64,000 nt of DNA from a virus: the IMG/VR virus record IMGVR_UViG_3300045988_183789. The stretch is one strand, 5' to 3'. The position numbers and the translations under genes were made by a program. Under the pieces are notes generated by a model. That model was not told where the DNA came from and searched no databases. It saw only the letters and a program-made list of their open reading frames with translations. Shown here piece after piece: positions 1-64,000 of this stretch. Numbering within the stretch: position 1 is the stretch's first letter; every line of letters begins with the position of its first letter.

Positions 1-1344
1 GCTGAAAGCTCTGTCGGAGCAAGTGATGCGTCGGTGGCAGATGATGAACCTGAAACGGCTTACCCCGCCGATGAGGTCCCGGCACAGAATTCTACAAGTC
101 CGACCACACATAGCACTGCTGAGGAATCTGACTCTTCCAACACCACAGAGGCATACGAGCCTGGCAGCTCCTCTCCGATGAGCGAAACCTCCAGTAATGA
201 TTCTGGTTACGAGCCTACGGGTAGAGAAGCCACTGATAGCTTTGAGTCTGAGGATGCCGCTGGTGACGGCCTGGCTGCAACGAACCCGTCCAACGATTCC
301 AATGTGGCCGCATCTTCCAGTGACAGCGATAACGATGCCGATGATGAACCTGATTCCGCATATACACATCACAGTTCTTCTGACTATGATGACGGCGATA
401 GCGAGACGGTTCACGACAGTGATAGTGGAGCAAACAAACACTCCGATAGCGCATCCAATGGCGATGATGCTGATGACGTAGATACTGGCACTTACGAAGC
501 AGAGGATTCTCCGATTGCAGACGGTGCTGGATTCTACGGAGAAGGTACAGGCAATTCGTTTAAGGAAGACGAAATCAAGGCCGCTACGGATGACAGTATG
601 TCTTCTGCTGCGGAACCAGAAGCACAGAGCATCCACGCTGACGTTTCTGACACCACCTCTGGTGCAGTCGTGGAAACGACTACTGTACCTGATGCAAAAC
701 AAACCGGTGACGCAATGCTTGGTCAAGCTCAGGTAGATACCACGGTACAGCAGAGCAATGAGCAGGCCGAGGAAGTATCAATTCCGCCCGTTCCTCAAGG
801 TATTGTACTTTCCAATACCAGCGTCAACAAGCTCAGCGATACCAATGGTACGATTCGCTCTGCATCCGCAGGCGTATTCCAGCTGACGCGTGAGGGACTT
901 GACGAAGATACAGGTAAAACGGTATGGCGTGCAACGCTGAAACAGGATGCTGAAGGCAATCCCGTGACAGATTACAGTGCCAACACGTTCACCTTTGAGC
1001 GTACCGCTAAGTGGAACGCACAGACGAGAAGCTATCAGCCTGAGGGCTTCGATTCTGTCGCAAAAGAAGTTCGAGAAGCAGTAGATTTCCGCGACATCAG
1101 CCAAAGCGCAAATCAGAGCCGTGGCTCTCGCCGTTCGGATAAACCTCAGAATCCGCCGGAACACGAACGCTTCAAGCGTGAAAGGAATCCGAGAGCGTAC
1201 ACGGATGACGCACGACTGACTGAAGGACGTCGTACAACCTCGACAAGCCGTGGCGGAAAACACCGCGCACAGCGCAAAAGCGATACGGCAAAGAAACGTG
1301 ATAATCCGCTGAAGAATATGGATGGCTTCAAAACCAAAAGATAA
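1..1344 (+). CDS. Acidic low-complexity protein, 5' partial. Ser/Asp/Glu-rich, followed by a basic Arg/Lys-rich C-terminal tail
   Basis: The reading frame is open from position 1, so the listed GTG at 34 is probably internal. Composition is extremely biased (S, D, E, T), and the last ~80 aa are basic. No recognisable catalytic motif. Confidence 0.45.
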   Translation, partial: AESSVGASDASVADDEPETAYPADEVPAQNSTSPTTHSTAEESDSSNTTEAYEPGSSSPMSETSSNDSGYEPTGREATDSFESEDAAGDGLAATNPSNDSNVAASSSDSDNDADDEPDSAYTHHSSSDYDDGDSETVHDSDSGANKHSDSASNGDDADDVDTGTYEAEDSPIADGAGFYGEGTGNSFKEDEIKAATDDSMSSAAEPEAQSIHADVSDTTSGAVVETTTVPDAKQTGDAMLGQAQVDTTVQQSNEQAEEVSIPPVPQGIVLSNTSVNKLSDTNGTIRSASAGVFQLTREGLDEDTGKTVWRATLKQDAEGNPVTDYSANTFTFERTAKWNAQTRSYQPEGFDSVAKEVREAVDFRDISQSANQSRGSRRSDKPQNPPEHERFKRERNPRAYTDDARLTEGRRTTSTSRGGKHRAQRKSDTAKKRDNPLKNMDGFKTKR

Positions 1345-1487
1345 GGGATAGCTCCCTTCTGGCAATCAGTAATGGTTGCCAGTGTCTTGCAATGGTCACC
1401 ACCTCCACGTTGGTGCAAGACGGTAATGTACTGAAAGGCAGTATAGCTGAGAGTGACTCTGAAATATGTTCGCAAGGGAGTGATGTG

Positions 1488-3275
1488 ATGGCAGGATTTG
1501 GAAGCGGTAATAGCACTGACAACTTGGGCAATGAAGCTGTAAATGATGCAAAAAAAGCAATGAGTGCGGCTTCCACAGGATACAAGGCGTATCAACAAGG
1601 CAAGAAAGATGCCAAAGCAGTTGCAAAAGCTGCTGGACAGCTTGCCTCTGGTAATGTTGCCGGAGCTGCGAAGACTGCTATTGAAAACCCGATGACAGCC
1701 TTGAAGGTCTTGCTTGTTGGCATCGTCATTTTGTCGATTCCGCTTATGGCTATCGTCGGATGTGCAGTTTTTGTTCTGGCATTGCCTGGTAATATTGCAG
1801 AGGCCACGCAGTCGGCTATCGGGCAGTCTGTTGACAGTGTCGTTCTGGGCTGGGAAGACTATAAGGCACGTTTGAGCAATTCAATTGATGACTTCTTGAC
1901 GCTTATCACCACTGGTAAAAGCGGCACGAAGATGGAAGCCTACAAGGATGACTTGGCGATTGCAAACGACGATGTCTTTACCGGTTACATTGGCACATCA
2001 AATGTGATTGTTGCTGTTCTAAATAACTATTTCAGAGACGAGTATGAGGCTTTTGACGCTAAGGCTCGTGTGGCTGCAAATAACCGTTTGGAGCAACTGC
2101 AACAGCGAGCAACAAATGAAGGTATTGCGTCAAGCGATGTAACGTACAGTGTTGACCCTGAAATCTACGAAGGCAAAAACTACCTGAACTGGACATTCTA
2201 CATCATTGCCGGTGACAGCTATACCGCAAGAAACGAAGAAGGCATTCACTTCCGTGTAAAGGAAATGATTGATGCCGCCAAAGGATTGGAAAAGTCCAAT
2301 CTTTGGAAAGTCACGCTGAAATCCACTTATACGACAGAAAAGAAAACTAGAATGGTCACTCGCAGTGGTACTCGCGATAAGGAAGTCCCTGTTACCGATG
2401 AAAACGGAAATCAGTTATATGATGCCAAGGGAAATCCTCGTACTACAATCATCAAAGAGCCATATTCAGAAACAGTACCCGAAGAGTATACGGCAGCGAA
2501 CATCACGGTATCGTACAAGTATTCGCCTAAAGAAGGTGCCAAGCAGTACATTCTTGACCGCTTTGGAATTACTAACGACAAGTCCGATGACAATGATATT
2601 TCGGATGAAGAGCTGTTTGACGAACAGGTTGCTCAGCTGCGTGAACTTTATCATGCTCGTGAAGCCGAATTCGATTACAACTCCGATTTGGTAATTGATG
2701 AAAACTATCCTGAAAACGGTGCAACCGGAACGGTCGTGACCAGTCCTGCAATCCGCACACTGATTCAACAGTTCTACGCGACCCATTCCGCAGATTCGTT
2801 GTTCGTTGCACCTTCTCCGGTTGGCGGTCCTTGGTCCGGCTGGAAATCCCGCGTCAACTCTCCTCTTGGTCAGATTCGCAATGGTGTTGCCCATAACGGC
2901 ACCGACATTCTGGTTCCGTCAGTACAATACTCTTTGATTGCACCATCCCAAGGCATTATCGTTGGCATTCAAGATGGTTATGCAAATGGTGCCCTTCAAA
3001 CGAGCGGTCAAGCTTCTCGTGGCAATTTCGTGTTTGTCTACTATGGCGAACAGGGAAGTGTCGGAGGACAAAAAGGTGTATTTGTTTTGTATCAACATCT
3101 GACGCCTGGTATCACATGGCACGTCGGAGATACAATCCCAGCTGGTGCAGTTATCGGACGGACCGGATGGAGTGGCTACTGTGTTAGTTCTCATGGCGGT
3201 ACTGGCGAGCATCTGCATCTTGAACAGTATATTGGCTTTGAGCAAGTAGACCCGGAATCTTATCTCGGCAATTAA
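1488..3275 (+). CDS. Membrane-anchored M23-family metallopeptidase, likely the cell-wall hydrolase of the conjugation apparatus
   Basis: RBS AAGGGAG lies 7 nt upstream of ATG 1488. A hydrophobic membrane-spanning stretch is present (LLVGIVILSIPLMAIVGCAVFVLALP). The C-terminus carries M23 signatures HNGTDI (HxxxD) and GEHLHLE (HxH). Confidence 0.7.
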   Translation: MAGFGSGNSTDNLGNEAVNDAKKAMSAASTGYKAYQQGKKDAKAVAKAAGQLASGNVAGAAKTAIENPMTALKVLLVGIVILSIPLMAIVGCAVFVLALPGNIAEATQSAIGQSVDSVVLGWEDYKARLSNSIDDFLTLITTGKSGTKMEAYKDDLAIANDDVFTGYIGTSNVIVAVLNNYFRDEYEAFDAKARVAANNRLEQLQQRATNEGIASSDVTYSVDPEIYEGKNYLNWTFYIIAGDSYTARNEEGIHFRVKEMIDAAKGLEKSNLWKVTLKSTYTTEKKTRMVTRSGTRDKEVPVTDENGNQLYDAKGNPRTTIIKEPYSETVPEEYTAANITVSYKYSPKEGAKQYILDRFGITNDKSDDNDISDEELFDEQVAQLRELYHAREAEFDYNSDLVIDENYPENGATGTVVTSPAIRTLIQQFYATHSADSLFVAPSPVGGPWSGWKSRVNSPLGQIRNGVAHNGTDILVPSVQYSLIAPSQGIIVGIQDGYANGALQTSGQASRGNFVFVYYGEQGSVGGQKGVFVLYQHLTPGITWHVGDTIPAGAVIGRTGWSGYCVSSHGGTGEHLHLEQYIGFEQVDPESYLGN

Positions 3276-3291
3276 ACTGCAACGAAAGGAG

Positions 3292-3318
3292 CCCCACTCG
3301 CATCGAGTGGGGATTTTT
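3292..3318 (+). terminator. Rho-independent terminator
   Basis: Hairpin CCCCACTCG-CAT-CGAGTGGGG followed by ATTTTT, directly after the peptidase stop codon. Confidence 0.6.
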
Positions 3319-3323
3319 AGTGT

Positions 3324-4661
3324 ATGAAATGTTTCTTGAAAAGGGCACTCGCGGTAGGGCTTACAGCAGCAACGCTGTGTACAAGCCTTGCGGGATGTAG
3401 AAAGAAAGATGATGGTAGCGTGTCGGATACTACGCCTATCCCGACACCGGCCATTGAGAGTACCCCTGAACCGTCGGCAAATCCGAACATTTATGGCGAC
3501 GTTGACACATCAGGTGGCAACAAAATCCAAAATGGAAAGCTGGTTCTTACGAAAATTGAACCTGCCGAGCCGAACAACTGCGCATCGAACGGCTATATGG
3601 AAGAAAAGAACCTGGATGGTACTTACCGCTATCAGGTTAAGGCGGAAACCGTTGCCGCCAAGAACCTTGTTCCGTATACGGATGCAAACGGAGCGGGTCT
3701 GAAAATCTTCTCTGGTCATACAGTCTATGTGCGTAAGACAGGCTTAGGCGTTGGTGAGATGCCTGAAACTACGGCAGATGACTCCTCCAGTACAGAAGAA
3801 ATTATCACCGATACTACGACATCAACCGATACAAGTTCCGGCTACATCGACGAAAACGGCAACTATGTTGAAGATGCCACTGATAGTAATAGAGCAACCA
3901 CTTCGTCTACGCTTTCTGATACGGACCAGAAGTGCATTGTTTCCGGCGAGGAAGTATTTGACCTTGACAACTACAGCGACGAAATCCAGTATCCTTCTGA
4001 TTTCTCGCAGCTTCGCAAAGAGGGAACATGCGAGCGCCTTTACGTTTACCATTCGAAAGAGGAGTACGAACAGGCTCTCAAAAACCGTAAAAACGGTCAG
4101 GCTATCTTGACAGGTGAAATGGATGCGCCAATCAAGAGCGTCATTTTGAACGGTTCTCTCATTCCGAAGCTCAATTACACCATCAACAGCGACGGCCGCC
4201 TGTGTGTTTCTCTTCGTGCGCTGGCAGAAGCATACGATTCAAACACAGAATATGACGATGTAGAGCATCTGCTCATTGTGCCAATCACCTACGGGGAGCG
4301 CATCTATATCCCAGTCAAAGGCATTCTCCATAACGCCAGTGAGTATTACCAGATTGACAATACAAACAACACCTTTGTGTTTACCAGCAAAAAACCGCCT
4401 GAGATTTGGACTGATACGTTCTCGCTCGCTACCACCAGTGATGTTGTGATGCCTGTCGAAGACATTGCCCGTATCCTTGGCTGGGATTTCTGGTATGGCG
4501 ACAATGTCCTGAGCGTAGTTACTGATTCTCTCGACGACACGAAAGAAGAAAACATTCTGCTTCAGGAGCAGGATGTCGAAGAAATCGAAATTGATTTGAA
4601 CGATTTACCTGATGTCGATAGTACGGAATCTGATTCAGAAAGTGAGGTGAGCGCATCGTGA
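3324..4661 (+). CDS. Secreted lipoprotein of unknown function
   Basis: Signal peptide with lipobox (LTAATLCTSLAGC). Thr/Ser/Asp-rich linker, acidic C-terminus. Confidence 0.6.
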   Translation: MKCFLKRALAVGLTAATLCTSLAGCRKKDDGSVSDTTPIPTPAIESTPEPSANPNIYGDVDTSGGNKIQNGKLVLTKIEPAEPNNCASNGYMEEKNLDGTYRYQVKAETVAAKNLVPYTDANGAGLKIFSGHTVYVRKTGLGVGEMPETTADDSSSTEEIITDTTTSTDTSSGYIDENGNYVEDATDSNRATTSSTLSDTDQKCIVSGEEVFDLDNYSDEIQYPSDFSQLRKEGTCERLYVYHSKEEYEQALKNRKNGQAILTGEMDAPIKSVILNGSLIPKLNYTINSDGRLCVSLRALAEAYDSNTEYDDVEHLLIVPITYGERIYIPVKGILHNASEYYQIDNTNNTFVFTSKKPPEIWTDTFSLATTSDVVMPVEDIARILGWDFWYGDNVLSVVTDSLDDTKEENILLQEQDVEEIEIDLNDLPDVDSTESDSESEVSAS

Positions 4662-6829
4662 CCAAATGGAACGAACTGAAGGTGAAGTTTTCTCTTCTTT
4701 CTAAAGAGGAGAAACTGGTCATCTTGTTCTGCTGCTCGTTTGTTGTTTCTCTTATCCCGGCGGGATTCATTGCGGCGGTATTTGCCGGAGAATGGGATGC
4801 GGGATTTTTCCGTAAACTGGTGCTTAGCATCACAACAGGCTATGGCATTATTTCGACTCTGATTTTCGCCGCTGCTATTACGGTTGTTATCGTACTGCTT
4901 TCTCGAAAAAACACAGACCTTAATTCTGCCAAAGAAGTCGATGACCGTGGCATGATTACCTCCAATGCTGGTACTTACGGAACAGCAGAGTGGATGTCAG
5001 AGGACGAAGCCAAAAAGGTTTATGAGGTTGGCCCTGTTGAAGATGTGACGGGTACAATTCTTGGTCAGTTTACGACCGATGGCGAAGAAGTCATTGCTTT
5101 GCCGTATGAACCGACTGGCAACCGCAACCTTATCCTTATCGGACCTCCGGGCTCTGGCAAATCTTTTGGCTATGTTCGTACTGCTGTATTCCAGTCTATC
5201 GTTCGTGGTGAGTCGGTAGTCGTTACAGACCCCAAAGGCGAAATCCACAATGATATGCGCAAATTGCTCGAAGCAAACGGCTATAAGGTAAAGGTATTCA
5301 ACCTCATCAACCTTGACCTTTCCAATGCCTGGGACTGCGTACAGGAAATCTATGACCCCATTACGGGCAACATTGATGACCAGCGTGTCATTGCGTTCTG
5401 TAAAACCGTTATCGCCAATACAGGCGGTGGCGCGAACAGCAAGGGCGACCCGTTCTGGGAGAGTTCGGAAGAAAACCTGTTCCGCGTCGCGGTTTCCTAC
5501 TGCGCCTATATGCGCGAGACAACTCTTATCAAAATCTATGAGCGCCGCACCAAAGAACTTCTCACGCAGCTGCCGTTCATTTCGGAAGAAGATGGCAAGG
5601 CACTTGTCGAAGCTGTTACAAATCCCGAATCTGCGATGGTGGACCGTCGCCGTGTTGTCGAGTACCTTGCTAAGAATCTCTATGGCGAGGAAGAGGGAGA
5701 GAAGAAGCTGCTGGCTTGGGAGGAAGATGCACCGACCAGCAACATTTCCGACATCTACAACGCTCTGATGCACAACGACCTGAACTCCTGGGAAGAGAAC
5801 TTCAAGAGCGTGCCCATGAACCACCCGGCCGCATCCGCCTGGGCCGTATTCAAAGGCATGGGCGAGCGTGTACAGCCTAACATTGTCGGTGGTCTGAATA
5901 CCCGCTTGCAGCTGTTTATGACCTTTAAGGTTCGTCGTGTTATCAGTAACGATGACATCCGCCTGGCAGACATTGGTGCTGAAAAGACCGCATTGTTCCT
6001 GATTATCTCGGACGATAACGCATCCATGCAGCTGCTTTCGTCTCTGCTTCTGAGCTTCCTGTTTAAGGACCTGAAGGAAGCGTTCGATGCAGTGGGCGGA
6101 GATGGTCGTATCCCTGTAAACGTCATTGCGGACGAGCTGGCAAATACAGGCGTCTGGCCCAACTTTGAGAAGACGATTGCTACCGCTCGTTCTCGTAAGA
6201 TTGCGGTCTCTCTTATCTTGCAGAGCTTGCCGCAGTTGACGCAGTTGTATGGCGAGGAAAACGCCGAAACCATCATTGGCTGCTGCAACACCATGCTGGT
6301 GCTTGGTTGCAACGATAAGTACACGGCCGAGTACATCTCCGACAAGAGCGGCATCGTTACGATTCGTGCCAAGAGCGTGAGCGATTCCAGAGCAAACTCC
6401 GTTGGTTATCGTGGCGCTATGCAGGGGTATTCTCTCAGCGAAGGTGATGGTAAACGCAACCTGATGAACCCTGATGAAGTTCAGCACCTTGGTAAAGAAG
6501 AAATTCTGATTATGACCAATGGTCAGAACCTGCTGAAAGCTAAGCGCTTTGGCTTTATCCATCATCCGCTGTTCTCCGACCCGCACTTTGTTCCGACTCG
6601 CTGGTCTGAACTGCCCAAGACAGTTGACCTTTATCCTGACGCTCGTAAGCATGATGCTCTGGAGTCACTGGTAGGCGACATCCAGCGTCAGAAAGAAGTC
6701 AACACCGAAATTGCGCAGAGACGTTCGGAAGAGCGTATGAATCCTCGTATGAGAAAGAGCGACCTTATCGGGAATGATAAAGTTCCTTCCAAGAAGAACG
6801 CTTTCGCAGATAAGTCCAAAAAGAAATAA
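4658..6829 (+). CDS. Type IV secretion coupling protein (VirD4/TraG family ATPase)
   Basis: N-terminal transmembrane segments. Walker A LILIGPPGSGKS and a hydrophobic-D Walker B. About 720 aa, typical size and domain order for a T4CP. GTG start overlaps the upstream stop. Confidence 0.85.
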   Translation: MTKWNELKVKFSLLSKEEKLVILFCCSFVVSLIPAGFIAAVFAGEWDAGFFRKLVLSITTGYGIISTLIFAAAITVVIVLLSRKNTDLNSAKEVDDRGMITSNAGTYGTAEWMSEDEAKKVYEVGPVEDVTGTILGQFTTDGEEVIALPYEPTGNRNLILIGPPGSGKSFGYVRTAVFQSIVRGESVVVTDPKGEIHNDMRKLLEANGYKVKVFNLINLDLSNAWDCVQEIYDPITGNIDDQRVIAFCKTVIANTGGGANSKGDPFWESSEENLFRVAVSYCAYMRETTLIKIYERRTKELLTQLPFISEEDGKALVEAVTNPESAMVDRRRVVEYLAKNLYGEEEGEKKLLAWEEDAPTSNISDIYNALMHNDLNSWEENFKSVPMNHPAASAWAVFKGMGERVQPNIVGGLNTRLQLFMTFKVRRVISNDDIRLADIGAEKTALFLIISDDNASMQLLSSLLLSFLFKDLKEAFDAVGGDGRIPVNVIADELANTGVWPNFEKTIATARSRKIAVSLILQSLPQLTQLYGEENAETIIGCCNTMLVLGCNDKYTAEYISDKSGIVTIRAKSVSDSRANSVGYRGAMQGYSLSEGDGKRNLMNPDEVQHLGKEEILIMTNGQNLLKAKRFGFIHHPLFSDPHFVPTRWSELPKTVDLYPDARKHDALESLVGDIQRQKEVNTEIAQRRSEERMNPRMRKSDLIGNDKVPSKKNAFADKSKKK

Positions 6830-6841
6830 GTATTAACTCTA

Positions 6842-6875
6842 ATCCCGGTCTTGTGATAGGCCGGGATTTTTCTTT
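6842..6875 (+). terminator. Rho-independent terminator after the coupling-protein gene
   Basis: ATCCCGG ... CCGGGAT stem followed by TTTTT. Confidence 0.6.
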
Positions 6876-6911
6876 TCCCCGATTCAGCAATGAGTCGGGA
6901 ACTACGCACAT

Positions 6912-6975
6912 CGACAGCCTCCGCGCGGCGCGTAGTGGTTAGTGCCCGTATCCTGCTATCGGGCAGCGAATGTCG
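6912..6975 (+). other. Structured-element family copy 1 (AGACAGCCTCC-core element)
   Basis: Core CGACAGCCTCCGCGCGGCG is closed by the CGACA ... TGTCG helix. Compare copies at 32972, 35504, 62632, 62962, 63630 and 63899. Confidence 0.45.
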
Positions 6976-7011
6976 ATAACATACTACATCCCTACAAAGG
7001 AGACCAATACC

Positions 7012-8172
7012 ATGAACGAGAACGAAATGCTGAACCCCACCACCGTCGAGACCGACGAGGTGACCACCCCTATTGCCCCTGCGGAGGAGGCTATGGAAAA
7101 CGCTCAGAGCGTTGCTCCTGCCGCCGAGCCTGCTGAGGAAAAAGACCCTGTCGAGGCCGTTCCCGCCCCGGCTGACGACGTAGAGGACGAGGACGATGTC
7201 CCTGAAGCTCCCCGTGCTTCTCGCCGCTTCAATGACGACGATTTGCAGATTGGTGCCTTCGTTGACGATGGCAACGATATGCTGAAAGTCGATATGCCTG
7301 AAGACCGCCGCGCCCGTGACCTCGCAGAGATGCGCCGCTGTGTGGCTGACAACAAGCGCAGCCCCCGCCGCTTCCTGCAGGGCAAGGTTTTCGGTGTCCG
7401 TCCTGTCGGTAACGGCAGCGCGGTCGTTGAAGTTACCCGTGGTACGCTGCGCGTGATGATTCAGGCCGAAGACTTCTTCCATTTCTCTCAGATGAAGGGC
7501 ATCGAGAACGATGATGAAGCCACTCGTCAGCGCCGTTTCCTGCGCAAAGCCAAATTGATGAACGGCGCTATCATCAACTTCTGCCCCTATCTGGAAGCCG
7601 AGTCTGAGGACGGCGAGGTTGTCTTCGCAGGCTCCCGCCAGGACGCTATGCAGCTCCAGCGCAATCGTCACTTCTTCGGCCGCAACGCCGATGTCAAGGA
7701 AGGCACCCGCGCCGCAGCATCTATCCTGTCTACCGGTCCCGACTACGTCATTGCTGAGGCCCTGGGCGTAGAGACCAGCATCGGTGCTGCTGCTCTGTCT
7801 GCCTATGAGTACATTGACAACGTGGCCGACAAGTTCCATGTTGGCGAAGGCATTCCTGTGGTCATCGAAGACCTGAACGTAGATGCCGAGAATGGCACTG
7901 TGAGCCTGCGCATGAACCGCGCCATCCTGGAGCGTCGTGCAAATCCCGCCATGAACATCCACAGCCTGGCGCGTGGTGGTGCTTATGGCGCAACTGTCAC
8001 GTCTGTCAATGAGCGCTTCTACCGCCTCATCGTGGATGTCGGCAACATCCAGGCCCGCGTTGCCTTGACTTCTTCTGACGAGTTGTTGACTCGTGGCGAC
8101 CGTGTTACGCTGCTGGTCTACGGCTACGACGATAAGCGCAACTACGTCTGGGGCGCTTGCCACAAGGTCTAA
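7012..8172 (+). CDS. Hypothetical protein, acidic N-terminal region
   Basis: RBS AAGGAG lies 9 nt upstream of ATG 7012. About 386 aa. No recognised motif. Confidence 0.5.
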   Translation: MNENEMLNPTTVETDEVTTPIAPAEEAMENAQSVAPAAEPAEEKDPVEAVPAPADDVEDEDDVPEAPRASRRFNDDDLQIGAFVDDGNDMLKVDMPEDRRARDLAEMRRCVADNKRSPRRFLQGKVFGVRPVGNGSAVVEVTRGTLRVMIQAEDFFHFSQMKGIENDDEATRQRRFLRKAKLMNGAIINFCPYLEAESEDGEVVFAGSRQDAMQLQRNRHFFGRNADVKEGTRAAASILSTGPDYVIAEALGVETSIGAAALSAYEYIDNVADKFHVGEGIPVVIEDLNVDAENGTVSLRMNRAILERRANPAMNIHSLARGGAYGATVTSVNERFYRLIVDVGNIQARVALTSSDELLTRGDRVTLLVYGYDDKRNYVWGACHKV

Positions 8173-8311
8173 TCCATGCCGACTGTCTGCTGCTTTCCCG
8201 GTGGACAGCCGGTTGCCATGCAAGATACCTGCCTTCTCGTGGCGCATGGTGAGCAACTGCATAACCGCAGGCCGATGGTATCAGAATACAGATTTTATGT
8301 GATTGGGGTGA

Positions 8312-8659
8312 ATGTTTGTGTGTCAAAATCACGGCGTTCGTTCGGGACTGTTCTTTTCGCAGCTTGAAAGCAGAGACGTGTTCGTTTCCTGTACTGTACG
8401 AAACAATGCGGTGGAGCTGACTGTCTCTGCTTTTCTCGAATTGAATGATGTGGATATGTCTGTCATTGAAACGTCATGCAGGGAGAACAAAGCCTTTGTG
8501 TCATTGGATGTAAGTGGAAATGGCGTTGTTGCAAGCGTAAAAGAATCTGCGCTGCTTTTGTCTGAGTTGGATAAAAACAAAGAGCTTGCTGTAAGTCTCT
8601 TCCGCCAGTGCTGCACTGTGATGCTTGCAATCATCCCGGAAGGGGAGGGCAACCAGTAA
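8312..8659 (+). CDS. Hypothetical small protein
   Basis: 115-aa ORF in the same operon. ATG follows GGGGTG. Confidence 0.4.
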   Translation: MFVCQNHGVRSGLFFSQLESRDVFVSCTVRNNAVELTVSAFLELNDVDMSVIETSCRENKAFVSLDVSGNGVVASVKESALLLSELDKNKELAVSLFRQCCTVMLAIIPEGEGNQ

Positions 8660-9789
8660 TGAACAAAGAAGAAAAGCAGCCAAATGTTTACATGATTCCG
8701 AAGAACTCGTTTGATACCGGTTACGTTTTTGGTGGTGCGTTCAAAACCAAGAACTTCTTCGAAGGCGTAGTTGTAGCGATTCCGTTCCTTGGAATCTTTA
8801 TTTACGGGTGGACACAACTCGGCTGGGATGTGGAGTCTACCGTAGCCTATGCCGCAATCGTGTGTGCCGGAGTATTCGTAGCGGTATCGCACGGCGTAGG
8901 TGATGACAGCTTCTTTGAGTTCTTGGCTCATGTAATTCATTTCCGCAAAAGTCGTAGAATTTCCAAGTACAATCCGCGTATTAAAACAGAGCTCGAGCCC
9001 GACTACCTACTGAAAGAAAGCGGTATGCTCCCGAAGGAAAAACTGAAAGAAGCATGGGAGAACTTCAAGAAGAAGGTCCTTGGCGGAAGTGATGGGCCAA
9101 TTAGCGCAGACATTACTGCTGATGATTTGCAGATTTACTACGATGACGATGAGGACTTCGTAGAAAAGCCTGATGAACTCAAAACGAAAGCAGAACTCAA
9201 AGCAGAAGCAAAGCAACGCGCAAAGGAAGAAAAGGCATATATCAATTCTTTGCCGCGCAACCAGCGCCGTGCTGCGCGTGCCGCCTTGAAACAAAAGCAT
9301 AAGGAAGAGGCCGAAGCCAAGAAACGTCAAGAAGAAGAACACGAGAAGATGGTGCAGGAGCGTATCAAGCGTCGTATTGAAAAGGCAGAACGTGTTAAGG
9401 CCGCCCAGTATCGTGCTAAGTTGGTCGCTATGCAGCAGATGCAGCAACAGACTGACCCCAACTATACCGCCACTCAATCCGAAGAACAGACGATGGATGT
9501 TGTGCTGGATGAAGTTGAAGCTGTTACCGAGACTCCTGATTTGAGTCTTGACGATGTGACGCTGCTGGATGACATGGCCTCCGCCGAGCCTGAAGAAATT
9601 GACGTCAGCTTTGATGAGGAAGCAACAGCTCACAATGGTCCGTTCGTACCGCGCATTATTACGAATGAGCGCATGAAGAACCAGGTCGGGCCAGTTGTTC
9701 GCCCTCTGAAAGCCAAGCCTCAAATCTATAACAGCCACAATGGAGACTTCTCCGCAGATTCGTTTTCTATCTTTGACGACGAGGAGTAA
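8659..9789 (+). CDS. Membrane protein with a long K/E-rich coiled-coil tail. Possibly the VirB3/PrgI-like T4SS component that precedes VirB4
   Basis: Strong RBS GGGGAGGG. Two TM helices near the N-terminus, then a ~250-aa charged coiled-coil region. Sits immediately upstream of the VirB4-like gene. Confidence 0.4.
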   Translation: MNKEEKQPNVYMIPKNSFDTGYVFGGAFKTKNFFEGVVVAIPFLGIFIYGWTQLGWDVESTVAYAAIVCAGVFVAVSHGVGDDSFFEFLAHVIHFRKSRRISKYNPRIKTELEPDYLLKESGMLPKEKLKEAWENFKKKVLGGSDGPISADITADDLQIYYDDDEDFVEKPDELKTKAELKAEAKQRAKEEKAYINSLPRNQRRAARAALKQKHKEEAEAKKRQEEEHEKMVQERIKRRIEKAERVKAAQYRAKLVAMQQMQQQTDPNYTATQSEEQTMDVVLDEVEAVTETPDLSLDDVTLLDDMASAEPEEIDVSFDEEATAHNGPFVPRIITNERMKNQVGPVVRPLKAKPQIYNSHNGDFSADSFSIFDDEE

Positions 9790-9798
9790 CAAAGCGAT

Positions 9799-12507
9799 AT
9801 GTTTAGAAAGAAAAATAAGCAGCAAGCTGTTCCGAATGGCGTTGTCGGTGACAGCCTGGAGAGCGTTCGTCTGACAAAGAAAGAACGCGAAGAAATTGCC
9901 AACGCCGAACGTAAGCGTATCGACAAAGAGATGCAGGCCAATGCGGACCGTTATCAAATCGTCCGCAGTACACAGCGCATTATCCCTGTTCAAGACATTT
10001 ATAACGGTGTCATTATTACAAAAGACCACCGTTATGTGAAGATTCTTGAGTTTCGGCCCATCAACTTCGGTTACATGGATGCCGAGACACAGAACCGCAT
10101 CATCTCACTCTTCTATCAGACTTTCAAGGCTGTTCCGGTCAACATCCAGTTCAAGACCTTTGCCCGTAAAGCAGATGTCGAGAAGACGATTGCTACAGTC
10201 ACTTCCTATTATCGGGAAGAGACAAACATCAAGCGCAAGCGGATGCTGAAAGCTTACATCGGCCTGCTTCGTAAGACGGCTTTGTCCGTTGGTATTACGC
10301 GCCGTTTCTTTATCATCATTGAGTTTCAGCGTACCATCAGCAATGACGGCTCTAACTTTGATATGGTGGTTGCGGACCTTAATGCAATGGCGGCTAACGT
10401 ACGCTCCCACATGGAACAGTGCGGCAATATCTTCATCCCGGCTCTGGGCGACAGCAGCCGTAATGAAGATGCCGGTATACACCAGCTGTTCTATCAGATG
10501 CTGAACCGTCGCAAGAGTGAGACGATTACGTTCCACGACCACGTTACGCCCATCATTGAACGCTATACCGAAGCGGATAAGAACGGCGTAAAGACCTCTC
10601 TGAATGCCACGGAATTGATTGCGCCAGACTGGATTGATTTTACCCATTATGACTATATTGTCATTGATGGCAAGTTCTACACCTTTGCCTACATTCCATC
10701 TACTGGATATAATCAGCGGGTGTACGCTGGTTGGATTGCTACTTTCGTAAACGCTGGCGAAGGCGTAGATATGGATGTGTTCTTTGAGCATCAATCCCGT
10801 GAAGCGGTTTACAACAAAATCAGTACCCAGCTTCGTTTGAGCCGCGCTAATGCTATGGAAAGCCATGATACAGACTCCGACTACCATGCTCGTATGGAGA
10901 AAATTTCTTCCAGCGAATATATGTTGAAAGGCTTGTCCAGCGGCGAAGAATTTTATTATATGAGCATCCTCATCACCATTGTTGGTGATAGCTTGGACGA
11001 GTTGGAATACAAGTATAACTCCCTTGAAAAGCGCGTCAAAGGCCAGGGAATGAAGATTCGTCGTGCAAACTTTATGATGGAAGAGTGCTTTGAGTCTGCG
11101 TTGCTGCCTCTGGGTAAGCTCCATAAGGACATCAAGCGCCGGGCACAGCGCAACGTGCTGACCTCTGGTGTGGCATCTTGCTATCCCTTCATTTCCTTTG
11201 AAATGCAGGACCCTGACGGCGTTATGATTGGTACAAACCGCGCCAACAACTCCCTTGTCACTATCGACATGTTCGACACGGATGTTCACGCCAACGCAAA
11301 CGCTGTTATCCTTGGTTCTTCCGGTTATGGTAAGACCTTCACCGCACAGCTTTTTGCATTGCGTCTGTCTGAAATGGATACGCAAGTGTTCGTTATCTCT
11401 CCGCTGAAAGGCTTGGAAGACTACGGCGGCGGATGCAAGGCGGTTGACGGCCAGTTCATCAGTATGGACCCGTCTTCCATCAATAGCATCAACATCATGG
11501 ATATCCGCGTGCCGGACGATGCGGACGCCAAGGAGCTGGACGACTACGAGTCTACTGGTTCTCTGCTGACCAAGAAGATTCACACCATCAAGTCCTTCCT
11601 GCATTTGGTCGTTAAGGATATGACACAGGAAGAGGAACAGCTTATTGATACAAGTCTTTACAGATGCTATAAGGACTTCGGCATCACCAATGATAACGAA
11701 TCGATTCTCGATAAAGAACACGGCGGTTATAAAAAGATGCCTCTGCTGGAAGACCTCCAGAAAGAGATGCAGAATGTTCCTGAACTTCATCGTATCTGCA
11801 ACATCCTGAACCCGCTGATTACCGGTTCAATGGCGTGTTATAATCGCCCTACCAATGTTGACCTGAAAGCCAAATACATTGTATTTGACTTCAACGGCAT
11901 GAAGGGCGCTATCCTTACGATGTCGATGTTTGTTGTTCTGGACTTCGTCTGGACCAAAATCAAAGAAGACCGTACAAAGCGCAAGGCCGTATTTATCGAC
12001 GAGTGCTGGAAGCTGATTGGCACCGACTCAAACGAGATGGCGGCAGAGGACGTTGTGGAAATCTTCCGTACAATTCGTGCTTACGGTGGCTCGGCTTTCG
12101 CTATGACGCAGGACATTTCTCAGTTCTATGAGTATAAGGGCGGCAAGTATGGTAAGGCAATCATCGGTAACGCTGACACCAAAATCATCATGCACCTTAT
12201 CCCGTCTGAAGCGCAGGCATTGCAGTCTGCCATTCAGTTGACTGATGCGGAGATGGAAAACGTCTCCAACTTGCAGCGTGGTCAAGGTCTGGTCTGTGCC
12301 GCTTCTGCCAAGCTGTTCGTTGACTTTGTTGCTGCACCTTATGAAAAGCAGGAAATCACGACAGATGCAAAGAGCTTCTATCTGCAAGAGAAAGCCCTCA
12401 AAGAGAAACAGCACAAAGAAGAGCAGGAGCGCCTGGCGGCTGAAAACGCCAAAGGTGGGTCTGACTCTAACAGCGATGACGAGGATTTGCTGAATGTGAC
12501 ATTCTGA
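9799..12507 (+). CDS. VirB4/TraE/PrgJ-family T4SS ATPase
   Basis: About 900 aa. Walker A ILGSSGYGKTF and Walker B AVFIDECWKL. The size and position after a VirB3-like gene are typical. Confidence 0.85.
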   Translation: MFRKKNKQQAVPNGVVGDSLESVRLTKKEREEIANAERKRIDKEMQANADRYQIVRSTQRIIPVQDIYNGVIITKDHRYVKILEFRPINFGYMDAETQNRIISLFYQTFKAVPVNIQFKTFARKADVEKTIATVTSYYREETNIKRKRMLKAYIGLLRKTALSVGITRRFFIIIEFQRTISNDGSNFDMVVADLNAMAANVRSHMEQCGNIFIPALGDSSRNEDAGIHQLFYQMLNRRKSETITFHDHVTPIIERYTEADKNGVKTSLNATELIAPDWIDFTHYDYIVIDGKFYTFAYIPSTGYNQRVYAGWIATFVNAGEGVDMDVFFEHQSREAVYNKISTQLRLSRANAMESHDTDSDYHARMEKISSSEYMLKGLSSGEEFYYMSILITIVGDSLDELEYKYNSLEKRVKGQGMKIRRANFMMEECFESALLPLGKLHKDIKRRAQRNVLTSGVASCYPFISFEMQDPDGVMIGTNRANNSLVTIDMFDTDVHANANAVILGSSGYGKTFTAQLFALRLSEMDTQVFVISPLKGLEDYGGGCKAVDGQFISMDPSSINSINIMDIRVPDDADAKELDDYESTGSLLTKKIHTIKSFLHLVVKDMTQEEEQLIDTSLYRCYKDFGITNDNESILDKEHGGYKKMPLLEDLQKEMQNVPELHRICNILNPLITGSMACYNRPTNVDLKAKYIVFDFNGMKGAILTMSMFVVLDFVWTKIKEDRTKRKAVFIDECWKLIGTDSNEMAAEDVVEIFRTIRAYGGSAFAMTQDISQFYEYKGGKYGKAIIGNADTKIIMHLIPSEAQALQSAIQLTDAEMENVSNLQRGQGLVCAASAKLFVDFVAAPYEKQEITTDAKSFYLQEKALKEKQHKEEQERLAAENAKGGSDSNSDDEDLLNVTF

Positions 12508-12548
12508 ACTGCAAAATCAAACGATACTCCGTTAATACTAACTGAAAA

Positions 12549-12622
12549 CAGCACTTTTGAGATATGCAATGGCCCGGTACAAATAAAACGTGCTGCTTTT
12601 GTGTATCTCAAAAGTGCTTTTC
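12549..12622 (+). terminator. Large hairpin terminator after the VirB4 gene
   Basis: Inverted repeat CAGCACTTTTGAGATA ... TATCTCAAAAGTGCT followed by TTTT. Confidence 0.6.
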
Positions 12623-12754
12623 CTTTTTGTCAAACCTTAAATTGCACATTTCTGAAAGTGCCGCATTTGAACGCTGCTATGCGTAAGTTGGCACTCAATC
12701 TAATGCGAAATATGACAAATACACATTTTGCCAATACTGAAAGGAGACATTCTT

Positions 12755-13345
12755 ATGTCTGAGATTCACAACACCGACATCCGCGAACTGCTTGATTCCA
12801 TTCCGGTTATCCCTAACACGCTGATGGAAGAATATCTGACCCGTCGGTATGAAATTACACCCAACAAGGCCCGCGAAATCATCTACAACGCTTGCCGCAA
12901 AGGTTCAAACCGCCGTCCTGCTTGCTACGCGACCAATGACGGACTTGCCAAAGCCGATTACATTACTATGACGAGCCTGTATCGTAAGCGTTGCCGTGCG
13001 TTCCGTGTTGCTTGCGAGTTTCTGCCGGAGAGCCGTCGATTTTCGATTCCCGCCACCAGTCCTTGGTTGCTGAGTTTTTGCTTTGATAGCAGCGTCTATT
13101 ATGTCTGTGAGTTTGAAAAAGGCAAGGAGCTCATTACGGCTGATATGATTCGCAACGCCGGTATTCGCGAAGATATGATGTCCGTTACCTCTCGAATCGC
13201 TATTCTGCGCCCTGGCACAAAGCGTGAGCTGTTGGATGGCTGCGGAATCCGCTTTTTCTGCACGGTTGACGATGATTACAACCTCGATGTGACCGAGCAG
13301 GTTCCTGACGAGGAGGTTTGGAATGGCGTTCCCATCGTTGATTGA
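12755..13345 (+). CDS. Hypothetical protein
   Basis: RBS AAAGGAGA lies 7 nt upstream of ATG 12755. Confidence 0.45.
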   Translation: MSEIHNTDIRELLDSIPVIPNTLMEEYLTRRYEITPNKAREIIYNACRKGSNRRPACYATNDGLAKADYITMTSLYRKRCRAFRVACEFLPESRRFSIPATSPWLLSFCFDSSVYYVCEFEKGKELITADMIRNAGIREDMMSVTSRIAILRPGTKRELLDGCGIRFFCTVDDDYNLDVTEQVPDEEVWNGVPIVD

Positions 13346-14096
13346 TTATAAACGATACATCGAAGAAAACGGACTTGGCAACAAGCCTACTTCCAACCAT
13401 TCGGATGTGCCGCCTGAAAAGCCGGTTCTTTACCACGATACGGCGGGATATGTAAAGAAACATATTCAAAATGCTTCCGCAATGTTAGGCACAATCCCGG
13501 ATGATATGCCACTCAATAAGGTCTCAGAGTCTACCCTGAGCAGCGTTTCCATCGAGATTTTGAAGGCGGAACGCTCAATTTTGACGTCTTTCAACGGCCG
13601 AGAAAAGTCGGTTCCGTATCAAAAAAACGTCGAGGTGGCTGCCATTCCAAAAGATTTCTGCTCTGTATCAGTACCGGCACACGCGCTTCTGGCAGTACAC
13701 TACAAGACGCTTTTGCCGCCATTCCACTATGAATGGTACAGCCGCAAAGCAAAAGAAAGAGACGATGCAGGACGACATTTTTTGGACGCAGAATTCGACA
13801 TTATTACCGAGGCGGTTGTAACAGAATACATCTCGAAGAACGGACCTATCAAGGTGCCATCAGGGCTTGTCTATCTAATATTTCGCAGGGGCATCCGACC
13901 TGGCAGAAATGTTCCGATAGACAATAATAACGTCTACACGGGGGCCGTTACTAATGCCATCAGTCGCGTACTGCAACACGGTGATGGCTGGCAGCAAATG
14001 AGCTTCGTCTATACCGCCATAGAGGATTCAGAAGGACCTTATCTGGATGTGATTTTGTGCGAAAAATCAGACATCACAAGATGGATTGAAGCGTAG
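13323..14096 (+). CDS. Hypothetical protein
   Basis: RBS GAGGAGG. Overlaps the upstream gene by 23 nt. Confidence 0.45.
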   Translation: MAFPSLIDYKRYIEENGLGNKPTSNHSDVPPEKPVLYHDTAGYVKKHIQNASAMLGTIPDDMPLNKVSESTLSSVSIEILKAERSILTSFNGREKSVPYQKNVEVAAIPKDFCSVSVPAHALLAVHYKTLLPPFHYEWYSRKAKERDDAGRHFLDAEFDIITEAVVTEYISKNGPIKVPSGLVYLIFRRGIRPGRNVPIDNNNVYTGAVTNAISRVLQHGDGWQQMSFVYTAIEDSEGPYLDVILCEKSDITRWIEA

Positions 14097-14264
14097 CTCG
14101 GATACAACAATTTTGGGGACTGCAAAATACAACATTATCAGGATGCTGTTTTTATGCCCCTTAAATTGTTGTATCCTTTCATTGTTTTTGGGCACAGTAA
14201 TAGACTTTCGGCGTATCAGGTGGTACGCTATCGTGTTTCTTATATACAAATATTAGGTGACAAA

Positions 14265-15530
14265 ATGACTAATGAACAAAGGCTTCTGTGCTATCTCTAC
14301 AGTGTAGATTCCATTCAGCGCAGGCAGCTTGTGATTGCACTGTCGGATATGCCGTATCAGAGCGTTACGCTGGCAGTACGAAATGCAGTCAAGCACGGCT
14401 ATGTAGAGGTATTTCGCAAGGATGAATCTAACTATCTGCGTATAACACCAGATGGAGTAAAGTACATCCGCTCCACGGCTCGTGATGCGCTGGATGGGCA
14501 AAAGCGAGCTACTATGAAGCGGCGACTCAAGGGTGAAAACGGCAGGCGGCTGAACCGTATGGAAGTAGTAAGCTGCATGTGTCGAGCGGCAGGCATCAAA
14601 CTCGCAAAGGAAGAACATATCCGTCTTGAAAATGTTCTGAATGCAGATGCGGATGACTACGCAAGATTCATGGACGACTACTTCTACGACAAAGGTCTGC
14701 TGTTTCTCTCTGACGAACTCTCTACAACCATCAAGGCTGAACAGACAGTTGGCGAGGAATACACAACTGGCATGAGCCGTCTGGTAGGAGTGATAGTAAA
14801 CTGCAAAGGAATCTTCTACGTTTACTGCACGCTGGACAGGTTGATGCGTTGGATTATCTCCTATGAGCGCCGCAGAGTCGCAGCTATATCCAAGCTCTTT
14901 GAGAGCAGTGACGCAGCAAACGCCAATGATGATTTTGCTGAAGCGTGTGCGTCTGTACCCAAAAGCGTCATCATTGGAAAGACTTGCGCCATGATTCCCA
15001 AAATCATCACAGGCAACAAGTACGGCAAGGTAGTCGAGAACGCAAGCAGAAGCACTATAACGGATAAGCTGATGACTCTTGCGAATCTCGAACAGGTGTA
15101 CGCACGCAACTACTTCGTTCCAACCAACACGCTCGGCGTAGAACTTCTCTCCAGAACAGTAACGCTGACACGAAGCGACCTCAACAGTATGATTGAGATG
15201 TGGCTTTCAGAAATGACTGAACGATACACAACCGTTTCATCGCGAGAGTATGTAGAAGTCTACATCGAAGACCAAGAAGATAAGACGCTCATCTTTCCCA
15301 TCATTGAACTTGAAGAGCTTGTATTCCAAAAAGCAAGTAAAGAGCGCTATCACATTGTATGTGAAAGAGGAACGCAAGACGGAATCAGCCGAGTTATGGG
15401 CAAAAAACTCATTGACTTCAAAGATATGAACAACACGCCTATGCCTGCGCACAAATATGACGACTACGGAATCCGCCGTGATGGCATTAACCCGCTAACT
15501 CATTCTGGGTATTGGGAGGAAGAACAATGA
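14265..15530 (+). CDS. Hypothetical protein with a winged-helix-like N-terminal region
   Basis: RBS AGGTGA. The N-terminal ~70 aa resemble a wHTH (QRRQLVIALSDMPYQSVTLAVRNAVKHGYVEV). Confidence 0.45.
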   Translation: MTNEQRLLCYLYSVDSIQRRQLVIALSDMPYQSVTLAVRNAVKHGYVEVFRKDESNYLRITPDGVKYIRSTARDALDGQKRATMKRRLKGENGRRLNRMEVVSCMCRAAGIKLAKEEHIRLENVLNADADDYARFMDDYFYDKGLLFLSDELSTTIKAEQTVGEEYTTGMSRLVGVIVNCKGIFYVYCTLDRLMRWIISYERRRVAAISKLFESSDAANANDDFAEACASVPKSVIIGKTCAMIPKIITGNKYGKVVENASRSTITDKLMTLANLEQVYARNYFVPTNTLGVELLSRTVTLTRSDLNSMIEMWLSEMTERYTTVSSREYVEVYIEDQEDKTLIFPIIELEELVFQKASKERYHIVCERGTQDGISRVMGKKLIDFKDMNNTPMPAHKYDDYGIRRDGINPLTHSGYWEEEQ

Positions 15531-15802
15531 TAGCAATTCGAGTATGCCCGATATGCAAGAAGAAGTTCGAGGGTAGAGTAGGCGTCCCGAAAGTCTATTG
15601 CGATGACTGCATGATAACGCAAGACATTGCAGCAATGGACGAAGCCGTAAAGGAGTCAAGTTGGTTCTTTGACGGAGATGATGAGAAATTTGAAGAGATA
15701 GAAGACGAGAAAGACCCGATTCTCGTTCCATCACTTTTGCCGCCGCCTCCACGACAGAGTAAAGAGTCTCTTTTAAGTCTCATTCAAAAGAAGCGTAGCT
15801 GA
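15527..15802 (+). CDS. Small zinc-ribbon protein (C4), acidic C-terminus
   Basis: CPICKKK-x15-CDDC motif. RBS GGGAGGAAG. Confidence 0.45.
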   Translation: MIAIRVCPICKKKFEGRVGVPKVYCDDCMITQDIAAMDEAVKESSWFFDGDDEKFEEIEDEKDPILVPSLLPPPPRQSKESLLSLIQKKRS

Positions 15803-15990
15803 TAGCGCACGCCCAAAACTTCAAAAGCAAATATTACTATTTTATGAACATCGAAGGACCACAATTGAGACAATTACGAATTCGTGGTATAATGGCGATG
15901 AAAATAGAGAAGACGAAACACGGAAGGAGCGTAGCTGCCGAAGCGTAGCCGAAGAACTACAAACCTCAAAGCGTAGCTCCTAACCGTAGG
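15790..15990. repeat. Direct-repeat array, part 1 (AAGCGTAGC / ACCGTAGG motifs, 5 copies)
   Basis: Copies are AAGCGTAGCTGA, GAGCGTAGCTGCC, GAAGCGTAGCCGAAG, AAAGCGTAGCTCC and AACCGTAGGCAC. Confidence 0.6.
15865..15893 (+). promoter_or_regulatory. Sigma-A-type promoter (TTGAGA-17-TATAAT) with a CGAATTCG box in the spacer. Variant of the GCGAATTG promoter family
   Basis: TTGAGA caattacgaattcgtgg TATAAT with an extended -10 TGg. Upstream of the thioredoxin gene. Confidence 0.5.
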
Positions 15991-16008
15991 CACTTGAGGT
16001 TTTGAGAA

Positions 16009-16674
16009 ATGACTAAGAAGTTCATTGTTCCTTACGTAGTTGCATCGCTGGCAATGGCTGCTGCAATTAGCGTGGCCAGTAGTGATGGAGCCGTAGTTGC
16101 AAGAAGCTACTCTGGATACAACAACCAGAAGCCGAGCGTAGCTGCTGACTATACCTATCAAACCGTAGGCATTCCCTGGAATAACACCTATGTTGAAGTG
16201 ACTGCGACACAGGCGAGAGAAATCAAAGATGGCATCGTTATCTTTGCGTATCCTCGCTGCCCTTACTGCCGCAACCTGATTCCTGAACTTACCGGTATTG
16301 CCAAAGAAAAGAACCAGACCGTTTACTACTGCCAAATCGATGAGTACCGCGACATCTACGCATACGACGAGAATACTGGTGCTCCTGTGATGACAAAAGC
16401 AGCAGGGGAAGGGTATGATGAACTTCTCAATTGGCTGCAAGACTACCTGGCAGATTACACGATAAGCGATAAGGATAAGAACAAGTACGAAATTGGAGAG
16501 AAGCGTATCGGCGCTCCTACCATTGTTCGCATCGAAGATGGTGAACCTGTTTCTACCTGGAAGCTGAGTTCGGTTGAAGATGTTTCGTATCCGGAGAACA
16601 AATACGACTCGTGGGATGATACTGTACGAGTTAAAGTCTCTGACTCGCTGAGAGACTACTTTGAGGAGGCATAA
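16009..16674 (+). CDS. Secreted thioredoxin-fold thiol-disulfide oxidoreductase
   Basis: N-terminal signal peptide. CxxC active site in YPRCPYCRN. Confidence 0.7.
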   Translation: MTKKFIVPYVVASLAMAAAISVASSDGAVVARSYSGYNNQKPSVAADYTYQTVGIPWNNTYVEVTATQAREIKDGIVIFAYPRCPYCRNLIPELTGIAKEKNQTVYYCQIDEYRDIYAYDENTGAPVMTKAAGEGYDELLNWLQDYLADYTISDKDKNKYEIGEKRIGAPTIVRIEDGEPVSTWKLSSVEDVSYPENKYDSWDDTVRVKVSDSLRDYFEEA

Positions 16675-16676
16675 AG

Positions 16677-16865
16677 ATGAAAGGCTTTAACATCGGATTG
16701 GTGCTGTACGTCGATTCGCAGTTTCTGGTAACGGCTTGTATTATGGCTGTTGTCTTCACGCTGACCGGCGTGACTGAATACCTTCCCACTTGGGTTATTG
16801 CGCTGTACTTCTTTGGCCTTTATGGGTTCTTTGCCTATAACGCACTCAAAGACGACGATGATTAA
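16677..16865 (+). CDS. Small two-TM membrane protein
   Basis: Strong RBS GAGGAGG. 62 aa, hydrophobic. Confidence 0.5.
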   Translation: MKGFNIGLVLYVDSQFLVTACIMAVVFTLTGVTEYLPTWVIALYFFGLYGFFAYNALKDDDD

Positions 16866-17040
16866 AGCGTAGCCCGGCGGGTGAAACCGTAGGTGCGCGT
16901 GGAACGAACCGTAGGCAGAGGATGAAAGCATCGCTGCCAATAGCAAAGGAGCTTATGAACGACGGAAGCGTAGCTGCCACCATGAAACTGGTCGCTGGTT
17001 GCGTAGCCGTCGTTCTTTTTCTTTTTAGGAGGCGTAGCCA
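16864..17040. repeat. Direct-repeat array, part 2 (AAGCGTAGC / AACCGTAGG motifs, 7 copies)
   Basis: Copies are AAGCGTAGCCCGG, AACCGTAGGTGCG, AACCGTAGGCAGAGG, AAGCGTAGCTGCC, TTGCGTAGCCGTCG and AGGCGTAGCCAAAC. Confidence 0.6.
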
Positions 17041-17043
17041 AAC

Positions 17044-17277
17044 ATGGTATATGAAGTGATAAGTCCGAGAGGACGCGGAACAGGAACTATCATTGGAGTT
17101 CATACGGAATCCGCACAGTGCATTGACTCTCTTGATATGCAAAAAGCGATGGTAGCAGGAGGTAGTAAAATCACCTTTGAGGGGACGACAGAAGAATATG
17201 AAGCTGTAAAGGATAAGCTGCATCCGAAGACGAAGGTGACTATTTTGAAAGAAGCCGGGAAGAAAACGAAGAAATAA
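17044..17277 (+). CDS. Hypothetical small protein
   Basis: RBS AGGAGG. 77 aa. Confidence 0.45.
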   Translation: MVYEVISPRGRGTGTIIGVHTESAQCIDSLDMQKAMVAGGSKITFEGTTEEYEAVKDKLHPKTKVTILKEAGKKTKK

Positions 17278-17382
17278 GAGATAGGATGAAGCTGTTGCCT
17301 GATATAAGTTCATCAAGAACTATGAAGCAGCACTTTGGAATACACAAGAATTGGGCTGAAGTGAACAGCCGGAAAGGCAATT

Positions 17383-18141
17383 ATGACCACGAACTTTGAG
17401 AACACCTATCAGGCATTCATGCACTGTGACGTAGACAAGCTGGCTGCGGAGTTTGCAGCTATGTATCACAGTGGCGGCGAGGAGCGTGACCGGCTCGCAG
17501 ATGCTAAGGAAGAGGTCAATGCTGCATTCATGCGCATGAAGACGCTCCCCCTGAAAGTAGAGCCGGAGCAGAAACTGCTCTTCGTTTGCAAGGGCTTTGG
17601 TGACGTGGGAGATGACACCGTCTGCATCGAAGCCAGTGACCTCCGTGCCTGGAAAGAGAAGCACACGAAAGTATCTGAAGCTGAAGCCATCAGCGATGAG
17701 ATGCTTACCTTTATGAGCACCGATGACATCATGGCGGCCGTAATGAAGCAGGACCTGCCGACTCAGTACGCTTTTGAATTTTGCAGCTGGGAAGAGATTC
17801 TCAGCTGGAAGCTGGCACCGTCCAGTATCTATATCTACGGCCTTGAGTGGTGCCTTTCCCGCGTGTTGTGGGAAATGACCTTTTTTGGCATCGAACCTGA
17901 AGGTATGGAGAACGCCAAAGCTGAAATCGACGCGAACCTTGAGGAAGCAAAGAAAGACCTTGCTGAAAACGGCGAACCCAGCAAATGCATTCCGTTCGAG
18001 GAAGTCGTAAAGAAGCTGCTGGGCGACGACTATACAGAAGACTGGTATCCCGAAGAAGAGCAGGAGAGAGACCGGCGGAATATGGCGATTGCGGCCTACA
18101 AGGGAAATCATGAAGCAGAGAGGCTGCTCGCGATGCTGTGA
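17383..18141 (+). CDS. Hypothetical acidic protein
   Basis: 252 aa, strongly acidic C-terminus. RBS GGAAAGG. Confidence 0.5.
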   Translation: MTTNFENTYQAFMHCDVDKLAAEFAAMYHSGGEERDRLADAKEEVNAAFMRMKTLPLKVEPEQKLLFVCKGFGDVGDDTVCIEASDLRAWKEKHTKVSEAEAISDEMLTFMSTDDIMAAVMKQDLPTQYAFEFCSWEEILSWKLAPSSIYIYGLEWCLSRVLWEMTFFGIEPEGMENAKAEIDANLEEAKKDLAENGEPSKCIPFEEVVKKLLGDDYTEDWYPEEEQERDRRNMAIAAYKGNHEAERLLAML

Positions 18142-18199
18142 GGTGCCCTATAATTCATCCAGAACAAAATTAACCCGGAGCAGAAAGGAGATGATAGAG

Positions 18200-18988
18200 A
18201 TGCTTATTCATATTTTTGGCGATACACATGGACCGGATGAGATTTTCAAAATCAATCCGAAACGGTTCCTTAACCGTGACATCACAAAAGATGATGCGAT
18301 TGTTGTTTGCGGAGACTTCGGATTTCCGTTCTTTCCGACAGACCGCATCCCGGCGGACGACCTCAAGACACTGGACATGCCGCAACACTGTATCAAGTCA
18401 GCGCGAGCGTACCAGATGTACACCGACTGGATGAAGTCTTTTCCTTGCAATATCCTCTTCATCGATGGTAACCACGATAACCACACCTTCTGGGCAGAGC
18501 AGCCTACTGAACGGTGGAACGGCGGCTTGATTCAACGCCTGCCGGAAGCACCGAATGTCATCCACCTGATGCGCGGCGAATACTACACGATTGATGGTAT
18601 GACTGTATGGTGTATGGGAGGTGCAGAGTCTATCGATAAAGCATACCGTACAGAAGGCGTCACTTGGTGGAGGGAAGAAGTCCCATCTCAGAAAGAGATG
18701 TGGCACGGTCTTGACGCATTGGATGAGCATGGGAATAAAGTAGACATCATCATGACGCACATGCTTCCACAGATGCTCATGCCAATCTATTTCAGAGACA
18801 TCAGCCCGATTCACGACCCGACTGGCGTATACCTTGATGAAATTTACCGCCGGGTGAAGTTTAAACAATGGTGTTGCGGCCACATGCACCAAGACATCGA
18901 TAAATCGATGTACAAGCTCAGAGTGCTGTACAACCAGATTGCGGAAATAAACACGGACGACTTTGGGAAAGAAGGTGATAACCAATGA
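18200..18988 (+). CDS. Calcineurin-like metallophosphoesterase
   Basis: RBS AAAGGAGA. Motifs HIFGDTHG and GNHDNH. Confidence 0.7.
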   Translation: MLIHIFGDTHGPDEIFKINPKRFLNRDITKDDAIVVCGDFGFPFFPTDRIPADDLKTLDMPQHCIKSARAYQMYTDWMKSFPCNILFIDGNHDNHTFWAEQPTERWNGGLIQRLPEAPNVIHLMRGEYYTIDGMTVWCMGGAESIDKAYRTEGVTWWREEVPSQKEMWHGLDALDEHGNKVDIIMTHMLPQMLMPIYFRDISPIHDPTGVYLDEIYRRVKFKQWCCGHMHQDIDKSMYKLRVLYNQIAEINTDDFGKEGDNQ

Positions 18989-19827
18989 GCGACATCTATG
19001 TGGCAGGAGATGTGCATGGGAACTACAAAGGTCTCATCGAATCCCTCATGGCCGCCGGATGGAATGAAGGAACCGACAAGCTCGTCTTCGTTGGTGATGT
19101 AGTAGACCGTGGCAAGGAAAACGCAAAGGTCGTCAACTTCATTACGGAACATCCAGATACAGTCCATCTCGTTCTTGGCAACCACGAATACGAACATAGG
19201 CAGATGCTTCGATACTATAAAGCACTCGCACAGTCTCCGACCGTCAGAAAGCTCGCAGCCTGGGTCTTCCTACACTACAAGCAAGGAGAGCACATCTTCA
19301 GAACAAAAGAAGAACTCGAAACGCTCAGATGCAGCATGGAGGAAAGAAAAAAGATTCTCGCCGCTAGACCCCATACGTTCGCTGGGTGGCAGAAGCTTTT
19401 TATTACCTACACACTCGCGTGGGAGAACGATGGGCTTTGGCAGATGGTCGTCTATCTGCTCGACAATATGTGTGGCACACCGTACGAAGCAGAACATACC
19501 ATCTATGAGTATCTGTCTGGTACGAAAAAAACGAGGGAAAGCTTTGAAACTACCTTTGAGAATCAAGCACAGGAACTCAACATCACGCCTCCGCCCGGTT
19601 CTCGATTCAAACAAATCGTGGTAACTCACAACAACCCGTTCGGTCGAGTCTTTGATTATGATAAAGACGAAATGTTGACCGGTCATCGGGATACGCTCTA
19701 TATTTTTGGACATATCCCTCATAAAGAAATCACTCGCATGGACAGACCCAACTCCGGTTGCACATACCTCGACATTGATACATCTCCATACGGAGTATCC
19801 GTCATTAAGCTGTCTAACTATCTCTAA
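18985..19827 (+). CDS. Metallophosphoesterase (PPP/ApaH-like)
   Basis: Motifs GDVHGN, GDVVDRG and GNHE. Confidence 0.7.
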   Translation: MSDIYVAGDVHGNYKGLIESLMAAGWNEGTDKLVFVGDVVDRGKENAKVVNFITEHPDTVHLVLGNHEYEHRQMLRYYKALAQSPTVRKLAAWVFLHYKQGEHIFRTKEELETLRCSMEERKKILAARPHTFAGWQKLFITYTLAWENDGLWQMVVYLLDNMCGTPYEAEHTIYEYLSGTKKTRESFETTFENQAQELNITPPPGSRFKQIVVTHNNPFGRVFDYDKDEMLTGHRDTLYIFGHIPHKEITRMDRPNSGCTYLDIDTSPYGVSVIKLSNYL

Positions 19828-20298
19828 ATAACGATACGCACGTCATAGGGGCCTACGGGCTTCTGTGGCGTGCTTTTCTTGTTGTATAGGAACAATATTG
19901 GTCTAAGCATGAAATACCTCGTGGCAGGCGGCCTTGTGGCGCTGTGCATGGCAACAAAAGGAAATAATAAGACTGTGACTTACACGGACAGTCACACGCG
20001 TGTAAGCTATAGGTAAATCCTGTTGCACGGCGTGTAAGTTCTCTTTGTGTTGGATGAACTACGGCAATAGGCATGGTCCAGTACATCCGGCACGCGCTTC
20101 ATAGCGAGCAAGCTCTACCAGACATCATATCAGAGCAGCCAACCATGACACAGTTGGCAAGCAACTCTGTGTGGGAGCCGAGTGCGGCGTTCACGCGAAC
20201 CACAAATAGTAGAACGGAACTCGTTGTAAAAAGTGCCAGAATCAGCAAAAACTCACTGGAAAAATGTGATGCTTGCCACGCACGGAAAAGCGTGGTGA

Positions 20299-20327
20299 TT
20301 GATAAATACCGCAACATGTCGTATAAT
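20299..20327 (+). promoter_or_regulatory. Sigma-A-type promoter, TTGATA-17-TATAAT
   Basis: Near-consensus hexamers 45 nt upstream of the 20373 gene. Confidence 0.55.
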
Positions 20328-20372
20328 GTTATATTAGAGAAATTTGGCGTGTCCCATACAAAGGAGAATACG

Positions 20373-22520
20373 ATGGGCAAAGGCAAGGCAAAACGTAATA
20401 GCAAGAAACCAGCTGGCAGCTTCAAAGAACGATGCAAACGAGCGCTACTTAAAAATATAGCCGGATTCGGCGGCGAGATGGAGAAGGACCCAAGCGTTGC
20501 CTTTGAGTTTGACATTGACAATAAAACAATAGATAGGCGAGTAGAAGCCATTGCCGAAACACGAGATATGGCAGTAGCTATTGCCAAAGAATATATACCG
20601 GAAGACCTTGAGGTGAGATACGAGGACGAATGGGTCCGCCTGAATATGGTGATGACTCCTCCGTTCAACATAGGCGAGCGACAGTTCAATTACTCGCTCG
20701 CCGCTGCTATCTGGATGCTGGATGCCATCAGAGCGAACCACAAGATGGATGAAGCACTCGCTTTGTTGCCAAAAGACGAGGAACAGCTCGCATCTATCGA
20801 ACTACCGTCTTGTGTATCTCCTTGCTATAGTGAAGCTGTGATTCGCAGTATGGTTTATATCATTCTGCATCGAAACGAGGACTGTGTTGGCATCAATAAC
20901 CCGGAGAAGCCTCCGCTCAAGTATCCTGTCACTGATAGCTATACCGTTGCGGGTAAGCAGCATCAGAATGTACCGTCCAGAAATGTGTTTGATGCCATTA
21001 TTGGTTTGCTCCCGGAGGATAAGGTCGATAATGCTGTAAATACGTATGCAATACAGGTAAGAGGAGCCATAAGTCGTTATTTCTGTTGCCGCTCCAAGTG
21101 GGTCAAGGAAGAGAAGAAATGTCTGGATGAAATTCATCGCCTTGATGACGAGCTTAATAAAGTGAGCGATGAAGCAAATGCTTTTTCCCAAAAGACGCAT
21201 TCTATGGTCAAAGCAAAAGCCCTGCCGCTTGCTAAAAATAATATGCCTGGAGTCGGTACAAAAACAGAAATGACAATCGGGCTCCATTCTATTGCAGAAC
21301 GCGGAGAAACTATCGTTGCAAAGTTAGAGGCAATGCAAACCAAGCTCCAAAAGCTCAACGAGTTGGAAAGAGACTTTGCTTATGATAGTGCCGAATGCGC
21401 CTATTGGACAGAAGAAACATGGACAAAGAAATACTCGACGGCCGTAGCAAAACGTGCGGTGAAGTTTGAAGTCATGGACCCGTATGCAGTATGCTTCGCA
21501 TTCTATTACATGATAGATAACGGCGATAATCTTCCGTGGCTTTACTATCCATCCTGTGTGCTTCTCTCCCACGCAGCGGCACAACTACCGTGGTGTGGAG
21601 GAGCAGTCAAGCAATGCGTGGATGCAACAGGTCAAACCGCTTTCTATATTGATGCCAATACAGCCAAGCTCCATCTGATGGAAGACAACCTAACAAGCGA
21701 TAGTAGTGTTGTGCCAATCTGCTGGAATACGATGTCCTTGGTACAACAAGAAGGTGCAGACGCAAAGACTCCCGTGCGTATGACCCCGGCGGTCGCCGTA
21801 TACACCTATACCGATGGAGTCCTTGTTCCGCGTAACACAGCCAGCGCAGACCCGATAGAAGCAACACTTGCCGATTTGGGTGTGACAGCGCCAGAAGGTA
21901 GAGCTGTATACGCCGCATACATATCTCTACTGTCCAACCTAAAAGGCCGCATCGATTTTCCCAACGACGCAAAAGATGAGTGCGATGCTCTACGTGCCAA
22001 ATGCGATGCGTGTGAAGCAGAGATTGAGAAGCTCAAGAATAAGGATGAAAAGAATAAGCAGGGACTCTATAAAGCCGAAAAGACAATCAGTGAACTGACT
22101 ACTGCCATAGAGAAGGCTTCTGCAGAACACGAGAAAGAAAAGCAAGAGCTGAACGACCTTCGTGAGCTGGTGTTTGCGCTGACCAATGACGCAGACTCTG
22201 CCGCCAGGGAAGATACCAAGACGCAGATAGAGTTCCCGTACCACACCACCATGAAGCACATCGTCTTTGGCGGACATCCTTCCTGGCTGAAGGCAATACG
22301 GCCGATGGTGCCGGATGTGAAATTCGTGGATGGAGTTCCGAGCACTGAACAAATCAAGGGCGCGGACATCGTATGGCTGCAAACCAACTACCTCTCCCAT
22401 AAGGCTTTCTACAAAATCATCGACATTGTCCGCAGCAAGAACATCCCGCTGCGTTATTTCACTTCCGCCTCCGCTGCAAAATGCGCAGAGCAGGTAGTCA
22501 ATGCGGACCAGCAACAATAA
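20373..22520 (+). CDS. Hypothetical protein with a C-terminal coiled coil
   Basis: RBS AAAGGAGA lies 6 nt upstream of ATG 20373. About 715 aa. Confidence 0.5.
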   Translation: MGKGKAKRNSKKPAGSFKERCKRALLKNIAGFGGEMEKDPSVAFEFDIDNKTIDRRVEAIAETRDMAVAIAKEYIPEDLEVRYEDEWVRLNMVMTPPFNIGERQFNYSLAAAIWMLDAIRANHKMDEALALLPKDEEQLASIELPSCVSPCYSEAVIRSMVYIILHRNEDCVGINNPEKPPLKYPVTDSYTVAGKQHQNVPSRNVFDAIIGLLPEDKVDNAVNTYAIQVRGAISRYFCCRSKWVKEEKKCLDEIHRLDDELNKVSDEANAFSQKTHSMVKAKALPLAKNNMPGVGTKTEMTIGLHSIAERGETIVAKLEAMQTKLQKLNELERDFAYDSAECAYWTEETWTKKYSTAVAKRAVKFEVMDPYAVCFAFYYMIDNGDNLPWLYYPSCVLLSHAAAQLPWCGGAVKQCVDATGQTAFYIDANTAKLHLMEDNLTSDSSVVPICWNTMSLVQQEGADAKTPVRMTPAVAVYTYTDGVLVPRNTASADPIEATLADLGVTAPEGRAVYAAYISLLSNLKGRIDFPNDAKDECDALRAKCDACEAEIEKLKNKDEKNKQGLYKAEKTISELTTAIEKASAEHEKEKQELNDLRELVFALTNDADSAAREDTKTQIEFPYHTTMKHIVFGGHPSWLKAIRPMVPDVKFVDGVPSTEQIKGADIVWLQTNYLSHKAFYKIIDIVRSKNIPLRYFTSASAAKCAEQVVNADQQQ

Positions 22521-22657
22521 AAGCCGTTACTTGCTTCAGTTCAGAACAAACTATCTACGAACTTGCTAATACTTGCTAAATCTTTGCTACAAGCCGCTTT
22601 CGCAATTTTGAAAATTTTCTCTGAAAAAATCTCTGTTTTATAAAAGAGGGGATTGGT

Positions 22658-23464
22658 ATGAGCATCATTCGAGCAGAAGTCTCAGGATACCGTCACATCG
22701 GATACTATGATTCAGAATTTGTCATCAAAGGCATCTTACACATTGATACCAGGCAATACAACTTCCTACACTACGACGGAGCCTTTGGATTCTCTCGTCT
22801 TGAAATCAAAGCTGGAAAGTTGAAAGCCTCCTACGACGAAGCAGAAGGCTTCCAGATGCAGCAGGGAAAAGAGGCCCCGGAAGGCGGGCTTCTGAATGTG
22901 AACCGAAAGGATGCTATCAAGCAAATACAGGAAGCAGCGACTTCCTATCTAACAACAGACCTCAATGCCTGGGCGGAATACTTCAACCTTGCAACTCGCA
23001 GCGCTGGGCCATTTGCCTACACCTTAACACAGTGCATTGCCTTTCCGACTGAAAAATACCGCTGCACGATAACACCCGCATCACCTTACTGTGAGCTGAT
23101 TTATAATTTCGGCTTTGATGAAGAATACCCAAGAGTCGAATCTCCGCTGTTCCCAGGCGAAGAACTGTTCGACACAAAGATTGACCTTGACTTTATCGAA
23201 GGACCAGCCAGATGGCTCTATAGTATCCTGCTTTTGGATGACGAAGAGCACGAGCTTCCACTCAATAAGGACTATTCCCGTATCGTCAGCTTAGAGATGG
23301 CCCTCGACTGCAAACTGACCTTTGAGGGCTTCCAAGACGATGAACAGATGGGGCAACGCAAGAACTTGATTCTCTTTTCAGATGTTATGAGAGAGAAGAA
23401 ACAAAGAGAGTTTGATTCTGCTTATCAGCGTGAGAAGGAAAACCTTGAGAGCCGCAAACCATAA
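22658..23464 (+). CDS. Hypothetical protein
   Basis: RBS AAAAGAGGGGA. Confidence 0.45.
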   Translation: MSIIRAEVSGYRHIGYYDSEFVIKGILHIDTRQYNFLHYDGAFGFSRLEIKAGKLKASYDEAEGFQMQQGKEAPEGGLLNVNRKDAIKQIQEAATSYLTTDLNAWAEYFNLATRSAGPFAYTLTQCIAFPTEKYRCTITPASPYCELIYNFGFDEEYPRVESPLFPGEELFDTKIDLDFIEGPARWLYSILLLDDEEHELPLNKDYSRIVSLEMALDCKLTFEGFQDDEQMGQRKNLILFSDVMREKKQREFDSAYQREKENLESRKP

Positions 23465-23575
23465 AGCACGCTACGTGCTATAAATACAAACATCGTCATG
23501 CGGAAAATGAAAACGAGTTGTGCATAGGGCGATAAACTATACAGAGACACATCGTACTCAGAAAGAGGCATCTTC

Positions 23576-24028
23576 ATGGCACTTACAGACCATAACTCGA
23601 AGCAGTTCGAGGGAAACATCATCAGATTGCAGCTTCGTACCACCTGTACGAAACTAAGTCTCGATGCAGAACCGAACAAAGAATCAGAGCAGCGGCTCAT
23701 TGTGGCAGAACAGGGAGGTCATGTATATCTCGAACAGCTCGAATATCTGGATGAAGACGAACCGGTCCGAGACCACTACACCATCCATCATCTACCGGCT
23801 GATGCAATACATTCCGTGTTCGAGAAAGTAAAACATGATTTGCCGATGCTCCTGCAGACGGAGGACAGCCATCATACCGACCGCTGGTATCTGACCCTGA
23901 CAAACGATGCAGGGGAGCAGTATCTTTATCGCGGCCGAGTAGGCCTTAGCCAGTACAAAGAACTTTCAGATTACCTCCGCACAGCTCTTCACTTTCTGAC
24001 TTATGGGCGTTTATCAAAGAAAAACTGA
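23576..24028 (+). CDS. Hypothetical protein
   Basis: RBS AAAGAGG. Confidence 0.45.
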   Translation: MALTDHNSKQFEGNIIRLQLRTTCTKLSLDAEPNKESEQRLIVAEQGGHVYLEQLEYLDEDEPVRDHYTIHHLPADAIHSVFEKVKHDLPMLLQTEDSHHTDRWYLTLTNDAGEQYLYRGRVGLSQYKELSDYLRTALHFLTYGRLSKKN

Positions 24029-24109
24029 AGAATCTGTAACATTCTTGCCGCCAACATTGGTTGTTGATACCGTAATTGATATAATACAGATAGAAAAGGA
24101 GTGAATGAC

Positions 24110-25810
24110 GTGGCAAAGAACAACATCCCGGAGACTATGACAGTGGGCGCATTGTACGATAAGTACGCCGAACGCATGGCGCTATTTGCGAGCCGAAGCA
24201 AAGCGTGCATAGAGTTGTCCGGCAAATACTACAGTGAGCATCAGGATAAGGTAGATAAGCATATCAAAGCAATCTGCCACGGAGAGAAAACGCTCCAGTA
24301 CATATTAGGCTTAGATACAGTGCAGAGCCGCAATGCAGTCCTATGCCTGGCATGTATTCTAAGCAGCGACGAAGATGATAAGCCACAGTTTACCGAAGAC
24401 CTCCTATCAACCTATCTGAAAAACACGAAGAAAGAAAAATTGCCTGCGATTAACGAGAAGGCGCTCGAAGCAGTATACAGTAAGATAGAGTCAACCCCTG
24501 ATGACGACAAGAGCAAGCAAACCATAGCGTATGACGCTTTTACAGAACATAAACTGAATCCGCCATCCAGAGCCTTCTTTGCGGTATATGCACCGCGATA
24601 CAAGAATTTCGATTCTTGCAGCAATGACATCTACACCAATGCACTCTTGGCGATGATGCTGCTCGGTAATATCAATACCACTGCCAAGGTTCGCTACATG
24701 GAACGCTACGACTATTTGTATCGAACCATAGTACGGCCGCGATTTGCTGCTAAAAGCTTCGGTGCCACCTGGATTAACGACTCCAATACGATGCGCCGGA
24801 AAACAGGTATAGAGCGCGATGAAGAAAACGCTCTCCAGATGCCTCTTATCGCGACACTCACGGCCAGTGGCGTAATGAACCAGCAAAGAATGGATAAGCA
24901 GGTGCTGTCCAAGGAAATGCTGATGCACATGGCAGTCGCTGCTTATACGGCTGCCGGTATCGATAAAGTAGATGCACCGCTTGAGAAGGTATGGGAAGCG
25001 ATTGACGCAGAAAACGAATCTGCTTACGATGACGAAACCATACAGATAGCAAAAGAGAAAGTGAAAATATTCCGTACTGCACTCTTTAATGCTACTTACT
25101 ATACGATGCTTTGCGAGCAAACGAAGAAAACTGTGCTGGAAGGATTACAGGACTACTTCTTCAATCCGCAGGGGACCCGCCTAAACAATGAACTGAAGAA
25201 GTGCAAGCGACAGATGGAACGGGACGGTGAGCTGCTGAAACAGCAGAAAGAGTCTCTGAAGGAATACAAGGTCCGCGCCGATGCAGCAGAGCGTGCGGCC
25301 GAGGATGCCAGGAATCGCTATGCAGGCATCCAATCCAAGGTCGAGTCCCAGCAAAAGCAAATCACAGACCTTGAGGAACAACTCAAAGCCCTGCGGGAAG
25401 AGAACGCCAGGCTGCGTCAGCAGCTTCCAGCTCAACCGACCGAAGAAAGAGTAGAGGCTGCCACGGCGGAACCAGACATCAACTATGAGGAGGAACTTTC
25501 AAAAATCTTCTCGGCTAAGAAAATCGTCTTCGTTGGTGGGCATCCAAACATCATGGGCAAATTCGCTCAGAAATACCCGGAAGCAGCTGTCGTCGAGAAA
25601 GATAAGGCGATGACGGCCGATAGGCAATTGGACGGTGCGGCCGCCGTACTCTTCAAGACTGACAGCATGGGCCATAAAGAGTATACGCCAATCAAAGACC
25701 TCGCCGGACGAAAAGGTGTTCCGGTAGGCTATATCCGTGACGTCACATCGCTGAACCTTGTAGAGCAGAGCGTATACGAGGAACTCAAAAAACTGAATAT
25801 CACAGAATAA
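24110..25810 (+). CDS. Hypothetical protein with a central coiled coil
   Basis: RBS AAAGGAG. Start uncertain; GTG 24110 has the best spacing. Confidence 0.45.
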   Translation: MAKNNIPETMTVGALYDKYAERMALFASRSKACIELSGKYYSEHQDKVDKHIKAICHGEKTLQYILGLDTVQSRNAVLCLACILSSDEDDKPQFTEDLLSTYLKNTKKEKLPAINEKALEAVYSKIESTPDDDKSKQTIAYDAFTEHKLNPPSRAFFAVYAPRYKNFDSCSNDIYTNALLAMMLLGNINTTAKVRYMERYDYLYRTIVRPRFAAKSFGATWINDSNTMRRKTGIERDEENALQMPLIATLTASGVMNQQRMDKQVLSKEMLMHMAVAAYTAAGIDKVDAPLEKVWEAIDAENESAYDDETIQIAKEKVKIFRTALFNATYYTMLCEQTKKTVLEGLQDYFFNPQGTRLNNELKKCKRQMERDGELLKQQKESLKEYKVRADAAERAAEDARNRYAGIQSKVESQQKQITDLEEQLKALREENARLRQQLPAQPTEERVEAATAEPDINYEEELSKIFSAKKIVFVGGHPNIMGKFAQKYPEAAVVEKDKAMTADRQLDGAAAVLFKTDSMGHKEYTPIKDLAGRKGVPVGYIRDVTSLNLVEQSVYEELKKLNITE

Positions 25811-25816
25811 AGTAAA

Positions 25817-25850
25817 AGAGGGGAGCCAAACAAGCTCCTCTCTTTCTTTT
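25817..25850 (+). terminator. Rho-independent terminator
   Basis: AGAGGGGAGC-CAAACAA-GCTCCTCTCT followed by TTTCTTTT. Confidence 0.6.
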
Positions 25851-26005
25851 GTCAAGGTCTTCCACAGTTGTAGAGTAACTAATGGGATTGCAAACGGCAA
25901 ATTCTTCCATACCCCTTGCATCCCACCACTTGATAGGCTATAATAACAACAGTCGGTTGTTATATGCGAATTAGGAACCATCTGTACGAATTGAGGTTGT
26001 ATATT

Positions 26006-27274
26006 ATGGCAAAAGAGCGAGCCATCCTTCATTGCGATATGAACTGTTTCTATGCCAGCTGCGAGATGGCCTACCATCCCGAATTGCGGGACAAGCCGAT
26101 TGCAGTATGCGGTGACCCAGAGCGACGGAGCGGCATCGTATTGACAGCTTCGTATCCGGCCAAGCGGATGGGGGTAAAAACCGGTATGCCGCTTTGGGAG
26201 GCGCAGCAGCATTGCAGAGACATCACCTTTATCCCGGCTCACTATGACCTATACACCCGATTCAGTGGCTATACAAGAGAAATCTTCCTTCGCTACACAG
26301 ACCAGGTCGAACCGTTTGGTTTGGATGAGGCCTGGCTCGATTGTACCGCGAGTCAGTCTCTCTTTGGGACAGGGGAGGAGATAGCAAAGAAAATCTCCGA
26401 CACCGTCAAGGACGAACTCGGCATTACCTGCTCGGTCGGAGTCAGCTGGAACAAGACGATGGCAAAGCTCGGCTCGGACTATAAAAAGCCGGATGCCATT
26501 ACGGTCATCAATAGGCAGAACTTTGAGAAGATAGTATGGCCGCTGCCTGCTTCAGATTTGCTATATGTTGGGAGAAAGACAGCCGCCAAGTTAGACAACT
26601 ATGCTATTCATACCATTGGAGACTTGGCAAAGACAAGACCCCAGTTTTTGCAGGAGAAGCTCGGCAAGGTAGGACTCTTGCTCTGGAGATTTGCCAACGG
26701 CCTGGATTCTGACCCGGTGGCGAAGTACGAGCAGCGGGAGGTGCTTGCTCCCATCAAGAGCATCGGAAATAGCTGGACGACACCACGGGACTTAAAGACC
26801 GACCAGGATGTTTGGATAGTGCTTTACCTGCTCGCAGAGAGTGTCGCGGCACGCCTCCGAGAGAGCCATTTCCGATGCCGAGGCGTGGAGGTGAGTTTGA
26901 GGGACTCCAACCTGTTCAGCTTCGAGCACCAGATGAAGCTGTCCCTGCCGACGATGCAGGAGCAGGAGATAGCGACGGCCGCGTTCACGTTATATAAAAA
27001 GCACTATCATTGGAGCGAGCATCTTCGTTCCATTGGCGTGCGGGCCATAGACCTACAGCCGGATACGGAGCCTTGCCAAATCTCGTTCGACTTCAGTGCC
27101 GAAAAGCAAGAAGAGATGGAACGCTTAGAATCTGCCATTGATGGTGTCCGAAATAGATTTGGATACTATTCCGTGCAGCGAGCCGTGATGTATAAGGACC
27201 GACTCCTCTCACATTGCGACGCGAGGGCAGACCATACGATTCACCCACACGGATACTTACAAGGGAGCATATAA
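26006..27274 (+). CDS. Y-family DNA polymerase (DinB/UmuC/ImpB family)
   Basis: N-terminus AILHCDMNCFYASCE with the conserved D and CFYAS motif, typical of Y-family catalytic cores. About 420 aa. Confidence 0.85.
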   Translation: MAKERAILHCDMNCFYASCEMAYHPELRDKPIAVCGDPERRSGIVLTASYPAKRMGVKTGMPLWEAQQHCRDITFIPAHYDLYTRFSGYTREIFLRYTDQVEPFGLDEAWLDCTASQSLFGTGEEIAKKISDTVKDELGITCSVGVSWNKTMAKLGSDYKKPDAITVINRQNFEKIVWPLPASDLLYVGRKTAAKLDNYAIHTIGDLAKTRPQFLQEKLGKVGLLLWRFANGLDSDPVAKYEQREVLAPIKSIGNSWTTPRDLKTDQDVWIVLYLLAESVAARLRESHFRCRGVEVSLRDSNLFSFEHQMKLSLPTMQEQEIATAAFTLYKKHYHWSEHLRSIGVRAIDLQPDTEPCQISFDFSAEKQEEMERLESAIDGVRNRFGYYSVQRAVMYKDRLLSHCDARADHTIHPHGYLQGSI

Positions 27275-27277
27275 TCC

Positions 27278-27550
27278 ATGCCAGAACAGAGAATCAAGAA
27301 ATATGTTGAGGTCATCGCTGACTTTCAGCCGGACGGAACGCTCATACCACAGACCGTTATCTGGGATACGGGCCAACGCTTCGACATCACAAACATTTCG
27401 GAGGTGATGCCGCGCAAATACTCTAAAACCGGCGGCGTGGGAGTACGCTATACATGCCAGATTGGCAGAGCCAGCACATATCTATATTATGAAGTAGATA
27501 AATGGTTCGTGGAAGCACGAAAAAGCGCCACAGCAGCAGACCCTTGTTAA
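27278..27550 (+). CDS. Small protein co-transcribed with the Y-family polymerase. Possibly a YolD-like accessory factor
   Basis: Starts 1 nt after the polymerase stop. 90 aa. Confidence 0.35.
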   Translation: MPEQRIKKYVEVIADFQPDGTLIPQTVIWDTGQRFDITNISEVMPRKYSKTGGVGVRYTCQIGRASTYLYYEVDKWFVEARKSATAADPC

Positions 27551-27572
27551 GGCCCACCACCGTGGCGTGTGG

Positions 27573-27881
27573 TTAACATAATACCGCGTCTCTGACATCC
27601 ATGTAATCCCAGATGATGTCGAGCACTTTCTTTTTAGGGGTATCCTCCTCAAGTTGAGAGGTGTTCCGCAGGAGTTCATGCACAGATAAGCCAAGATACT
27701 CAGCAATCTGCTTCATCTGCGGATACGTCGCAAGTATACGGCCGCATAAAAACCTTTCTGCCTCGACTTCCTGGCATCCGAGCAGGGAAGCAACAGAGGA
27801 CACTGAAACATTCCGCTCTTCCATTTTCTGCCTGATATAAGCACCCAGCATTCGTGCATTTGGCACAAGAATCACCTCCAA
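27573..27881 (-). CDS. XRE-family HTH transcriptional regulator
   Basis: HTH segment VSVSSVASLLGCQEVEAERFLCGR. Confidence 0.55.
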   Translation of the reverse strand: MEVILVPNARMLGAYIRQKMEERNVSVSSVASLLGCQEVEAERFLCGRILATYPQMKQIAEYLGLSVHELLRNTSQLEEDTPKKKVLDIIWDYMDVRDAVLC

Positions 27882-27887
27882 ATAAGG

Positions 27888-28283
27888 TCAAGCCTCCTCG
27901 TCAGGAGACTCAGTGTCTTCACTCGCCAAATGACGCATAGCGCGGCGGAACTCGACCAGCTCTTTCTTTGTCAGAGCGTTTGTAACCATAGCGGCGTAGA
28001 ACTCCGGACGGCTCATAGCTGCGACAAAGGTTCTCGCATAGGTCTTACCTGCGCGAACCATACCATCTTCCTTAATACAGCCTTTCTTCATCAAGGAATT
28101 GATGATGGCGAAGATGGAACGCTCTTTCCAGAACAGGTCACCATTCTCTTTCACATGGTCAAGGATATCCTGCTGGCACAGCGGCTTTTTGCTGTTCCAG
28201 AAAGCTTTCATAACGGTTTCCTCTGCGGGAGTCAGATGATACGGACGGGGCGCATGGCTGGAAGCTGCCATAGAAAACACCAA
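27888..28283 (-). CDS. BlaI/MecI/CopY-family winged-helix repressor
   Basis: N-terminal LTPAEETVMKAFWNSKKPLCQQDILDHV, typical of BlaI-family wHTH. 131 aa. Confidence 0.55.
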   Translation of the reverse strand: MVFSMAASSHAPRPYHLTPAEETVMKAFWNSKKPLCQQDILDHVKENGDLFWKERSIFAIINSLMKKGCIKEDGMVRAGKTYARTFVAAMSRPEFYAAMVTNALTKKELVEFRRAMRHLASEDTESPDEEA

Positions 28284-28413
28284 CTTTCATTGCTATTCTG
28301 TAATGCTGATTTTAATTATACGGAATTGCGCTAATTCGTCAATATCGTCACTTTATTTGTGAGCGGAATTGACAAAAAATGATAAATTGTCCAATTGACA
28401 GAAAGGAGCCTGT

Positions 28414-28938
28414 ATGGGAAAATTTAAGAAGCAAACATGCTGCTTTACGGGGCATCGAAACATCCCGCCGGGAGAGCAGACAAAGATTCTAACCAGAGTA
28501 AGGCATCGGCTTATCCCACTCATCCAGAGCGGAATTATCTACTATGGAGTAGGCGGTGCTTTAGGATTCGATACCCTCGTAGCGGAGATGCTCATTGAGC
28601 TGAAGAAAGAAAACGGCCGCCTGCGCATCATCGAGGTGCTTCCTTTTGAAGGCTACCGCGACCGATGGACTCCAGAACAGCAGCTCCATGCTAAGAACTT
28701 AGACAAAAAGATGGACAAAATCGTCTATGTCAGTAAAGAGCCGAGCAAGAGTGCTTACTTGACCCGTGACAGGCATCTGGTCGATTGCTCAGACTATTGC
28801 ATTTCTTACTGCACGAAGCAGACAGGCGGCACAGCTTATACTGTGAAATACGCGCTTGAGAAACAGCTGACAGTCTATAACGCATCGTCGTTTGATGTGA
28901 CAGCATTACTCGGAGCAGCACCTCTCCATCACAAATAA
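28414..28938 (+). CDS. DUF1273 / YpsA-YoqJ-family SLOG-domain protein
   Basis: N-terminal CCFTGHR motif characteristic of the family. Confidence 0.65.
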   Translation: MGKFKKQTCCFTGHRNIPPGEQTKILTRVRHRLIPLIQSGIIYYGVGGALGFDTLVAEMLIELKKENGRLRIIEVLPFEGYRDRWTPEQQLHAKNLDKKMDKIVYVSKEPSKSAYLTRDRHLVDCSDYCISYCTKQTGGTAYTVKYALEKQLTVYNASSFDVTALLGAAPLHHK

Positions 28939-29097
28939 CAGCAGCCGCCAGAATTTTGGAGGCTTTTTGTATATAGCGGTTTACATTTTTATAGAAAATA
29001 TCTCTTTATAGAGTGACCCCACAAAGAAAGGAGGCAGGGACTCGGCCGACCACCACGAACTTGGAAGAAACACAAATAAAGAAAGGACCTGTAAAAG

Positions 29098-29487
29098 ATG
29101 ACGGAAATGAACATGAACGGATACGATTATCTCTTTACCAGCAAGGAAGGCCAGGAAGCACTCAAGGGGCTCCAGCGTTACGGCGTGAACGACCTGACTC
29201 CGTATGAGGACTGGCAGCTTGAGTTTTATCTTGACAATCCTCTGCCGTGGCCCAGATGCTGCGAACTGTTTGGGCAGTACGCCAAATACATCGCAACCCA
29301 TGATGAAATGCCGTTCGATGCTTGGCTCGCAACAATTGAGTATGACCCAGCGTTGAGTGACGGTGAGAGGGAAGACTTCGACTATTCTGAATATGACAAG
29401 GACCCCCTTGTCATCAACTTCTCTGTGGGGCAGCGCCTCGACAGGGGAGAGAATTTCGATGGAGACCCGGAAGTTCTCGAATGCTGA
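29098..29487 (+). CDS. Hypothetical acidic protein
   Basis: 129-aa ORF. Confidence 0.4.
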   Translation: MTEMNMNGYDYLFTSKEGQEALKGLQRYGVNDLTPYEDWQLEFYLDNPLPWPRCCELFGQYAKYIATHDEMPFDAWLATIEYDPALSDGEREDFDYSEYDKDPLVINFSVGQRLDRGENFDGDPEVLEC

Positions 29488-29493
29488 AAAGGT

Positions 29494-29907
29494 TCAGGTA
29501 TCCAGCATAAGATAATAGTCGCCTACCAAGACATCACCAACCTGCATGGTTGTGTTCTTGTCAGGCTCAATATGATGCGCCTGGCAGAATGCCTGCATCT
29601 CAGGTGTCAGAACAGACTGTATCACAATCCTGGGAACGCCGACCTCGGTGCATATCTTCTTCAGTTCTTCCAGAACAGAAGTCATCGTACCACGACGCTT
29701 ATGAGTAAAGCCAACGCGGGACACGACAAGCTCGAAATCACCCAGAAAAGAGACTCGCAGCTCATTGAGTTCATCATCCGATGTAATCCATACAGTGCCA
29801 AACGATACATCCGCCTGGCACTTGCAGTTTTGCTTTGACTCTATGATAGCTTGAAGCCGTTCAATCTGCTCGTTTGAAAGACACAGTCTCTGCATTGAGG
29901 TTTGCAT
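29494..29907 (-). CDS. Possible GNAT-fold acetyltransferase
   Basis: Motif-A-like HKRRGTMTSVLEEL. Confidence 0.3.
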   Translation of the reverse strand: MQTSMQRLCLSNEQIERLQAIIESKQNCKCQADVSFGTVWITSDDELNELRVSFLGDFELVVSRVGFTHKRRGTMTSVLEELKKICTEVGVPRIVIQSVLTPEMQAFCQAHHIEPDKNTTMQVGDVLVGDYYLMLDT

Positions 29908-30046
29908 TACACATCATTCCTCTCATTTTCTATACCCATTATACCATATCATAATAAATCTTGACAGTGTGTGATGAATTGTTTACAAACACTTCACTGT
30001 CCCAAAAGAAAACGCAAAACCAGCAACATATAATAAGAAGCATTAA

Positions 30047-30075
30047 GCTCGACCCAAAGCGGTCGGGCTTTTTTG
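30047..30075 (+). terminator. Rho-independent terminator
   Basis: GCTCGACC-CAAAGC-GGTCGGGC followed by TTTTTTG. Confidence 0.6.
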
Positions 30076-30104
30076 TTGCCAAAACGTGCGAATTGGCAAC
30101 AATA
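30076..30104 (+). promoter_or_regulatory. GCGAATTG-box promoter, copy i
   Basis: TTGCCA aaacGTGCGAATTGgca ACAATA. Confidence 0.5.
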
Positions 30105-30165
30105 TCCATTGCAATGGTTGTCACATTATAACTTTTTCGCAAAATATCAGCAAAGGTGTGATACA

Positions 30166-30600
30166 GTGACAGACGCAAAAAGAATCACAAGCTTATCGGC
30201 TGCCATTTTGCTCGCCGCGCAGTTGTTTACTCCTTTCATACCGGCGGCTTACGCAGATGATAAGAATGGACAGAATACAACATCAATTGCGACCTCCGAA
30301 ACAGCAATGCAAAGCAGCCTTGAAGAAGACAAAGAAGCAGACATCAAACTTGAAAGCGAGGACGGCTCGGCTGCCGATTTCTTTGCTTGCATCAATGGTG
30401 ACTTGGCAAAGGTGAGCAGTACCACAGACCTGCAAGGACCCGAACACCTGGCTGGCCGGGAACGCTACTATCTAACGGCTGAACAGCTGGAAAGCGTCTA
30501 CGCACCGTTTGGCTTTGCTGCCGAGACATGTAGAAGAAAATGCAGAGAACGTAAATCAGGATGTACTCGCAGCCTACAAAAAAGATGCTGGAGCTTATAA
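30166..30600 (+). CDS. Secreted hypothetical protein
   Basis: RBS AAAGGTG with a GTG start. The signal-like N-terminus ends in AAYADD. Confidence 0.4.
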   Translation: MTDAKRITSLSAAILLAAQLFTPFIPAAYADDKNGQNTTSIATSETAMQSSLEEDKEADIKLESEDGSAADFFACINGDLAKVSSTTDLQGPEHLAGRERYYLTAEQLESVYAPFGFAAETCRRKCRERKSGCTRSLQKRCWSL

Positions 30601-30964
30601 GGTGTTGGCACTGACGACCTGTGCCTCGGACTACTCCAATGCCAGAACCGTCATCATTACTCTGCTTCAGGAATGAGTTAAAGTTAAAAGTGTATCTCAT
30701 TTGATTTTGTATACCACATGTGGTATAATACAATATAGAGGGCAAGGACAAAGACCCGACGGTGCTGTCGATGACAGCCATGCAAACCGGGGCAGGGTAC
30801 AGTGCCTGAGTTCTCACAACATTTGCCGTCCCTCTCCGACGGTTCTATCTGCTTTCATGCAGTCACCTCGTTCCTTACATCCTTTCTTTATCCTTTCTTA
30901 CGGACCCCGCTGCTTTTCCCCGCAAAGAGCAGCGGGGATTCTTTTTGCTTATCGAAATAATGTC

Positions 30965-30992
30965 TTGTGCATTTGTGCGAATTGCGTAGAAT
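30965..30992 (+). promoter_or_regulatory. GCGAATTG-box promoter, copy a
   Basis: TTGTGC atttGTGCGAATTGcg TAGAAT, then TTAGAATTGTAC. Confidence 0.5.
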
Positions 30993-31235
30993 TAGAATTG
31001 TACAAGCGGAATTGGGTTCCGGCGGGTCTTAACCTCTTCCTGCCGGTGTGTACGACGTGGTTTCCTCTCACTTTGACATGTTTGCTTTCCGCTTGTATTC
31101 ACCCCATCGGCTTTTTCCTGGGCCGGTGGTTCATATAAAAGGCTGTGGTTGCTTTTGCTTCCGCAGCTTTTTTGTTTGTATTCGCGCCTGCACAAAAGAC
31201 AGGCATTGGTTGTGATGAGCGAAAGGAGTATGAAT

Positions 31236-32927
31236 ATGGCGCTTATCATCGGGATTGTAGCAGTCCTTATTATCATCTTCGGCTTTCTGTGCTACAAGAA
31301 GGCCCCTCCGACGGAGGCTATCGTCGTGACCGGCTTTGGGTTGTCAAAGCCCAAAGTAGTATCCGGTAAAGGCACGTTTGTGCTTCCTGTCTTGCAACGA
31401 GCAGACAAACTGAACATGCGGCTTCTGAAGATTGATGTCAAGACCCCAGAAACAGGCGTTAAGACTCAGAATGGTGTCAGCCTTTGGATTGATTCTGTTG
31501 TGACGATTCAGGTTTACAGTGAGAACTCCACTGTGTTGGACGATGAGGTCAAAGCATCTGGTCTGAAGGACGCCAAGGCGTATATCATGTCCCGCCAGCA
31601 GGCAGCTATCTCGAACTTCTTGGGCATGAACGAGCAGGGCATCAACGACAAGGTCAATGACGTTCTGCAGGGCAACCTGCGTGAGATTGTTTCCGACATG
31701 ACCGTTGACCAGATTCTGACAAACCGCAAGCAGATGGCACTGAGCGTCATTGAGAACGCTCGTCCAGACCTCGCCAAGATGGGCCTTGAGGTCGTGACCT
31801 TCAATGTTCAAGACATTAGGGACGCGATTGATGCACAGGGCCACAATCACGGTGTCATCGAAGCTATCGGTATCGAGCAGGAAGAACTGGTGAAGAAGCA
31901 GGCTGAGATTGCTCGTGCCCAGGCTGCTCGCGATGTGGCATGTGCAAAAGCAGATGCTGAGATGGCAGCGAACGCCAAGGAAGTTGAAGCCCAGACCGCT
32001 ATCGCACAGCGCAACAACGAGTTGCAGCTTGCCAAGGCAAAGCTGAAGGCAGAAGCTGACAAGGCTGCGGCCGACGCAGATGCTGCCGGTCGTATCCAGA
32101 TGAACCTCCGTGCCAAGGAAATCAAAGAAGCTGAGGCTGACGCAGAGATTGCCAAGCAGAAGAAGATGGTTGACCTTGCTGCGCAGGAAGCCGAAGTCCA
32201 GCAGCGTAAACTGGACGCAGAAGTCCGTAAACAGGCTGATGCAGACCTTTATCGCCGTCAGGAAGAAGCAGAAGCCAAAAAATACGAGGCGGAGCGTGCA
32301 GCCGAAGCACAAAAGTTCGCTAAGCAGCAGGAAGCAGAAGGCATCGAGATGGTCGGTAAGGCTGAGGCTGAAGCCATTCGCCAGAAAGGTCTGGCTGAGG
32401 CAGAGGCTATGAAGCAGAAAGCCGAAGCCTACAAACAGTACAACGACGCAGCTGTTGCCGAAATGCTTATCAAGGTTCTGCCTGACATCGCCAAGAGCGT
32501 GGCCCAGCCCCTGTCCAGCATCGACAAGGTGTCTATCATCGGTGGTGATGCTTCCGGCGTATCCGGTGTGTCTGGTAACGTCCCGGTGCTCATGGCCCAG
32601 ACCATGCAGACGGTGAAGGAGGCAACCGGTATCGACATGGGTGAGATTGTTCGTGCCAATAGCATCCAGGCTAAGACGGACCGCAACATCCATATCGATG
32701 GTGTGGAGTTGGACGAGCCAAAATCTCACATCACCTCCGAGCGTGTCGAAGATGGTTGGATGTTCCATGAGAAGGACCCTATCACCGGCGAAGATAAAAC
32801 TTCTTTCCGTCCCGATTTTACGGACGAGGAAAAGGCCATCATGGATGCTCACGCCAAGGCAGCTGAGAAGCATGCTACCACCAACAAAACCAATCCGTAT
32901 AAAAAGAAGACGGGCCCCAACAAATAA
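31236..32927 (+). CDS. Flotillin-like SPFH/band-7 protein
   Basis: RBS AAAGGAG. N-terminal TM helix, SPFH core, long Ala/Glu/Lys-rich coiled coil. Confidence 0.75.
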   Translation: MALIIGIVAVLIIIFGFLCYKKAPPTEAIVVTGFGLSKPKVVSGKGTFVLPVLQRADKLNMRLLKIDVKTPETGVKTQNGVSLWIDSVVTIQVYSENSTVLDDEVKASGLKDAKAYIMSRQQAAISNFLGMNEQGINDKVNDVLQGNLREIVSDMTVDQILTNRKQMALSVIENARPDLAKMGLEVVTFNVQDIRDAIDAQGHNHGVIEAIGIEQEELVKKQAEIARAQAARDVACAKADAEMAANAKEVEAQTAIAQRNNELQLAKAKLKAEADKAAADADAAGRIQMNLRAKEIKEAEADAEIAKQKKMVDLAAQEAEVQQRKLDAEVRKQADADLYRRQEEAEAKKYEAERAAEAQKFAKQQEAEGIEMVGKAEAEAIRQKGLAEAEAMKQKAEAYKQYNDAAVAEMLIKVLPDIAKSVAQPLSSIDKVSIIGGDASGVSGVSGNVPVLMAQTMQTVKEATGIDMGEIVRANSIQAKTDRNIHIDGVELDEPKSHITSERVEDGWMFHEKDPITGEDKTSFRPDFTDEEKAIMDAHAKAAEKHATTNKTNPYKKKTGPNK

Positions 32928-32971
32928 TTGAGGTTCATCACACAGCCCATTGAGGGCTGCTGCCGCTCAAC

Positions 32972-33032
32972 GAAGACAGCCTCCACGGGGCAAGCGGCGG
33001 GCAACGGGAAAGGCTCCTGGCAAATAGTCTTC
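32972..33032 (+). other. Structured-element family copy 2
   Basis: GAAGACAGCCTCCACGGGGCAAGCGGCGGGCAAC ... GGCAAATAGTCTTC. The closing helix is GAAGAC / GTCTTC. Confidence 0.45.
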
Positions 33033-33058
33033 AGAACGAAAAAGAAGGGGAGAAAGCC

Positions 33059-33451
33059 ATGAAAACACAACAGGTCCCAAACTCTCCCTATTTCATCTGC
33101 TATGACGAAAACGGCTTTTTCTGTGTATCCAAAGATAAGGATGGAAAAGAACCTATTTCTGCCTTTGAGACACAAGCATTTCTCGATGCAGTAGCCAATG
33201 GACTACTCTATATCGAGAAAGAACGAAAGAACAGATACCAGCGTATTGACGAAGCCCAAAAAGCCGCTTTTGCCAAAGGTGAAGCGGAAGGCAAAGAAAA
33301 CAAGCTCATCGCCACAGTCAAGGAACTGAAGGAGGAGCAAGCATTGAGGGAAGAGCAAGAGCGCAAATGGGCCTACGAAGCGTATACTCATACTCCGTAT
33401 TACAGCGGGACAAGGACAGAGTGGGTTCGCTTATCTCGTGGAGGATGGTGA
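33059..33451 (+). CDS. Hypothetical protein
   Basis: RBS AAGGGGAGAAAG. Confidence 0.45.
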   Translation: MKTQQVPNSPYFICYDENGFFCVSKDKDGKEPISAFETQAFLDAVANGLLYIEKERKNRYQRIDEAQKAAFAKGEAEGKENKLIATVKELKEEQALREEQERKWAYEAYTHTPYYSGTRTEWVRLSRGGW

Positions 33452-33456
33452 GTAAC

Positions 33457-33711
33457 ATGATGGGAAGTATCCCAATCCCAAATACAAGATTTTATCTGAC
33501 AAGCATCGATGGTAAAAAATGGTTCATAACGGAGTATTATAGGACCGTGCCTTTTAATCCTGAAAAAGATACTTACGACTTGTACAAAGCGTTTGCGGAA
33601 GCCTTCCGAGAAAACGAGAATGAAGAACGGGAATTTCCTGAGAAACTCAAAGAAGCCGAAAAAGAAGCCTGTGGTAGAGGCTTGCACGCCGGACGGTATA
33701 GTCATTTGTAG
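33457..33711 (+). CDS. Hypothetical small protein
   Basis: RBS GGAGGATGGTGAG. Confidence 0.4.
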   Translation: MMGSIPIPNTRFYLTSIDGKKWFITEYYRTVPFNPEKDTYDLYKAFAEAFRENENEEREFPEKLKEAEKEACGRGLHAGRYSHL

Positions 33712-33797
33712 ATACCCGCGAGTTTGAGCGAAGACAGACCAGGGCGGGAGCAATACGATGGCTTCTATGCTTGGTATGCAGCACACGGGAGATAACT

Positions 33798-34373
33798 ATG
33801 AAAAAGAAAACGAAAGCCATTATGCAGATACTTCTTATGTTGGTGATGGCGGTACTGTTTGCATTCGTACCGATTTCCTACATGCAGCAGGTTATCAGAA
33901 CGAACCTGGCTACGGTTGAGCCTTCTCAATTGGAGCAGTATGAGAAAAAATCCATTGCGCTGGATTCGGAAGACTATAACATTGTATCCAACATCATCAT
34001 GTGGGAACGGCATCAGGCCGCAAGTGATGAGCCGTCCGGCGACTACGTAACAGCCTTCTACCCGATAAAGGTATACACCAAAAGTGGTGATGATTATATC
34101 ATCGCGGCCGAGTTTGATGATAGCGAAAAAGGCTCCTATATCTATAGCCATGCTCCTATTAAAGGCAATATCCTGGCAGTACCGGCAGAACACCTGGAGG
34201 AATATCAGGAAGCAATTGGAGACATGAACGCATATCCGTACTATATCAGCGTAGACAGCAGCTCCGACGCCGAGAATTTTTGGGCATCGTTTCTGTGCGG
34301 ATTTCTTTCACTGCTGTCTGCAACAAGCGCAGTTCTGCTAATCAAAATGCAAATGGAGGGGGCAAACAACTAA
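33798..34373 (+). CDS. Membrane-anchored hypothetical protein
   Basis: RBS GGGAGA. N-terminal TM segment. Confidence 0.45.
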   Translation: MKKKTKAIMQILLMLVMAVLFAFVPISYMQQVIRTNLATVEPSQLEQYEKKSIALDSEDYNIVSNIIMWERHQAASDEPSGDYVTAFYPIKVYTKSGDDYIIAAEFDDSEKGSYIYSHAPIKGNILAVPAEHLEEYQEAIGDMNAYPYYISVDSSSDAENFWASFLCGFLSLLSATSAVLLIKMQMEGANN

Positions 34374-34903
34374 TGGGGTGGTATCACGTAAACAACACCG
34401 GGAAAGGCATTACCCTTGGAGACGGTGAGGAAGTCCATTACAACGAGGACTTTCTGGCGAGATATGTTCCGACTAAAGAAGAAGTTCTTGCCTTAGTGCC
34501 GTCTTTCAAAAACGAAGACCTCGAAGGGTATGAAGCCTGGCCGCTGGGCATGAAATTCGTTGCGGCAGCCGGTGATTGGTATAATCTGCACCGGGCTAAG
34601 GACTACGGAAGTGACTGCTTGAAGGAAGAAGCCCATATCATCTATGCAAGCGCCCTGTGTCACATTTTTGAAAAGTGTTACGGCTATCCCTCCGGGAGCT
34701 TTTTCAGTACGTTTGATTACGATGGCAACACGATGGTTTTCTGCGCCATTGATTGGCCGCCGAAAGAGTATAACGAAAAGCTCGCCACTCTGACCGAGAA
34801 GAAGCTCGAAGCGGAATTGCAAGAATTTCTGGTCAATGTTACGGGTGATGAGAGTTATGCAGAACGCAAACTGGAGTTTTGCGAGGAGTACATCAAGGAA
34901 TGA
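34373..34903 (+). CDS. Hypothetical protein
   Basis: ATG overlaps the upstream TAA (TAATG). RBS GGAGGGGG. Confidence 0.45.
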   Translation: MGWYHVNNTGKGITLGDGEEVHYNEDFLARYVPTKEEVLALVPSFKNEDLEGYEAWPLGMKFVAAAGDWYNLHRAKDYGSDCLKEEAHIIYASALCHIFEKCYGYPSGSFFSTFDYDGNTMVFCAIDWPPKEYNEKLATLTEKKLEAELQEFLVNVTGDESYAERKLEFCEEYIKE

Positions 34904-35475
34904 AACGGATAGAACCTAATATCATTGAAACCAGCTACTATACTCTCGTATCTGCCAATGAAGGGGTAGGGAAGACGTTCTGGTGTAAGCGTCAGATTGC
35001 CAAGGTGCTGCGTACCATCTCAGACCGAATCATTGTCTTTGATGTGACAGGGGAGTACGCGGACTTTGTACTGGACCATGACCGTATCGTTCCGGGCCGC
35101 ATTCCGATGATTCTGCATCAATATAAGATTACGGACGATAAGCCCGTTGTGGCGCATACCATCGAAGTCGATATGGCGATGGGAAAGCAGCCCCAACTTA
35201 TTGTCCATGATGTGAGCCGAACTATGACCTACACATGGCATAAGGGGGTTCTTGCCATTACGGCATCACTCATTCACTATCTGGCCGGCAGGGAACACAC
35301 CAAGACCTGGCTATTTTTGAATCTTGACCCGTATTCCTTTGAGGATGAAAGCGAGCCGTCCTGGACGGTGCTCGAACGGTTTGTAAAGCAGCATGGGCAG
35401 GAGGTAAAGCCTGTATTTACATCTCGGAAACTCGGCGTGAAAGAAATCAATAGACGCCTAAACATCAAATCTTGA
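34900..35475 (+). CDS. Small P-loop NTPase
   Basis: Walker A SANEGVGKT and Walker B RIIVFDVTGEY. Confidence 0.5.
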   Translation: MKRIEPNIIETSYYTLVSANEGVGKTFWCKRQIAKVLRTISDRIIVFDVTGEYADFVLDHDRIVPGRIPMILHQYKITDDKPVVAHTIEVDMAMGKQPQLIVHDVSRTMTYTWHKGVLAITASLIHYLAGREHTKTWLFLNLDPYSFEDESEPSWTVLERFVKQHGQEVKPVFTSRKLGVKEINRRLNIKS

Positions 35476-35503
35476 GCGGGGTTCTCCCCGCAGCTGCCTT
35501 TAC

Positions 35504-35573
35504 GCAAAGAGGCCTCCACGAGGCGGGCAGCGGGCAACAGCTACGGCTGGCAGACAACTTTGCTTTCTAACAA
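35504..35573 (+). other. Structured-element family copy 3
   Basis: GCAAAGAGGCCTCCACGAGGCGGGCAGCGGGCAAC ... CTTTGC. The closing helix is GCAAAG / CTTTGC. Confidence 0.4.
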
Positions 35574-35618
35574 ACCATCGGGAAACCGAAAACAAATAAC
35601 ATATTTTGGAGGATATTT

Positions 35619-36506
35619 ATGACTTCTGAACAGGTTCGTATCGCACTCACCGCCAATGCCGTTACTCGCTCGACCCGTACCGGCTTCGATTTTGAGGACC
35701 CCTGCGGCAAGACGCTGGACGAATTCACCAAGGGCGCTACGCTTCAGTGCCTGCGTGTTGCCCAGCAGATGCAGCAGCCTGGCTTTGAAAAGGTGCTGGC
35801 TGCCCAGATTTTCCCGTGCTACACCATCGCCAACTGGAACCAGACCAAGGTCATCTATGATTTCGGCAAGGATTTTCTGGAGCTGCTGATGGATACCGAT
35901 GACCTCACCATCCATCGCGAGGTGCTGGAGCGCCTGCCGTTCAAGAACTTCTATGTGCCTCTGTACAACAGCGTAGACTACTGCGGCATGTTCGTACATA
36001 TCGAGTTTGATACAAAGACGGATGACACCTTCGTTGGCATCGTCCTCGTGGGCCCGGTCCAGAACGAAAAGGAGAACTTCGCGTTCCTGTCTCTGCCCGC
36101 TTGGATTAAGGAGGGTCAGAGCCTGACGGAGGCGACTCGCAGCACGAAACAGTACATCGAAAAAGCATCTTCGACTCGCGATAAAGATGACATCACTATT
36201 CCTGAAACGCTGGACGCTATCCCGTCTGTTTACGGCGAAGGCACGCCCTATGTCCGCCTCGCAATGCTGTGTGCCTACTACCTTGCCAGCAAAGGCGCAG
36301 AGATTCGTCTGGACAGTCCGAAAAAGGACGAGCGTCCTGTCTTTACGTTCAAGGGCCAGACCAAGAAAGTCAATATCAAGACCTTCGTGGTGGGCCATTA
36401 TCTGATGGAGCGTTACAAGAAGGAAGCGAACGGTAAGGCTCCCACCTGGCGGCACTATTGGTGCGGCAATGGCCGCGAGCGCCGTGAGTGCAAGTTCTCC
36501 TTTTGA
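35619..36506 (+). CDS. Hypothetical protein
   Basis: RBS GGAGGA. Confidence 0.45.
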   Translation: MTSEQVRIALTANAVTRSTRTGFDFEDPCGKTLDEFTKGATLQCLRVAQQMQQPGFEKVLAAQIFPCYTIANWNQTKVIYDFGKDFLELLMDTDDLTIHREVLERLPFKNFYVPLYNSVDYCGMFVHIEFDTKTDDTFVGIVLVGPVQNEKENFAFLSLPAWIKEGQSLTEATRSTKQYIEKASSTRDKDDITIPETLDAIPSVYGEGTPYVRLAMLCAYYLASKGAEIRLDSPKKDERPVFTFKGQTKKVNIKTFVVGHYLMERYKKEANGKAPTWRHYWCGNGRERRECKFSF

Positions 36507-36988
36507 TTCCTATGGGTATCGTTGATATTTGCAGAGTGGCGCTGTTCTCCATAACGGCTATCCTTTTCGCTGCAAATGGTGTTTATAACTTGTATTTTGG
36601 GCGTAAAGCCTTCCAAGAAGTAACCTATTGCTGCGGCAAAAGAAAATACCTATCACCCGAAGATACTCTGAACCATACGGTACGAATCCTTGTCATTAGC
36701 TGTGTGATTTCAACGGCATTTGCTTTGTTGGTTTTGCGCTTAATTGAAGTCAATAAGGTCGAAGCTCAACTCATGCTGAACTACTGTTTAACTGTGTTTG
36801 TTTGTTTAGCGTTTGACATTTCGCTGCTGATGGTATCCGCAATTCCTCTTGCATTCGGGAAATTGGCGTCGGTCCGAAAGGTATTACCCATCTATACAAA
36901 GGTTATCTGGGCTGGAAAAGCAGGATGGTGCTTTGTATCTGCTATCGGGTTTACAAAGATGGCGATTCACTATCTAGCTGCACTGTGA
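36488..36988 (+). CDS. Multi-pass membrane protein. Start uncertain
   Basis: Four hydrophobic segments. Confidence 0.4.
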   Translation: MQVLLLIPMGIVDICRVALFSITAILFAANGVYNLYFGRKAFQEVTYCCGKRKYLSPEDTLNHTVRILVISCVISTAFALLVLRLIEVNKVEAQLMLNYCLTVFVCLAFDISLLMVSAIPLAFGKLASVRKVLPIYTKVIWAGKAGWCFVSAIGFTKMAIHYLAAL

Positions 36989-36998
36989 GGGAATGCCT

Positions 36999-37163
36999 AT
37001 GGGTACTAAGAACTATGTCGTTGATGACCGCTGCATTGTTCCGCCGGAAATCAAAATGCTGAGCGCTGCCGAACTGGCTGAAAAGATTGCAGAGTACGAG
37101 CAGGTCTTGCCGCCTCTAAAGCATAACGATGCGGAAATCAAACTACCTATCCATATAGAGTAA
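36999..37163 (+). CDS. Small protein, 54 aa
   Basis: RBS GAGGGAA lies 5 nt upstream of the ATG. Not in the supplied ORF track because it is under 60 aa. Confidence 0.35.
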   Translation: MGTKNYVVDDRCIVPPEIKMLSAAELAEKIAEYEQVLPPLKHNDAEIKLPIHIE

Positions 37164-37173
37164 AGGAGCTTTT

Positions 37174-38040
37174 ATGAGCACTGAACTTGTCGCTATTGAG
37201 CGCATCATTATCGGGAAAGGTGAGAAGGGTGCCGAGCAGGTACGTAAAGATTTGGCGCGATATTTGCGCCAGTTCCTCGATACCGCCAGCATCGAGTCCA
37301 TGAGTCTTAGCGCAATGGTCATCAAACTTGACGGGAAAACTGTTCTGGACATTCACGACAAGACCGGCGGGAAGGGGCTTGATGGTCTCGATACCAGCTG
37401 GCAGCATGCGTCCGAAACAGAAGAAGCTGTTTCTGGCATTCTTCGTGATGTGGACGTAGAAGCGTTTCTGTCTTACGGCATGATTCACTACTTCAGCCAC
37501 AGCATCTTCTACGGCTCTGCATTCTGGAGCGATGTCTTGCAGGATTGCGGGGCTGAATCGGTCCGGTATCAGGGCCTTGAATACTACGACGTGGACAGCC
37601 ATGTGTCGATGCTGACCTTTGATGGCAAGACGCTGTGCGACAGTCCCGATTATGTGTCGGAAGAAGCGGTAAAGGATATTCCTTTCTGGTTCTGCTACAC
37701 CTTCGAGATGGAGCTGGAAGCGGGAGATACCTTCACCGTTCAGCAGGTCGATAAGATGCTGGCTGCAGTTCAGTCCGTCAGGAGCGTCTTCGGCCGCGAG
37801 GAAGGCGATGCAGCAGATGTAGATGAGGGTTGCCTCTCTATCTGCACGAGCGTCACCCTCAAACCTAACCAGATTCAGGACTTTACAGCATTCCTCAAGA
37901 CGATGCTTGACATTGCAGAAGAGTCCGGCGGCTCGCTCAGCTATACGGCTGAGTTTGTGCCGATTCAGATGGATACTTTCGCTGCCATGATTCTGGACAT
38001 GGACAAAGATGGTATTGTGCCTCGATTCTTCAAGTTCTAA
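37174..38040 (+). CDS. Hypothetical protein
   Basis: RBS AAAGGAG. Confidence 0.45.
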   Translation: MSTELVAIERIIIGKGEKGAEQVRKDLARYLRQFLDTASIESMSLSAMVIKLDGKTVLDIHDKTGGKGLDGLDTSWQHASETEEAVSGILRDVDVEAFLSYGMIHYFSHSIFYGSAFWSDVLQDCGAESVRYQGLEYYDVDSHVSMLTFDGKTLCDSPDYVSEEAVKDIPFWFCYTFEMELEAGDTFTVQQVDKMLAAVQSVRSVFGREEGDAADVDEGCLSICTSVTLKPNQIQDFTAFLKTMLDIAEESGGSLSYTAEFVPIQMDTFAAMILDMDKDGIVPRFFKF

Positions 38041-38056
38041 TTCGGATTAGTGATAC

Positions 38057-38090
38057 GCAGCCGCTTCCTTCGGGAGGTGGCTGCTTTTTT
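38057..38090 (+). terminator. Rho-independent terminator
   Basis: GCAGCCGCTTCC-TTCG-GGAGGTGGCTGC followed by TTTTTT. Confidence 0.65.
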
Positions 38091-38105
38091 CGTATCTGCG
38101 AAAAT

Positions 38106-38134
38106 TTGATGAATTGTGCGAATTGCAGATAATA
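38106..38134 (+). promoter_or_regulatory. GCGAATTG-box promoter, copy b
   Basis: TTGATG aattGTGCGAATTGcag ATAATA. Confidence 0.5.
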
Positions 38135-38166
38135 AAAATCAGATATATATTGGGAGGGAAAATGAC

Positions 38167-39444
38167 ATGTTTCCGTTTTTCAAAAAGAAGCAAGCGCCCG
38201 CTAATGTTCCTGAAATCATACCGATTCAGGAAGAAGGCGGTGTCTGCATTGCAAAGTGCTGGACAGGAAAAGAGGATGCCGATATAGTCGTCAACATGAC
38301 TGACGCTTCCAAACATCAAAGCTCAGTCATCTCCATTGTCGGAAGCCACGGCCAGGGCAAGGATTTTACTGGCAAGTTGATTCTTTACCGCCTTTGCAAG
38401 CAAGGAGCACAAGCTACTATCCTAACGGATGGGTTGAGCCGTGAAGAGTACGGCTATATGTGCGACCAGCTTGGCGGTAAGAACGTGATTATAGGAGAAG
38501 AAAACTCACATATCAACTTGTTCGACATTCGCAAGCCGAAAGAAGGCTCCCGTAAGTGTTCCGTTCTAACAAGAAAAGTACAGGAACTGCTCACAGTGTT
38601 CAGAGCAATGTATCCTGAGATGACACCAGAGCAAGCGGGATTGCTTGATGCGTTACTCTACCGCCTTTATAAGGTCAAAGGCATCACCTATGACAATGCC
38701 AGTCTTCTCGTGGAAGGCTCAGACCAGTACAAAGAGTTCCCGACTATAGAAGACTTTTATACGACCATTAAGCTTGCACATCTGAAAGAACTTGATGACT
38801 TCGCAAACGTGCTTTCACAGTTTGTAGATGGACCTTATGGCTGGTTCAACCATAAGACGGATGTTGATTGGGATAGTCCTTTCCTTGTGCTGGACTTTAT
38901 GAAATACAGGGGACAAATCGAAAAAGACAGTACGGCCAAGGACTTTATGATGGCCTATTGCTTTGAAATCCTCAGCGAGCGTATGCAGAACGAGGCGGAC
39001 AAGAAGGCTATTCTGATGCGGGATGTATTCTTTGGCGAGAACCGTGACGTTATGAAAAATGCTCCGTTTATGCTGGAGCGTGACACCACTTTGAGCTGGA
39101 GCAAACACCTCTGCCAGAACGCGATGCCCTGTGACTGCACCGTAATCACCGTTACCAGCGTGTTTAACGACGGTATAGACGATGCGTTTCTCCATGAAAT
39201 CATGGCTGATTCAGATGTACAGGTATACCACAAAATATTCAGCCATTTGGTTCCCAATGTGGCAAAAGCATGCCACTTGAGCGAAAAGAACGCAAAATAC
39301 GTCTCAGAGCTTCAAAGGGGACATGTCATTATTTTTGCGGATGGTAAGTGGACATGGAGCGATGTGAAGGCTGATGATGAAGAATATAAGATGATGACCG
39401 AATATCCTTCTGACATCAGAGTCTATGGGAGGGACTGGCAATGA
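38167..39444 (+). CDS. Hypothetical protein
   Basis: RBS GGGAGGG. Contains GSHGQGKD, a degenerate P-loop-like motif that is not a canonical Walker A. Confidence 0.45.
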   Translation: MFPFFKKKQAPANVPEIIPIQEEGGVCIAKCWTGKEDADIVVNMTDASKHQSSVISIVGSHGQGKDFTGKLILYRLCKQGAQATILTDGLSREEYGYMCDQLGGKNVIIGEENSHINLFDIRKPKEGSRKCSVLTRKVQELLTVFRAMYPEMTPEQAGLLDALLYRLYKVKGITYDNASLLVEGSDQYKEFPTIEDFYTTIKLAHLKELDDFANVLSQFVDGPYGWFNHKTDVDWDSPFLVLDFMKYRGQIEKDSTAKDFMMAYCFEILSERMQNEADKKAILMRDVFFGENRDVMKNAPFMLERDTTLSWSKHLCQNAMPCDCTVITVTSVFNDGIDDAFLHEIMADSDVQVYHKIFSHLVPNVAKACHLSEKNAKYVSELQRGHVIIFADGKWTWSDVKADDEEYKMMTEYPSDIRVYGRDWQ

Positions 39445-39866
39445 ATATCGCTTTATTCGCTATCTCAACCTTCATTGTCATCATCTGTATCGGCATACCG
39501 GTAGCCAAGCATCCTCACTGGTTCAACACATACGAAGAGCAGGTTCAGGCAGCAAAAGATAAAGGTTACTGTGCTATGGCTACGCCTGTCAAAATCCGGA
39601 ACTTGCCGTATGACTCCAGTGAACCCACCTATAAGAACTACAACTATTCTGTCGTATATCAATTTGAGTTTGAAGGCAGGATATATACAAAGCGCCGCCA
39701 ACAGAATGACTACCCGGAGCCAAGGATGTTCTATTTTCCGAGCGGGAACCCCAAAAGAGCATTTTGCTGTAGAGAAGACCAGCCTCTGACACTTGGCAGC
39801 TGGATTTCGGTGCTTATGCTTGTTGCCGTTGGTATCGTATATCGAATTCTATCTATATTTGTATAA
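39441..39866 (+). CDS. Membrane protein
   Basis: Two TM segments. Confidence 0.45.
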   Translation: MNIALFAISTFIVIICIGIPVAKHPHWFNTYEEQVQAAKDKGYCAMATPVKIRNLPYDSSEPTYKNYNYSVVYQFEFEGRIYTKRRQQNDYPEPRMFYFPSGNPKRAFCCREDQPLTLGSWISVLMLVAVGIVYRILSIFV

Positions 39867-39879
39867 AGGACTTTCACCC

Positions 39880-40716
39880 ATGACTTTCCCAATGTTTCTT
39901 TTGCTGCTCACAGTTTCTATCGTATTCCTTCTTGGATTCATCTGGTACTTGGTTTATGAAAACAAGATGCAGCAGCTGGTCCTTACTACCAGTACGCGGC
40001 TTCATGCACTGATTGAGCTGAACGGAAAATATACCTTCTACGATGTTCCGGAGATGGTAACTCGCAGATGGCAACTTGATACAAAGCCAAAATATGACCA
40101 TTTTAACTTCGAGAAGAACGTCTTTATGCAAGTCAGTAAGGAACGAGAAGAATTTGAAACGCTGTTGCAGCTCACAAGAGAAAATGCCAACTTGATGAAC
40201 CAATACCTCCATGATTTTGATAATTTGCCTCCGTACTTCGACGAGACAGAAGATTATGAGCCTACATGGCGCTCAAAGATGTATGCGAGACTCGAACGCG
40301 ATGAAGTCAAGAAAGAAGAACGCAACTGTCCGACTCCTACAACAGAACTGCTCCTGCGCTGTGCCAAGACTTATACTTCACCGCAGGGGCGTCGAAACTA
40401 TGGGGACAGCCAGGTTTATACCGCGAGTGAGATTGAGACTCTTATAAACGAGTCCTATCAGAAGGATAAAGAAAAGGAAAGCAAGGAATACCAGCGGAAA
40501 GCCATGACACCGTCCTTGCGATATGACATTATGAAGCGCGATGGCTTTAAGTGTGTGCTTTGCGGCCGCACTCCGAAAGATGGCATCACGTTACATGTTG
40601 ACCACATCTTACCTGTATCTAAAGGCGGAAAGACTGTGCCGTCCAACCTGCGGACCCTTTGCAGCATCTGTAACATTGGCAAGAGTGACAAGTACGATGA
40701 AAACGGTCTAAATTGA
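39880..40716 (+). CDS. Membrane-anchored protein with a C-terminal HNH nuclease domain
   Basis: N-terminal TM helix. C-terminal DGFKCVLCGR ... HVDHILPVSKGG ... NLRTLCSICN matches the HNH CxxC...HxxH...N...CxxC motifs. Confidence 0.65.
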   Translation: MTFPMFLLLLTVSIVFLLGFIWYLVYENKMQQLVLTTSTRLHALIELNGKYTFYDVPEMVTRRWQLDTKPKYDHFNFEKNVFMQVSKEREEFETLLQLTRENANLMNQYLHDFDNLPPYFDETEDYEPTWRSKMYARLERDEVKKEERNCPTPTTELLLRCAKTYTSPQGRRNYGDSQVYTASEIETLINESYQKDKEKESKEYQRKAMTPSLRYDIMKRDGFKCVLCGRTPKDGITLHVDHILPVSKGGKTVPSNLRTLCSICNIGKSDKYDENGLN

Positions 40717-40730
40717 AAGAGGTTATTTCT

Positions 40731-41621
40731 ATGTACAACTACGGGAAGCCGGTTAACTTCGACGACTGGCTGATTGACCTGCCGGATGAGTTCTCGTTCT
40801 GGCTTGAGGACCAAATGGCTATGATAACGCCATTGGATATTGTGCTGATGGCAGTAGGCTTGCTGGTTATTGTCGGACTCATCTGGTTTTTTATCACGCG
40901 TCAAGCCAAGAAGAATGTGGAGCAGACAAGCAATATCCTCGAAGGGCTGCTGGAAATCAATCAGGGCTACGTGTTCTATGATGTCGATGCGGAAATCACG
41001 CTGCAGTATCCTCAGGATACGAAGGAAACTTATGAAAATGCTTCTTTTGACCGGCTCTTTATGAGCATCGTCCAGAAGAAAATTCCGGCATTTGAGGAGG
41101 TCTTCGGCTGGGCCAATAGCAATAATATCCAGTTTGGAATGTACAAAAAAGAACTCGAAGGCCTGCCCAACTGGACGGAGAAAGATGACGATTGCGGCCG
41201 CCGAGTGCCGTTTTGCCTCTATCACAAGTGGGAACAGAAGCTCGTGAACGATGCGGTGTATGGCACACCTGTCACACAGCCTGTCTTCCATGTGGTCAAG
41301 CAGTATACTCCGGCAAGAGGGAAAACACTCTCTGAGACCCGTACATATTCTATGGCAGAGGCCAAGGAGTTTGTCAGGCTTGCAAAGGAACACGAGGCAG
41401 AAAAGAAAAGACGGGCAGCAGCTCGCAAAGCCGCATCTGCCGAACTCCGTTACTCAGTCCTGCAGCGTGATGGGTTCCGCTGCACTCTCTGCGGCCGCTC
41501 ACCAACGGAGGGTGTGAGCCTTCATGTTAAGCCCATCATGCCGCTTCCTAAAGGCGAGAAGCCTACGGCGGATTATTACCGCACCGTCTGCAATGAATGT
41601 TTGGAGGTGAACCAGGTATGA
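40731..41621 (+). CDS. Paralog of the upstream HNH protein with a degenerate HNH motif
   Basis: Same architecture, TM then C-terminal DGFRCTLCGR. The catalytic HVDHI is replaced by HVKPI, so it is probably inactive. Confidence 0.55.
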   Translation: MYNYGKPVNFDDWLIDLPDEFSFWLEDQMAMITPLDIVLMAVGLLVIVGLIWFFITRQAKKNVEQTSNILEGLLEINQGYVFYDVDAEITLQYPQDTKETYENASFDRLFMSIVQKKIPAFEEVFGWANSNNIQFGMYKKELEGLPNWTEKDDDCGRRVPFCLYHKWEQKLVNDAVYGTPVTQPVFHVVKQYTPARGKTLSETRTYSMAEAKEFVRLAKEHEAEKKRRAAARKAASAELRYSVLQRDGFRCTLCGRSPTEGVSLHVKPIMPLPKGEKPTADYYRTVCNECLEVNQV

Positions 41622-41818
41622 TTGAGACAAAATCAGGCATCAACCTTCGCATCAATGGCACAGTCATCTTTGCTTCCAACAATGTATCCTACTGGTTCAT
41701 TAACGGCCGACTAATTCGGAGTGATGGCGAAATCGAAGGAGAAGCCAAAACAATGAAAGACGCAGTTGCAATCGTACTTGCAAAGTATGGTGGCAGGAAG
41801 GAGACAATCAATGGATGA
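41618..41818 (+). CDS. Small protein, first member of a tandem paralog pair
   Basis: RBS GGAGGTGA. 66 aa. Confidence 0.45.
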   Translation: MIETKSGINLRINGTVIFASNNVSYWFINGRLIRSDGEIEGEAKTMKDAVAIVLAKYGGRKETING

Positions 41819-42008
41819 AATCAGGACCAATAGCGGAGTAACGCTTCGAGTATCTAATGGCAACACAATCTATACCTCCGATGGCAAAGCCTTCTGGCGC
41901 TGCGGCTCGACGCTTGTGGGTAACGGGACCGTCATCAGCTACAAATGTAAGTCGCCGGAAGAAGCGCTGGATATGGTTGCGGCACTTTATAACGGCCGTG
42001 CCAAATAA
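41811..42008 (+). CDS. Small protein, second member of the pair
   Basis: RBS AAGGAGA. 65 aa. Shares an S/T-G-(I/V)-(N/T)-L-R-(I/V)-(N/S)-x-N and ...AL core with the upstream protein. Confidence 0.45.
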   Translation: MDEIRTNSGVTLRVSNGNTIYTSDGKAFWRCGSTLVGNGTVISYKCKSPEEALDMVAALYNGRAK

Positions 42009-42013
42009 AATAC

Positions 42014-42051
42014 GCTGTCACCTCGAACTCCGGGGTGGCAGCCTTCTTTTT
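42014..42051. terminator. Bidirectional terminator hairpin between convergent genes
   Basis: GCTGTCACC ... GGTGGCAGC followed by CTTCTTTTT. Confidence 0.5.
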
Positions 42052-42054
42052 GTC

Positions 42055-42489
42055 TTACAGGGCATGGTGGCACACATGCTCAAAATCTACGAGCAGTTCC
42101 TTCGTCGCTTTCTGCACATACGCCGAAGCCGACTCATCATGGCTTTTTTCAGATGAAAGTATAAGGCACGGACGGTTCATGGCGGTCGAACCGCTACAGT
42201 GGCAAGAGAGTAGCTCTTCTCCAAACTCATAATTGAGGATAGCAGTAAGGCATTCGCCCATCAAGGCACAATCGTCATCCTTTGCCAAAAGCCTATCCGC
42301 TTCATCGTAGTTAATGCGGCCGTTATCGAGACAAATACGGTCAAGGAACACCCGAACATTATCCGAAGCGGTCATTGCATCTATAGTCTGATGATGATTC
42401 TCAAGGAAAATGTAAAATATCAGCTTTTCGATTTCATCCAGGTAAAAGCCAAAACCAGTGATACGGGTCTTAGTATCAGTTTGTGTCAT
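42055..42489 (-). CDS. Hypothetical protein. One of only four minus-strand genes in the window
   Basis: Reverse-complement RBS AAGGATGAGG. Confidence 0.45.
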   Translation of the reverse strand: MTQTDTKTRITGFGFYLDEIEKLIFYIFLENHHQTIDAMTASDNVRVFLDRICLDNGRINYDEADRLLAKDDDCALMGECLTAILNYEFGEELLSCHCSGSTAMNRPCLILSSEKSHDESASAYVQKATKELLVDFEHVCHHAL

Positions 42490-42679
42490 AAAAAACGCCT
42501 CATCCTTCTTTTCTACTTGCATTTATAACACATGGAATACAAAAATGCGAGATTTGACGCTGTTTATTAAAAGCGTGATAACAATTTCTAAAGAAACCAT
42601 GTACATGTCGTAAGGTTCCTTGTTCATCCGTTCGAATTGAGTATCATTGTAGGTAGACTAAAGTAAAGGAGAAACGCAC

Positions 42680-43291
42680 ATGAGTGAGTTCAACCCGAAA
42701 AACGACCCACAGGTCCAGGCATACATTGCCTTCGTGGAAGACTTCAAAGAGTTTATCCGCAGAGAGGATAGAGTCGGCAAAGACCAGTACAAGCTGGTCA
42801 ATCTCTATGGTGAGAAGGGCTTGGATGACCCTGATGCCAAGATTGTGACTTTGCAGGACCAGAAAGCTCAGCTGCTTGCTGCGACCAGCTGTGACCTTGC
42901 GAAAGCAACGCTTTGGCTGTATTACTTCCGCGACAAGTTCGCAGACATCGAGCTTGTTGACATCAGTGGGGAAGACTACACTTCCTATCTGAAGCAAATC
43001 ATCCATAAGCTGAACGATGATACAAGTCCTCTCTACCTGGATGCGTGGGACATGCTTATTCGCCTTGTGGCAGAAGACTGTATGCCGGATGCCTATGTTG
43101 ACGACAAGAAGAAGTGGCAACTGGTATACACCAACATGTACTGGAATGTCCACCTGGCGATGAAGTCTCTCAAGACGGGTGGTTCCATCAAACGCATGGT
43201 GGACAAGCTGCCGAAGGATGCCGATAAAATCGGGAACCTGGCTTTCAAGTATTTCAATGATGCACTCATTGCCTACGAGATGCAGCCTTGA
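42680..43291 (+). CDS. Hypothetical protein, paralog A of the gene at 44488
   Basis: RBS AAAGGAGA. N-terminal FxxFI...G...YKLVNLY shared with 44488. Confidence 0.5.
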   Translation: MSEFNPKNDPQVQAYIAFVEDFKEFIRREDRVGKDQYKLVNLYGEKGLDDPDAKIVTLQDQKAQLLAATSCDLAKATLWLYYFRDKFADIELVDISGEDYTSYLKQIIHKLNDDTSPLYLDAWDMLIRLVAEDCMPDAYVDDKKKWQLVYTNMYWNVHLAMKSLKTGGSIKRMVDKLPKDADKIGNLAFKYFNDALIAYEMQP

Positions 43292-43316
43292 ACATCCGTG
43301 CGAATTGAATAGAATA
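43288..43316 (+). promoter_or_regulatory. GCGAATTG-box promoter, copy c
   Basis: TTGAAC atccGTGCGAATTGaat AGAATA. Confidence 0.5.
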
Positions 43317-43336
43317 AGACATGTAAGCTAAATAAA

Positions 43337-43364
43337 AGAGCGGCTTGACCGCTCTTTCTTTTTA
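43337..43364 (+). terminator. Leader hairpin plus T-tract between promoter c and the gene
   Basis: AGAGCGG-CTTGA-CCGCTCT followed by TTCTTTTT, 23 nt before the start codon. Confidence 0.5.
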
Positions 43365-43386
43365 CTACGCAGAAAGAGGTTTCGGC

Positions 43387-44049
43387 ATGAACAAAAACAT
43401 CCATTATACCGCAACGCACATCACCTGTGAGTTGGAAAACGACATCTACAATTACATCGAAAGCCAGCTGGCAAAGAAGCTCGTACAAAAAGCTGCCGCC
43501 GGGCGCAAGCAGTATTTCTATTATGGCAACGACTCGGACAGCACGGCCATGCAGGTTGCGATGACCAATGAAGAAGCAAAGCACCTGGCTGAATCTTCTG
43601 TCTTGCTTGCCGAGCGGCTCATGGTGCTGTACAACATGACGGCTGGTTTCAAGAACATCGAGATGCAGGCAACCACCGGCAAGCCGAAAGAAGCTGCCTG
43701 GCCCAAGGTCTACAATACGATGGTTGCGAAAGGTTCGCCCTTGTATGATGAGCCGCTCCTCGGCCGCGTTTACAACCTGCCAAGCTACTATGCTTTGAAG
43801 AAGTACGACCGCCAGCTGATGTCCGACATGTATGAAGCCATGATGATGGTTGTGTACGATGCGGCCGTCGAGCTCAAAGGCCAGTGGGATACAAACGGCA
43901 AGATGACCTTGCAGAACCCTCTGTTCGCACATACCGCCGTGACCGTCTTCAACGGTCTGCTTGGTGCCACGACGATGCGCTACAAGGTTCTCAAAGATAC
44001 GCCCGCCGGGGTTATGGAGGGAATGCACATTGAATCTGCTACGGTTTAA
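43387..44049 (+). CDS. Hypothetical protein
   Basis: RBS AAAGAGG. Confidence 0.45.
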   Translation: MNKNIHYTATHITCELENDIYNYIESQLAKKLVQKAAAGRKQYFYYGNDSDSTAMQVAMTNEEAKHLAESSVLLAERLMVLYNMTAGFKNIEMQATTGKPKEAAWPKVYNTMVAKGSPLYDEPLLGRVYNLPSYYALKKYDRQLMSDMYEAMMMVVYDAAVELKGQWDTNGKMTLQNPLFAHTAVTVFNGLLGATTMRYKVLKDTPAGVMEGMHIESATV

Positions 44050-44473
44050 GAAAGACGACCCGACCTACGGGTTTCTGAGCAATTATTATCCTTGCTCCTT
44101 TGTGCTGGATGGAATCTACTACCTCAACGCGGAAGCAGCATTCCAAGCCCAGAAGGTCCCGATGGAGGAGAGACGTCAGTTTGCCTGCCTCATGCCGAAC
44201 GAGGCGAAGAAACTCGGCCGCCGGGTCCAACTTTCTCCAGATTGGGACGAAGTTCGAGACGAAGCGATGCGCCGGGTGCTGTATGCCAAGTTCAGCCAGA
44301 ACGAGGAGTTCAAACAGCGACTGCTCGCTACAGGCGACCGGCACATTATCGAAGACACGACCGGCTGGCACGATAACTATTGGGGGGATTGCCAGTGTCC
44401 CAGATGCAAGGGCGTTCACGGTCAGAACAAACTGGGCATGATGCTCGAAGAAATCAGGACCAAATTAAGATAA
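44030..44473 (+). CDS. NADAR-domain (YbiA/DUF1768) ADP-ribose-processing hydrolase
   Basis: RBS GGAGGGAA lies 6 nt upstream of TTG. YGFLSNYYPCSF ... YLNAEAAFQAQK matches the NADAR signature. Confidence 0.65.
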   Translation: MNLLRFKKDDPTYGFLSNYYPCSFVLDGIYYLNAEAAFQAQKVPMEERRQFACLMPNEAKKLGRRVQLSPDWDEVRDEAMRRVLYAKFSQNEEFKQRLLATGDRHIIEDTTGWHDNYWGDCQCPRCKGVHGQNKLGMMLEEIRTKLR

Positions 44474-44487
44474 AAGGAGAACTCAAC

Positions 44488-45249
44488 ATGAGCGAACAGA
44501 ATACGATTGCCGAAGAGCAGCAGAAAGCCTACGAGGCCCTGGCGCACGACTTTACCGACTTCATCAAGGCAAAGGTACGCGCAGGGGAGAATAGCTACAA
44601 GCTGGTGAACATTTACAAGCAGTATGACATCGATGCTGACAGCTTCGATACCGTCAAACTGGATGATGCCAAAGCCGAAAAGCTGGCGCTCATCTGCATG
44701 GACCTTGCCAACGCTATCCTGTGGCTTCACTGCCACCGCGATGAGTTCAAAGATACCGAGTTCATTGAGGTCGTGAACGGTAACTACCCGAAGTATGTCG
44801 ATTCTGAAGGCAAACATCCTCTCTTGATTTCTGGAAATCTGAGTAACTATCCTGTCAACTCTCTCAAGTCCCTGCTTCGAGGTCTGACAACGACTATCGA
44901 CCAGTATGAACAGCCGCAGCATCCGAAAGCGCAAAAGGATGCTGCCCATATCAATAAGCACGCCATGCACCTTGTGAGACTGTATTACACAGCATTTGAC
45001 ATTCTGGAGCAAGGACGCATCATCACCCGTCGGGACAAGGAGCACGAAGAACTGCTGGCTATCCGCAACGGCAAGTATATGCGTGAGGATGGGTCGTATG
45101 CACCCGAATTCTTCGAGTCTGTGGACCAGCTTGAAACAAGATTTCAGCGAGACGTGAAGAAAACGGAACTCCCGGCAAAACCCGATTTTGCGAAAATCGA
45201 GGAGTTGCTCGTAGAAATCAACAAATCCTATCTCCATCGAATTATGTAA
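44488..45249 (+). CDS. Hypothetical protein, paralog B of the gene at 42680
   Basis: RBS AAAAGGAGA. Confidence 0.5.
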   Translation: MSEQNTIAEEQQKAYEALAHDFTDFIKAKVRAGENSYKLVNIYKQYDIDADSFDTVKLDDAKAEKLALICMDLANAILWLHCHRDEFKDTEFIEVVNGNYPKYVDSEGKHPLLISGNLSNYPVNSLKSLLRGLTTTIDQYEQPQHPKAQKDAAHINKHAMHLVRLYYTAFDILEQGRIITRRDKEHEELLAIRNGKYMREDGSYAPEFFESVDQLETRFQRDVKKTELPAKPDFAKIEELLVEINKSYLHRIM

Positions 45250-45460
45250 AACCGCAAAGAAATGCGGTGATAGCAAACAAAAATAACGTAGAACCAATAG
45301 TGGCAGAATATACAATGCTGAATATATGCAAAATTCTGTGTTATGTAATTTTGCCGTAGCAGCCCGTGTGACTGCGTAAGATTGAACGTCCATCCGTAAA
45401 TCACGGGTGGGCGTTATTTTTGTACCCGCAAAACTCAAAACAAAATACGATAAAAAGTGC

Positions 45461-45488
45461 TTGACCATCTGTGCGAATTGCCTACAAT
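45461..45488 (+). promoter_or_regulatory. GCGAATTG-box promoter, copy d
   Basis: TTGACC atctGTGCGAATTGcc TACAAT. Confidence 0.55.
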
Positions 45489-45513
45489 TGATATTGTAAG
45501 ATAAATAATTGTA

Positions 45514-45555
45514 CCCCGACGGAACACCATGCGTGCCTGCCGGGGTATTCTTTTT
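45514..45555 (+). terminator. Leader hairpin plus T-tract between promoter d and the helicase gene
   Basis: CCCCGACGG ... CTGCCGGGG followed by TATTCTTTTT. Confidence 0.45.
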
Positions 45556-45586
45556 GCGTTAATACGTATTCTGGAGGATTCAAACC

Positions 45587-48415
45587 ATGACTCTCGCTAA
45601 CCTGTCTACTGAGCAACAGGACCTTGTACGCCTGGCTCTCGCAGGCAGAAATATACTCTGTGACGCTTGCATCGGCAGCGGTAAAACATCGACCATCAAC
45701 GTGTTGTGTAACGAGTTTGACGCCTCCAAACAGATTCTGTACCTGACCTATAACCGTCTGCTAAAACTCGACGCGCAAGAAAAAATCCTAAACGACAATG
45801 TTGTCGTCCAGAACTACCACGGCTTTGCTTCAAAACTCCTCTATCGGCACGGAGTTCGTAATATTGGACAGGGCGAGCAAATTAAGAAGGCGCTCGATTT
45901 GCATGTTCCGGTCGGTCGCTATGACGTGCTCATCATCGATGAGTACCAAGATATTAACGAAGAAATCTCTCGAATGCTTGAATATATTAAGGAAGAAAAC
46001 CCCACCATGCAAATTATTGCGGTGGGGGATATGGCGCAGAAAATCTACGACACCACATCTTTGGACATCTGGAACTTCATCAACAAGTTCCTCGGCAAAC
46101 ACACGCAGGTCAACTTTACCCAATGCTTCCGCTTGTCCCACGACTTGGCCGAGCGCCTTGGCACTATCTGGAATAAGGAAATCAACGGAGTCAACGAGAA
46201 CTGCAAAGTCAAGTCCATGACGAAGGATGAGGTCATCGAGTACCTCAACGATTTGGACCCGAAGAACGTCCTATGCCTTGGCGCTCGTACCGGCCAGATG
46301 GCCGCAGTTTTGAATGCCTTGGAAGAGCGCCCCGATAACCTTTACGACAAAAAACATGTTTATGCCAGCATCAAGGACAACGACGGCGAAAAAAGCGTAG
46401 CTCCGAACAGCAATGTGGGCATCTTCACAACATTCGACGGCAGCAAGGGCATGGAACGTCCTATCTGCGTGGTCTTCGATTTCACCGAGGATTACTGGGC
46501 AACCCGTATGCGTCAGCCGCTGACTCGCTACGAAATCATGCGCAACCTCTTTTGCGTAGCTGCGAGCCGTGGCAAGCAGGAGGTCATCTTCGTCAAACCC
46601 GATAAGCGTAGCCTCGTGAGCGACAAGACACTGATGACCCCTGTCAAGACTCGCACCACCTTTAAGGACAAATTCGACATCAGTGAAATGTTCGATTTCA
46701 AGTTCGATGAAGATGTGGATGCGTGCTACAACCTTATCACGGCCAAGCAGGTATTCCAACAAGACCAGACGGAAATCGAAATCAAGCACTCCGATGCGAT
46801 GATTGACCTGTCGCCCTGCATTGGCATCTACCAGCAGGCAAACTTCTTCGATTTTTACGACATCGACAGCGCTATCGCCTTCTTCATGTACCTACACAAG
46901 GACAAGATGGCGAAGGTTCCAACCACTTGGAAGTCCGTTGAACAAAAAGTTCTGTTTCTTACAATGCTGATGACGAGCCAGGACCGTTATATCAAGCAGG
47001 TAGAACTGCCTTTCATCACGCCGGAACAGGCAAAAGCGCTGACTGACCGCCTCTCTACGATGTTTACCCATGATGAAGAGGTTCAGGAACGCGCAGAACT
47101 AAACATTGTGGTAGAACAGGATGAACTGAAGCAGCCTGTCACGTCGCTTATCGTTAGCGGTATGGCCGATGTAGTCAAGGACAACAAGGTCTATTATCTG
47201 AAGTTCGTATCAAACCTCGCACACAAGCACTTCATCCAGTGCGCCTGCTATATGCTCGCCACAGGCCTTCCTACCGGCGTTCTTTGGAACATCCGGGATA
47301 ACACGATGTATGAAGTCGAAATTCCGGACCGCACGGCTTTTCTGAATGCGGTAGTGAAGTGCATCACCAAGGGCGTCTATACGGAAGCTCTCGCCTACAA
47401 TCTGGAGAAAGACTACTCCCAGAGCCTTGACACGATTCTCGACCGTGTTATGTCCGACACTTCGCTGCCTGAATTTGATACCGGCGGCAACATTGTTGAG
47501 GAAAAGCCGCAGGACGAAGGTGTTGCTATTATCAAGCAGGGTGAGCAGTATGTCATCCTGGATGCGGGAACTCGCTCTATCGTGGGCGGTACGGCAGTAA
47601 ACGGCTATGACACAATTCTGGCCGCCTGCGAAGCATACGTGAAACAGAATAAGAAAGCTACGGAAGAATCGGTCAATAAGAAAGAACTTCTCCATGTCAT
47701 TGAACAGTGGCTTGATGACCATGCAGAGTTCGAACATCAGATGTCTTGCGTGGCAGTCGATATTGAGAACCATGTCGGCCCCTATTCGGGTTATTCGAAC
47801 TTCTCTACTTATGTGGTTCGCAAGATGCTTAAAGACTGCGGCTTGGTCATCGACTTCAATGAGCGTCAGCTTCTCAAGGTCTGGAAAGTCCGCGAGAAGA
47901 AGCGTCCAAAGCCTGTTACCCAGTACAGCCCGGCTCAAGCCTCGAAACAGGTGGTTTTGAATCCGGCTGATAGTTTCGAGCAAATGCTGAACAGCTTGCA
48001 GAGCATGGGTGTGGATGTCAAAGTTGCAGAAGAAACCGCAACCGAACCCTATGACTTCTCCCAGTACAAGCGTCTGCCGCCGGAGCGTAAGACGTATGAC
48101 TCTGAACCTGTCGGCTGGTGGAAGGACGGAGAAGAGCAGTATAAGAAAGAAAAAGAAGCGTTTCCGGCCGAATATCGAGTTATTCGCTCCTCCAAGCTAT
48201 CTAAACCCGGTGATGTACGCTATGTCATCATGGAAGAGGATTCCAACACTGTGCTGGATGATGCAAACGGGTATGGGTACAAATCCGTTCAGGCTGCGCA
48301 CAAGGGCTATGGCTATAAGCGGCGCAACGGTGGCAGTTTTGGTTCCAAGAAGAAAGAAAAGAGTGAAGCAAAGCCTCAGACCACGGGCGAGCAGCTTTCG
48401 TTTGGAGGTCTGTGA
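45587..48415 (+). CDS. Superfamily-1 (UvrD/PcrA-like) helicase with a ~600-aa C-terminal extension
   Basis: RBS GGAGGA. Walker A CIGSGKTST and motif II LIIDEYQD. Confidence 0.65.
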   Translation: MTLANLSTEQQDLVRLALAGRNILCDACIGSGKTSTINVLCNEFDASKQILYLTYNRLLKLDAQEKILNDNVVVQNYHGFASKLLYRHGVRNIGQGEQIKKALDLHVPVGRYDVLIIDEYQDINEEISRMLEYIKEENPTMQIIAVGDMAQKIYDTTSLDIWNFINKFLGKHTQVNFTQCFRLSHDLAERLGTIWNKEINGVNENCKVKSMTKDEVIEYLNDLDPKNVLCLGARTGQMAAVLNALEERPDNLYDKKHVYASIKDNDGEKSVAPNSNVGIFTTFDGSKGMERPICVVFDFTEDYWATRMRQPLTRYEIMRNLFCVAASRGKQEVIFVKPDKRSLVSDKTLMTPVKTRTTFKDKFDISEMFDFKFDEDVDACYNLITAKQVFQQDQTEIEIKHSDAMIDLSPCIGIYQQANFFDFYDIDSAIAFFMYLHKDKMAKVPTTWKSVEQKVLFLTMLMTSQDRYIKQVELPFITPEQAKALTDRLSTMFTHDEEVQERAELNIVVEQDELKQPVTSLIVSGMADVVKDNKVYYLKFVSNLAHKHFIQCACYMLATGLPTGVLWNIRDNTMYEVEIPDRTAFLNAVVKCITKGVYTEALAYNLEKDYSQSLDTILDRVMSDTSLPEFDTGGNIVEEKPQDEGVAIIKQGEQYVILDAGTRSIVGGTAVNGYDTILAACEAYVKQNKKATEESVNKKELLHVIEQWLDDHAEFEHQMSCVAVDIENHVGPYSGYSNFSTYVVRKMLKDCGLVIDFNERQLLKVWKVREKKRPKPVTQYSPAQASKQVVLNPADSFEQMLNSLQSMGVDVKVAEETATEPYDFSQYKRLPPERKTYDSEPVGWWKDGEEQYKKEKEAFPAEYRVIRSSKLSKPGDVRYVIMEEDSNTVLDDANGYGYKSVQAAHKGYGYKRRNGGSFGSKKKEKSEAKPQTTGEQLSFGGL

Positions 48416-49035
48416 TGGGAAATAGCGATACTAAGATGAAGCCAAGACATAACGACGTCCATAAATCCTTGAAAGAACGTAATGACGCGATTTACCGAGA
48501 TTATATGGATGGCGTGTGTGTCGTGGATTTGGCTGATAAATACGGGGTGACTGGCTATAGGATTGTACAAATCCTTCGCTCAGACCCCAAATACGGTTTG
48601 GAAAAGACGCGCTTAAACTGGCAGAAAAACACACAGGCAAAGCGTGCCAGGAACAAGAAAATCTACGAAGATTACATAAACGGTGTGCCTTACATCAAAA
48701 TTGCCGAAAAGTGGGGCATGACTAGCAGCGGCATTCAAGCAATCGCAAAGAAGTACCAAAAAGACCTCGAAATCAACTTCGAGAGAACCGTTCGCTCTGC
48801 ACCCAAAACAAAGAAATCCGAAATCGATTGGGCCGAGAGGAAAAGACGATTGATTGCCCAAGCCAGAGCTATTCCAAATCAGTCTCTATCGAATCTTGCT
48901 AAGCAATATGGATTAACGCCAAATGAAGCAAGACAAATTTTAAGAGAAGCGGGCATTATCAAGTGCCCTCGCAACGACTTGAGTGATGAAGCTCTTTGGG
49001 CCGGAATCGGAGGCAGCTATGACGACATCTATTAA
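48415..49035 (+). CDS. Protein with three tandem sigma-70-region-4-like HTH repeats
   Basis: Three ~55-aa repeats, each I/L-YxDY..G.....IA.KYG....I.QI. Paralog of the gene at 57587. Confidence 0.5.
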   Translation: MGNSDTKMKPRHNDVHKSLKERNDAIYRDYMDGVCVVDLADKYGVTGYRIVQILRSDPKYGLEKTRLNWQKNTQAKRARNKKIYEDYINGVPYIKIAEKWGMTSSGIQAIAKKYQKDLEINFERTVRSAPKTKKSEIDWAERKRRLIAQARAIPNQSLSNLAKQYGLTPNEARQILREAGIIKCPRNDLSDEALWAGIGGSYDDIY

Positions 49036-49303
49036 GTTTGCAAAGGCTGTAACTGAGTCTAATCTTCAAGGAAATACGGACAAAAACTTTTCGCGTGAGG
49101 AAACCGCCAGCATCCAACACACAAACGCAGCCATCCGCCAGGCGGTCAGGCAGCATGCCGTTTCACGTGCTAAAAGAACACGGCACACATCCATGCAAGT
49201 GGCTCTTGATGCAGAACGTGACGCTTTGCTGCAGGCAGCCAAGAGCCATGCTCAGCAGTATGCAGAGTCAGAGGCTGCGGTAAAGGACTGCATTGTTAAA
49301 TAG
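49019..49303 (+). CDS. Hypothetical protein
   Basis: RBS GGAGG. Confidence 0.4.
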   Translation: MTTSIKFAKAVTESNLQGNTDKNFSREETASIQHTNAAIRQAVRQHAVSRAKRTRHTSMQVALDAERDALLQAAKSHAQQYAESEAAVKDCIVK

Positions 49304-49319
49304 GGCAGGGAGGTACAGA

Positions 49320-49604
49320 ATGGTCAAAATTTACGGTTCGAGCGATGACCTCGTCTGCTTGGACAATTCAAATTATGCAGTGGATGAAATCGGCTGCTAT
49401 GATGTGGCCGGTGTCTGGCTCTTTCTGGAAGATGACACGGTTTTGTTCGTCCACTACACCGACGGTATCTGGCGCATTGATGTGGAGCAAGAAGGCTCTA
49501 TGCCTTATGAACACCATGTTTGCGCTGGAACGGATGAGGACGACTATAGTGATGTTTTCCTGACAGAATCTGATGTCACAAACCATGAAATTGCCTACAA
49601 ATAA
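49320..49604 (+). CDS. Hypothetical protein
   Basis: RBS GGGAGG. Confidence 0.4.
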   Translation: MVKIYGSSDDLVCLDNSNYAVDEIGCYDVAGVWLFLEDDTVLFVHYTDGIWRIDVEQEGSMPYEHHVCAGTDEDDYSDVFLTESDVTNHEIAYK

Positions 49605-49617
49605 AGGAGAAAACGAC

Positions 49618-50124
49618 ATGAACCTTTCAAAAATCAAGATGATGTTCTTCGATTTTGATGATACACTGCTTATCCACTATCGGGAACATCGGCTCGATGC
49701 TACGGGAGAGGCCCACAGGGAACGGCTCCTGCGCCGGGAAAAAGAAACGAAGGACGGCTACCGAGTCTTTGATGAAATCGGTGAGCCCAATGACCTCATC
49801 CAGCACTTCCTTGAGAGCTGCCCCGACATTCCGAAATACTGCATCTCTTTTGTGCAGAACAGCATCACGCTGCCGTTCAAAAAACAATGGCTTGAAATGC
49901 ACTTTCCGGGCCGGTTCCATGACATGCTTGGCACATCCAGCCCGGAACGCAAAGTGACCGTTATGCAGATGTTTGCCAAAGTCTACGGCTTAGAGCCTTC
50001 CCAAATTCTCTTTGTGGATGACTACTTCAAGGCGGTTGACGCGGCCGCTGATGCAGGGTTCTGCGCCATGAGTACACAGGAACTGGTCAATCGGCAGTAT
50101 TCTGCGGAAAAGCCCGTCATCTAA
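49618..50124 (+). CDS. HAD-superfamily hydrolase
   Basis: RBS AAAGGAGA. Motif I FDFDDTL. Confidence 0.6.
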   Translation: MNLSKIKMMFFDFDDTLLIHYREHRLDATGEAHRERLLRREKETKDGYRVFDEIGEPNDLIQHFLESCPDIPKYCISFVQNSITLPFKKQWLEMHFPGRFHDMLGTSSPERKVTVMQMFAKVYGLEPSQILFVDDYFKAVDAAADAGFCAMSTQELVNRQYSAEKPVI

Positions 50125-50201
50125 TCCATCTCATTCATCGACAAATCACAGTAAATATAAATCAGTCATATTACATGCCTATAAGGCAGGAAGGAATCAC
50201 A

Positions 50202-51068
50202 ATGGGACGTTATAATTTTGAACAGCATACTCGTGACGGCTATGTCGTTACGCCCGCACTGGCAAAGCAGTGGCTGGAGAAGAACACCAATAACCGCAAC
50301 GTGAACTTTGCCAAGGTCAAGAAAATGGCAAAGGATATGCGCGAGGGTCACTGGGACACGACTCATCAGGGCATTGCGATTGCCACCGATGGCACGCTGG
50401 TCGATGGGCAGCACCGTCTGATGGCGGTGGTAGAGTCCGGCGTTACAGTTCGTATGAACGTGACCTTCAATGCGCCCAAGTCTCAGCACATCGATTCCGG
50501 CAACAGCCGCTCGATGGCGAACCGTGTCCAGATGTCAGACTATGACATGAGTTGGACCGACAAAACAATTCTCTCGGCAGCCAACCTTATCGGCCGTATG
50601 TTTTCCGGCTCCAATTTAAGCCATGAGGAAGACCTGACCGAGTGGCTCGCCAAGTATCGGCCTCAGATTGAGATGGTCACGAGCCATATTAAGCGTGGTT
50701 CGATGCGTGGCCTGTCTTCAGCCGGTATCACCGCCGCCATGATTGTGGCAGCGATGAACGATGTGCCCGAAGCCTATATCGCCAAGTTTCTCGAAGTTTT
50801 CTATAGCGGTTTCACGACCAATGAAGCCGAGCACTATGCCGTCATGCTGCGTGATGACCTGATTCGCAACAACACTTCCAAAACCGGCACACAGTATGCA
50901 AAGTATGCCTTCTACCGTACTGCGAACCGACTGAACCAGTATTATAAGACTGCCACCGGCCAGCGTGTCGCAAAGCGCATCAATGACGGTGATTTCCCGT
51001 ACAACATCTACGACGCCACGGGACGTATCGTAAAGCCTGAAGCCAAAAAAGCCAAGAAAAAGGCGTAA
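50202..51068 (+). CDS. ParB/Srx-superfamily DGQHR-domain protein
   Basis: RBS GGAAGGAA. Contains the VDGQHRL motif. Confidence 0.55.
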   Translation: MGRYNFEQHTRDGYVVTPALAKQWLEKNTNNRNVNFAKVKKMAKDMREGHWDTTHQGIAIATDGTLVDGQHRLMAVVESGVTVRMNVTFNAPKSQHIDSGNSRSMANRVQMSDYDMSWTDKTILSAANLIGRMFSGSNLSHEEDLTEWLAKYRPQIEMVTSHIKRGSMRGLSSAGITAAMIVAAMNDVPEAYIAKFLEVFYSGFTTNEAEHYAVMLRDDLIRNNTSKTGTQYAKYAFYRTANRLNQYYKTATGQRVAKRINDGDFPYNIYDATGRIVKPEAKKAKKKA

Positions 51069-51086
51069 CCTGAAAGGAGAACCCCC

Positions 51087-51206
51087 ATGAAGAAGTTTCT
51101 GAAAATGGTAATGGTAGCCGGTATCGCAGCTGCCGTTGCGCATCTTGTCTCTTTGCACAAAAAGCGTAAAAAGATGATTCAGCTGGGCCATGATATTCTG
51201 AGGTAA
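51087..51206 (+). CDS. Small membrane peptide, 39 aa
   Basis: Strong RBS AAAGGAGA lies 6 nt upstream of the ATG. One TM helix. Confidence 0.4.
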   Translation: MKKFLKMVMVAGIAAAVAHLVSLHKKRKKMIQLGHDILR

Positions 51207-51212
51207 ACACAA

Positions 51213-51878
51213 GTGGCTAAAACACAATTGACCCGCGAAATTGAGGTGGCGCTCCATAACTGGAATCCAACCAACTACGGCGGGTATAGAACGGATACAT
51301 TCCGCCAGGGCTTCGATGCTCTTGAAGTGCCTGTGGAGTGCGGCACGACACGCTCTGGGCTTGTAGATTTCGTCCGTGTGCAGGAGTGTTTTACTTCTGA
51401 GACAAAGTGTGGAACTTGCAAATTGTCGATGTACTCCGACGAGGATAAAGACCTCGTTATGCCGTCTATCGAACAATGGACGCAGGAAGTGAATTGTCCG
51501 AAGGACATCTCCAACTGGAATTTTCGCAACGAACCTTGCACCGAGCGGTTCTGTAGGTTGTATAAGACACAGCATCTCTACACGATTGATACCGTCATCA
51601 CCTGTGTAGAAATTAAAATCTCAGTAGGGGACTTTCACTCTGACCACGGGCACAACTTTGTAGGGCATTGCAACTACTATGCTATGCCGACGGCTCTCTA
51701 TAAAAAAGTGAAAGGCGAAATTCCCGATGGCATCGGTGTCCTGATTTACTATGACGGTGAAAGCACCTATGGTATCCGCAAGAAGGTAGAGTGCAAACCG
51801 CACCAACTCTCAGAAGAAACGCAAAAATGGCTTATCATGTCCGTTGCCAAAAAGCTGCCTCGATTCGTTAAGCATTGA
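51213..51878 (+). CDS. Hypothetical protein, possibly a PD-(D/E)XK-fold nuclease
   Basis: GTG start with RBS GAGGTAA. GLVDFVRV ... VEIKIS loosely resembles D..(D/E)xK. Confidence 0.4.
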   Translation: MAKTQLTREIEVALHNWNPTNYGGYRTDTFRQGFDALEVPVECGTTRSGLVDFVRVQECFTSETKCGTCKLSMYSDEDKDLVMPSIEQWTQEVNCPKDISNWNFRNEPCTERFCRLYKTQHLYTIDTVITCVEIKISVGDFHSDHGHNFVGHCNYYAMPTALYKKVKGEIPDGIGVLIYYDGESTYGIRKKVECKPHQLSEETQKWLIMSVAKKLPRFVKH

Positions 51879-51920
51879 GGCAGCTTTGATTTTTACTAAC
51901 GACCAGAAAGGACTTGTTAT

Positions 51921-52694
51921 ATGAGACGGACAAAAGCAGTGATAACTGCTGTGGCAGTAGGCGTACTGACCTTTGCCACAGCTTGCGCGAGTAGTGCATC
52001 TACTCCCGTATCAGTACCACCAGACTCTTTTGCCAGCACAACGGAATCAGCGGCAACGGCTGAGACAGCGAATGATGCGATTTATCTAAGCACCGACAGC
52101 ATCCCGGAACCCACACCTCATGCTCCTTTGTCGAAACCAACAGCTGCACCAGAGCCTACTCCTACACAGACGCCTGAACCGACAGAAGCACCAATACCGG
52201 TCCCTACAGATACTCCGGCTCCACTCACGACCAGCGTATGGGGTGATGTGGTGCCTGCCACGTATGGCGCTTCCTACGGGACAGTCTCATGCAGCAGCGT
52301 AGGTATCAACGCTTCCCTTATCTGGGGCGATGACCAAGCTCTCCTCGACAGCCGCAGCGGTGTATATCAGTACGCAGGCTCCTATCAGGTAGGCTACGGT
52401 GGTTGTCATCTTCTTTGCTCCCATAACGACAGCACTTTGGCTTTGCTTCAATACGTAAGTATTGGTGACGAATTTGTGGTCACTACAGACTACGGACAAT
52501 ACGTATATACGGTAGATTCTGCCAGGCCGGGAACGGTAACGGCAGACGCGGGCACTGTGGTGGCCGATGATGGAACCATTCTTGTGGACCTTTCGAACAC
52601 CACCGACCGGCTCGTGATGTATACCTGCTATCCGTTCGGATACTACCAAACCACAAACCAACGCTATGTCGTCAGAGCCACGCTGTCTGCTTAG
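51921..52694 (+). CDS. Secreted sortase-like transpeptidase
   Basis: Signal peptide, Pro/Thr-rich linker, and C-terminal LVMYTCYP (TLxTC-like) with an Arg 15 residues downstream. Confidence 0.45.
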   Translation: MRRTKAVITAVAVGVLTFATACASSASTPVSVPPDSFASTTESAATAETANDAIYLSTDSIPEPTPHAPLSKPTAAPEPTPTQTPEPTEAPIPVPTDTPAPLTTSVWGDVVPATYGASYGTVSCSSVGINASLIWGDDQALLDSRSGVYQYAGSYQVGYGGCHLLCSHNDSTLALLQYVSIGDEFVVTTDYGQYVYTVDSARPGTVTADAGTVVADDGTILVDLSNTTDRLVMYTCYPFGYYQTTNQRYVVRATLSA

Positions 52695-52706
52695 GAGTGC
52701 CAAAAG

Positions 52707-52928
52707 ATGTCAAAGGAAAAACTACTGAAAATCTGGAAGGTCACAAAGACCATTATCATTCCGCTCACCATTGCTTTGGCGGACGTTCTTTTTTGGGCAA
52801 AGGCGATGACTGACCCCACTTGGCTTATTCTTTATCCTCGCCATATAGCACTTGGATGTATCTGCAGCCTGGGTCTTATTGGGTGCTGCATTTATGCTGA
52901 CCTTAAAGTGTCCCATAACCAAAAGTGA
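52707..52928 (+). CDS. Small two-TM membrane protein
   Basis: RBS TAGGAG. Confidence 0.45.
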   Translation: MSKEKLLKIWKVTKTIIIPLTIALADVLFWAKAMTDPTWLILYPRHIALGCICSLGLIGCCIYADLKVSHNQK

Positions 52929-52933
52929 AGGCC

Positions 52934-52962
52934 TTGCCATTCCTTTCGAATTGACTACAATA
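52934..52962 (+). promoter_or_regulatory. GCGAATTG-box promoter, copy h
   Basis: TTGCCA ttcctTTCGAATTGact ACAATA, then TTGATTGTACGATAGATAC. Confidence 0.5.
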
Positions 52963-53028
52963 TTGATTGTACGATAGATACCAAACACATAAAGATGTTA
53001 CGATTTTCTATCGTTCACAATCTGTTTT

Positions 53029-53071
53029 AAGAGCGGACTTATCCCATTCCGGGGTAGGCCCGCTCTTTTTT
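53029..53071 (+). terminator. Leader hairpin plus T-tract before the MBL gene. Sequence family shared with the hairpin at 54514
   Basis: AAGAGCGGACTTATCCCATTCCGGGGTAGGCCCGCTCTT followed by TTTT. Confidence 0.55.
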
Positions 53072-53092
53072 ATTTGAAAGGAGAAATTTCCA

Positions 53093-54250
53093 ATGCAAAG
53101 CAAAAACACATTCTTGCGGAGAGCAGCGGCAGCGATTGCGGCACTCTTCACCCTCAGCTTCGCAGGCTGCGGTCAGACCCCGATTGATTCGGGTAGTCTT
53201 CCTGTATCCGGGGTCGTCTCAGAAAGTCCTGTCTCTGACAGCGAGCAGACGGCTGGCGTAACGGAAGACGGCAGCTTTACTATCCACTTCATTGATGTGG
53301 GGCAGGCGGACTCTGCTCTTGTTACCTGTGATGGGCATTCGATGCTCATTGACGGTGGCAATGTTGATGATTCTGACCTCGTATATTCTGTTCTGGAACG
53401 TGAGACAGACGGACATCTGGATTATGTTGTTGGCACGCACGCCCATGAAGACCATATCGGAGGTCTTTCCGGTGCATTCGAAGCCGTGACGGCTGATGTC
53501 ACGTATTGCCCTGTCACAGAGTACGACAGTAAAGCTTTTCGGAACTTCAAGCAGCGAGCGGAAGAAAGAGGCAACGGCCTTACGATTCCGTCGGTAGGGG
53601 ATACATTCTCCCTTGGCGATGCCGAAGTGACTGTTATCGCCGTGAACTCAGTGCCGGATGATACCAACAATACCTCCATTGTCCTACGCATCGTATATGG
53701 AGAAACCTCATTCTTGTTTACGGGTGATGCAGAAGAGCCTGCCGAAGATGTTATCCTACAGTCTGGACAAGACATCCAATCTACTGTTCTGAAGGTAGGG
53801 CATCATGGTTCTCGAACCTCCACATCCGAAGCGTTCCTCGACACAGTGAATCCAGCCTATGCTGTTATTTCCTGTGGCAAGGACAACAGCTATGGTCATC
53901 CACACGACATCACTTTGGCAAAGCTCCAGAGCAAAGACATTGAGGTTTTCAGAACTGACGAGATGGGAGACATCTACTGCACATCGGACGGTAAGGACGT
54001 CACTTTCACTTATGGCGAATATCACCAGGCGGCAGAAAGCACTACCACCGATACAGTCGAGGTCGAGGAGTCACAGCAAAAGGATACGACGGTCAGTACC
54101 TATGTCCTGAACACAAACTCTATGAAATTTCATAAGCCTGACTGCTCCGCCGTAGCTCAAATGAGCGATGCAAACCGCAAAGACTATACAGGTTCCCGCG
54201 ATGACCTAATCGAGCAGGGCTATACACCTTGCGGGTATTGCAAGCCGTAA
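53093..54250 (+). CDS. Metallo-beta-lactamase-fold lipoprotein with a Cys-rich C-terminal tail
   Basis: RBS AAAGGAGA. Lipobox LSFAGC. MBL motif GTHAHEDHIGG. C-terminal C...C..C. Confidence 0.65.
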   Translation: MQSKNTFLRRAAAAIAALFTLSFAGCGQTPIDSGSLPVSGVVSESPVSDSEQTAGVTEDGSFTIHFIDVGQADSALVTCDGHSMLIDGGNVDDSDLVYSVLERETDGHLDYVVGTHAHEDHIGGLSGAFEAVTADVTYCPVTEYDSKAFRNFKQRAEERGNGLTIPSVGDTFSLGDAEVTVIAVNSVPDDTNNTSIVLRIVYGETSFLFTGDAEEPAEDVILQSGQDIQSTVLKVGHHGSRTSTSEAFLDTVNPAYAVISCGKDNSYGHPHDITLAKLQSKDIEVFRTDEMGDIYCTSDGKDVTFTYGEYHQAAESTTTDTVEVEESQQKDTTVSTYVLNTNSMKFHKPDCSAVAQMSDANRKDYTGSRDDLIEQGYTPCGYCKP

Positions 54251-54422
54251 AGGCTATCAACTGTTCCGTTCTTGATTAGATATTAACTCATAGCAATACA
54301 AAATCTATCCAATTCTATCCAATAACCAATCCAATCTATTACTAATATGGTAAACGCGACCCTTCATCTCGAATATGACGATGCCACTCGTATCCAGTCA
54401 TTCATCCAACAAAAGCACTCGG

Positions 54423-54451
54423 TTGTCAAAATATGCGAATTGCGTAAGATA
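54423..54451 (+). promoter_or_regulatory. GCGAATTG-box promoter, copy e
   Basis: TTGTCA aaatATGCGAATTGcgt AAGATA, then AAAGTGTACGATAGATAAC. Confidence 0.5.
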
Positions 54452-54513
54452 AAAGTGTACGATAGATAACATAATCGAAAAGGCGACTTGCCCTTCGTAT
54501 TCACAATTTCGCA

Positions 54514-54553
54514 AAAAGAGCGGACTTCCCACGCGGGAGGCCCGCTCTTTTTG
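54514..54553 (+). terminator. Leader hairpin plus T-tract before the gene at 54580
   Basis: AAAGAGCGGACTTCCCACGCGGGAGGCCCGCTCTTT followed by TT. Confidence 0.55.
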
Positions 54554-54579
54554 CGTCAAAACAAAGGAGTGTATTTACC

Positions 54580-54912
54580 ATGACTAAAATTTTTACTATC
54601 GCAGCAAACGAAATCATCGGCCCATTCAGCACCGAGACGACCGTGTTGCAGTTTGAGTATGACTCTGAAAAAGCGTATGACGTTCTCACGCAAGTACGCA
54701 ACGCCGTAAAGTCTTATCTGGATACCGAAGAAGGCAAAAAGACGCTGCGACTCAACAGTGGCTACTTCAACTGGGGTGATGCGGCCGAGATTCCTGATGG
54801 CTTCTATGAGTCGTTCGGCCTTAAAAAGCTGGACGCGCCGGTTGCTGATTTGACCGTGGACTTCAACGAAGACCTGACGGCAGATGAGATTTCCGATGAG
54901 GAGGGCTACTGA
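54580..54912 (+). CDS. Hypothetical acidic protein
   Basis: RBS AAAGGAG. Confidence 0.45.
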   Translation: MTKIFTIAANEIIGPFSTETTVLQFEYDSEKAYDVLTQVRNAVKSYLDTEEGKKTLRLNSGYFNWGDAAEIPDGFYESFGLKKLDAPVADLTVDFNEDLTADEISDEEGY

Positions 54913-56345
54913 TGGCTCAGTTCAATGACATGCTTGCTCAAATCGGTGCAATGCTATCTAAGAAAGAAAATGAGCCGTTTTCCTATGAAGAGCTTGCATC
55001 GATGCTGAAAACAAGCCCTGATGCTCTTAAAACCTTTGAGGATGTCTACAAAACCCAAGTGCTGGAAAGTGGGACACTGTCTGACAATCTTCTCCAGTGG
55101 GATACCGCAACCGTAAAGGCAATGCTCGATAAGAGCGCGCCTTTTACGAAAGAGCTGGACAATCTCATTGACCAAATCGTTGCCGAGCTGATGGATGACA
55201 CCAGACTGTACATCTATGAGCCGAAACGCGGTGGTTACTACGTTCGATATTCCGCAAACCAGCATATCCTTCCGCCGGTAACGAACGAAGACCTCCAGAA
55301 GTTCCCGGAAGAACTTCGGCCACAACTGACCGGCAATCTGATGAAGATTGACATTTCGGAGCCGTCTTACAAGGTGCTGCTCAGCCACTACAAGGCGTAT
55401 CTCGATGCGAGAAGCGACCGAAACAAAGCGATGCAGTATCACATGTTCCGCCAGGGCCTCGACATTCTGGACCTCGATGACATCACATATCAGATGCTTG
55501 AAATGAATCCGAACACGATGAGCTACTGGCTGCCGCCACTGGTTGCTGCCTTGGACGGCAACAAGTTCTTCAAGGTGCCGGAGACAAAACTCTTGCATGT
55601 GCCCATCACGATGCTCCAACTCACGAGACTCGGCTTTGAGACGCTTAATCCCGTGACGAAAGCGATTGTGAACCGTTACTGCGAGAGAATCTTTCATCTG
55701 AATGAAGATGGCGACTATTTCATCAAAACTGGCACCTATTCCTCCAAGTACGAGTTCCGCAATGCCCATGTCCATGAACCTCAAGAGGTCCGTGAGATGG
55801 GCGAGTATTTCTTGTTTTTGAACCATCTGACCTGCTCTATGGCAGCACCCGGCAATGGGCATTGCTTCTACGGGGCAAATACGACCAACGAGTGGGTCGT
55901 CAGAGAGTATATCAAAGACAAGGAAGGGAACCCGACTATCTATAACGGTCTGCCGCTGCACACTGAATACCGCGTGTTTGTGGACTTCGATGCTAAGACG
56001 ATTCTCGGCGTCAGTCCGTACTGGCGCAGCGATGTGATGAAGGGGAAATTCCAGGAAGTGAGCAGTCCACAGGAACGGCACGACTACGTCATCTACCAGA
56101 TGCACGAGGATGTGCTGGAGAAGCACTACCAGGAGAGCGTTCAGGCTGTTCTGGATGAACTGAAGAAGGTCATCCCACACGTAGAGTTGACCGGGCAGTG
56201 GAGTGTTGACGTGATGCGCAACGGTGATGATTACTACATCATCGACATGGCGCTTGCTGAGAACTCTGCGCTGAGCGATTGCGTGCCTAAGAATCTGCTT
56301 CGTGCTTATCCGCAGCAGTGGCTGCCGCAAAGTCCGACGATGTAA
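54912..56345 (+). CDS. Hypothetical protein, possible ATP-grasp-like C-terminal region
   Basis: RBS GAGGAGGG. C-terminal WSVDVMRNGDDYYIIDMALAEN resembles the ATP-grasp Mg-binding strand (E-x-N). Confidence 0.4.
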   Translation: MAQFNDMLAQIGAMLSKKENEPFSYEELASMLKTSPDALKTFEDVYKTQVLESGTLSDNLLQWDTATVKAMLDKSAPFTKELDNLIDQIVAELMDDTRLYIYEPKRGGYYVRYSANQHILPPVTNEDLQKFPEELRPQLTGNLMKIDISEPSYKVLLSHYKAYLDARSDRNKAMQYHMFRQGLDILDLDDITYQMLEMNPNTMSYWLPPLVAALDGNKFFKVPETKLLHVPITMLQLTRLGFETLNPVTKAIVNRYCERIFHLNEDGDYFIKTGTYSSKYEFRNAHVHEPQEVREMGEYFLFLNHLTCSMAAPGNGHCFYGANTTNEWVVREYIKDKEGNPTIYNGLPLHTEYRVFVDFDAKTILGVSPYWRSDVMKGKFQEVSSPQERHDYVIYQMHEDVLEKHYQESVQAVLDELKKVIPHVELTGQWSVDVMRNGDDYYIIDMALAENSALSDCVPKNLLRAYPQQWLPQSPTM

Positions 56346-56369
56346 TTTTTCAAAAAGGAGAATACCACC

Positions 56370-56879
56370 ATGAGCAAAACCGTTATTCTGATGGGCAAAT
56401 CCATGCCGACCAAAGATGTCGCTGAGTTTCTTTACACGGAGACTCGCGACAAAAACTACCAGGCTGAGACCGGCTGTGCATACGCCAAGTTCAACAGTTG
56501 CAAGATTGCTGAACCCGGCACCAAATGGGCGGAGTTGACTCCTTCCCAGAAGATGCAGGCCATGTCTATGTCCCTGTTCCAGATGCTGGGCAATGGTGAT
56601 GACAGGGGAGAACCTATCCTCATCAAGACCGCCAACACCACCAAAGAAGTCTGGTGCCCGTTTTACGCAGACAAGGTCGCCATCGAAAGCGCGAATGTCT
56701 TCGAGCGTGTTTACGCAGAGGTGAAAGCTGCTTATGAGGAAAACAGCGCTTTTGCCAAATTCGACACCATGAACCACGAGGAGAAGATGTTCGAAATCTC
56801 GTTGTATGTCATGCACAACTTCGAGAACATCCTCAAGAAAATTGAAGCCATTCCCGGTGTACAAGCCGGAAAATACTAA
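56370..56879 (+). CDS. Hypothetical protein
   Basis: RBS AAAAGGAGA. Confidence 0.45.
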   Translation: MSKTVILMGKSMPTKDVAEFLYTETRDKNYQAETGCAYAKFNSCKIAEPGTKWAELTPSQKMQAMSMSLFQMLGNGDDRGEPILIKTANTTKEVWCPFYADKVAIESANVFERVYAEVKAAYEENSAFAKFDTMNHEEKMFEISLYVMHNFENILKKIEAIPGVQAGKY

Positions 56880-56891
56880 TCACATTGCATA

Positions 56892-56923
56892 AGAGGGGCT
56901 GCCGTCAGGCGGCTCCTCTTTTT
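56892..56923 (+). terminator. Rho-independent terminator
   Basis: AGAGGGGCTGCC-GTCA-GGCGGCTCCTCT followed by TTTT. Confidence 0.6.
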
Positions 56924-56950
56924 GCTTTTCATTGCGAATTGAATACAATA
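56922..56950 (+). promoter_or_regulatory. GCGAATTG-box promoter, copy f
   Basis: TTGCTT ttcatTGCGAATTGaat ACAATA. Confidence 0.5.
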
Positions 56951-56973
56951 AAGTCATGTGACGCACAAGTGAG

Positions 56974-57450
56974 GTGAGTAAATTGGAAAACGTCAAAATT
57001 ATTACGCCGTACGGAGAAGTTATCAGTATTCGTACTTTCATCGAGTGGGAGTATAACTGTGGCAAGACTGATTTTCAGCCAAACGAGCGTTATCCTTTGT
57101 GGGTCACTGTGCCGGTTGAAGAAAAGCTTGGCTATATTGCTTGCAGCCTATTTGGTGACCTTGCAAATTTTGATGACTATGAAGGCAAAATCGGCATCAC
57201 CGATGGGAACTCAACACGATATTTCTTCTTCACAAAGAAGAACTGCGATACGGAAATTCTGCAAGCATTGACGGCAATGCTCAATGTTTTGTATACAAGC
57301 AGCGAGGAAATGCTTCTTTCTGAATCCGGCTACACTTTTGAGTCATTGAGTCTGAATCAACGATTCGACACAATTGCTCGCTACATCGAAGCAAATCTTG
57401 AAGTGTGCTTGCTTATGTTGGCACATATTCCATATATGGAATGGAAATAA
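56974..57450 (+). CDS. Hypothetical protein
   Basis: GTG start inside GAGGTGAGT; exact start uncertain. Confidence 0.4.
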   Translation: MSKLENVKIITPYGEVISIRTFIEWEYNCGKTDFQPNERYPLWVTVPVEEKLGYIACSLFGDLANFDDYEGKIGITDGNSTRYFFFTKKNCDTEILQALTAMLNVLYTSSEEMLLSESGYTFESLSLNQRFDTIARYIEANLEVCLLMLAHIPYMEWK

Positions 57451-57470
57451 AACCGTTTTATGTTGCCTTC

Positions 57471-57499
57471 TTGCACGTTTGTGCGAATTGAGTAAACTG
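57471..57499 (+). promoter_or_regulatory. GCGAATTG-box promoter, copy g
   Basis: TTGCAC gtttGTGCGAATTGag TAAACT, then GAGTATTGTAGACC. Confidence 0.45.
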
Positions 57500-57535
57500 A
57501 GTATTGTAGACCAAAAAGTGCATTGACGACCACTA

Positions 57536-57565
57536 AAGCAGGTTCTTTTAAGGGCCTGCTTTTTT
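57536..57565 (+). terminator. Leader hairpin plus T-tract before the gene at 57587
   Basis: AAGCAGG ... CCTGCTT followed by TTTTT. Confidence 0.5.
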
Positions 57566-57586
57566 ATATGCAAGGAGGACAGAACA

Positions 57587-58111
57587 TTGATTGATAGAGA
57601 AGCAATGGCAGAAAGGAATCGACTCATTGTCGAGGACTTGAAGAGTGGTATGTCTATCAAAGACGCAGCCGCAAAGCATCATGTATCAACCCATATCTGC
57701 TATAGAGTATCTCGTGAAGAGAGTCGTAACGAACGCTCTATGGACTTCCACAAATGGAAGAAACAACGAGACAAAGAAATCGCTCGCAAGTACAGCAAGG
57801 GTGTAACGGCCGTTGAGCTGGCGAAAGAATACAACATGAACCGCGCAACGATTTATAGCGTCATCAAGCAGGTAGACCCGAAATATACCTGCCAGCGGGA
57901 TTCTGATGTGATGACAAAGGCAAAGAAAGAACGCCTGAAAAGAGAGGAACGGTATATCCAAGCAGTCAGAGAGAACCCGCAGAAGTCAATTCAGGCACTT
58001 GCTAAGGAGTATGGTTTCTGTACCACATGTGGATACGACATCATGCACAAAGCTGGAATCCACCGTAAAAGGGGAAGAAAGAAAACAAAGAAGGCGGCGA
58101 AGGAACAATGA
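57587..58111 (+). CDS. Protein with three tandem HTH repeats, paralog of the gene at 48415
   Basis: TTG start 7 nt after AAGGAGGA. Three repeats of (L/I)...Y..G.S...(A/L)AK.(Y/H)....I..(V/I). Confidence 0.5.
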   Translation: MIDREAMAERNRLIVEDLKSGMSIKDAAAKHHVSTHICYRVSREESRNERSMDFHKWKKQRDKEIARKYSKGVTAVELAKEYNMNRATIYSVIKQVDPKYTCQRDSDVMTKAKKERLKREERYIQAVRENPQKSIQALAKEYGFCTTCGYDIMHKAGIHRKRGRKKTKKAAKEQ

Positions 58112-58785
58112 GAAAGCCGCTTTTGATTATTCCGGCGCTTGCTGTTGCCTTGACTGCCTGCTATCCCGTCAGCACGCTGCCCGCCGATTTCCCTGTGGCA
58201 ACGGCTGAAAGCAGCGAAACGCTAGGCCTTCCAGCTCAAACCAGTATGGAAACAGAACCGGTGCGAGGCGAGAACAATAACCTTATCGCTCTCGGCGACT
58301 GGGGAACAGTTTCAAATGGCTCTTTGACCGATGGGCGATGGCATGACATTGAAATGCGCATCACTAAAATCACTACCGAAACAGAAAATGAAGATTACAT
58401 CAGCAACACCATTGCGCTCAGTAATTCTCTTTCTGTACTGCGAACTGAAGAATCAGCTCTTGATAAGCTGCGAGATGGCATCGAAGACCCGGAACTCGTA
58501 GTGGTGGATTACGAAGTGAAGCTGCCGGAAGATTACCCATGTGACGGCAATGCGGATGTGAGTCTTTGCGTGGTTGATGATGCAGGTGAGCATCAGATTA
58601 TCAAACTGCTGACTACAGCTGACAGCGATATGACGCCTGGTCTGACATACGCAAAGCGCGGCATCTATGTTCGCACAAAGTGCGATACCAACTACACATT
58701 CAAAAGCGTTCGGTATCTGAACGAAGCTGATATTGAGGCGAGAGCCGCGAGAGCTGACACAGACACCTACTTTGCAAATAAATAA
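58108..58785 (+). CDS. Lipoprotein
   Basis: Signal peptide with lipobox LTAC. Confidence 0.55.
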   Translation: MRKPLLIIPALAVALTACYPVSTLPADFPVATAESSETLGLPAQTSMETEPVRGENNNLIALGDWGTVSNGSLTDGRWHDIEMRITKITTETENEDYISNTIALSNSLSVLRTEESALDKLRDGIEDPELVVVDYEVKLPEDYPCDGNADVSLCVVDDAGEHQIIKLLTTADSDMTPGLTYAKRGIYVRTKCDTNYTFKSVRYLNEADIEARAARADTDTYFANK

Positions 58786-58842
58786 CAAAGAATCAAGACC
58801 TGCCGTTTGGTGGGTCTTTTCATTTATAGAGGTAAATAAACC

Positions 58843-59754
58843 ATGAATGATAACAACCGCATGCTCCTTCGCTATGTAGCAGAAGGCGACATTCGCAAAG
58901 CACAGATGCAAGCAAAAATCATTCTGAACAGTATCACCGCTGCGAGGGATGAGCAATTCAAGACGAACTGCCTGGCAAAGCTCAATAATGCTGAACCGCG
59001 ATTCATTGAATTGCCGTTCAACATGCAGGGTCTTTTGGTGGCAGAAGATGTATCTGATTTCCCGGAGCAGAGATTCCTGATTCGTGAATCGGAGAAAGCA
59101 GTCATCGAAAAGATTCTCAAAACGAGAAAAGCGTCCCTCAAACTCAAAGAAATGGGCGTTCACTATACCAGTTCTTTGCTCCTGAGCGGTGAGCCTGGAA
59201 CTGGTAAAACCGAACTGGCAAGATACATTGCCCACAAAGCAGACCTGCCGTTCGTATATCTCAAATTTTCCGGTCTTATCAGCTCGGCTCTTGGCAAGAC
59301 ACAGCAGAACATTGGTCTGGTCTTTGACTATGCTAGACGCAGCCCCTGTGTGTTGTGCCTCGACGAAATCGATGCTATCGGTATGAAGCGCGGCGGCAGA
59401 GACGATGTAGCAGAGATGAGCCGCGTGACGATTGCTCTGATGCAGGAACTTGACCGGCTGCCCAATGACGTTATTCTTATCGGAACCACGAACAGGGAAG
59501 ACCAGCTTGACGCTGCACTGTTCCGTCGGTTCAGCTTCCTTCATCGTGTTCGCATGCTGGATACTCAGTCTGCGCATGACTTATGCGAGAAGTTCTTCAT
59601 TTCGGTTGGCTATACAGCGAGCAAGAAAGAAATTGAAGACCTGCTCTCTCACATTGACCACAATTATACGCCCAGCAATGTAACGAAAGCTTGCACGGAC
59701 CATATTGTGAGTTGGGTCATCGAACAACAGGAAAAGGAGGGCCAGGATGCGTGA
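58843..59754 (+). CDS. AAA+ ATPase
   Basis: Walker A GEPGTGKTE, Walker B VLCLDEIDA, sensor-1 IGTTN and an Arg finger region. Confidence 0.7.
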   Translation: MNDNNRMLLRYVAEGDIRKAQMQAKIILNSITAARDEQFKTNCLAKLNNAEPRFIELPFNMQGLLVAEDVSDFPEQRFLIRESEKAVIEKILKTRKASLKLKEMGVHYTSSLLLSGEPGTGKTELARYIAHKADLPFVYLKFSGLISSALGKTQQNIGLVFDYARRSPCVLCLDEIDAIGMKRGGRDDVAEMSRVTIALMQELDRLPNDVILIGTTNREDQLDAALFRRFSFLHRVRMLDTQSAHDLCEKFFISVGYTASKKEIEDLLSHIDHNYTPSNVTKACTDHIVSWVIEQQEKEGQDA

Positions 59755-60487
59755 ATTTGAGATTAAGTTCTATGAACCCCGTGGCACAGTGGCAGAGGAA
59801 CATCCTGAAATTGCTGCCATGTGGCACCCGACTGCCAATGACTGTGGTCCTGATGAAATCACGTGCGGAAGCGGTCGTCGCATTGCCTTGATTTGTCCTC
59901 GGTGTGGATACGGCGAAAATGGGGAATGGCGGCCGGTGCTTTCTTCTGTCTGTCGTACAAGAGGCGGCTGTCCGGTTTGTGCTGGACGAATCGTGGTCAA
60001 AGGCGTGAATGATGTAGCCACAGTTCATCATGAAATTGCCGAACAGTGGCATCCAACACTAAATACCATTAAGCCCGACCAAATCACATCCGGCAGCGGT
60101 CTGCATGTCTATCTTGTCTGCAAGACCTGCGGCTATGGTCAAAATGGCGAGTGGCATCCGCTCCTGGCTTTCGCTTGCGGTAGTGGCGTGAATCATACCG
60201 GCTGTCCGCAATGCGCCAGATTAAGGACTTCTCATAGCAGAATGAAGCGGATTCGTAAATGCACGACGAAGCCTATCATCAGCGTTGGATACCCTCAGAT
60301 TGCAGCTATGTGGCATCCGACCGCCAATAAGTTTCGGCCCGATGAACTGACCGCCGGAAGCGGTGAACGCATTGCTTTGGTATGTCCCGATTGCGGCTAT
60401 GGCAAGGACGGAGAATGGACGCCGTTGCTCTTTACCGTATGCAAGTATGGTCCTAAGTGCCCCGCCTGCCGCAAAGTGCGGAGGTGA
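59747..60487 (+). CDS. Protein with three tandem zinc-ribbon repeats (DUF4379-like WHPT...N motif)
   Basis: Three ~80-aa repeats, each (M/Q)WHPT.N ... GSG ... C..CGYG.(N/D)GEW ... C..C. RBS AAGGAGGG. Confidence 0.6.
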   Translation: MREFEIKFYEPRGTVAEEHPEIAAMWHPTANDCGPDEITCGSGRRIALICPRCGYGENGEWRPVLSSVCRTRGGCPVCAGRIVVKGVNDVATVHHEIAEQWHPTLNTIKPDQITSGSGLHVYLVCKTCGYGQNGEWHPLLAFACGSGVNHTGCPQCARLRTSHSRMKRIRKCTTKPIISVGYPQIAAMWHPTANKFRPDELTAGSGERIALVCPDCGYGKDGEWTPLLFTVCKYGPKCPACRKVRR

Positions 60488-60493
60488 TACCTC

Positions 60494-61168
60494 TTGGCTT
60501 ACAATATGAAAGACCAGCTTGCAGTCGGAAAACTTGGAGAACAGGTGGCGATTGACTATGTAAAAAAGAGCTGCGAATTGGGAAGGTTGAGCTTTGAGAG
60601 CTACGAAGATGTGCGAAACATCAAAGCGTATCAAGAACAGGATATTGACTTCCTGATTCATCGCAAGGATGGCCGCACAGTGACACTCGACGCCAAAACG
60701 GATACATACACTACCGGCAACATCTTCCTGGAACAGGCCGTTGACTCTTATCTATTTGACGCGAATGGCAATGTCATCAACTGCAATTCTATCACCAATG
60801 AGTCAACACTTCATCACTCGGATGGGTGGCTATACAAAAACGCCAACTGCATCTTCTATTACTTCTCAAGCACCAAAATGCTATATGTATTTCATCGAGT
60901 AAATGCAGCGCTCTATGCCACAGAACTGCTCGATGCGGGATACAAATTAAAGCAGGAAAAACGCCCCTTTCCTCGTGCTGCTGAAAACCACGAAAAAGGC
61001 CGACCTCTTACGAAATACTACGGCATAGGGCTGCTTTTACCGGCCGAGCAGATGCTGTATTCTGAACGGATGCAGGGACACATGTGGAAGTGGAGAGTCG
61101 AACAAGATAAGACTGGACATTTCAGGTTCATTCCTGTAAAAACGCGTAAGTTTGTTAAGAATCTATGA
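60494..61168 (+). CDS. PD-(D/E)XK-nuclease-like protein
   Basis: TTG start after GGAGGTGA. GEQVAIDY ... DIDFLIHR ... VTLDAKTD fits the E ... D ... (D/E)xK architecture. Confidence 0.45.
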   Translation: MAYNMKDQLAVGKLGEQVAIDYVKKSCELGRLSFESYEDVRNIKAYQEQDIDFLIHRKDGRTVTLDAKTDTYTTGNIFLEQAVDSYLFDANGNVINCNSITNESTLHHSDGWLYKNANCIFYYFSSTKMLYVFHRVNAALYATELLDAGYKLKQEKRPFPRAAENHEKGRPLTKYYGIGLLLPAEQMLYSERMQGHMWKWRVEQDKTGHFRFIPVKTRKFVKNL

Positions 61169-61244
61169 ATCATTGGCCTACACAGTACGAGTCGGAACTC
61201 GAAAAATGGTATAATATAGACAGTTCAAGAGAGGAGCAAAAGCA

Positions 61245-61688
61245 ATGAATGTTGTTGGTGTGGTTACGCTCGGAAAGCTCATTGAAGCGCATCGAGACAG
61301 TGACGAACAGAAGTTCAAGACCTACGTTGAGTTCATTGCCGAAGCCTATGAACAGCAGGGAAATGACCGTGGCGCTCGCATCATCCGCAACTCCTATACA
61401 GGCGGCGGCAAGGATACCGCAAAGGTCATCCTGGACGCAGCCTCCCCCGACGAACAGGATGTGGCGGTCTACTACGAGACCGGTTACTATGAGCTGGATG
61501 TCATGGGTTCCGGTGGGTCTTATCATGGTGTCACTACGACAAACTCCGCCGCTGAGGCCATGCGCCGACTTGATACCAATGCCGCCAACTATATCCAGCG
61601 CGTGACGCTGTATAAAAAGGACGGTAAGGTTACGAAAAAAGAAGTGGCCGAGTACGACCCGATAGCAAAGGAATGGAGAAACATCTGA
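61245..61688 (+). CDS. Hypothetical protein
   Basis: RBS GAGAGGAG. Confidence 0.45.
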   Translation: MNVVGVVTLGKLIEAHRDSDEQKFKTYVEFIAEAYEQQGNDRGARIIRNSYTGGGKDTAKVILDAASPDEQDVAVYYETGYYELDVMGSGGSYHGVTTTNSAAEAMRRLDTNAANYIQRVTLYKKDGKVTKKEVAEYDPIAKEWRNI

Positions 61689-62359
61689 TGGACTGGCGAG
61701 TATTTCCCATCAAAGCAGTTCTGAAGCTCCTCAACGACAGGTTTGTGCTGGAACGGGTCACGGTCAAGTGGGACGATGAGACCTACGGCAAGAGTGAAGG
61801 CACGCGTTTTGTACTCTGCCACCGTGAGGAAGTTGCGAGCATCGACCATATCAAGGTGTGCTCGTCCGGGTTCTTTCACGACACGTTCGTCTACTACGGC
61901 GACGGCTTGATGCTGAAGCTTTGGCAGGACAACCTGAATGTCGATGAAGAGCATGAGCGCTATTCGAGCAACAAATTGGTATCTCCACTGTTCTCTCTTT
62001 ACAGCGACAGTATCCCGGATGATTCGTTCATGCACCGCTGGCTCGTATTCCAGGGCATTACGGAAGCACAGCTTAACGAAATCGCTACCGTTCTTCTCAT
62101 TGACCCGATATACGCCTACGATGGCCTTGATAAAAAAGTCCTGAAAAGCGATGACGGGTATCCGACCATGATTCAGCAGGGTGGAACGGTCTACTTGAGT
62201 GAATCGGAAGTCATAAAAGCAGCATCTGCCATCGAAGACGACAACCTTCGCAACCGAGTGCTGAGCGTTCTCTGGTCAAGGAAACGTGTAGTCAAGGATG
62301 TCACGAAAGAGAGCCGAGACATTGCAGATGTCAGCGATTTGCAGCTTCGCAAAATATAG
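61688..62359 (+). CDS. Hypothetical protein
   Basis: ATG 9 nt after GGAG. Confidence 0.45.
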   Translation: MDWRVFPIKAVLKLLNDRFVLERVTVKWDDETYGKSEGTRFVLCHREEVASIDHIKVCSSGFFHDTFVYYGDGLMLKLWQDNLNVDEEHERYSSNKLVSPLFSLYSDSIPDDSFMHRWLVFQGITEAQLNEIATVLLIDPIYAYDGLDKKVLKSDDGYPTMIQQGGTVYLSESEVIKAASAIEDDNLRNRVLSVLWSRKRVVKDVTKESRDIADVSDLQLRKI

Positions 62360-62454
62360 AACGTGCTTCAAATAATCTGTATTGCCGAATCATGCGAACC
62401 GCGTATACTAAATAATACATTAGTCGTCAAGGTCTTGTGCCTTACGACTACCAC

Positions 62455-62530
62455 GCTTCTGTAGCTCAGATGGCAGAGCGGCTGTTTTGTAAGCAGCGGG
62501 TCGCAGGTTCGAGCCCTGTCGGAAGCTCCA
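62455..62530 (+). tRNA. tRNA-Thr (anticodon TGT)
   Basis: Cloverleaf folded by hand. Acceptor GCTTCTG / CGGAAGC, anticodon loop TTTGTAA, T-loop GGTTCGAGCCC, encoded CCA. Confidence 0.8.
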
Positions 62531-62631
62531 CTGGTTTTCATCGTTCCTCCGTTGAAATCCAAAATCCCGCTTGATGAATCGTAACTTCTTGATACGATGC
62601 TATACACACATCTTGCGGGCTATGTCACCAT

Positions 62632-62694
62632 AAGACAGCCTCCTCGCGGCGGTGACGGTAACACGGGTATTGAGCTCCCCGTGGCAAATGTCTT
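62632..62694 (+). other. Structured-element family copy 4
   Basis: AAGACAGCCTCCTCGCGGCGG ... GGCAAATGTCTT. Confidence 0.4.
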
Positions 62695-62700
62695 ATTTCT

Positions 62701-62776
62701 GGGTCGTTAGCTCAGTCGGCAGAGCGCTTGACTGTTAATCAAGATGTCACAGGTTCGAGCCCTGTACGACCCTCCA
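62701..62776 (+). tRNA. tRNA-Asn (anticodon GTT)
   Basis: Acceptor GGGTCGT / ACGACCC, anticodon loop CTGTTAA, T-loop GGTTCGAGCCC, encoded CCA. Confidence 0.8.
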
Positions 62777-62961
62777 TATACCGAATATCAAGTGTTGTAA
62801 GTGTCATCCCGACACACATCACAACTACTATAGTGCTACATACCCTCACTTGATAGACGGTAATAACAACCTCGGAGAATGTGCATTGTAGCTGCTTGCA
62901 GCACATCATACTACACCAGTATAGTTCTACACATCCTTGCGCAATCTCCGAGAATCCCTCA

Positions 62962-63029
62962 CAAGACAGCCTCCGCGTGGCGAGGGATGGACAACGCAAG
63001 TTTTGAAGGTTCTTGCGGCCAATGTCTTG
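62962..63029 (+). other. Structured-element family copy 5
   Basis: CAAGACAGCCTCCGCGTGGCGAGGGATGGACAAC ... GGCCAATGTCTTG. Confidence 0.4.
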
Positions 63030-63077
63030 TTATTGACACTTTGAAGGTTCTTGCGGCCAATGTCTTGTTATTGACAC
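63002..63077. repeat. 38-bp perfect tandem duplication abutting the tRNA-Met 5' end
   Basis: TTTGAAGGTTCTTGCGGCCAATGTCTTGTTATTGACAC x2. Confidence 0.8.
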
Positions 63078-63149
63078 GGGGTATAGCAATGGTAGCTTAC
63101 CAGCCTCATACGCTGGTGGTTGTGGGTTCAAGTCCCATCCCCGTATCCA
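63075..63149 (+). tRNA. tRNA-Met (anticodon CAT). C1-A72 mismatch suggests an initiator-type tRNA
   Basis: Acceptor CACGGGG / CCCCGTA with a C1/A72 mismatch, anticodon loop CTCATAC, T-loop GGTTCAAGTCC, encoded CCA. The anticodon stem lacks three consecutive G-C pairs, so initiator versus elongator is ambiguous. Confidence 0.7.
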
Positions 63150-63183
63150 TCGTCTCGGCCGCGACGCTAAATCGGTCATATAT

Positions 63184-63260
63184 GGCTCGTTAGTTCAGAT
63201 GGTTAGAACGCCAGCCTGTCACGCTGGAGGTCGCCGGTTCGAGTCCGGCACGAGTCGCCA
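63184..63260 (+). tRNA. tRNA-Asp (anticodon GTC)
   Basis: Acceptor GGCTCGT / ACGAGTC, anticodon loop CTGTCAC, T-loop GGTTCGAGTCC, encoded CCA. Confidence 0.8.
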
Positions 63261-63629
63261 CTGGGTGTAGTACAAGGGAACACGTCAATCGCGCGATAAG
63301 ACGTAATAGTGGAGTACAGGTGCGACGCGTAAGCACGGAACACGGTGGTGTGACACCACCCATCCAGAACACGTCCCGACACAGACGTTAAACAGGTCGA
63401 AATCTAACAGGGAGGGCACTCCGATGCAGAAGTAATTCTCGTCCGATTGTCAAAAATCCGAACAAAGGAGAACGCCTATGCACTAATTACGTCCGATAGG
63501 CCGCATAAGTGAAAGGGATAATCCGATGCACAGGTAAACCTGATGGCGGGCAGCTCCCGTCTTAAAACGTCACGATAGGTAGCGCCTATCAGGGCACGCC
63601 GGTTCTTATCGACGTGCCCTGCCACCCAT

Positions 63630-63690
63630 GAGACAGCCTCCACGCGGCGGGTGGTGGACAACGATTACTACAGTCGCTGACGAATGTTCT
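63630..63690 (+). other. Structured-element family copy 6
   Basis: GAGACAGCCTCCACGCGGCGGGTGGTGGACAAC. 3' boundary unclear. Confidence 0.3.
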
Positions 63691-63898
63691 CTACCCAATC
63701 TGGAGGGTAAACCAGAGAAAGTAAGCAACCTTTGGCCCAGGTCATGGCTTAAAACCGACCTACCCGTGTTGCAAAACGCCTTTGGACGTTCCCTCCGGGG
63801 TACGGCGTCGGCGGACGCTTAACGAACCCCCTCAAGCAGCAGGGAATACGCGGAAGCTGCTTGCGCGGACTGGTCCACACAATCCGCGTTACTGCTCA

Positions 63899-63970
63899 GA
63901 AGACAACCTCCTCGTGGTGAGCAGTGGGCAACATTGTTGCGGTCAATACCCGCGACATGGCTAAGTCTTC
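63899..63970 (+). other. Structured-element family copy 7
   Basis: GAAGACAACCTCCTCGTGGTGAGCAGTGGGCAAC ... GTCTTC. Confidence 0.35.
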
Positions 63971-64000
63971 AATCATGGGAATCGCATCACAACTCCCGGT

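Follow-up and report, generated by a model that had tools for sequence, protein, structure and literature searches.

Predicted HDV-like ribozymes of the Faecalibacterium prausnitzii type, preceded by helices, in the tRNA array and gene spacers of a type IV secretion-bearing element

A tRNA array interleaved with a repeated element

The window, by which we mean the whole 64,000-nucleotide stretch analysed here, encodes a type IV coupling protein, two VirB4-like ATPases, an M23 peptidase and a sortase, and is best read as a type IV secretion-bearing mobile element of gut Clostridia. A scan of roughly 50 proteins revealed neither a capsid protein nor a true terminase. A phage origin was dropped, as the matches to PHROG terminase and tail families fall on P-loop and metallo-beta-lactamase domains that Pfam assigns as VirB4/TraG-like and Lactamase_B. 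Searches of a phage collection yielded no close match to the window except tRNA-Asp, and those of a plasmid collection none except the tRNAs. On the other side, relatives of the window stand in IMG/VR as viral contigs; an exact look-up of one window protein returned no contig, but look-ups by homologs did.

Four tRNA genes are located on the plus strand, together with a candidate promoter and a short tandem duplication:

62382–62409, plus strand: candidate sigma-70-like promoter TTGCCG-16-TATACT upstream of tRNA-Thr (consensus match only, with a site count no higher than in shuffled sequences)
62455–62530, plus strand: tRNA-Thr(UGU)
62701–62776, plus strand: tRNA-Asn(GUU), with predicted ribozyme F (below) as 5′ leader
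63002–63077, plus strand: perfect 38-bp tandem duplication (TRF: period 38, 2.0 copies, 100% identity)
63075–63149, plus strand: tRNA-Met(CAU)
63184–63260, plus strand: tRNA-Asp(GUC)

All four tRNAs, which the original prediction had named from the sequence, were called by both ARAGORN and RF00005 (55–71.5 bits, gathering score 29), and each encodes its CCA. As read from the sequence, tRNA-Met(CAU) has an initiator-like C1×A72 mismatch and A11:U24 pair, without GGG/CCC in the anticodon stem. TRF also recovered the predicted 38-bp repeat, which spans the 3′ half of ribozyme G, a 7-nt linker and nucleotides 1–3 of tRNA-Met; it was found neither in four aligned relatives nor in others scanned, and is specific to the window sequence.

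Four copies of one structured element had been reported among these tRNA genes, and two lines agree with this: the core AGACAGCCTCCNCGYGGYG matches at 62633, 62964, 63631 and 63901, and a repeat search places the four copies in one family (D1). The core also matches at 6912 and 32974, giving six matches in the window against 0.10 expected, with at least six in 0 of 100 shuffles. The copies extend over 62624–62694, 62954–63029, 63621–63691 and 63891–63970, so that their real 5′ edges lie 8–9 nt farther upstream than first described: the conserved core starts only after the 5′ strand of P1. Rfam and our own model, R1, add three copies (at 1384, 8215 and 35493) to the core matches, bringing the window total to nine full copies plus one duplicated 3′ half (63038–63067). 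The copies in the tRNA spacers belong to the same family as the other five. With the tRNAs called and the spacer copies placed in that family, neither condition set for refuting the original prediction applies. Its picture of one element family interleaved with tRNA genes on a mobile element is supported, the window carrying type IV secretion genes. All nine are intergenic and on the plus strand, which also carries essentially all plausible genes; no plausible gene contains a copy. The copies, and the evidence for each, are as follows:

1384–1458, plus strand: copy A; RF00094 33.5 bits; structural descriptor; R1 just 11.7 bits; P3 ACC/GGT, L3 of 8 nt
6901–6977, plus strand: copy B; RF02682 33 bits; R1 71.9 bits (copy used to build R1)
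8215–8282, plus strand: copy C; RF02682 33 bits; RF00094 33.4 bits; R1 60.8 bits (copy used to build R1); G1-U wobble in P1
32962–33032, plus strand: copy D; RF02682 43.0 bits; ATG 33059 lies 27 nt downstream
35493–35563, plus strand: copy E; RF02682 35.9 bits; ATG 35619 lies 56 nt downstream
62624–62694, plus strand: copy F; RF02682 29 bits; R1 45.2 bits; structural descriptor and hand alignment; P1 GTCACC/GGTGAC, P2 AAGACA/TGTCTT, P3 GCC/GGC, P4 CACGGG/CCCGTG, L3 TCCTCGC, P1.1 GG, J4/2 GCAAA; predicted cleavage 5′ of G62624
62954–63029, plus strand: copy G; RF02682 41.5 bits; R1 86.1 bits (copy used to build R1); relatives; P1 ATCCCTC/GAGGGAT, P2 CAAGACA/TGTCTTG, P4 CGCAAG/CTTGCG, J4/2 GCCAA; predicted cleavage 5′ of A62954
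63621–63691, plus strand: copy H; RF02682 35 bits; R1 73.2 bits (copy used to build R1); hand alignment; P1 GCCACCC/GGGTGGT (G1-U wobble), P2 GAGACA/TGT(T)CTC (one bulge), P4 CGATT/AGTCG, J4/2 CTGACGAA
63891–63970, plus strand: copy I; RF02682 42.3 bits; RF00094 31.2 bits; R1 75.4 bits (copy used to build R1); P1 ACTGCTC/GAGCAGT, P3 ACC/GGT (compensated), long P4, J4/2 GCTAA

Fold, catalytic core and family of the predicted ribozymes

On sequence evidence, we identify the repeated element as an HDV-like self-cleaving ribozyme of the Faecalibacterium prausnitzii type (closest Rfam family RF02682), with predicted cleavage. Its architecture is a nested double pseudoknot of P1, P2 (crossing P1), P3, P1.1 and P4, in which a two-pair P1.1 joins L3 to the strand after P1. 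In a hand alignment of the nine window copies, which was fitted to the structure (another alignment, A5, was fitted to P1 and P3), 99.5% of 190 cells are paired and 18 of 22 pairs are compensatory, in all five helices; slid controls of this alignment reached 32–51%. MAFFT misplaced P1 and P4 when given the raw copies, so an N-padded hand alignment, which MAFFT left gapless, was used instead. Across 78 distinct sequences from the window, its relatives and IMG/VR, 96.5% of cells are paired and 13 of 16 pairs compensated, a result that no shuffle matched; conservation counts from the IMG/VR loci, here and below, are biased because a search with the ribozyme core pattern supplied these loci, and many of the sequences are related. 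The structural descriptor found all nine copies on the plus strand, with no match on the minus strand or in 1.27 Mb of shuffled sequence. Weak R1 matches (20275, 7948, 30909 and others, at most 12 bits), which the descriptor misses, were taken as chance.

The invariant columns of the nine copies are U, C, C, C and G of L3, two G-C pairs of P3, the first G of P1.1 and one A after P1.1. J4/2 contains a C in every copy and starts with GC in eight of them, the variant being copy H; in copies E and H the C taken as catalytic (the C75 equivalent) is a putative choice. P4 is present throughout, and its three outer pairs are all standard and covarying. Copy C combines L3 TTCTCGT with P1.1 GA, and therefore its second P1.1 pair is a compensated U-A; this rare variant is kept in the ortholog of the relative L001 (13583–13649).

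The HDV-like class has a canonical G at +1 and a G-U wobble closing P1 at the cleavage site. The first P1 pair in the window is G-C in four copies, A-U in three (B, G and I) and G-U in two, so that +1 is a G in six of nine; the corresponding counts among the 78 relatives are 36 (G-C), 27 (G-U) and 15 (A-U). The A1-U pairs of B, G and I, and the G-C pair in place of the wobble in four copies, are points in which the window copies depart from a typical ribozyme. Irregularities were also observed in J4/2 and the bulged P2 of copy H, and in the G ortholog of a close relative, L002, where P1 has a C-A mismatch.

RF02682, the family of drz-Fpra-1 (HDV-F-prausnitzii), gives eight of the nine copies their top Rfam score, at 29–43 bits (E-values 5e-6 to 0.026), all below the gathering score of 44. 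Copy A was matched by RF00094 only. L002 carries three copies above the RF02682 gathering score (51.2, 45.3 and 44.6 bits), and these include the ortholog of copy I. On these scores, the window copies are most aptly placed at the border of the RF02682 family, as its relatives. They resemble drz-Fpra-1 in the full-size fold with a short P4, the L3 CCUC.CG, the GGCAAC stretch after P1 and the GGCUAA-type J4/2, and gut Clostridia are the host group in both. The HDV genomic and antigenomic ribozymes (RF00094) have the identical nested double pseudoknot; their core, CAGCCUCCUCGCUGGCG...GGGCAAC...GGCGAAUGGGAC, is one that we take to be nearly identical to the window core AGACAGCCTCCTCGCGGCG...GGTAAC...GGCAAATGTCTT. 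RF00094 scores the window copies weakly (23–33.5 bits, threshold 50), and the HDV ribozymes differ in their long P4 and in cutting rolling-circle RNA multimers. Rfam detected no hammerhead, twister or other ribozyme class in the window and, at permissive thresholds, nothing credible in the spacers 62531–62623, 62777–62953, 63261–63620 and 63692–63890.

Upstream helices and conserved placement

The predicted cleavage site trails a stable helix by 0–2 nt in eight copies and by 4 nt in copy F. A local hairpin ending 0–2 nt before the site accounts for seven of the nine, compared with 8% of background positions, and the remaining two (F and G) have long-range helices upstream instead. A hairpin in this position also precedes the ribozyme in 96 of 113 unique contexts from relatives, compared with 229 of 600 controls. 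Those of the tRNA region are:

62566–62619, plus strand: long-range helix CCCGC...GCGGG, closing 4 nt before the F cleavage site, within a structured 93-nt spacer (62531–62623); fold −25.8 kcal/mol, z −4.5
62871–62952, plus strand: nested long-range helix CTCGGAGA...TCTCCGAG (inverted repeat I2), ending 1 nt before the G cleavage site
63591–63620, plus strand: hairpin AGGGCACG...CGTGCCCT (inverted repeat I4), ending 0 nt before the H cleavage site
63863–63889, plus strand: hairpin GCGCGGA...TCCGCGT, ending 1 nt before the I cleavage site; −13.1 kcal/mol, z only −1.16

The nested helix upstream of copy G had been predicted, and both the repeat search and folding recovered its arms at 62871–62885 and 62938–62952; the fold of 62777–62953 reaches −53.7 kcal/mol (z −5.95). 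The three palindromes described are likewise visible in the sequence, all within 63261–63620, the one at 63591–63620 being pair I4, whose closing pair is A-T in the window and T-A in relatives. That stretch had also been called free of open reading frames. Two mechanical minus-strand frames (60–61 aa) overlap it, and gene callers put no gene there in relatives.

Only the hairpin 6841–6868, before copy B, fits the form of an intrinsic terminator, a G+C-rich stem-loop with a U run. The helices that abut the cleavage sites were rejected as intrinsic terminators, since each is followed by a ribozyme and has no U run. A scan for promoter-like and terminator-like sites found none adjoining copies A, C, D and E. 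The upstream hairpin could also be a mere shield of ribozyme folding from upstream sequence.

Copies A–E are followed by a start codon 27–56 nt downstream, while H and I are located within long non-coding spacers. Copy A occupies the gap between a gene that stops at 1344 and that of the M23 peptidase (likely start ATG 1488); copy B is preceded by the terminator-like hairpin and then a second hairpin, according to the terminator scan, and followed after 35 nt by ATG 7012. The positions of D and E are conserved: copy D is found 22–25 nt before homologous genes (66–75% amino-acid identity) and copy E 40–44 nt before homologs of about 70% identity. In L001, the region with ribozyme orthologs has a coupling protein 89% identical to that of the window, and compensatory changes in P1, P2 and P3 preserve the fold of these orthologs, as seen for copy A (6745–6816) and for copy B (12240–12315), where two P1 pairs are compensated. 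P2 of copy I, GAAGAC/GTCTTC in the window, is GAAAAC/GTTTTC in relatives. The fold is maintained in relatives down to about 30–70% protein identity.

The copy said to lie directly upstream of tRNA-Asn is ribozyme F, which ends 6 nt before the tRNA. The corresponding gap between ribozyme G and tRNA-Met is 7 nt in relatives, that is, minus the window-specific duplication. A tRNA starts 31–70 nt past the end of P1.1 in 90 of 280 ribozyme matches, and 16 of the 78 distinct ribozymes end 4–7 nt before a tRNA. A ribozyme as leader directly 5′ of a tRNA gene is an arrangement absent from Kienbeck et al. 2024 (PMC10879173), the single paper located on tRNA-linked HDV-like ribozymes, and our literature search turned up no description of HDV-like ribozymes that serve as 5′ leaders of tRNAs or reside in conjugative elements.

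Transcript processing and competing explanations

We consider it moderately probable that these F. prausnitzii-type HDV-like ribozymes cut long same-strand transcripts of the type IV secretion-bearing element into units. In the HDV-like class, the folded RNA cuts itself immediately 5′ of the first P1 nucleotide, yielding an upstream RNA with a 2′,3′-cyclic phosphate and a downstream RNA whose 5′-hydroxyl is buried in P1. Each transcribed copy would fold into the nested double pseudoknot and then cleave 5′ of P1, and the hairpin-plus-ribozyme modules would punctuate long polycistronic transcripts into discrete units, each with a compact ribozyme at its start and a stem-loop at its 3′ end. The tRNA-Asn and tRNA-Met units would be ribozyme-led pre-tRNAs, from which RNase P would then trim the ribozyme as a 5′ leader. 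Self-cleavage in vivo, co-transcription of the units and any effect on RNA stability or expression are what we infer from this scheme. RNase P has no need of a ribozyme within the leader, so that a benefit to the tRNAs is not apparent, a point against this reading. The 5′-OH product of the Bacillus glmS ribozyme is degraded by RNase J1, and therefore cleavage could lower, not raise, downstream expression. Of the roles raised in the original prediction, a processing signal fits best, although the fold of a self-cleaving ribozyme had not been recognised there; given that fold, processing would be done by the RNA itself. The label of small RNA family would hold only insofar as ribozymes, once released, are small RNAs.

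Theta ribozymes are minimal HDV-like ribozymes linked to tRNA genes of mammalian-gut mobile genetic elements (Kienbeck et al. 2024, PMC10879173). They lack P4, are found in Caudoviricetes phages with a cleavage site at most 5 nt from the tRNA 3′ end, and have the sole tRNA-linked role proposed so far, 3′-end formation (PMC10879173). Their cleavage site, like that predicted for the window copies, comes right after a helix and about one unpaired base, the theta helix being the tRNA acceptor stem. It is very unlikely that the window copies form tRNA 3′ ends in this way. The context, a tRNA array on a gut mobile element, would suit such a role, and among diverged relatives 19 of 280 ribozyme matches begin 0–5 nt past a tRNA 3′ end; in some, such as L083, a ribozyme begins immediately behind the discriminator base of a tRNA-Thr without an encoded CCA. 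However, the predicted cleavage sites of the window come 93, 177 and 360 nt after the closest tRNA 3′ end, every one of the four tRNAs has its CCA encoded, five copies are far from any tRNA and the others sit 5′ of or away from tRNAs. The host element, with type IV secretion genes and neither capsid nor terminase in the protein scan, also appears to differ. With P4 retained and their cleavage sites at these distances, the window copies were rejected as theta ribozymes.

A role as regulated switches, in which a metabolite or condition modulates cleavage to tune the downstream gene, we regard as unlikely. The F. prausnitzii ribozyme that has been described occurs once, upstream of glmM, and a review discusses it as a metabolite-modulated regulator; modulation of this kind is shown for glmS. 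Consistent with it, five window copies lie in 5′ untranslated regions at the distances given above, and a review reports allosteric modulation for the closest Rfam family. By contrast with that single copy, nine copies occur here in 64 kb of mobile element, just under the family threshold, each after a helix and two of them leading tRNAs. Their P4 and junctions vary and are short, no additional conserved domain is present that might bind a ligand, the downstream genes are unrelated to one another, and the same module precedes tRNAs and non-coding spacers. It is also quite unlikely that the copies are neutral or selfish repeats that spread within the element and persist without present function, some already inactive. 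Their number in one element, the atypical A1-U pair, the irregular J4/2 of H, the mismatched P1 in the L002 copy of G and the recent 38-bp duplication, which marks a plastic region, would agree with such a history. Set against this are compensatory changes that keep the fold between orthologs and across distant relatives, positions conserved with respect to specific genes and tRNAs, the upstream helix as a consistent partner and the absence of any copy from plausible genes.

Least compatible with the data is a DNA-level element, whether a recombination or attachment site, as the original prediction also proposed, a single-strand promoter or an origin of conjugative transfer, with the fold formed by DNA. 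Conjugative transfer moves DNA as a single strand, type IV secretion genes are present and all copies share one orientation. The invariant positions are, however, exactly the catalytic residues of an RNA enzyme. The copies share only this catalytic core and their helices vary freely by compensation, and therefore no conserved sequence is left for a recombinase to recognise; their flanks are unrelated, and they are intergenic, oriented with transcription and keep a fixed spacing to start codons and to the 5′ ends of tRNAs. We regard this explanation as extremely unlikely.

Transcript punctuation, the reading that we favour, has partial counterparts. RiboJ is an engineered ribozyme insulator placed in front of a 5′ untranslated region. 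Embedded tRNAs punctuate polycistronic transcripts in mitochondria and in bacterial tRNA operons, where RNase P and RNase Z cut at tRNA ends; by analogy, structured RNAs in the window would set where a long transcript is cut into units, with the difference that protein or ribonucleoprotein enzymes cut there, whereas here an extra self-cutting RNA would lie between units. In pRAP, ribozyme-assisted polycistronic expression, engineered self-cleaving ribozymes stand between cistrons (PMC9872166). Like the window copies on the favoured reading, RiboJ and pRAP use a ribozyme that detaches the downstream unit from upstream RNA and fixes its 5′ end, but they are synthetic, mostly of hammerhead type, cut at the 3′ side or internally, and have no evolutionary relation to them.

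If the punctuation reading is true, every internal unit (e.g., 62624–62953, 62954–63620 and 63621–63890) would carry a 5′-OH and a 2′,3′-cyclic phosphate. Such ends are substrates joined by RtcB-type ligases, and circular or re-joined RNAs could therefore arise; the 3′ ends might also be healed and extended like tRNA minihelices. As for RNA-end-healing enzymes, the window offers just a weak sub-threshold likeness of the protein at 18985–19827 to the Pnkp phosphatase domain, which is not evidence. A broader and more doubtful proposal extends the scheme to a large and diverse family of mobile elements of gut Clostridia, in which hairpin-plus-ribozyme modules would serve generally as RNA punctuation, replacing terminator/promoter pairs between units of very long transcripts from one strand and supplying self-cleaving tRNA 5′ leaders. 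Leaders of this kind are the mirror image of the theta arrangement.

The locus is a compact case of nine predicted full-size HDV-like ribozymes in one element, each with an upstream helix; some ribozymes of this family stand 4–7 nt before tRNAs, and the arrangement recurs in relatives. If cleavage is confirmed, it would show ribozymes at work in natural elements both in punctuating transcripts and in leading tRNAs, and engineered ribozyme insulators would gain a natural counterpart. It would also flag that many gut "viral" contigs with these ribozymes may be conjugative elements.

Identity and fold of the repeated element

The repeated structured element noticed among the tRNA genes proved real: its core, AGACAGCCTCCNCGYGGYG, has six matches in the window where chance would give 0.1, and a repeat search placed the four local copies (F–I, starting at 62624, 62954, 63621 and 63891) in one family, each truly beginning 8–9 nt upstream of the start given in the original prediction. 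Read by eye, the copies run from a variable 6–7-nt strand through a short linker, AGACA and GCC-TCCNCGN-GGC to a strand complementary to the first, followed by GG, (N)CAA, a hairpin that varies, GC(N)AA and TGTCT. This order of parts is that of the hepatitis delta virus (HDV) ribozyme, P1-P2-P3-L3-P3′-P1′-P1.1-P4-J4/2-P2′, whose core we take to be a near letter-for-letter match to that of the element.

Using permissive thresholds, RF02682 (HDV ribozyme from F. prausnitzii) matched all four local copies (42.3, 41.5, 35 and 29 bits), and RF00094 gave weaker matches to F, H and I. Elsewhere in the window, one or the other model matched at 32962 (43.0), 35493 (35.9), 6901 (33), 8215 (33) and about 1382–1384 (33.5), corresponding to copies D, E, B, C and A. 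No window copy reached the gathering scores of 44 (RF02682) and 50 (RF00094), and three copies passed the RF02682 threshold in L002, a close relative; the copies are borderline members or close relatives of RF02682, for which the example described has one copy, located upstream of glmM. Our own covariance model, built from five copies, retrieved all nine along with a duplicated 3′ half, and our structural descriptor found all nine on the + strand, with no match on the − strand of the window or in 1.27 Mb of shuffles.

The fold was examined over the full pseudoknotted structure in a nine-copy alignment made by hand, segment by segment with N-padding, and left gapless by MAFFT. Standard pairs occupied 99.5% of 190 cells and both sides had changed in 18 of 22 pairs, spread over P1, P2, P3, P1.1 and P4; none of the shuffles attained these values, and sliding the 3′ partners lowered pairing to 32–51%. 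Only two copies open P1 with the canonical G-U pair; four have G-C there and three A-U. A second alignment, in which 78 distinct sequences were drawn from IMG/VR contigs, close relatives and the window itself, showed 96.5% pairing and compensation in 13 of 16 pairs; both alignments are fitted to the structure and many of the sequences are related. The clearest single case for the fold is copy C (8215–8282), in which L3 reads UUC rather than UCC and P1.1 GA rather than GG, so that the second P1.1 pair is retained as U-A, a rare compensated pair likewise kept in its ortholog (L001, 13583–13649). In this L001 region, where the coupling protein is 89% identical to that of the window, the orthologs of A, B and C carry paired changes in P1, P2 and P3. 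P2 of copy I reads GAAGAC/GTCTTC against GAAAAC/GTTTTC in relatives. It is highly probable that the element is an HDV-like self-cleaving ribozyme, its cleavage being predicted from sequence.

Ribozyme modules among tRNA genes and messages

A helix lies upstream of all nine predicted cleavage sites. In seven copies it is a local hairpin (−11.6 to −20.6 kcal/mol) ending 0–2 nt before the site, a comparable hairpin being present at only 8% of random window positions; in F and G, long-range helices close structured spacers (fold z-scores −4.5 and −5.95). A helix ended within 3 nt of the site in 96 of 113 unique contexts, most often with a gap of 1 nt, compared with 229 of 600 controls. Copies A–E lie 27–56 nt upstream of start codons with ribosome-binding sites. 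Scans for promoter-like and terminator-like sites found none next to copies A, C, D and E. B alone follows a terminator-like hairpin, which has a T run (6841–6868) and separates the gene for the coupling protein from the hairpin-plus-ribozyme module; B would be active only on transcripts that read through this hairpin or begin between it and B.

The four predicted tRNAs were all called by ARAGORN and by Rfam RF00005 (55–71.5 bits; gathering score 29), and all encode CCA:

tRNA genes of the 62360–64000 region
62455–62530, + strand, tRNA-Thr(UGU)
62701–62776, + strand, tRNA-Asn(GUU)
63075–63149, + strand, tRNA-Met(CAU)
63184–63260, + strand, tRNA-Asp(GUC)

A promoter-like site lies upstream of tRNA-Thr. 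The CAU tRNA shares two hallmark features with bacterial initiators, a C1×A72 mismatch and an A11:U24 pair, and lacks the three anticodon-stem G-C pairs; from its sequence it may be an initiator, an elongator or an Ile2 tRNA. The tRNA-Thr is identical to the same gene in L002, L004, L006 and L010 at only 58 of 76 positions within flanks that are 92–100% identical, and by eye seems nearer the tRNA-Thr of L083, a diverged lineage, which suggests replacement of the allele by recombination.

Copy F ends 6 nt before tRNA-Asn; for G and tRNA-Met this distance is 7 nt in all relatives. In the window, the perfect 38-bp tandem repeat at 63002–63077, as originally described, has doubled the 3′ half of G together with the linker and bases 1–3 of tRNA-Met; intact G now lies 45 nt from the tRNA, which the spare 3′ half adjoins. 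The 5′ half could take this spare as its pairing partner in place of the first copy. The duplication was not found in the relatives aligned and scanned, and may be genuine or an assembly artefact.

Folding and a repeat search recovered the predicted nested helix (arms 62871–62885 and 62938–62952) in the spacer 62777–62953, which, like 62531–62623, is unusually well folded (z −5.95 and −4.5, respectively) and 92–100% identical in relatives. The 360-nt spacer 63261–63620 contains the three palindromes reported and, while not literally ORF-free as claimed, holds no plausible gene; a strong ribosome-binding-like AAAGGAG precedes a two-codon ORF (ATG CAC TAA) at 63479. It carries TCCGATGCA(N)AGGTAA twice (63420 and 63522) and further TCCGAT/TCCGAA copies, has an unexceptional overall fold (z −1.6) and gave no Rfam match.

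The mobile element and its relatives

Plausible genes lie essentially all on the + strand, and most of the window proteins beyond the following had no match:

Genes with recognizable products
1488–3275, M23 peptidase
4658–6829, VirD4/TraG-type coupling protein
9799–12507, VirB4-like ATPase
25964–27274, Y-family polymerase
38116–39444, VirB4-like ATPase
45587–48415, UvrD-like helicase
51921–52694, sortase

The mobile element originally proposed is supported by type IV secretion-type genes; no capsid or true terminase was found among about 50 window proteins scanned, and together these results favour a conjugative element over a phage. Part of the ribozyme-bearing "viral" IMG/VR set may be conjugative elements or hybrids. 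Beside the tRNA region, the window (53093–54250) and relatives L002–L011 carry genes typical of anti-defence or leading regions: a metallo-β-lactamase-fold protein with a faint Apyc1-like match, Mor-like regulators and, directly after tRNA-Ser, a small RelA/SpoT-type HD-domain protein; L010 also has an AcrVA2-like gene. Two adjacent calcineurin-like phosphoesterase genes occupy 18089–19827; the second resembles ApaH and lambda-phosphatase and has a weak, sub-threshold match to the phosphatase domain of bacterial Pnkp. A role in healing 2′,3′-cyclic phosphate ends would be pure speculation.

Among genome records, the nearest is a 224-kb contig from a human-gut Clostridiales MAG, and metagenome relatives reach 186–454 kb. 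In these relatives the non-coding region extends beyond the point where the window ends, with at least 16–18 tRNAs in the 10 kb downstream and two more ribozymes, one ending 6 nt before tRNA-Ser. Further downstream, a second, tightly packed array (L002, 18990–20660; also L004, L006 and L010) holds at least nine tRNAs (including four Leu isoacceptors, Gln, Lys, Asn, Trp, Glu, Phe and Tyr) with spacers of 1–80 nt and no ribozymes.

The core pattern occurs in at least 120 IMG/VR contig stretches, and 64 of 120 among the matches listed share proteins with the window (median 56% identity). The 131 collected loci and the window gave 280 descriptor matches: 90 lie directly 5′ of tRNA-Thr(UGU), Asn, Met or Ser, the tRNA starting 31–70 nt after P1.1, and 19 start 0–5 nt past a tRNA 3′ end. 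Among the 78 distinct sequences, 16 end 4–7 nt before a tRNA and four start 0–2 nt after one. Homologs of the genes 33059–33451 and 35619–36506 keep the upstream ribozyme position at about 70% amino-acid identity and control genes have none upstream; absence is not countable here because the loci were chosen by the ribozyme pattern.

Proposed transcript punctuation and known ribozymes

From the known chemistry of such ribozymes, cleavage would fall 5′ of the first nucleotide of each copy, which predicts these RNAs for the local region:

Predicted RNA units
up to 62623, tRNA-Thr plus spacer
62624–62953, F, tRNA-Asn, spacer
62954–63620, G, tRNA-Met, tRNA-Asp, spacer
63621–63890, H plus spacer
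from 63891, I onwards

Internal units would start with a ribozyme and end with a helix. We infer that the modules punctuate long transcripts: upstream units would gain a stem-loop 3′ end without transcription being stopped, downstream mRNAs and pre-tRNAs would receive a fixed, structured 5′ end, and RNase P would still be required for tRNA release. The well-folded spacers 62777–62953 and 62531–62623 would be set free as discrete RNAs whose end is the ribozyme cut. We rate the chances of this punctuation role as roughly even; the upstream hairpin may instead merely shield ribozyme folding.

Identity with the theta ribozymes, minimal HDV-like ribozymes of gut phages, was rejected, as these lack P4 and are defined by a cleavage site no more than 5 nt from a tRNA 3′ end in Caudoviricetes (Kienbeck et al, 2024; PMC10879173); ribozymes upstream of tRNAs go unmentioned in that paper. 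L083 (7953–8101) has, behind a good TTGACG-17-TATAAT promoter, a tRNA-Thr that does not encode CCA; directly after it come a full-size, P4-bearing HDV-like ribozyme, theta-like in placement but non-minimal, then a long hairpin, a second ribozyme and tRNA-Asn. In a literature search of incomplete coverage, we found HDV-like ribozymes described neither as leaders of tRNAs nor in conjugative elements. The ribozyme class is known and the arrangement is new; with activity predicted from sequence, the modules would provide a concrete, multi-copy and conserved test case for what bacterial self-cleaving ribozymes do.
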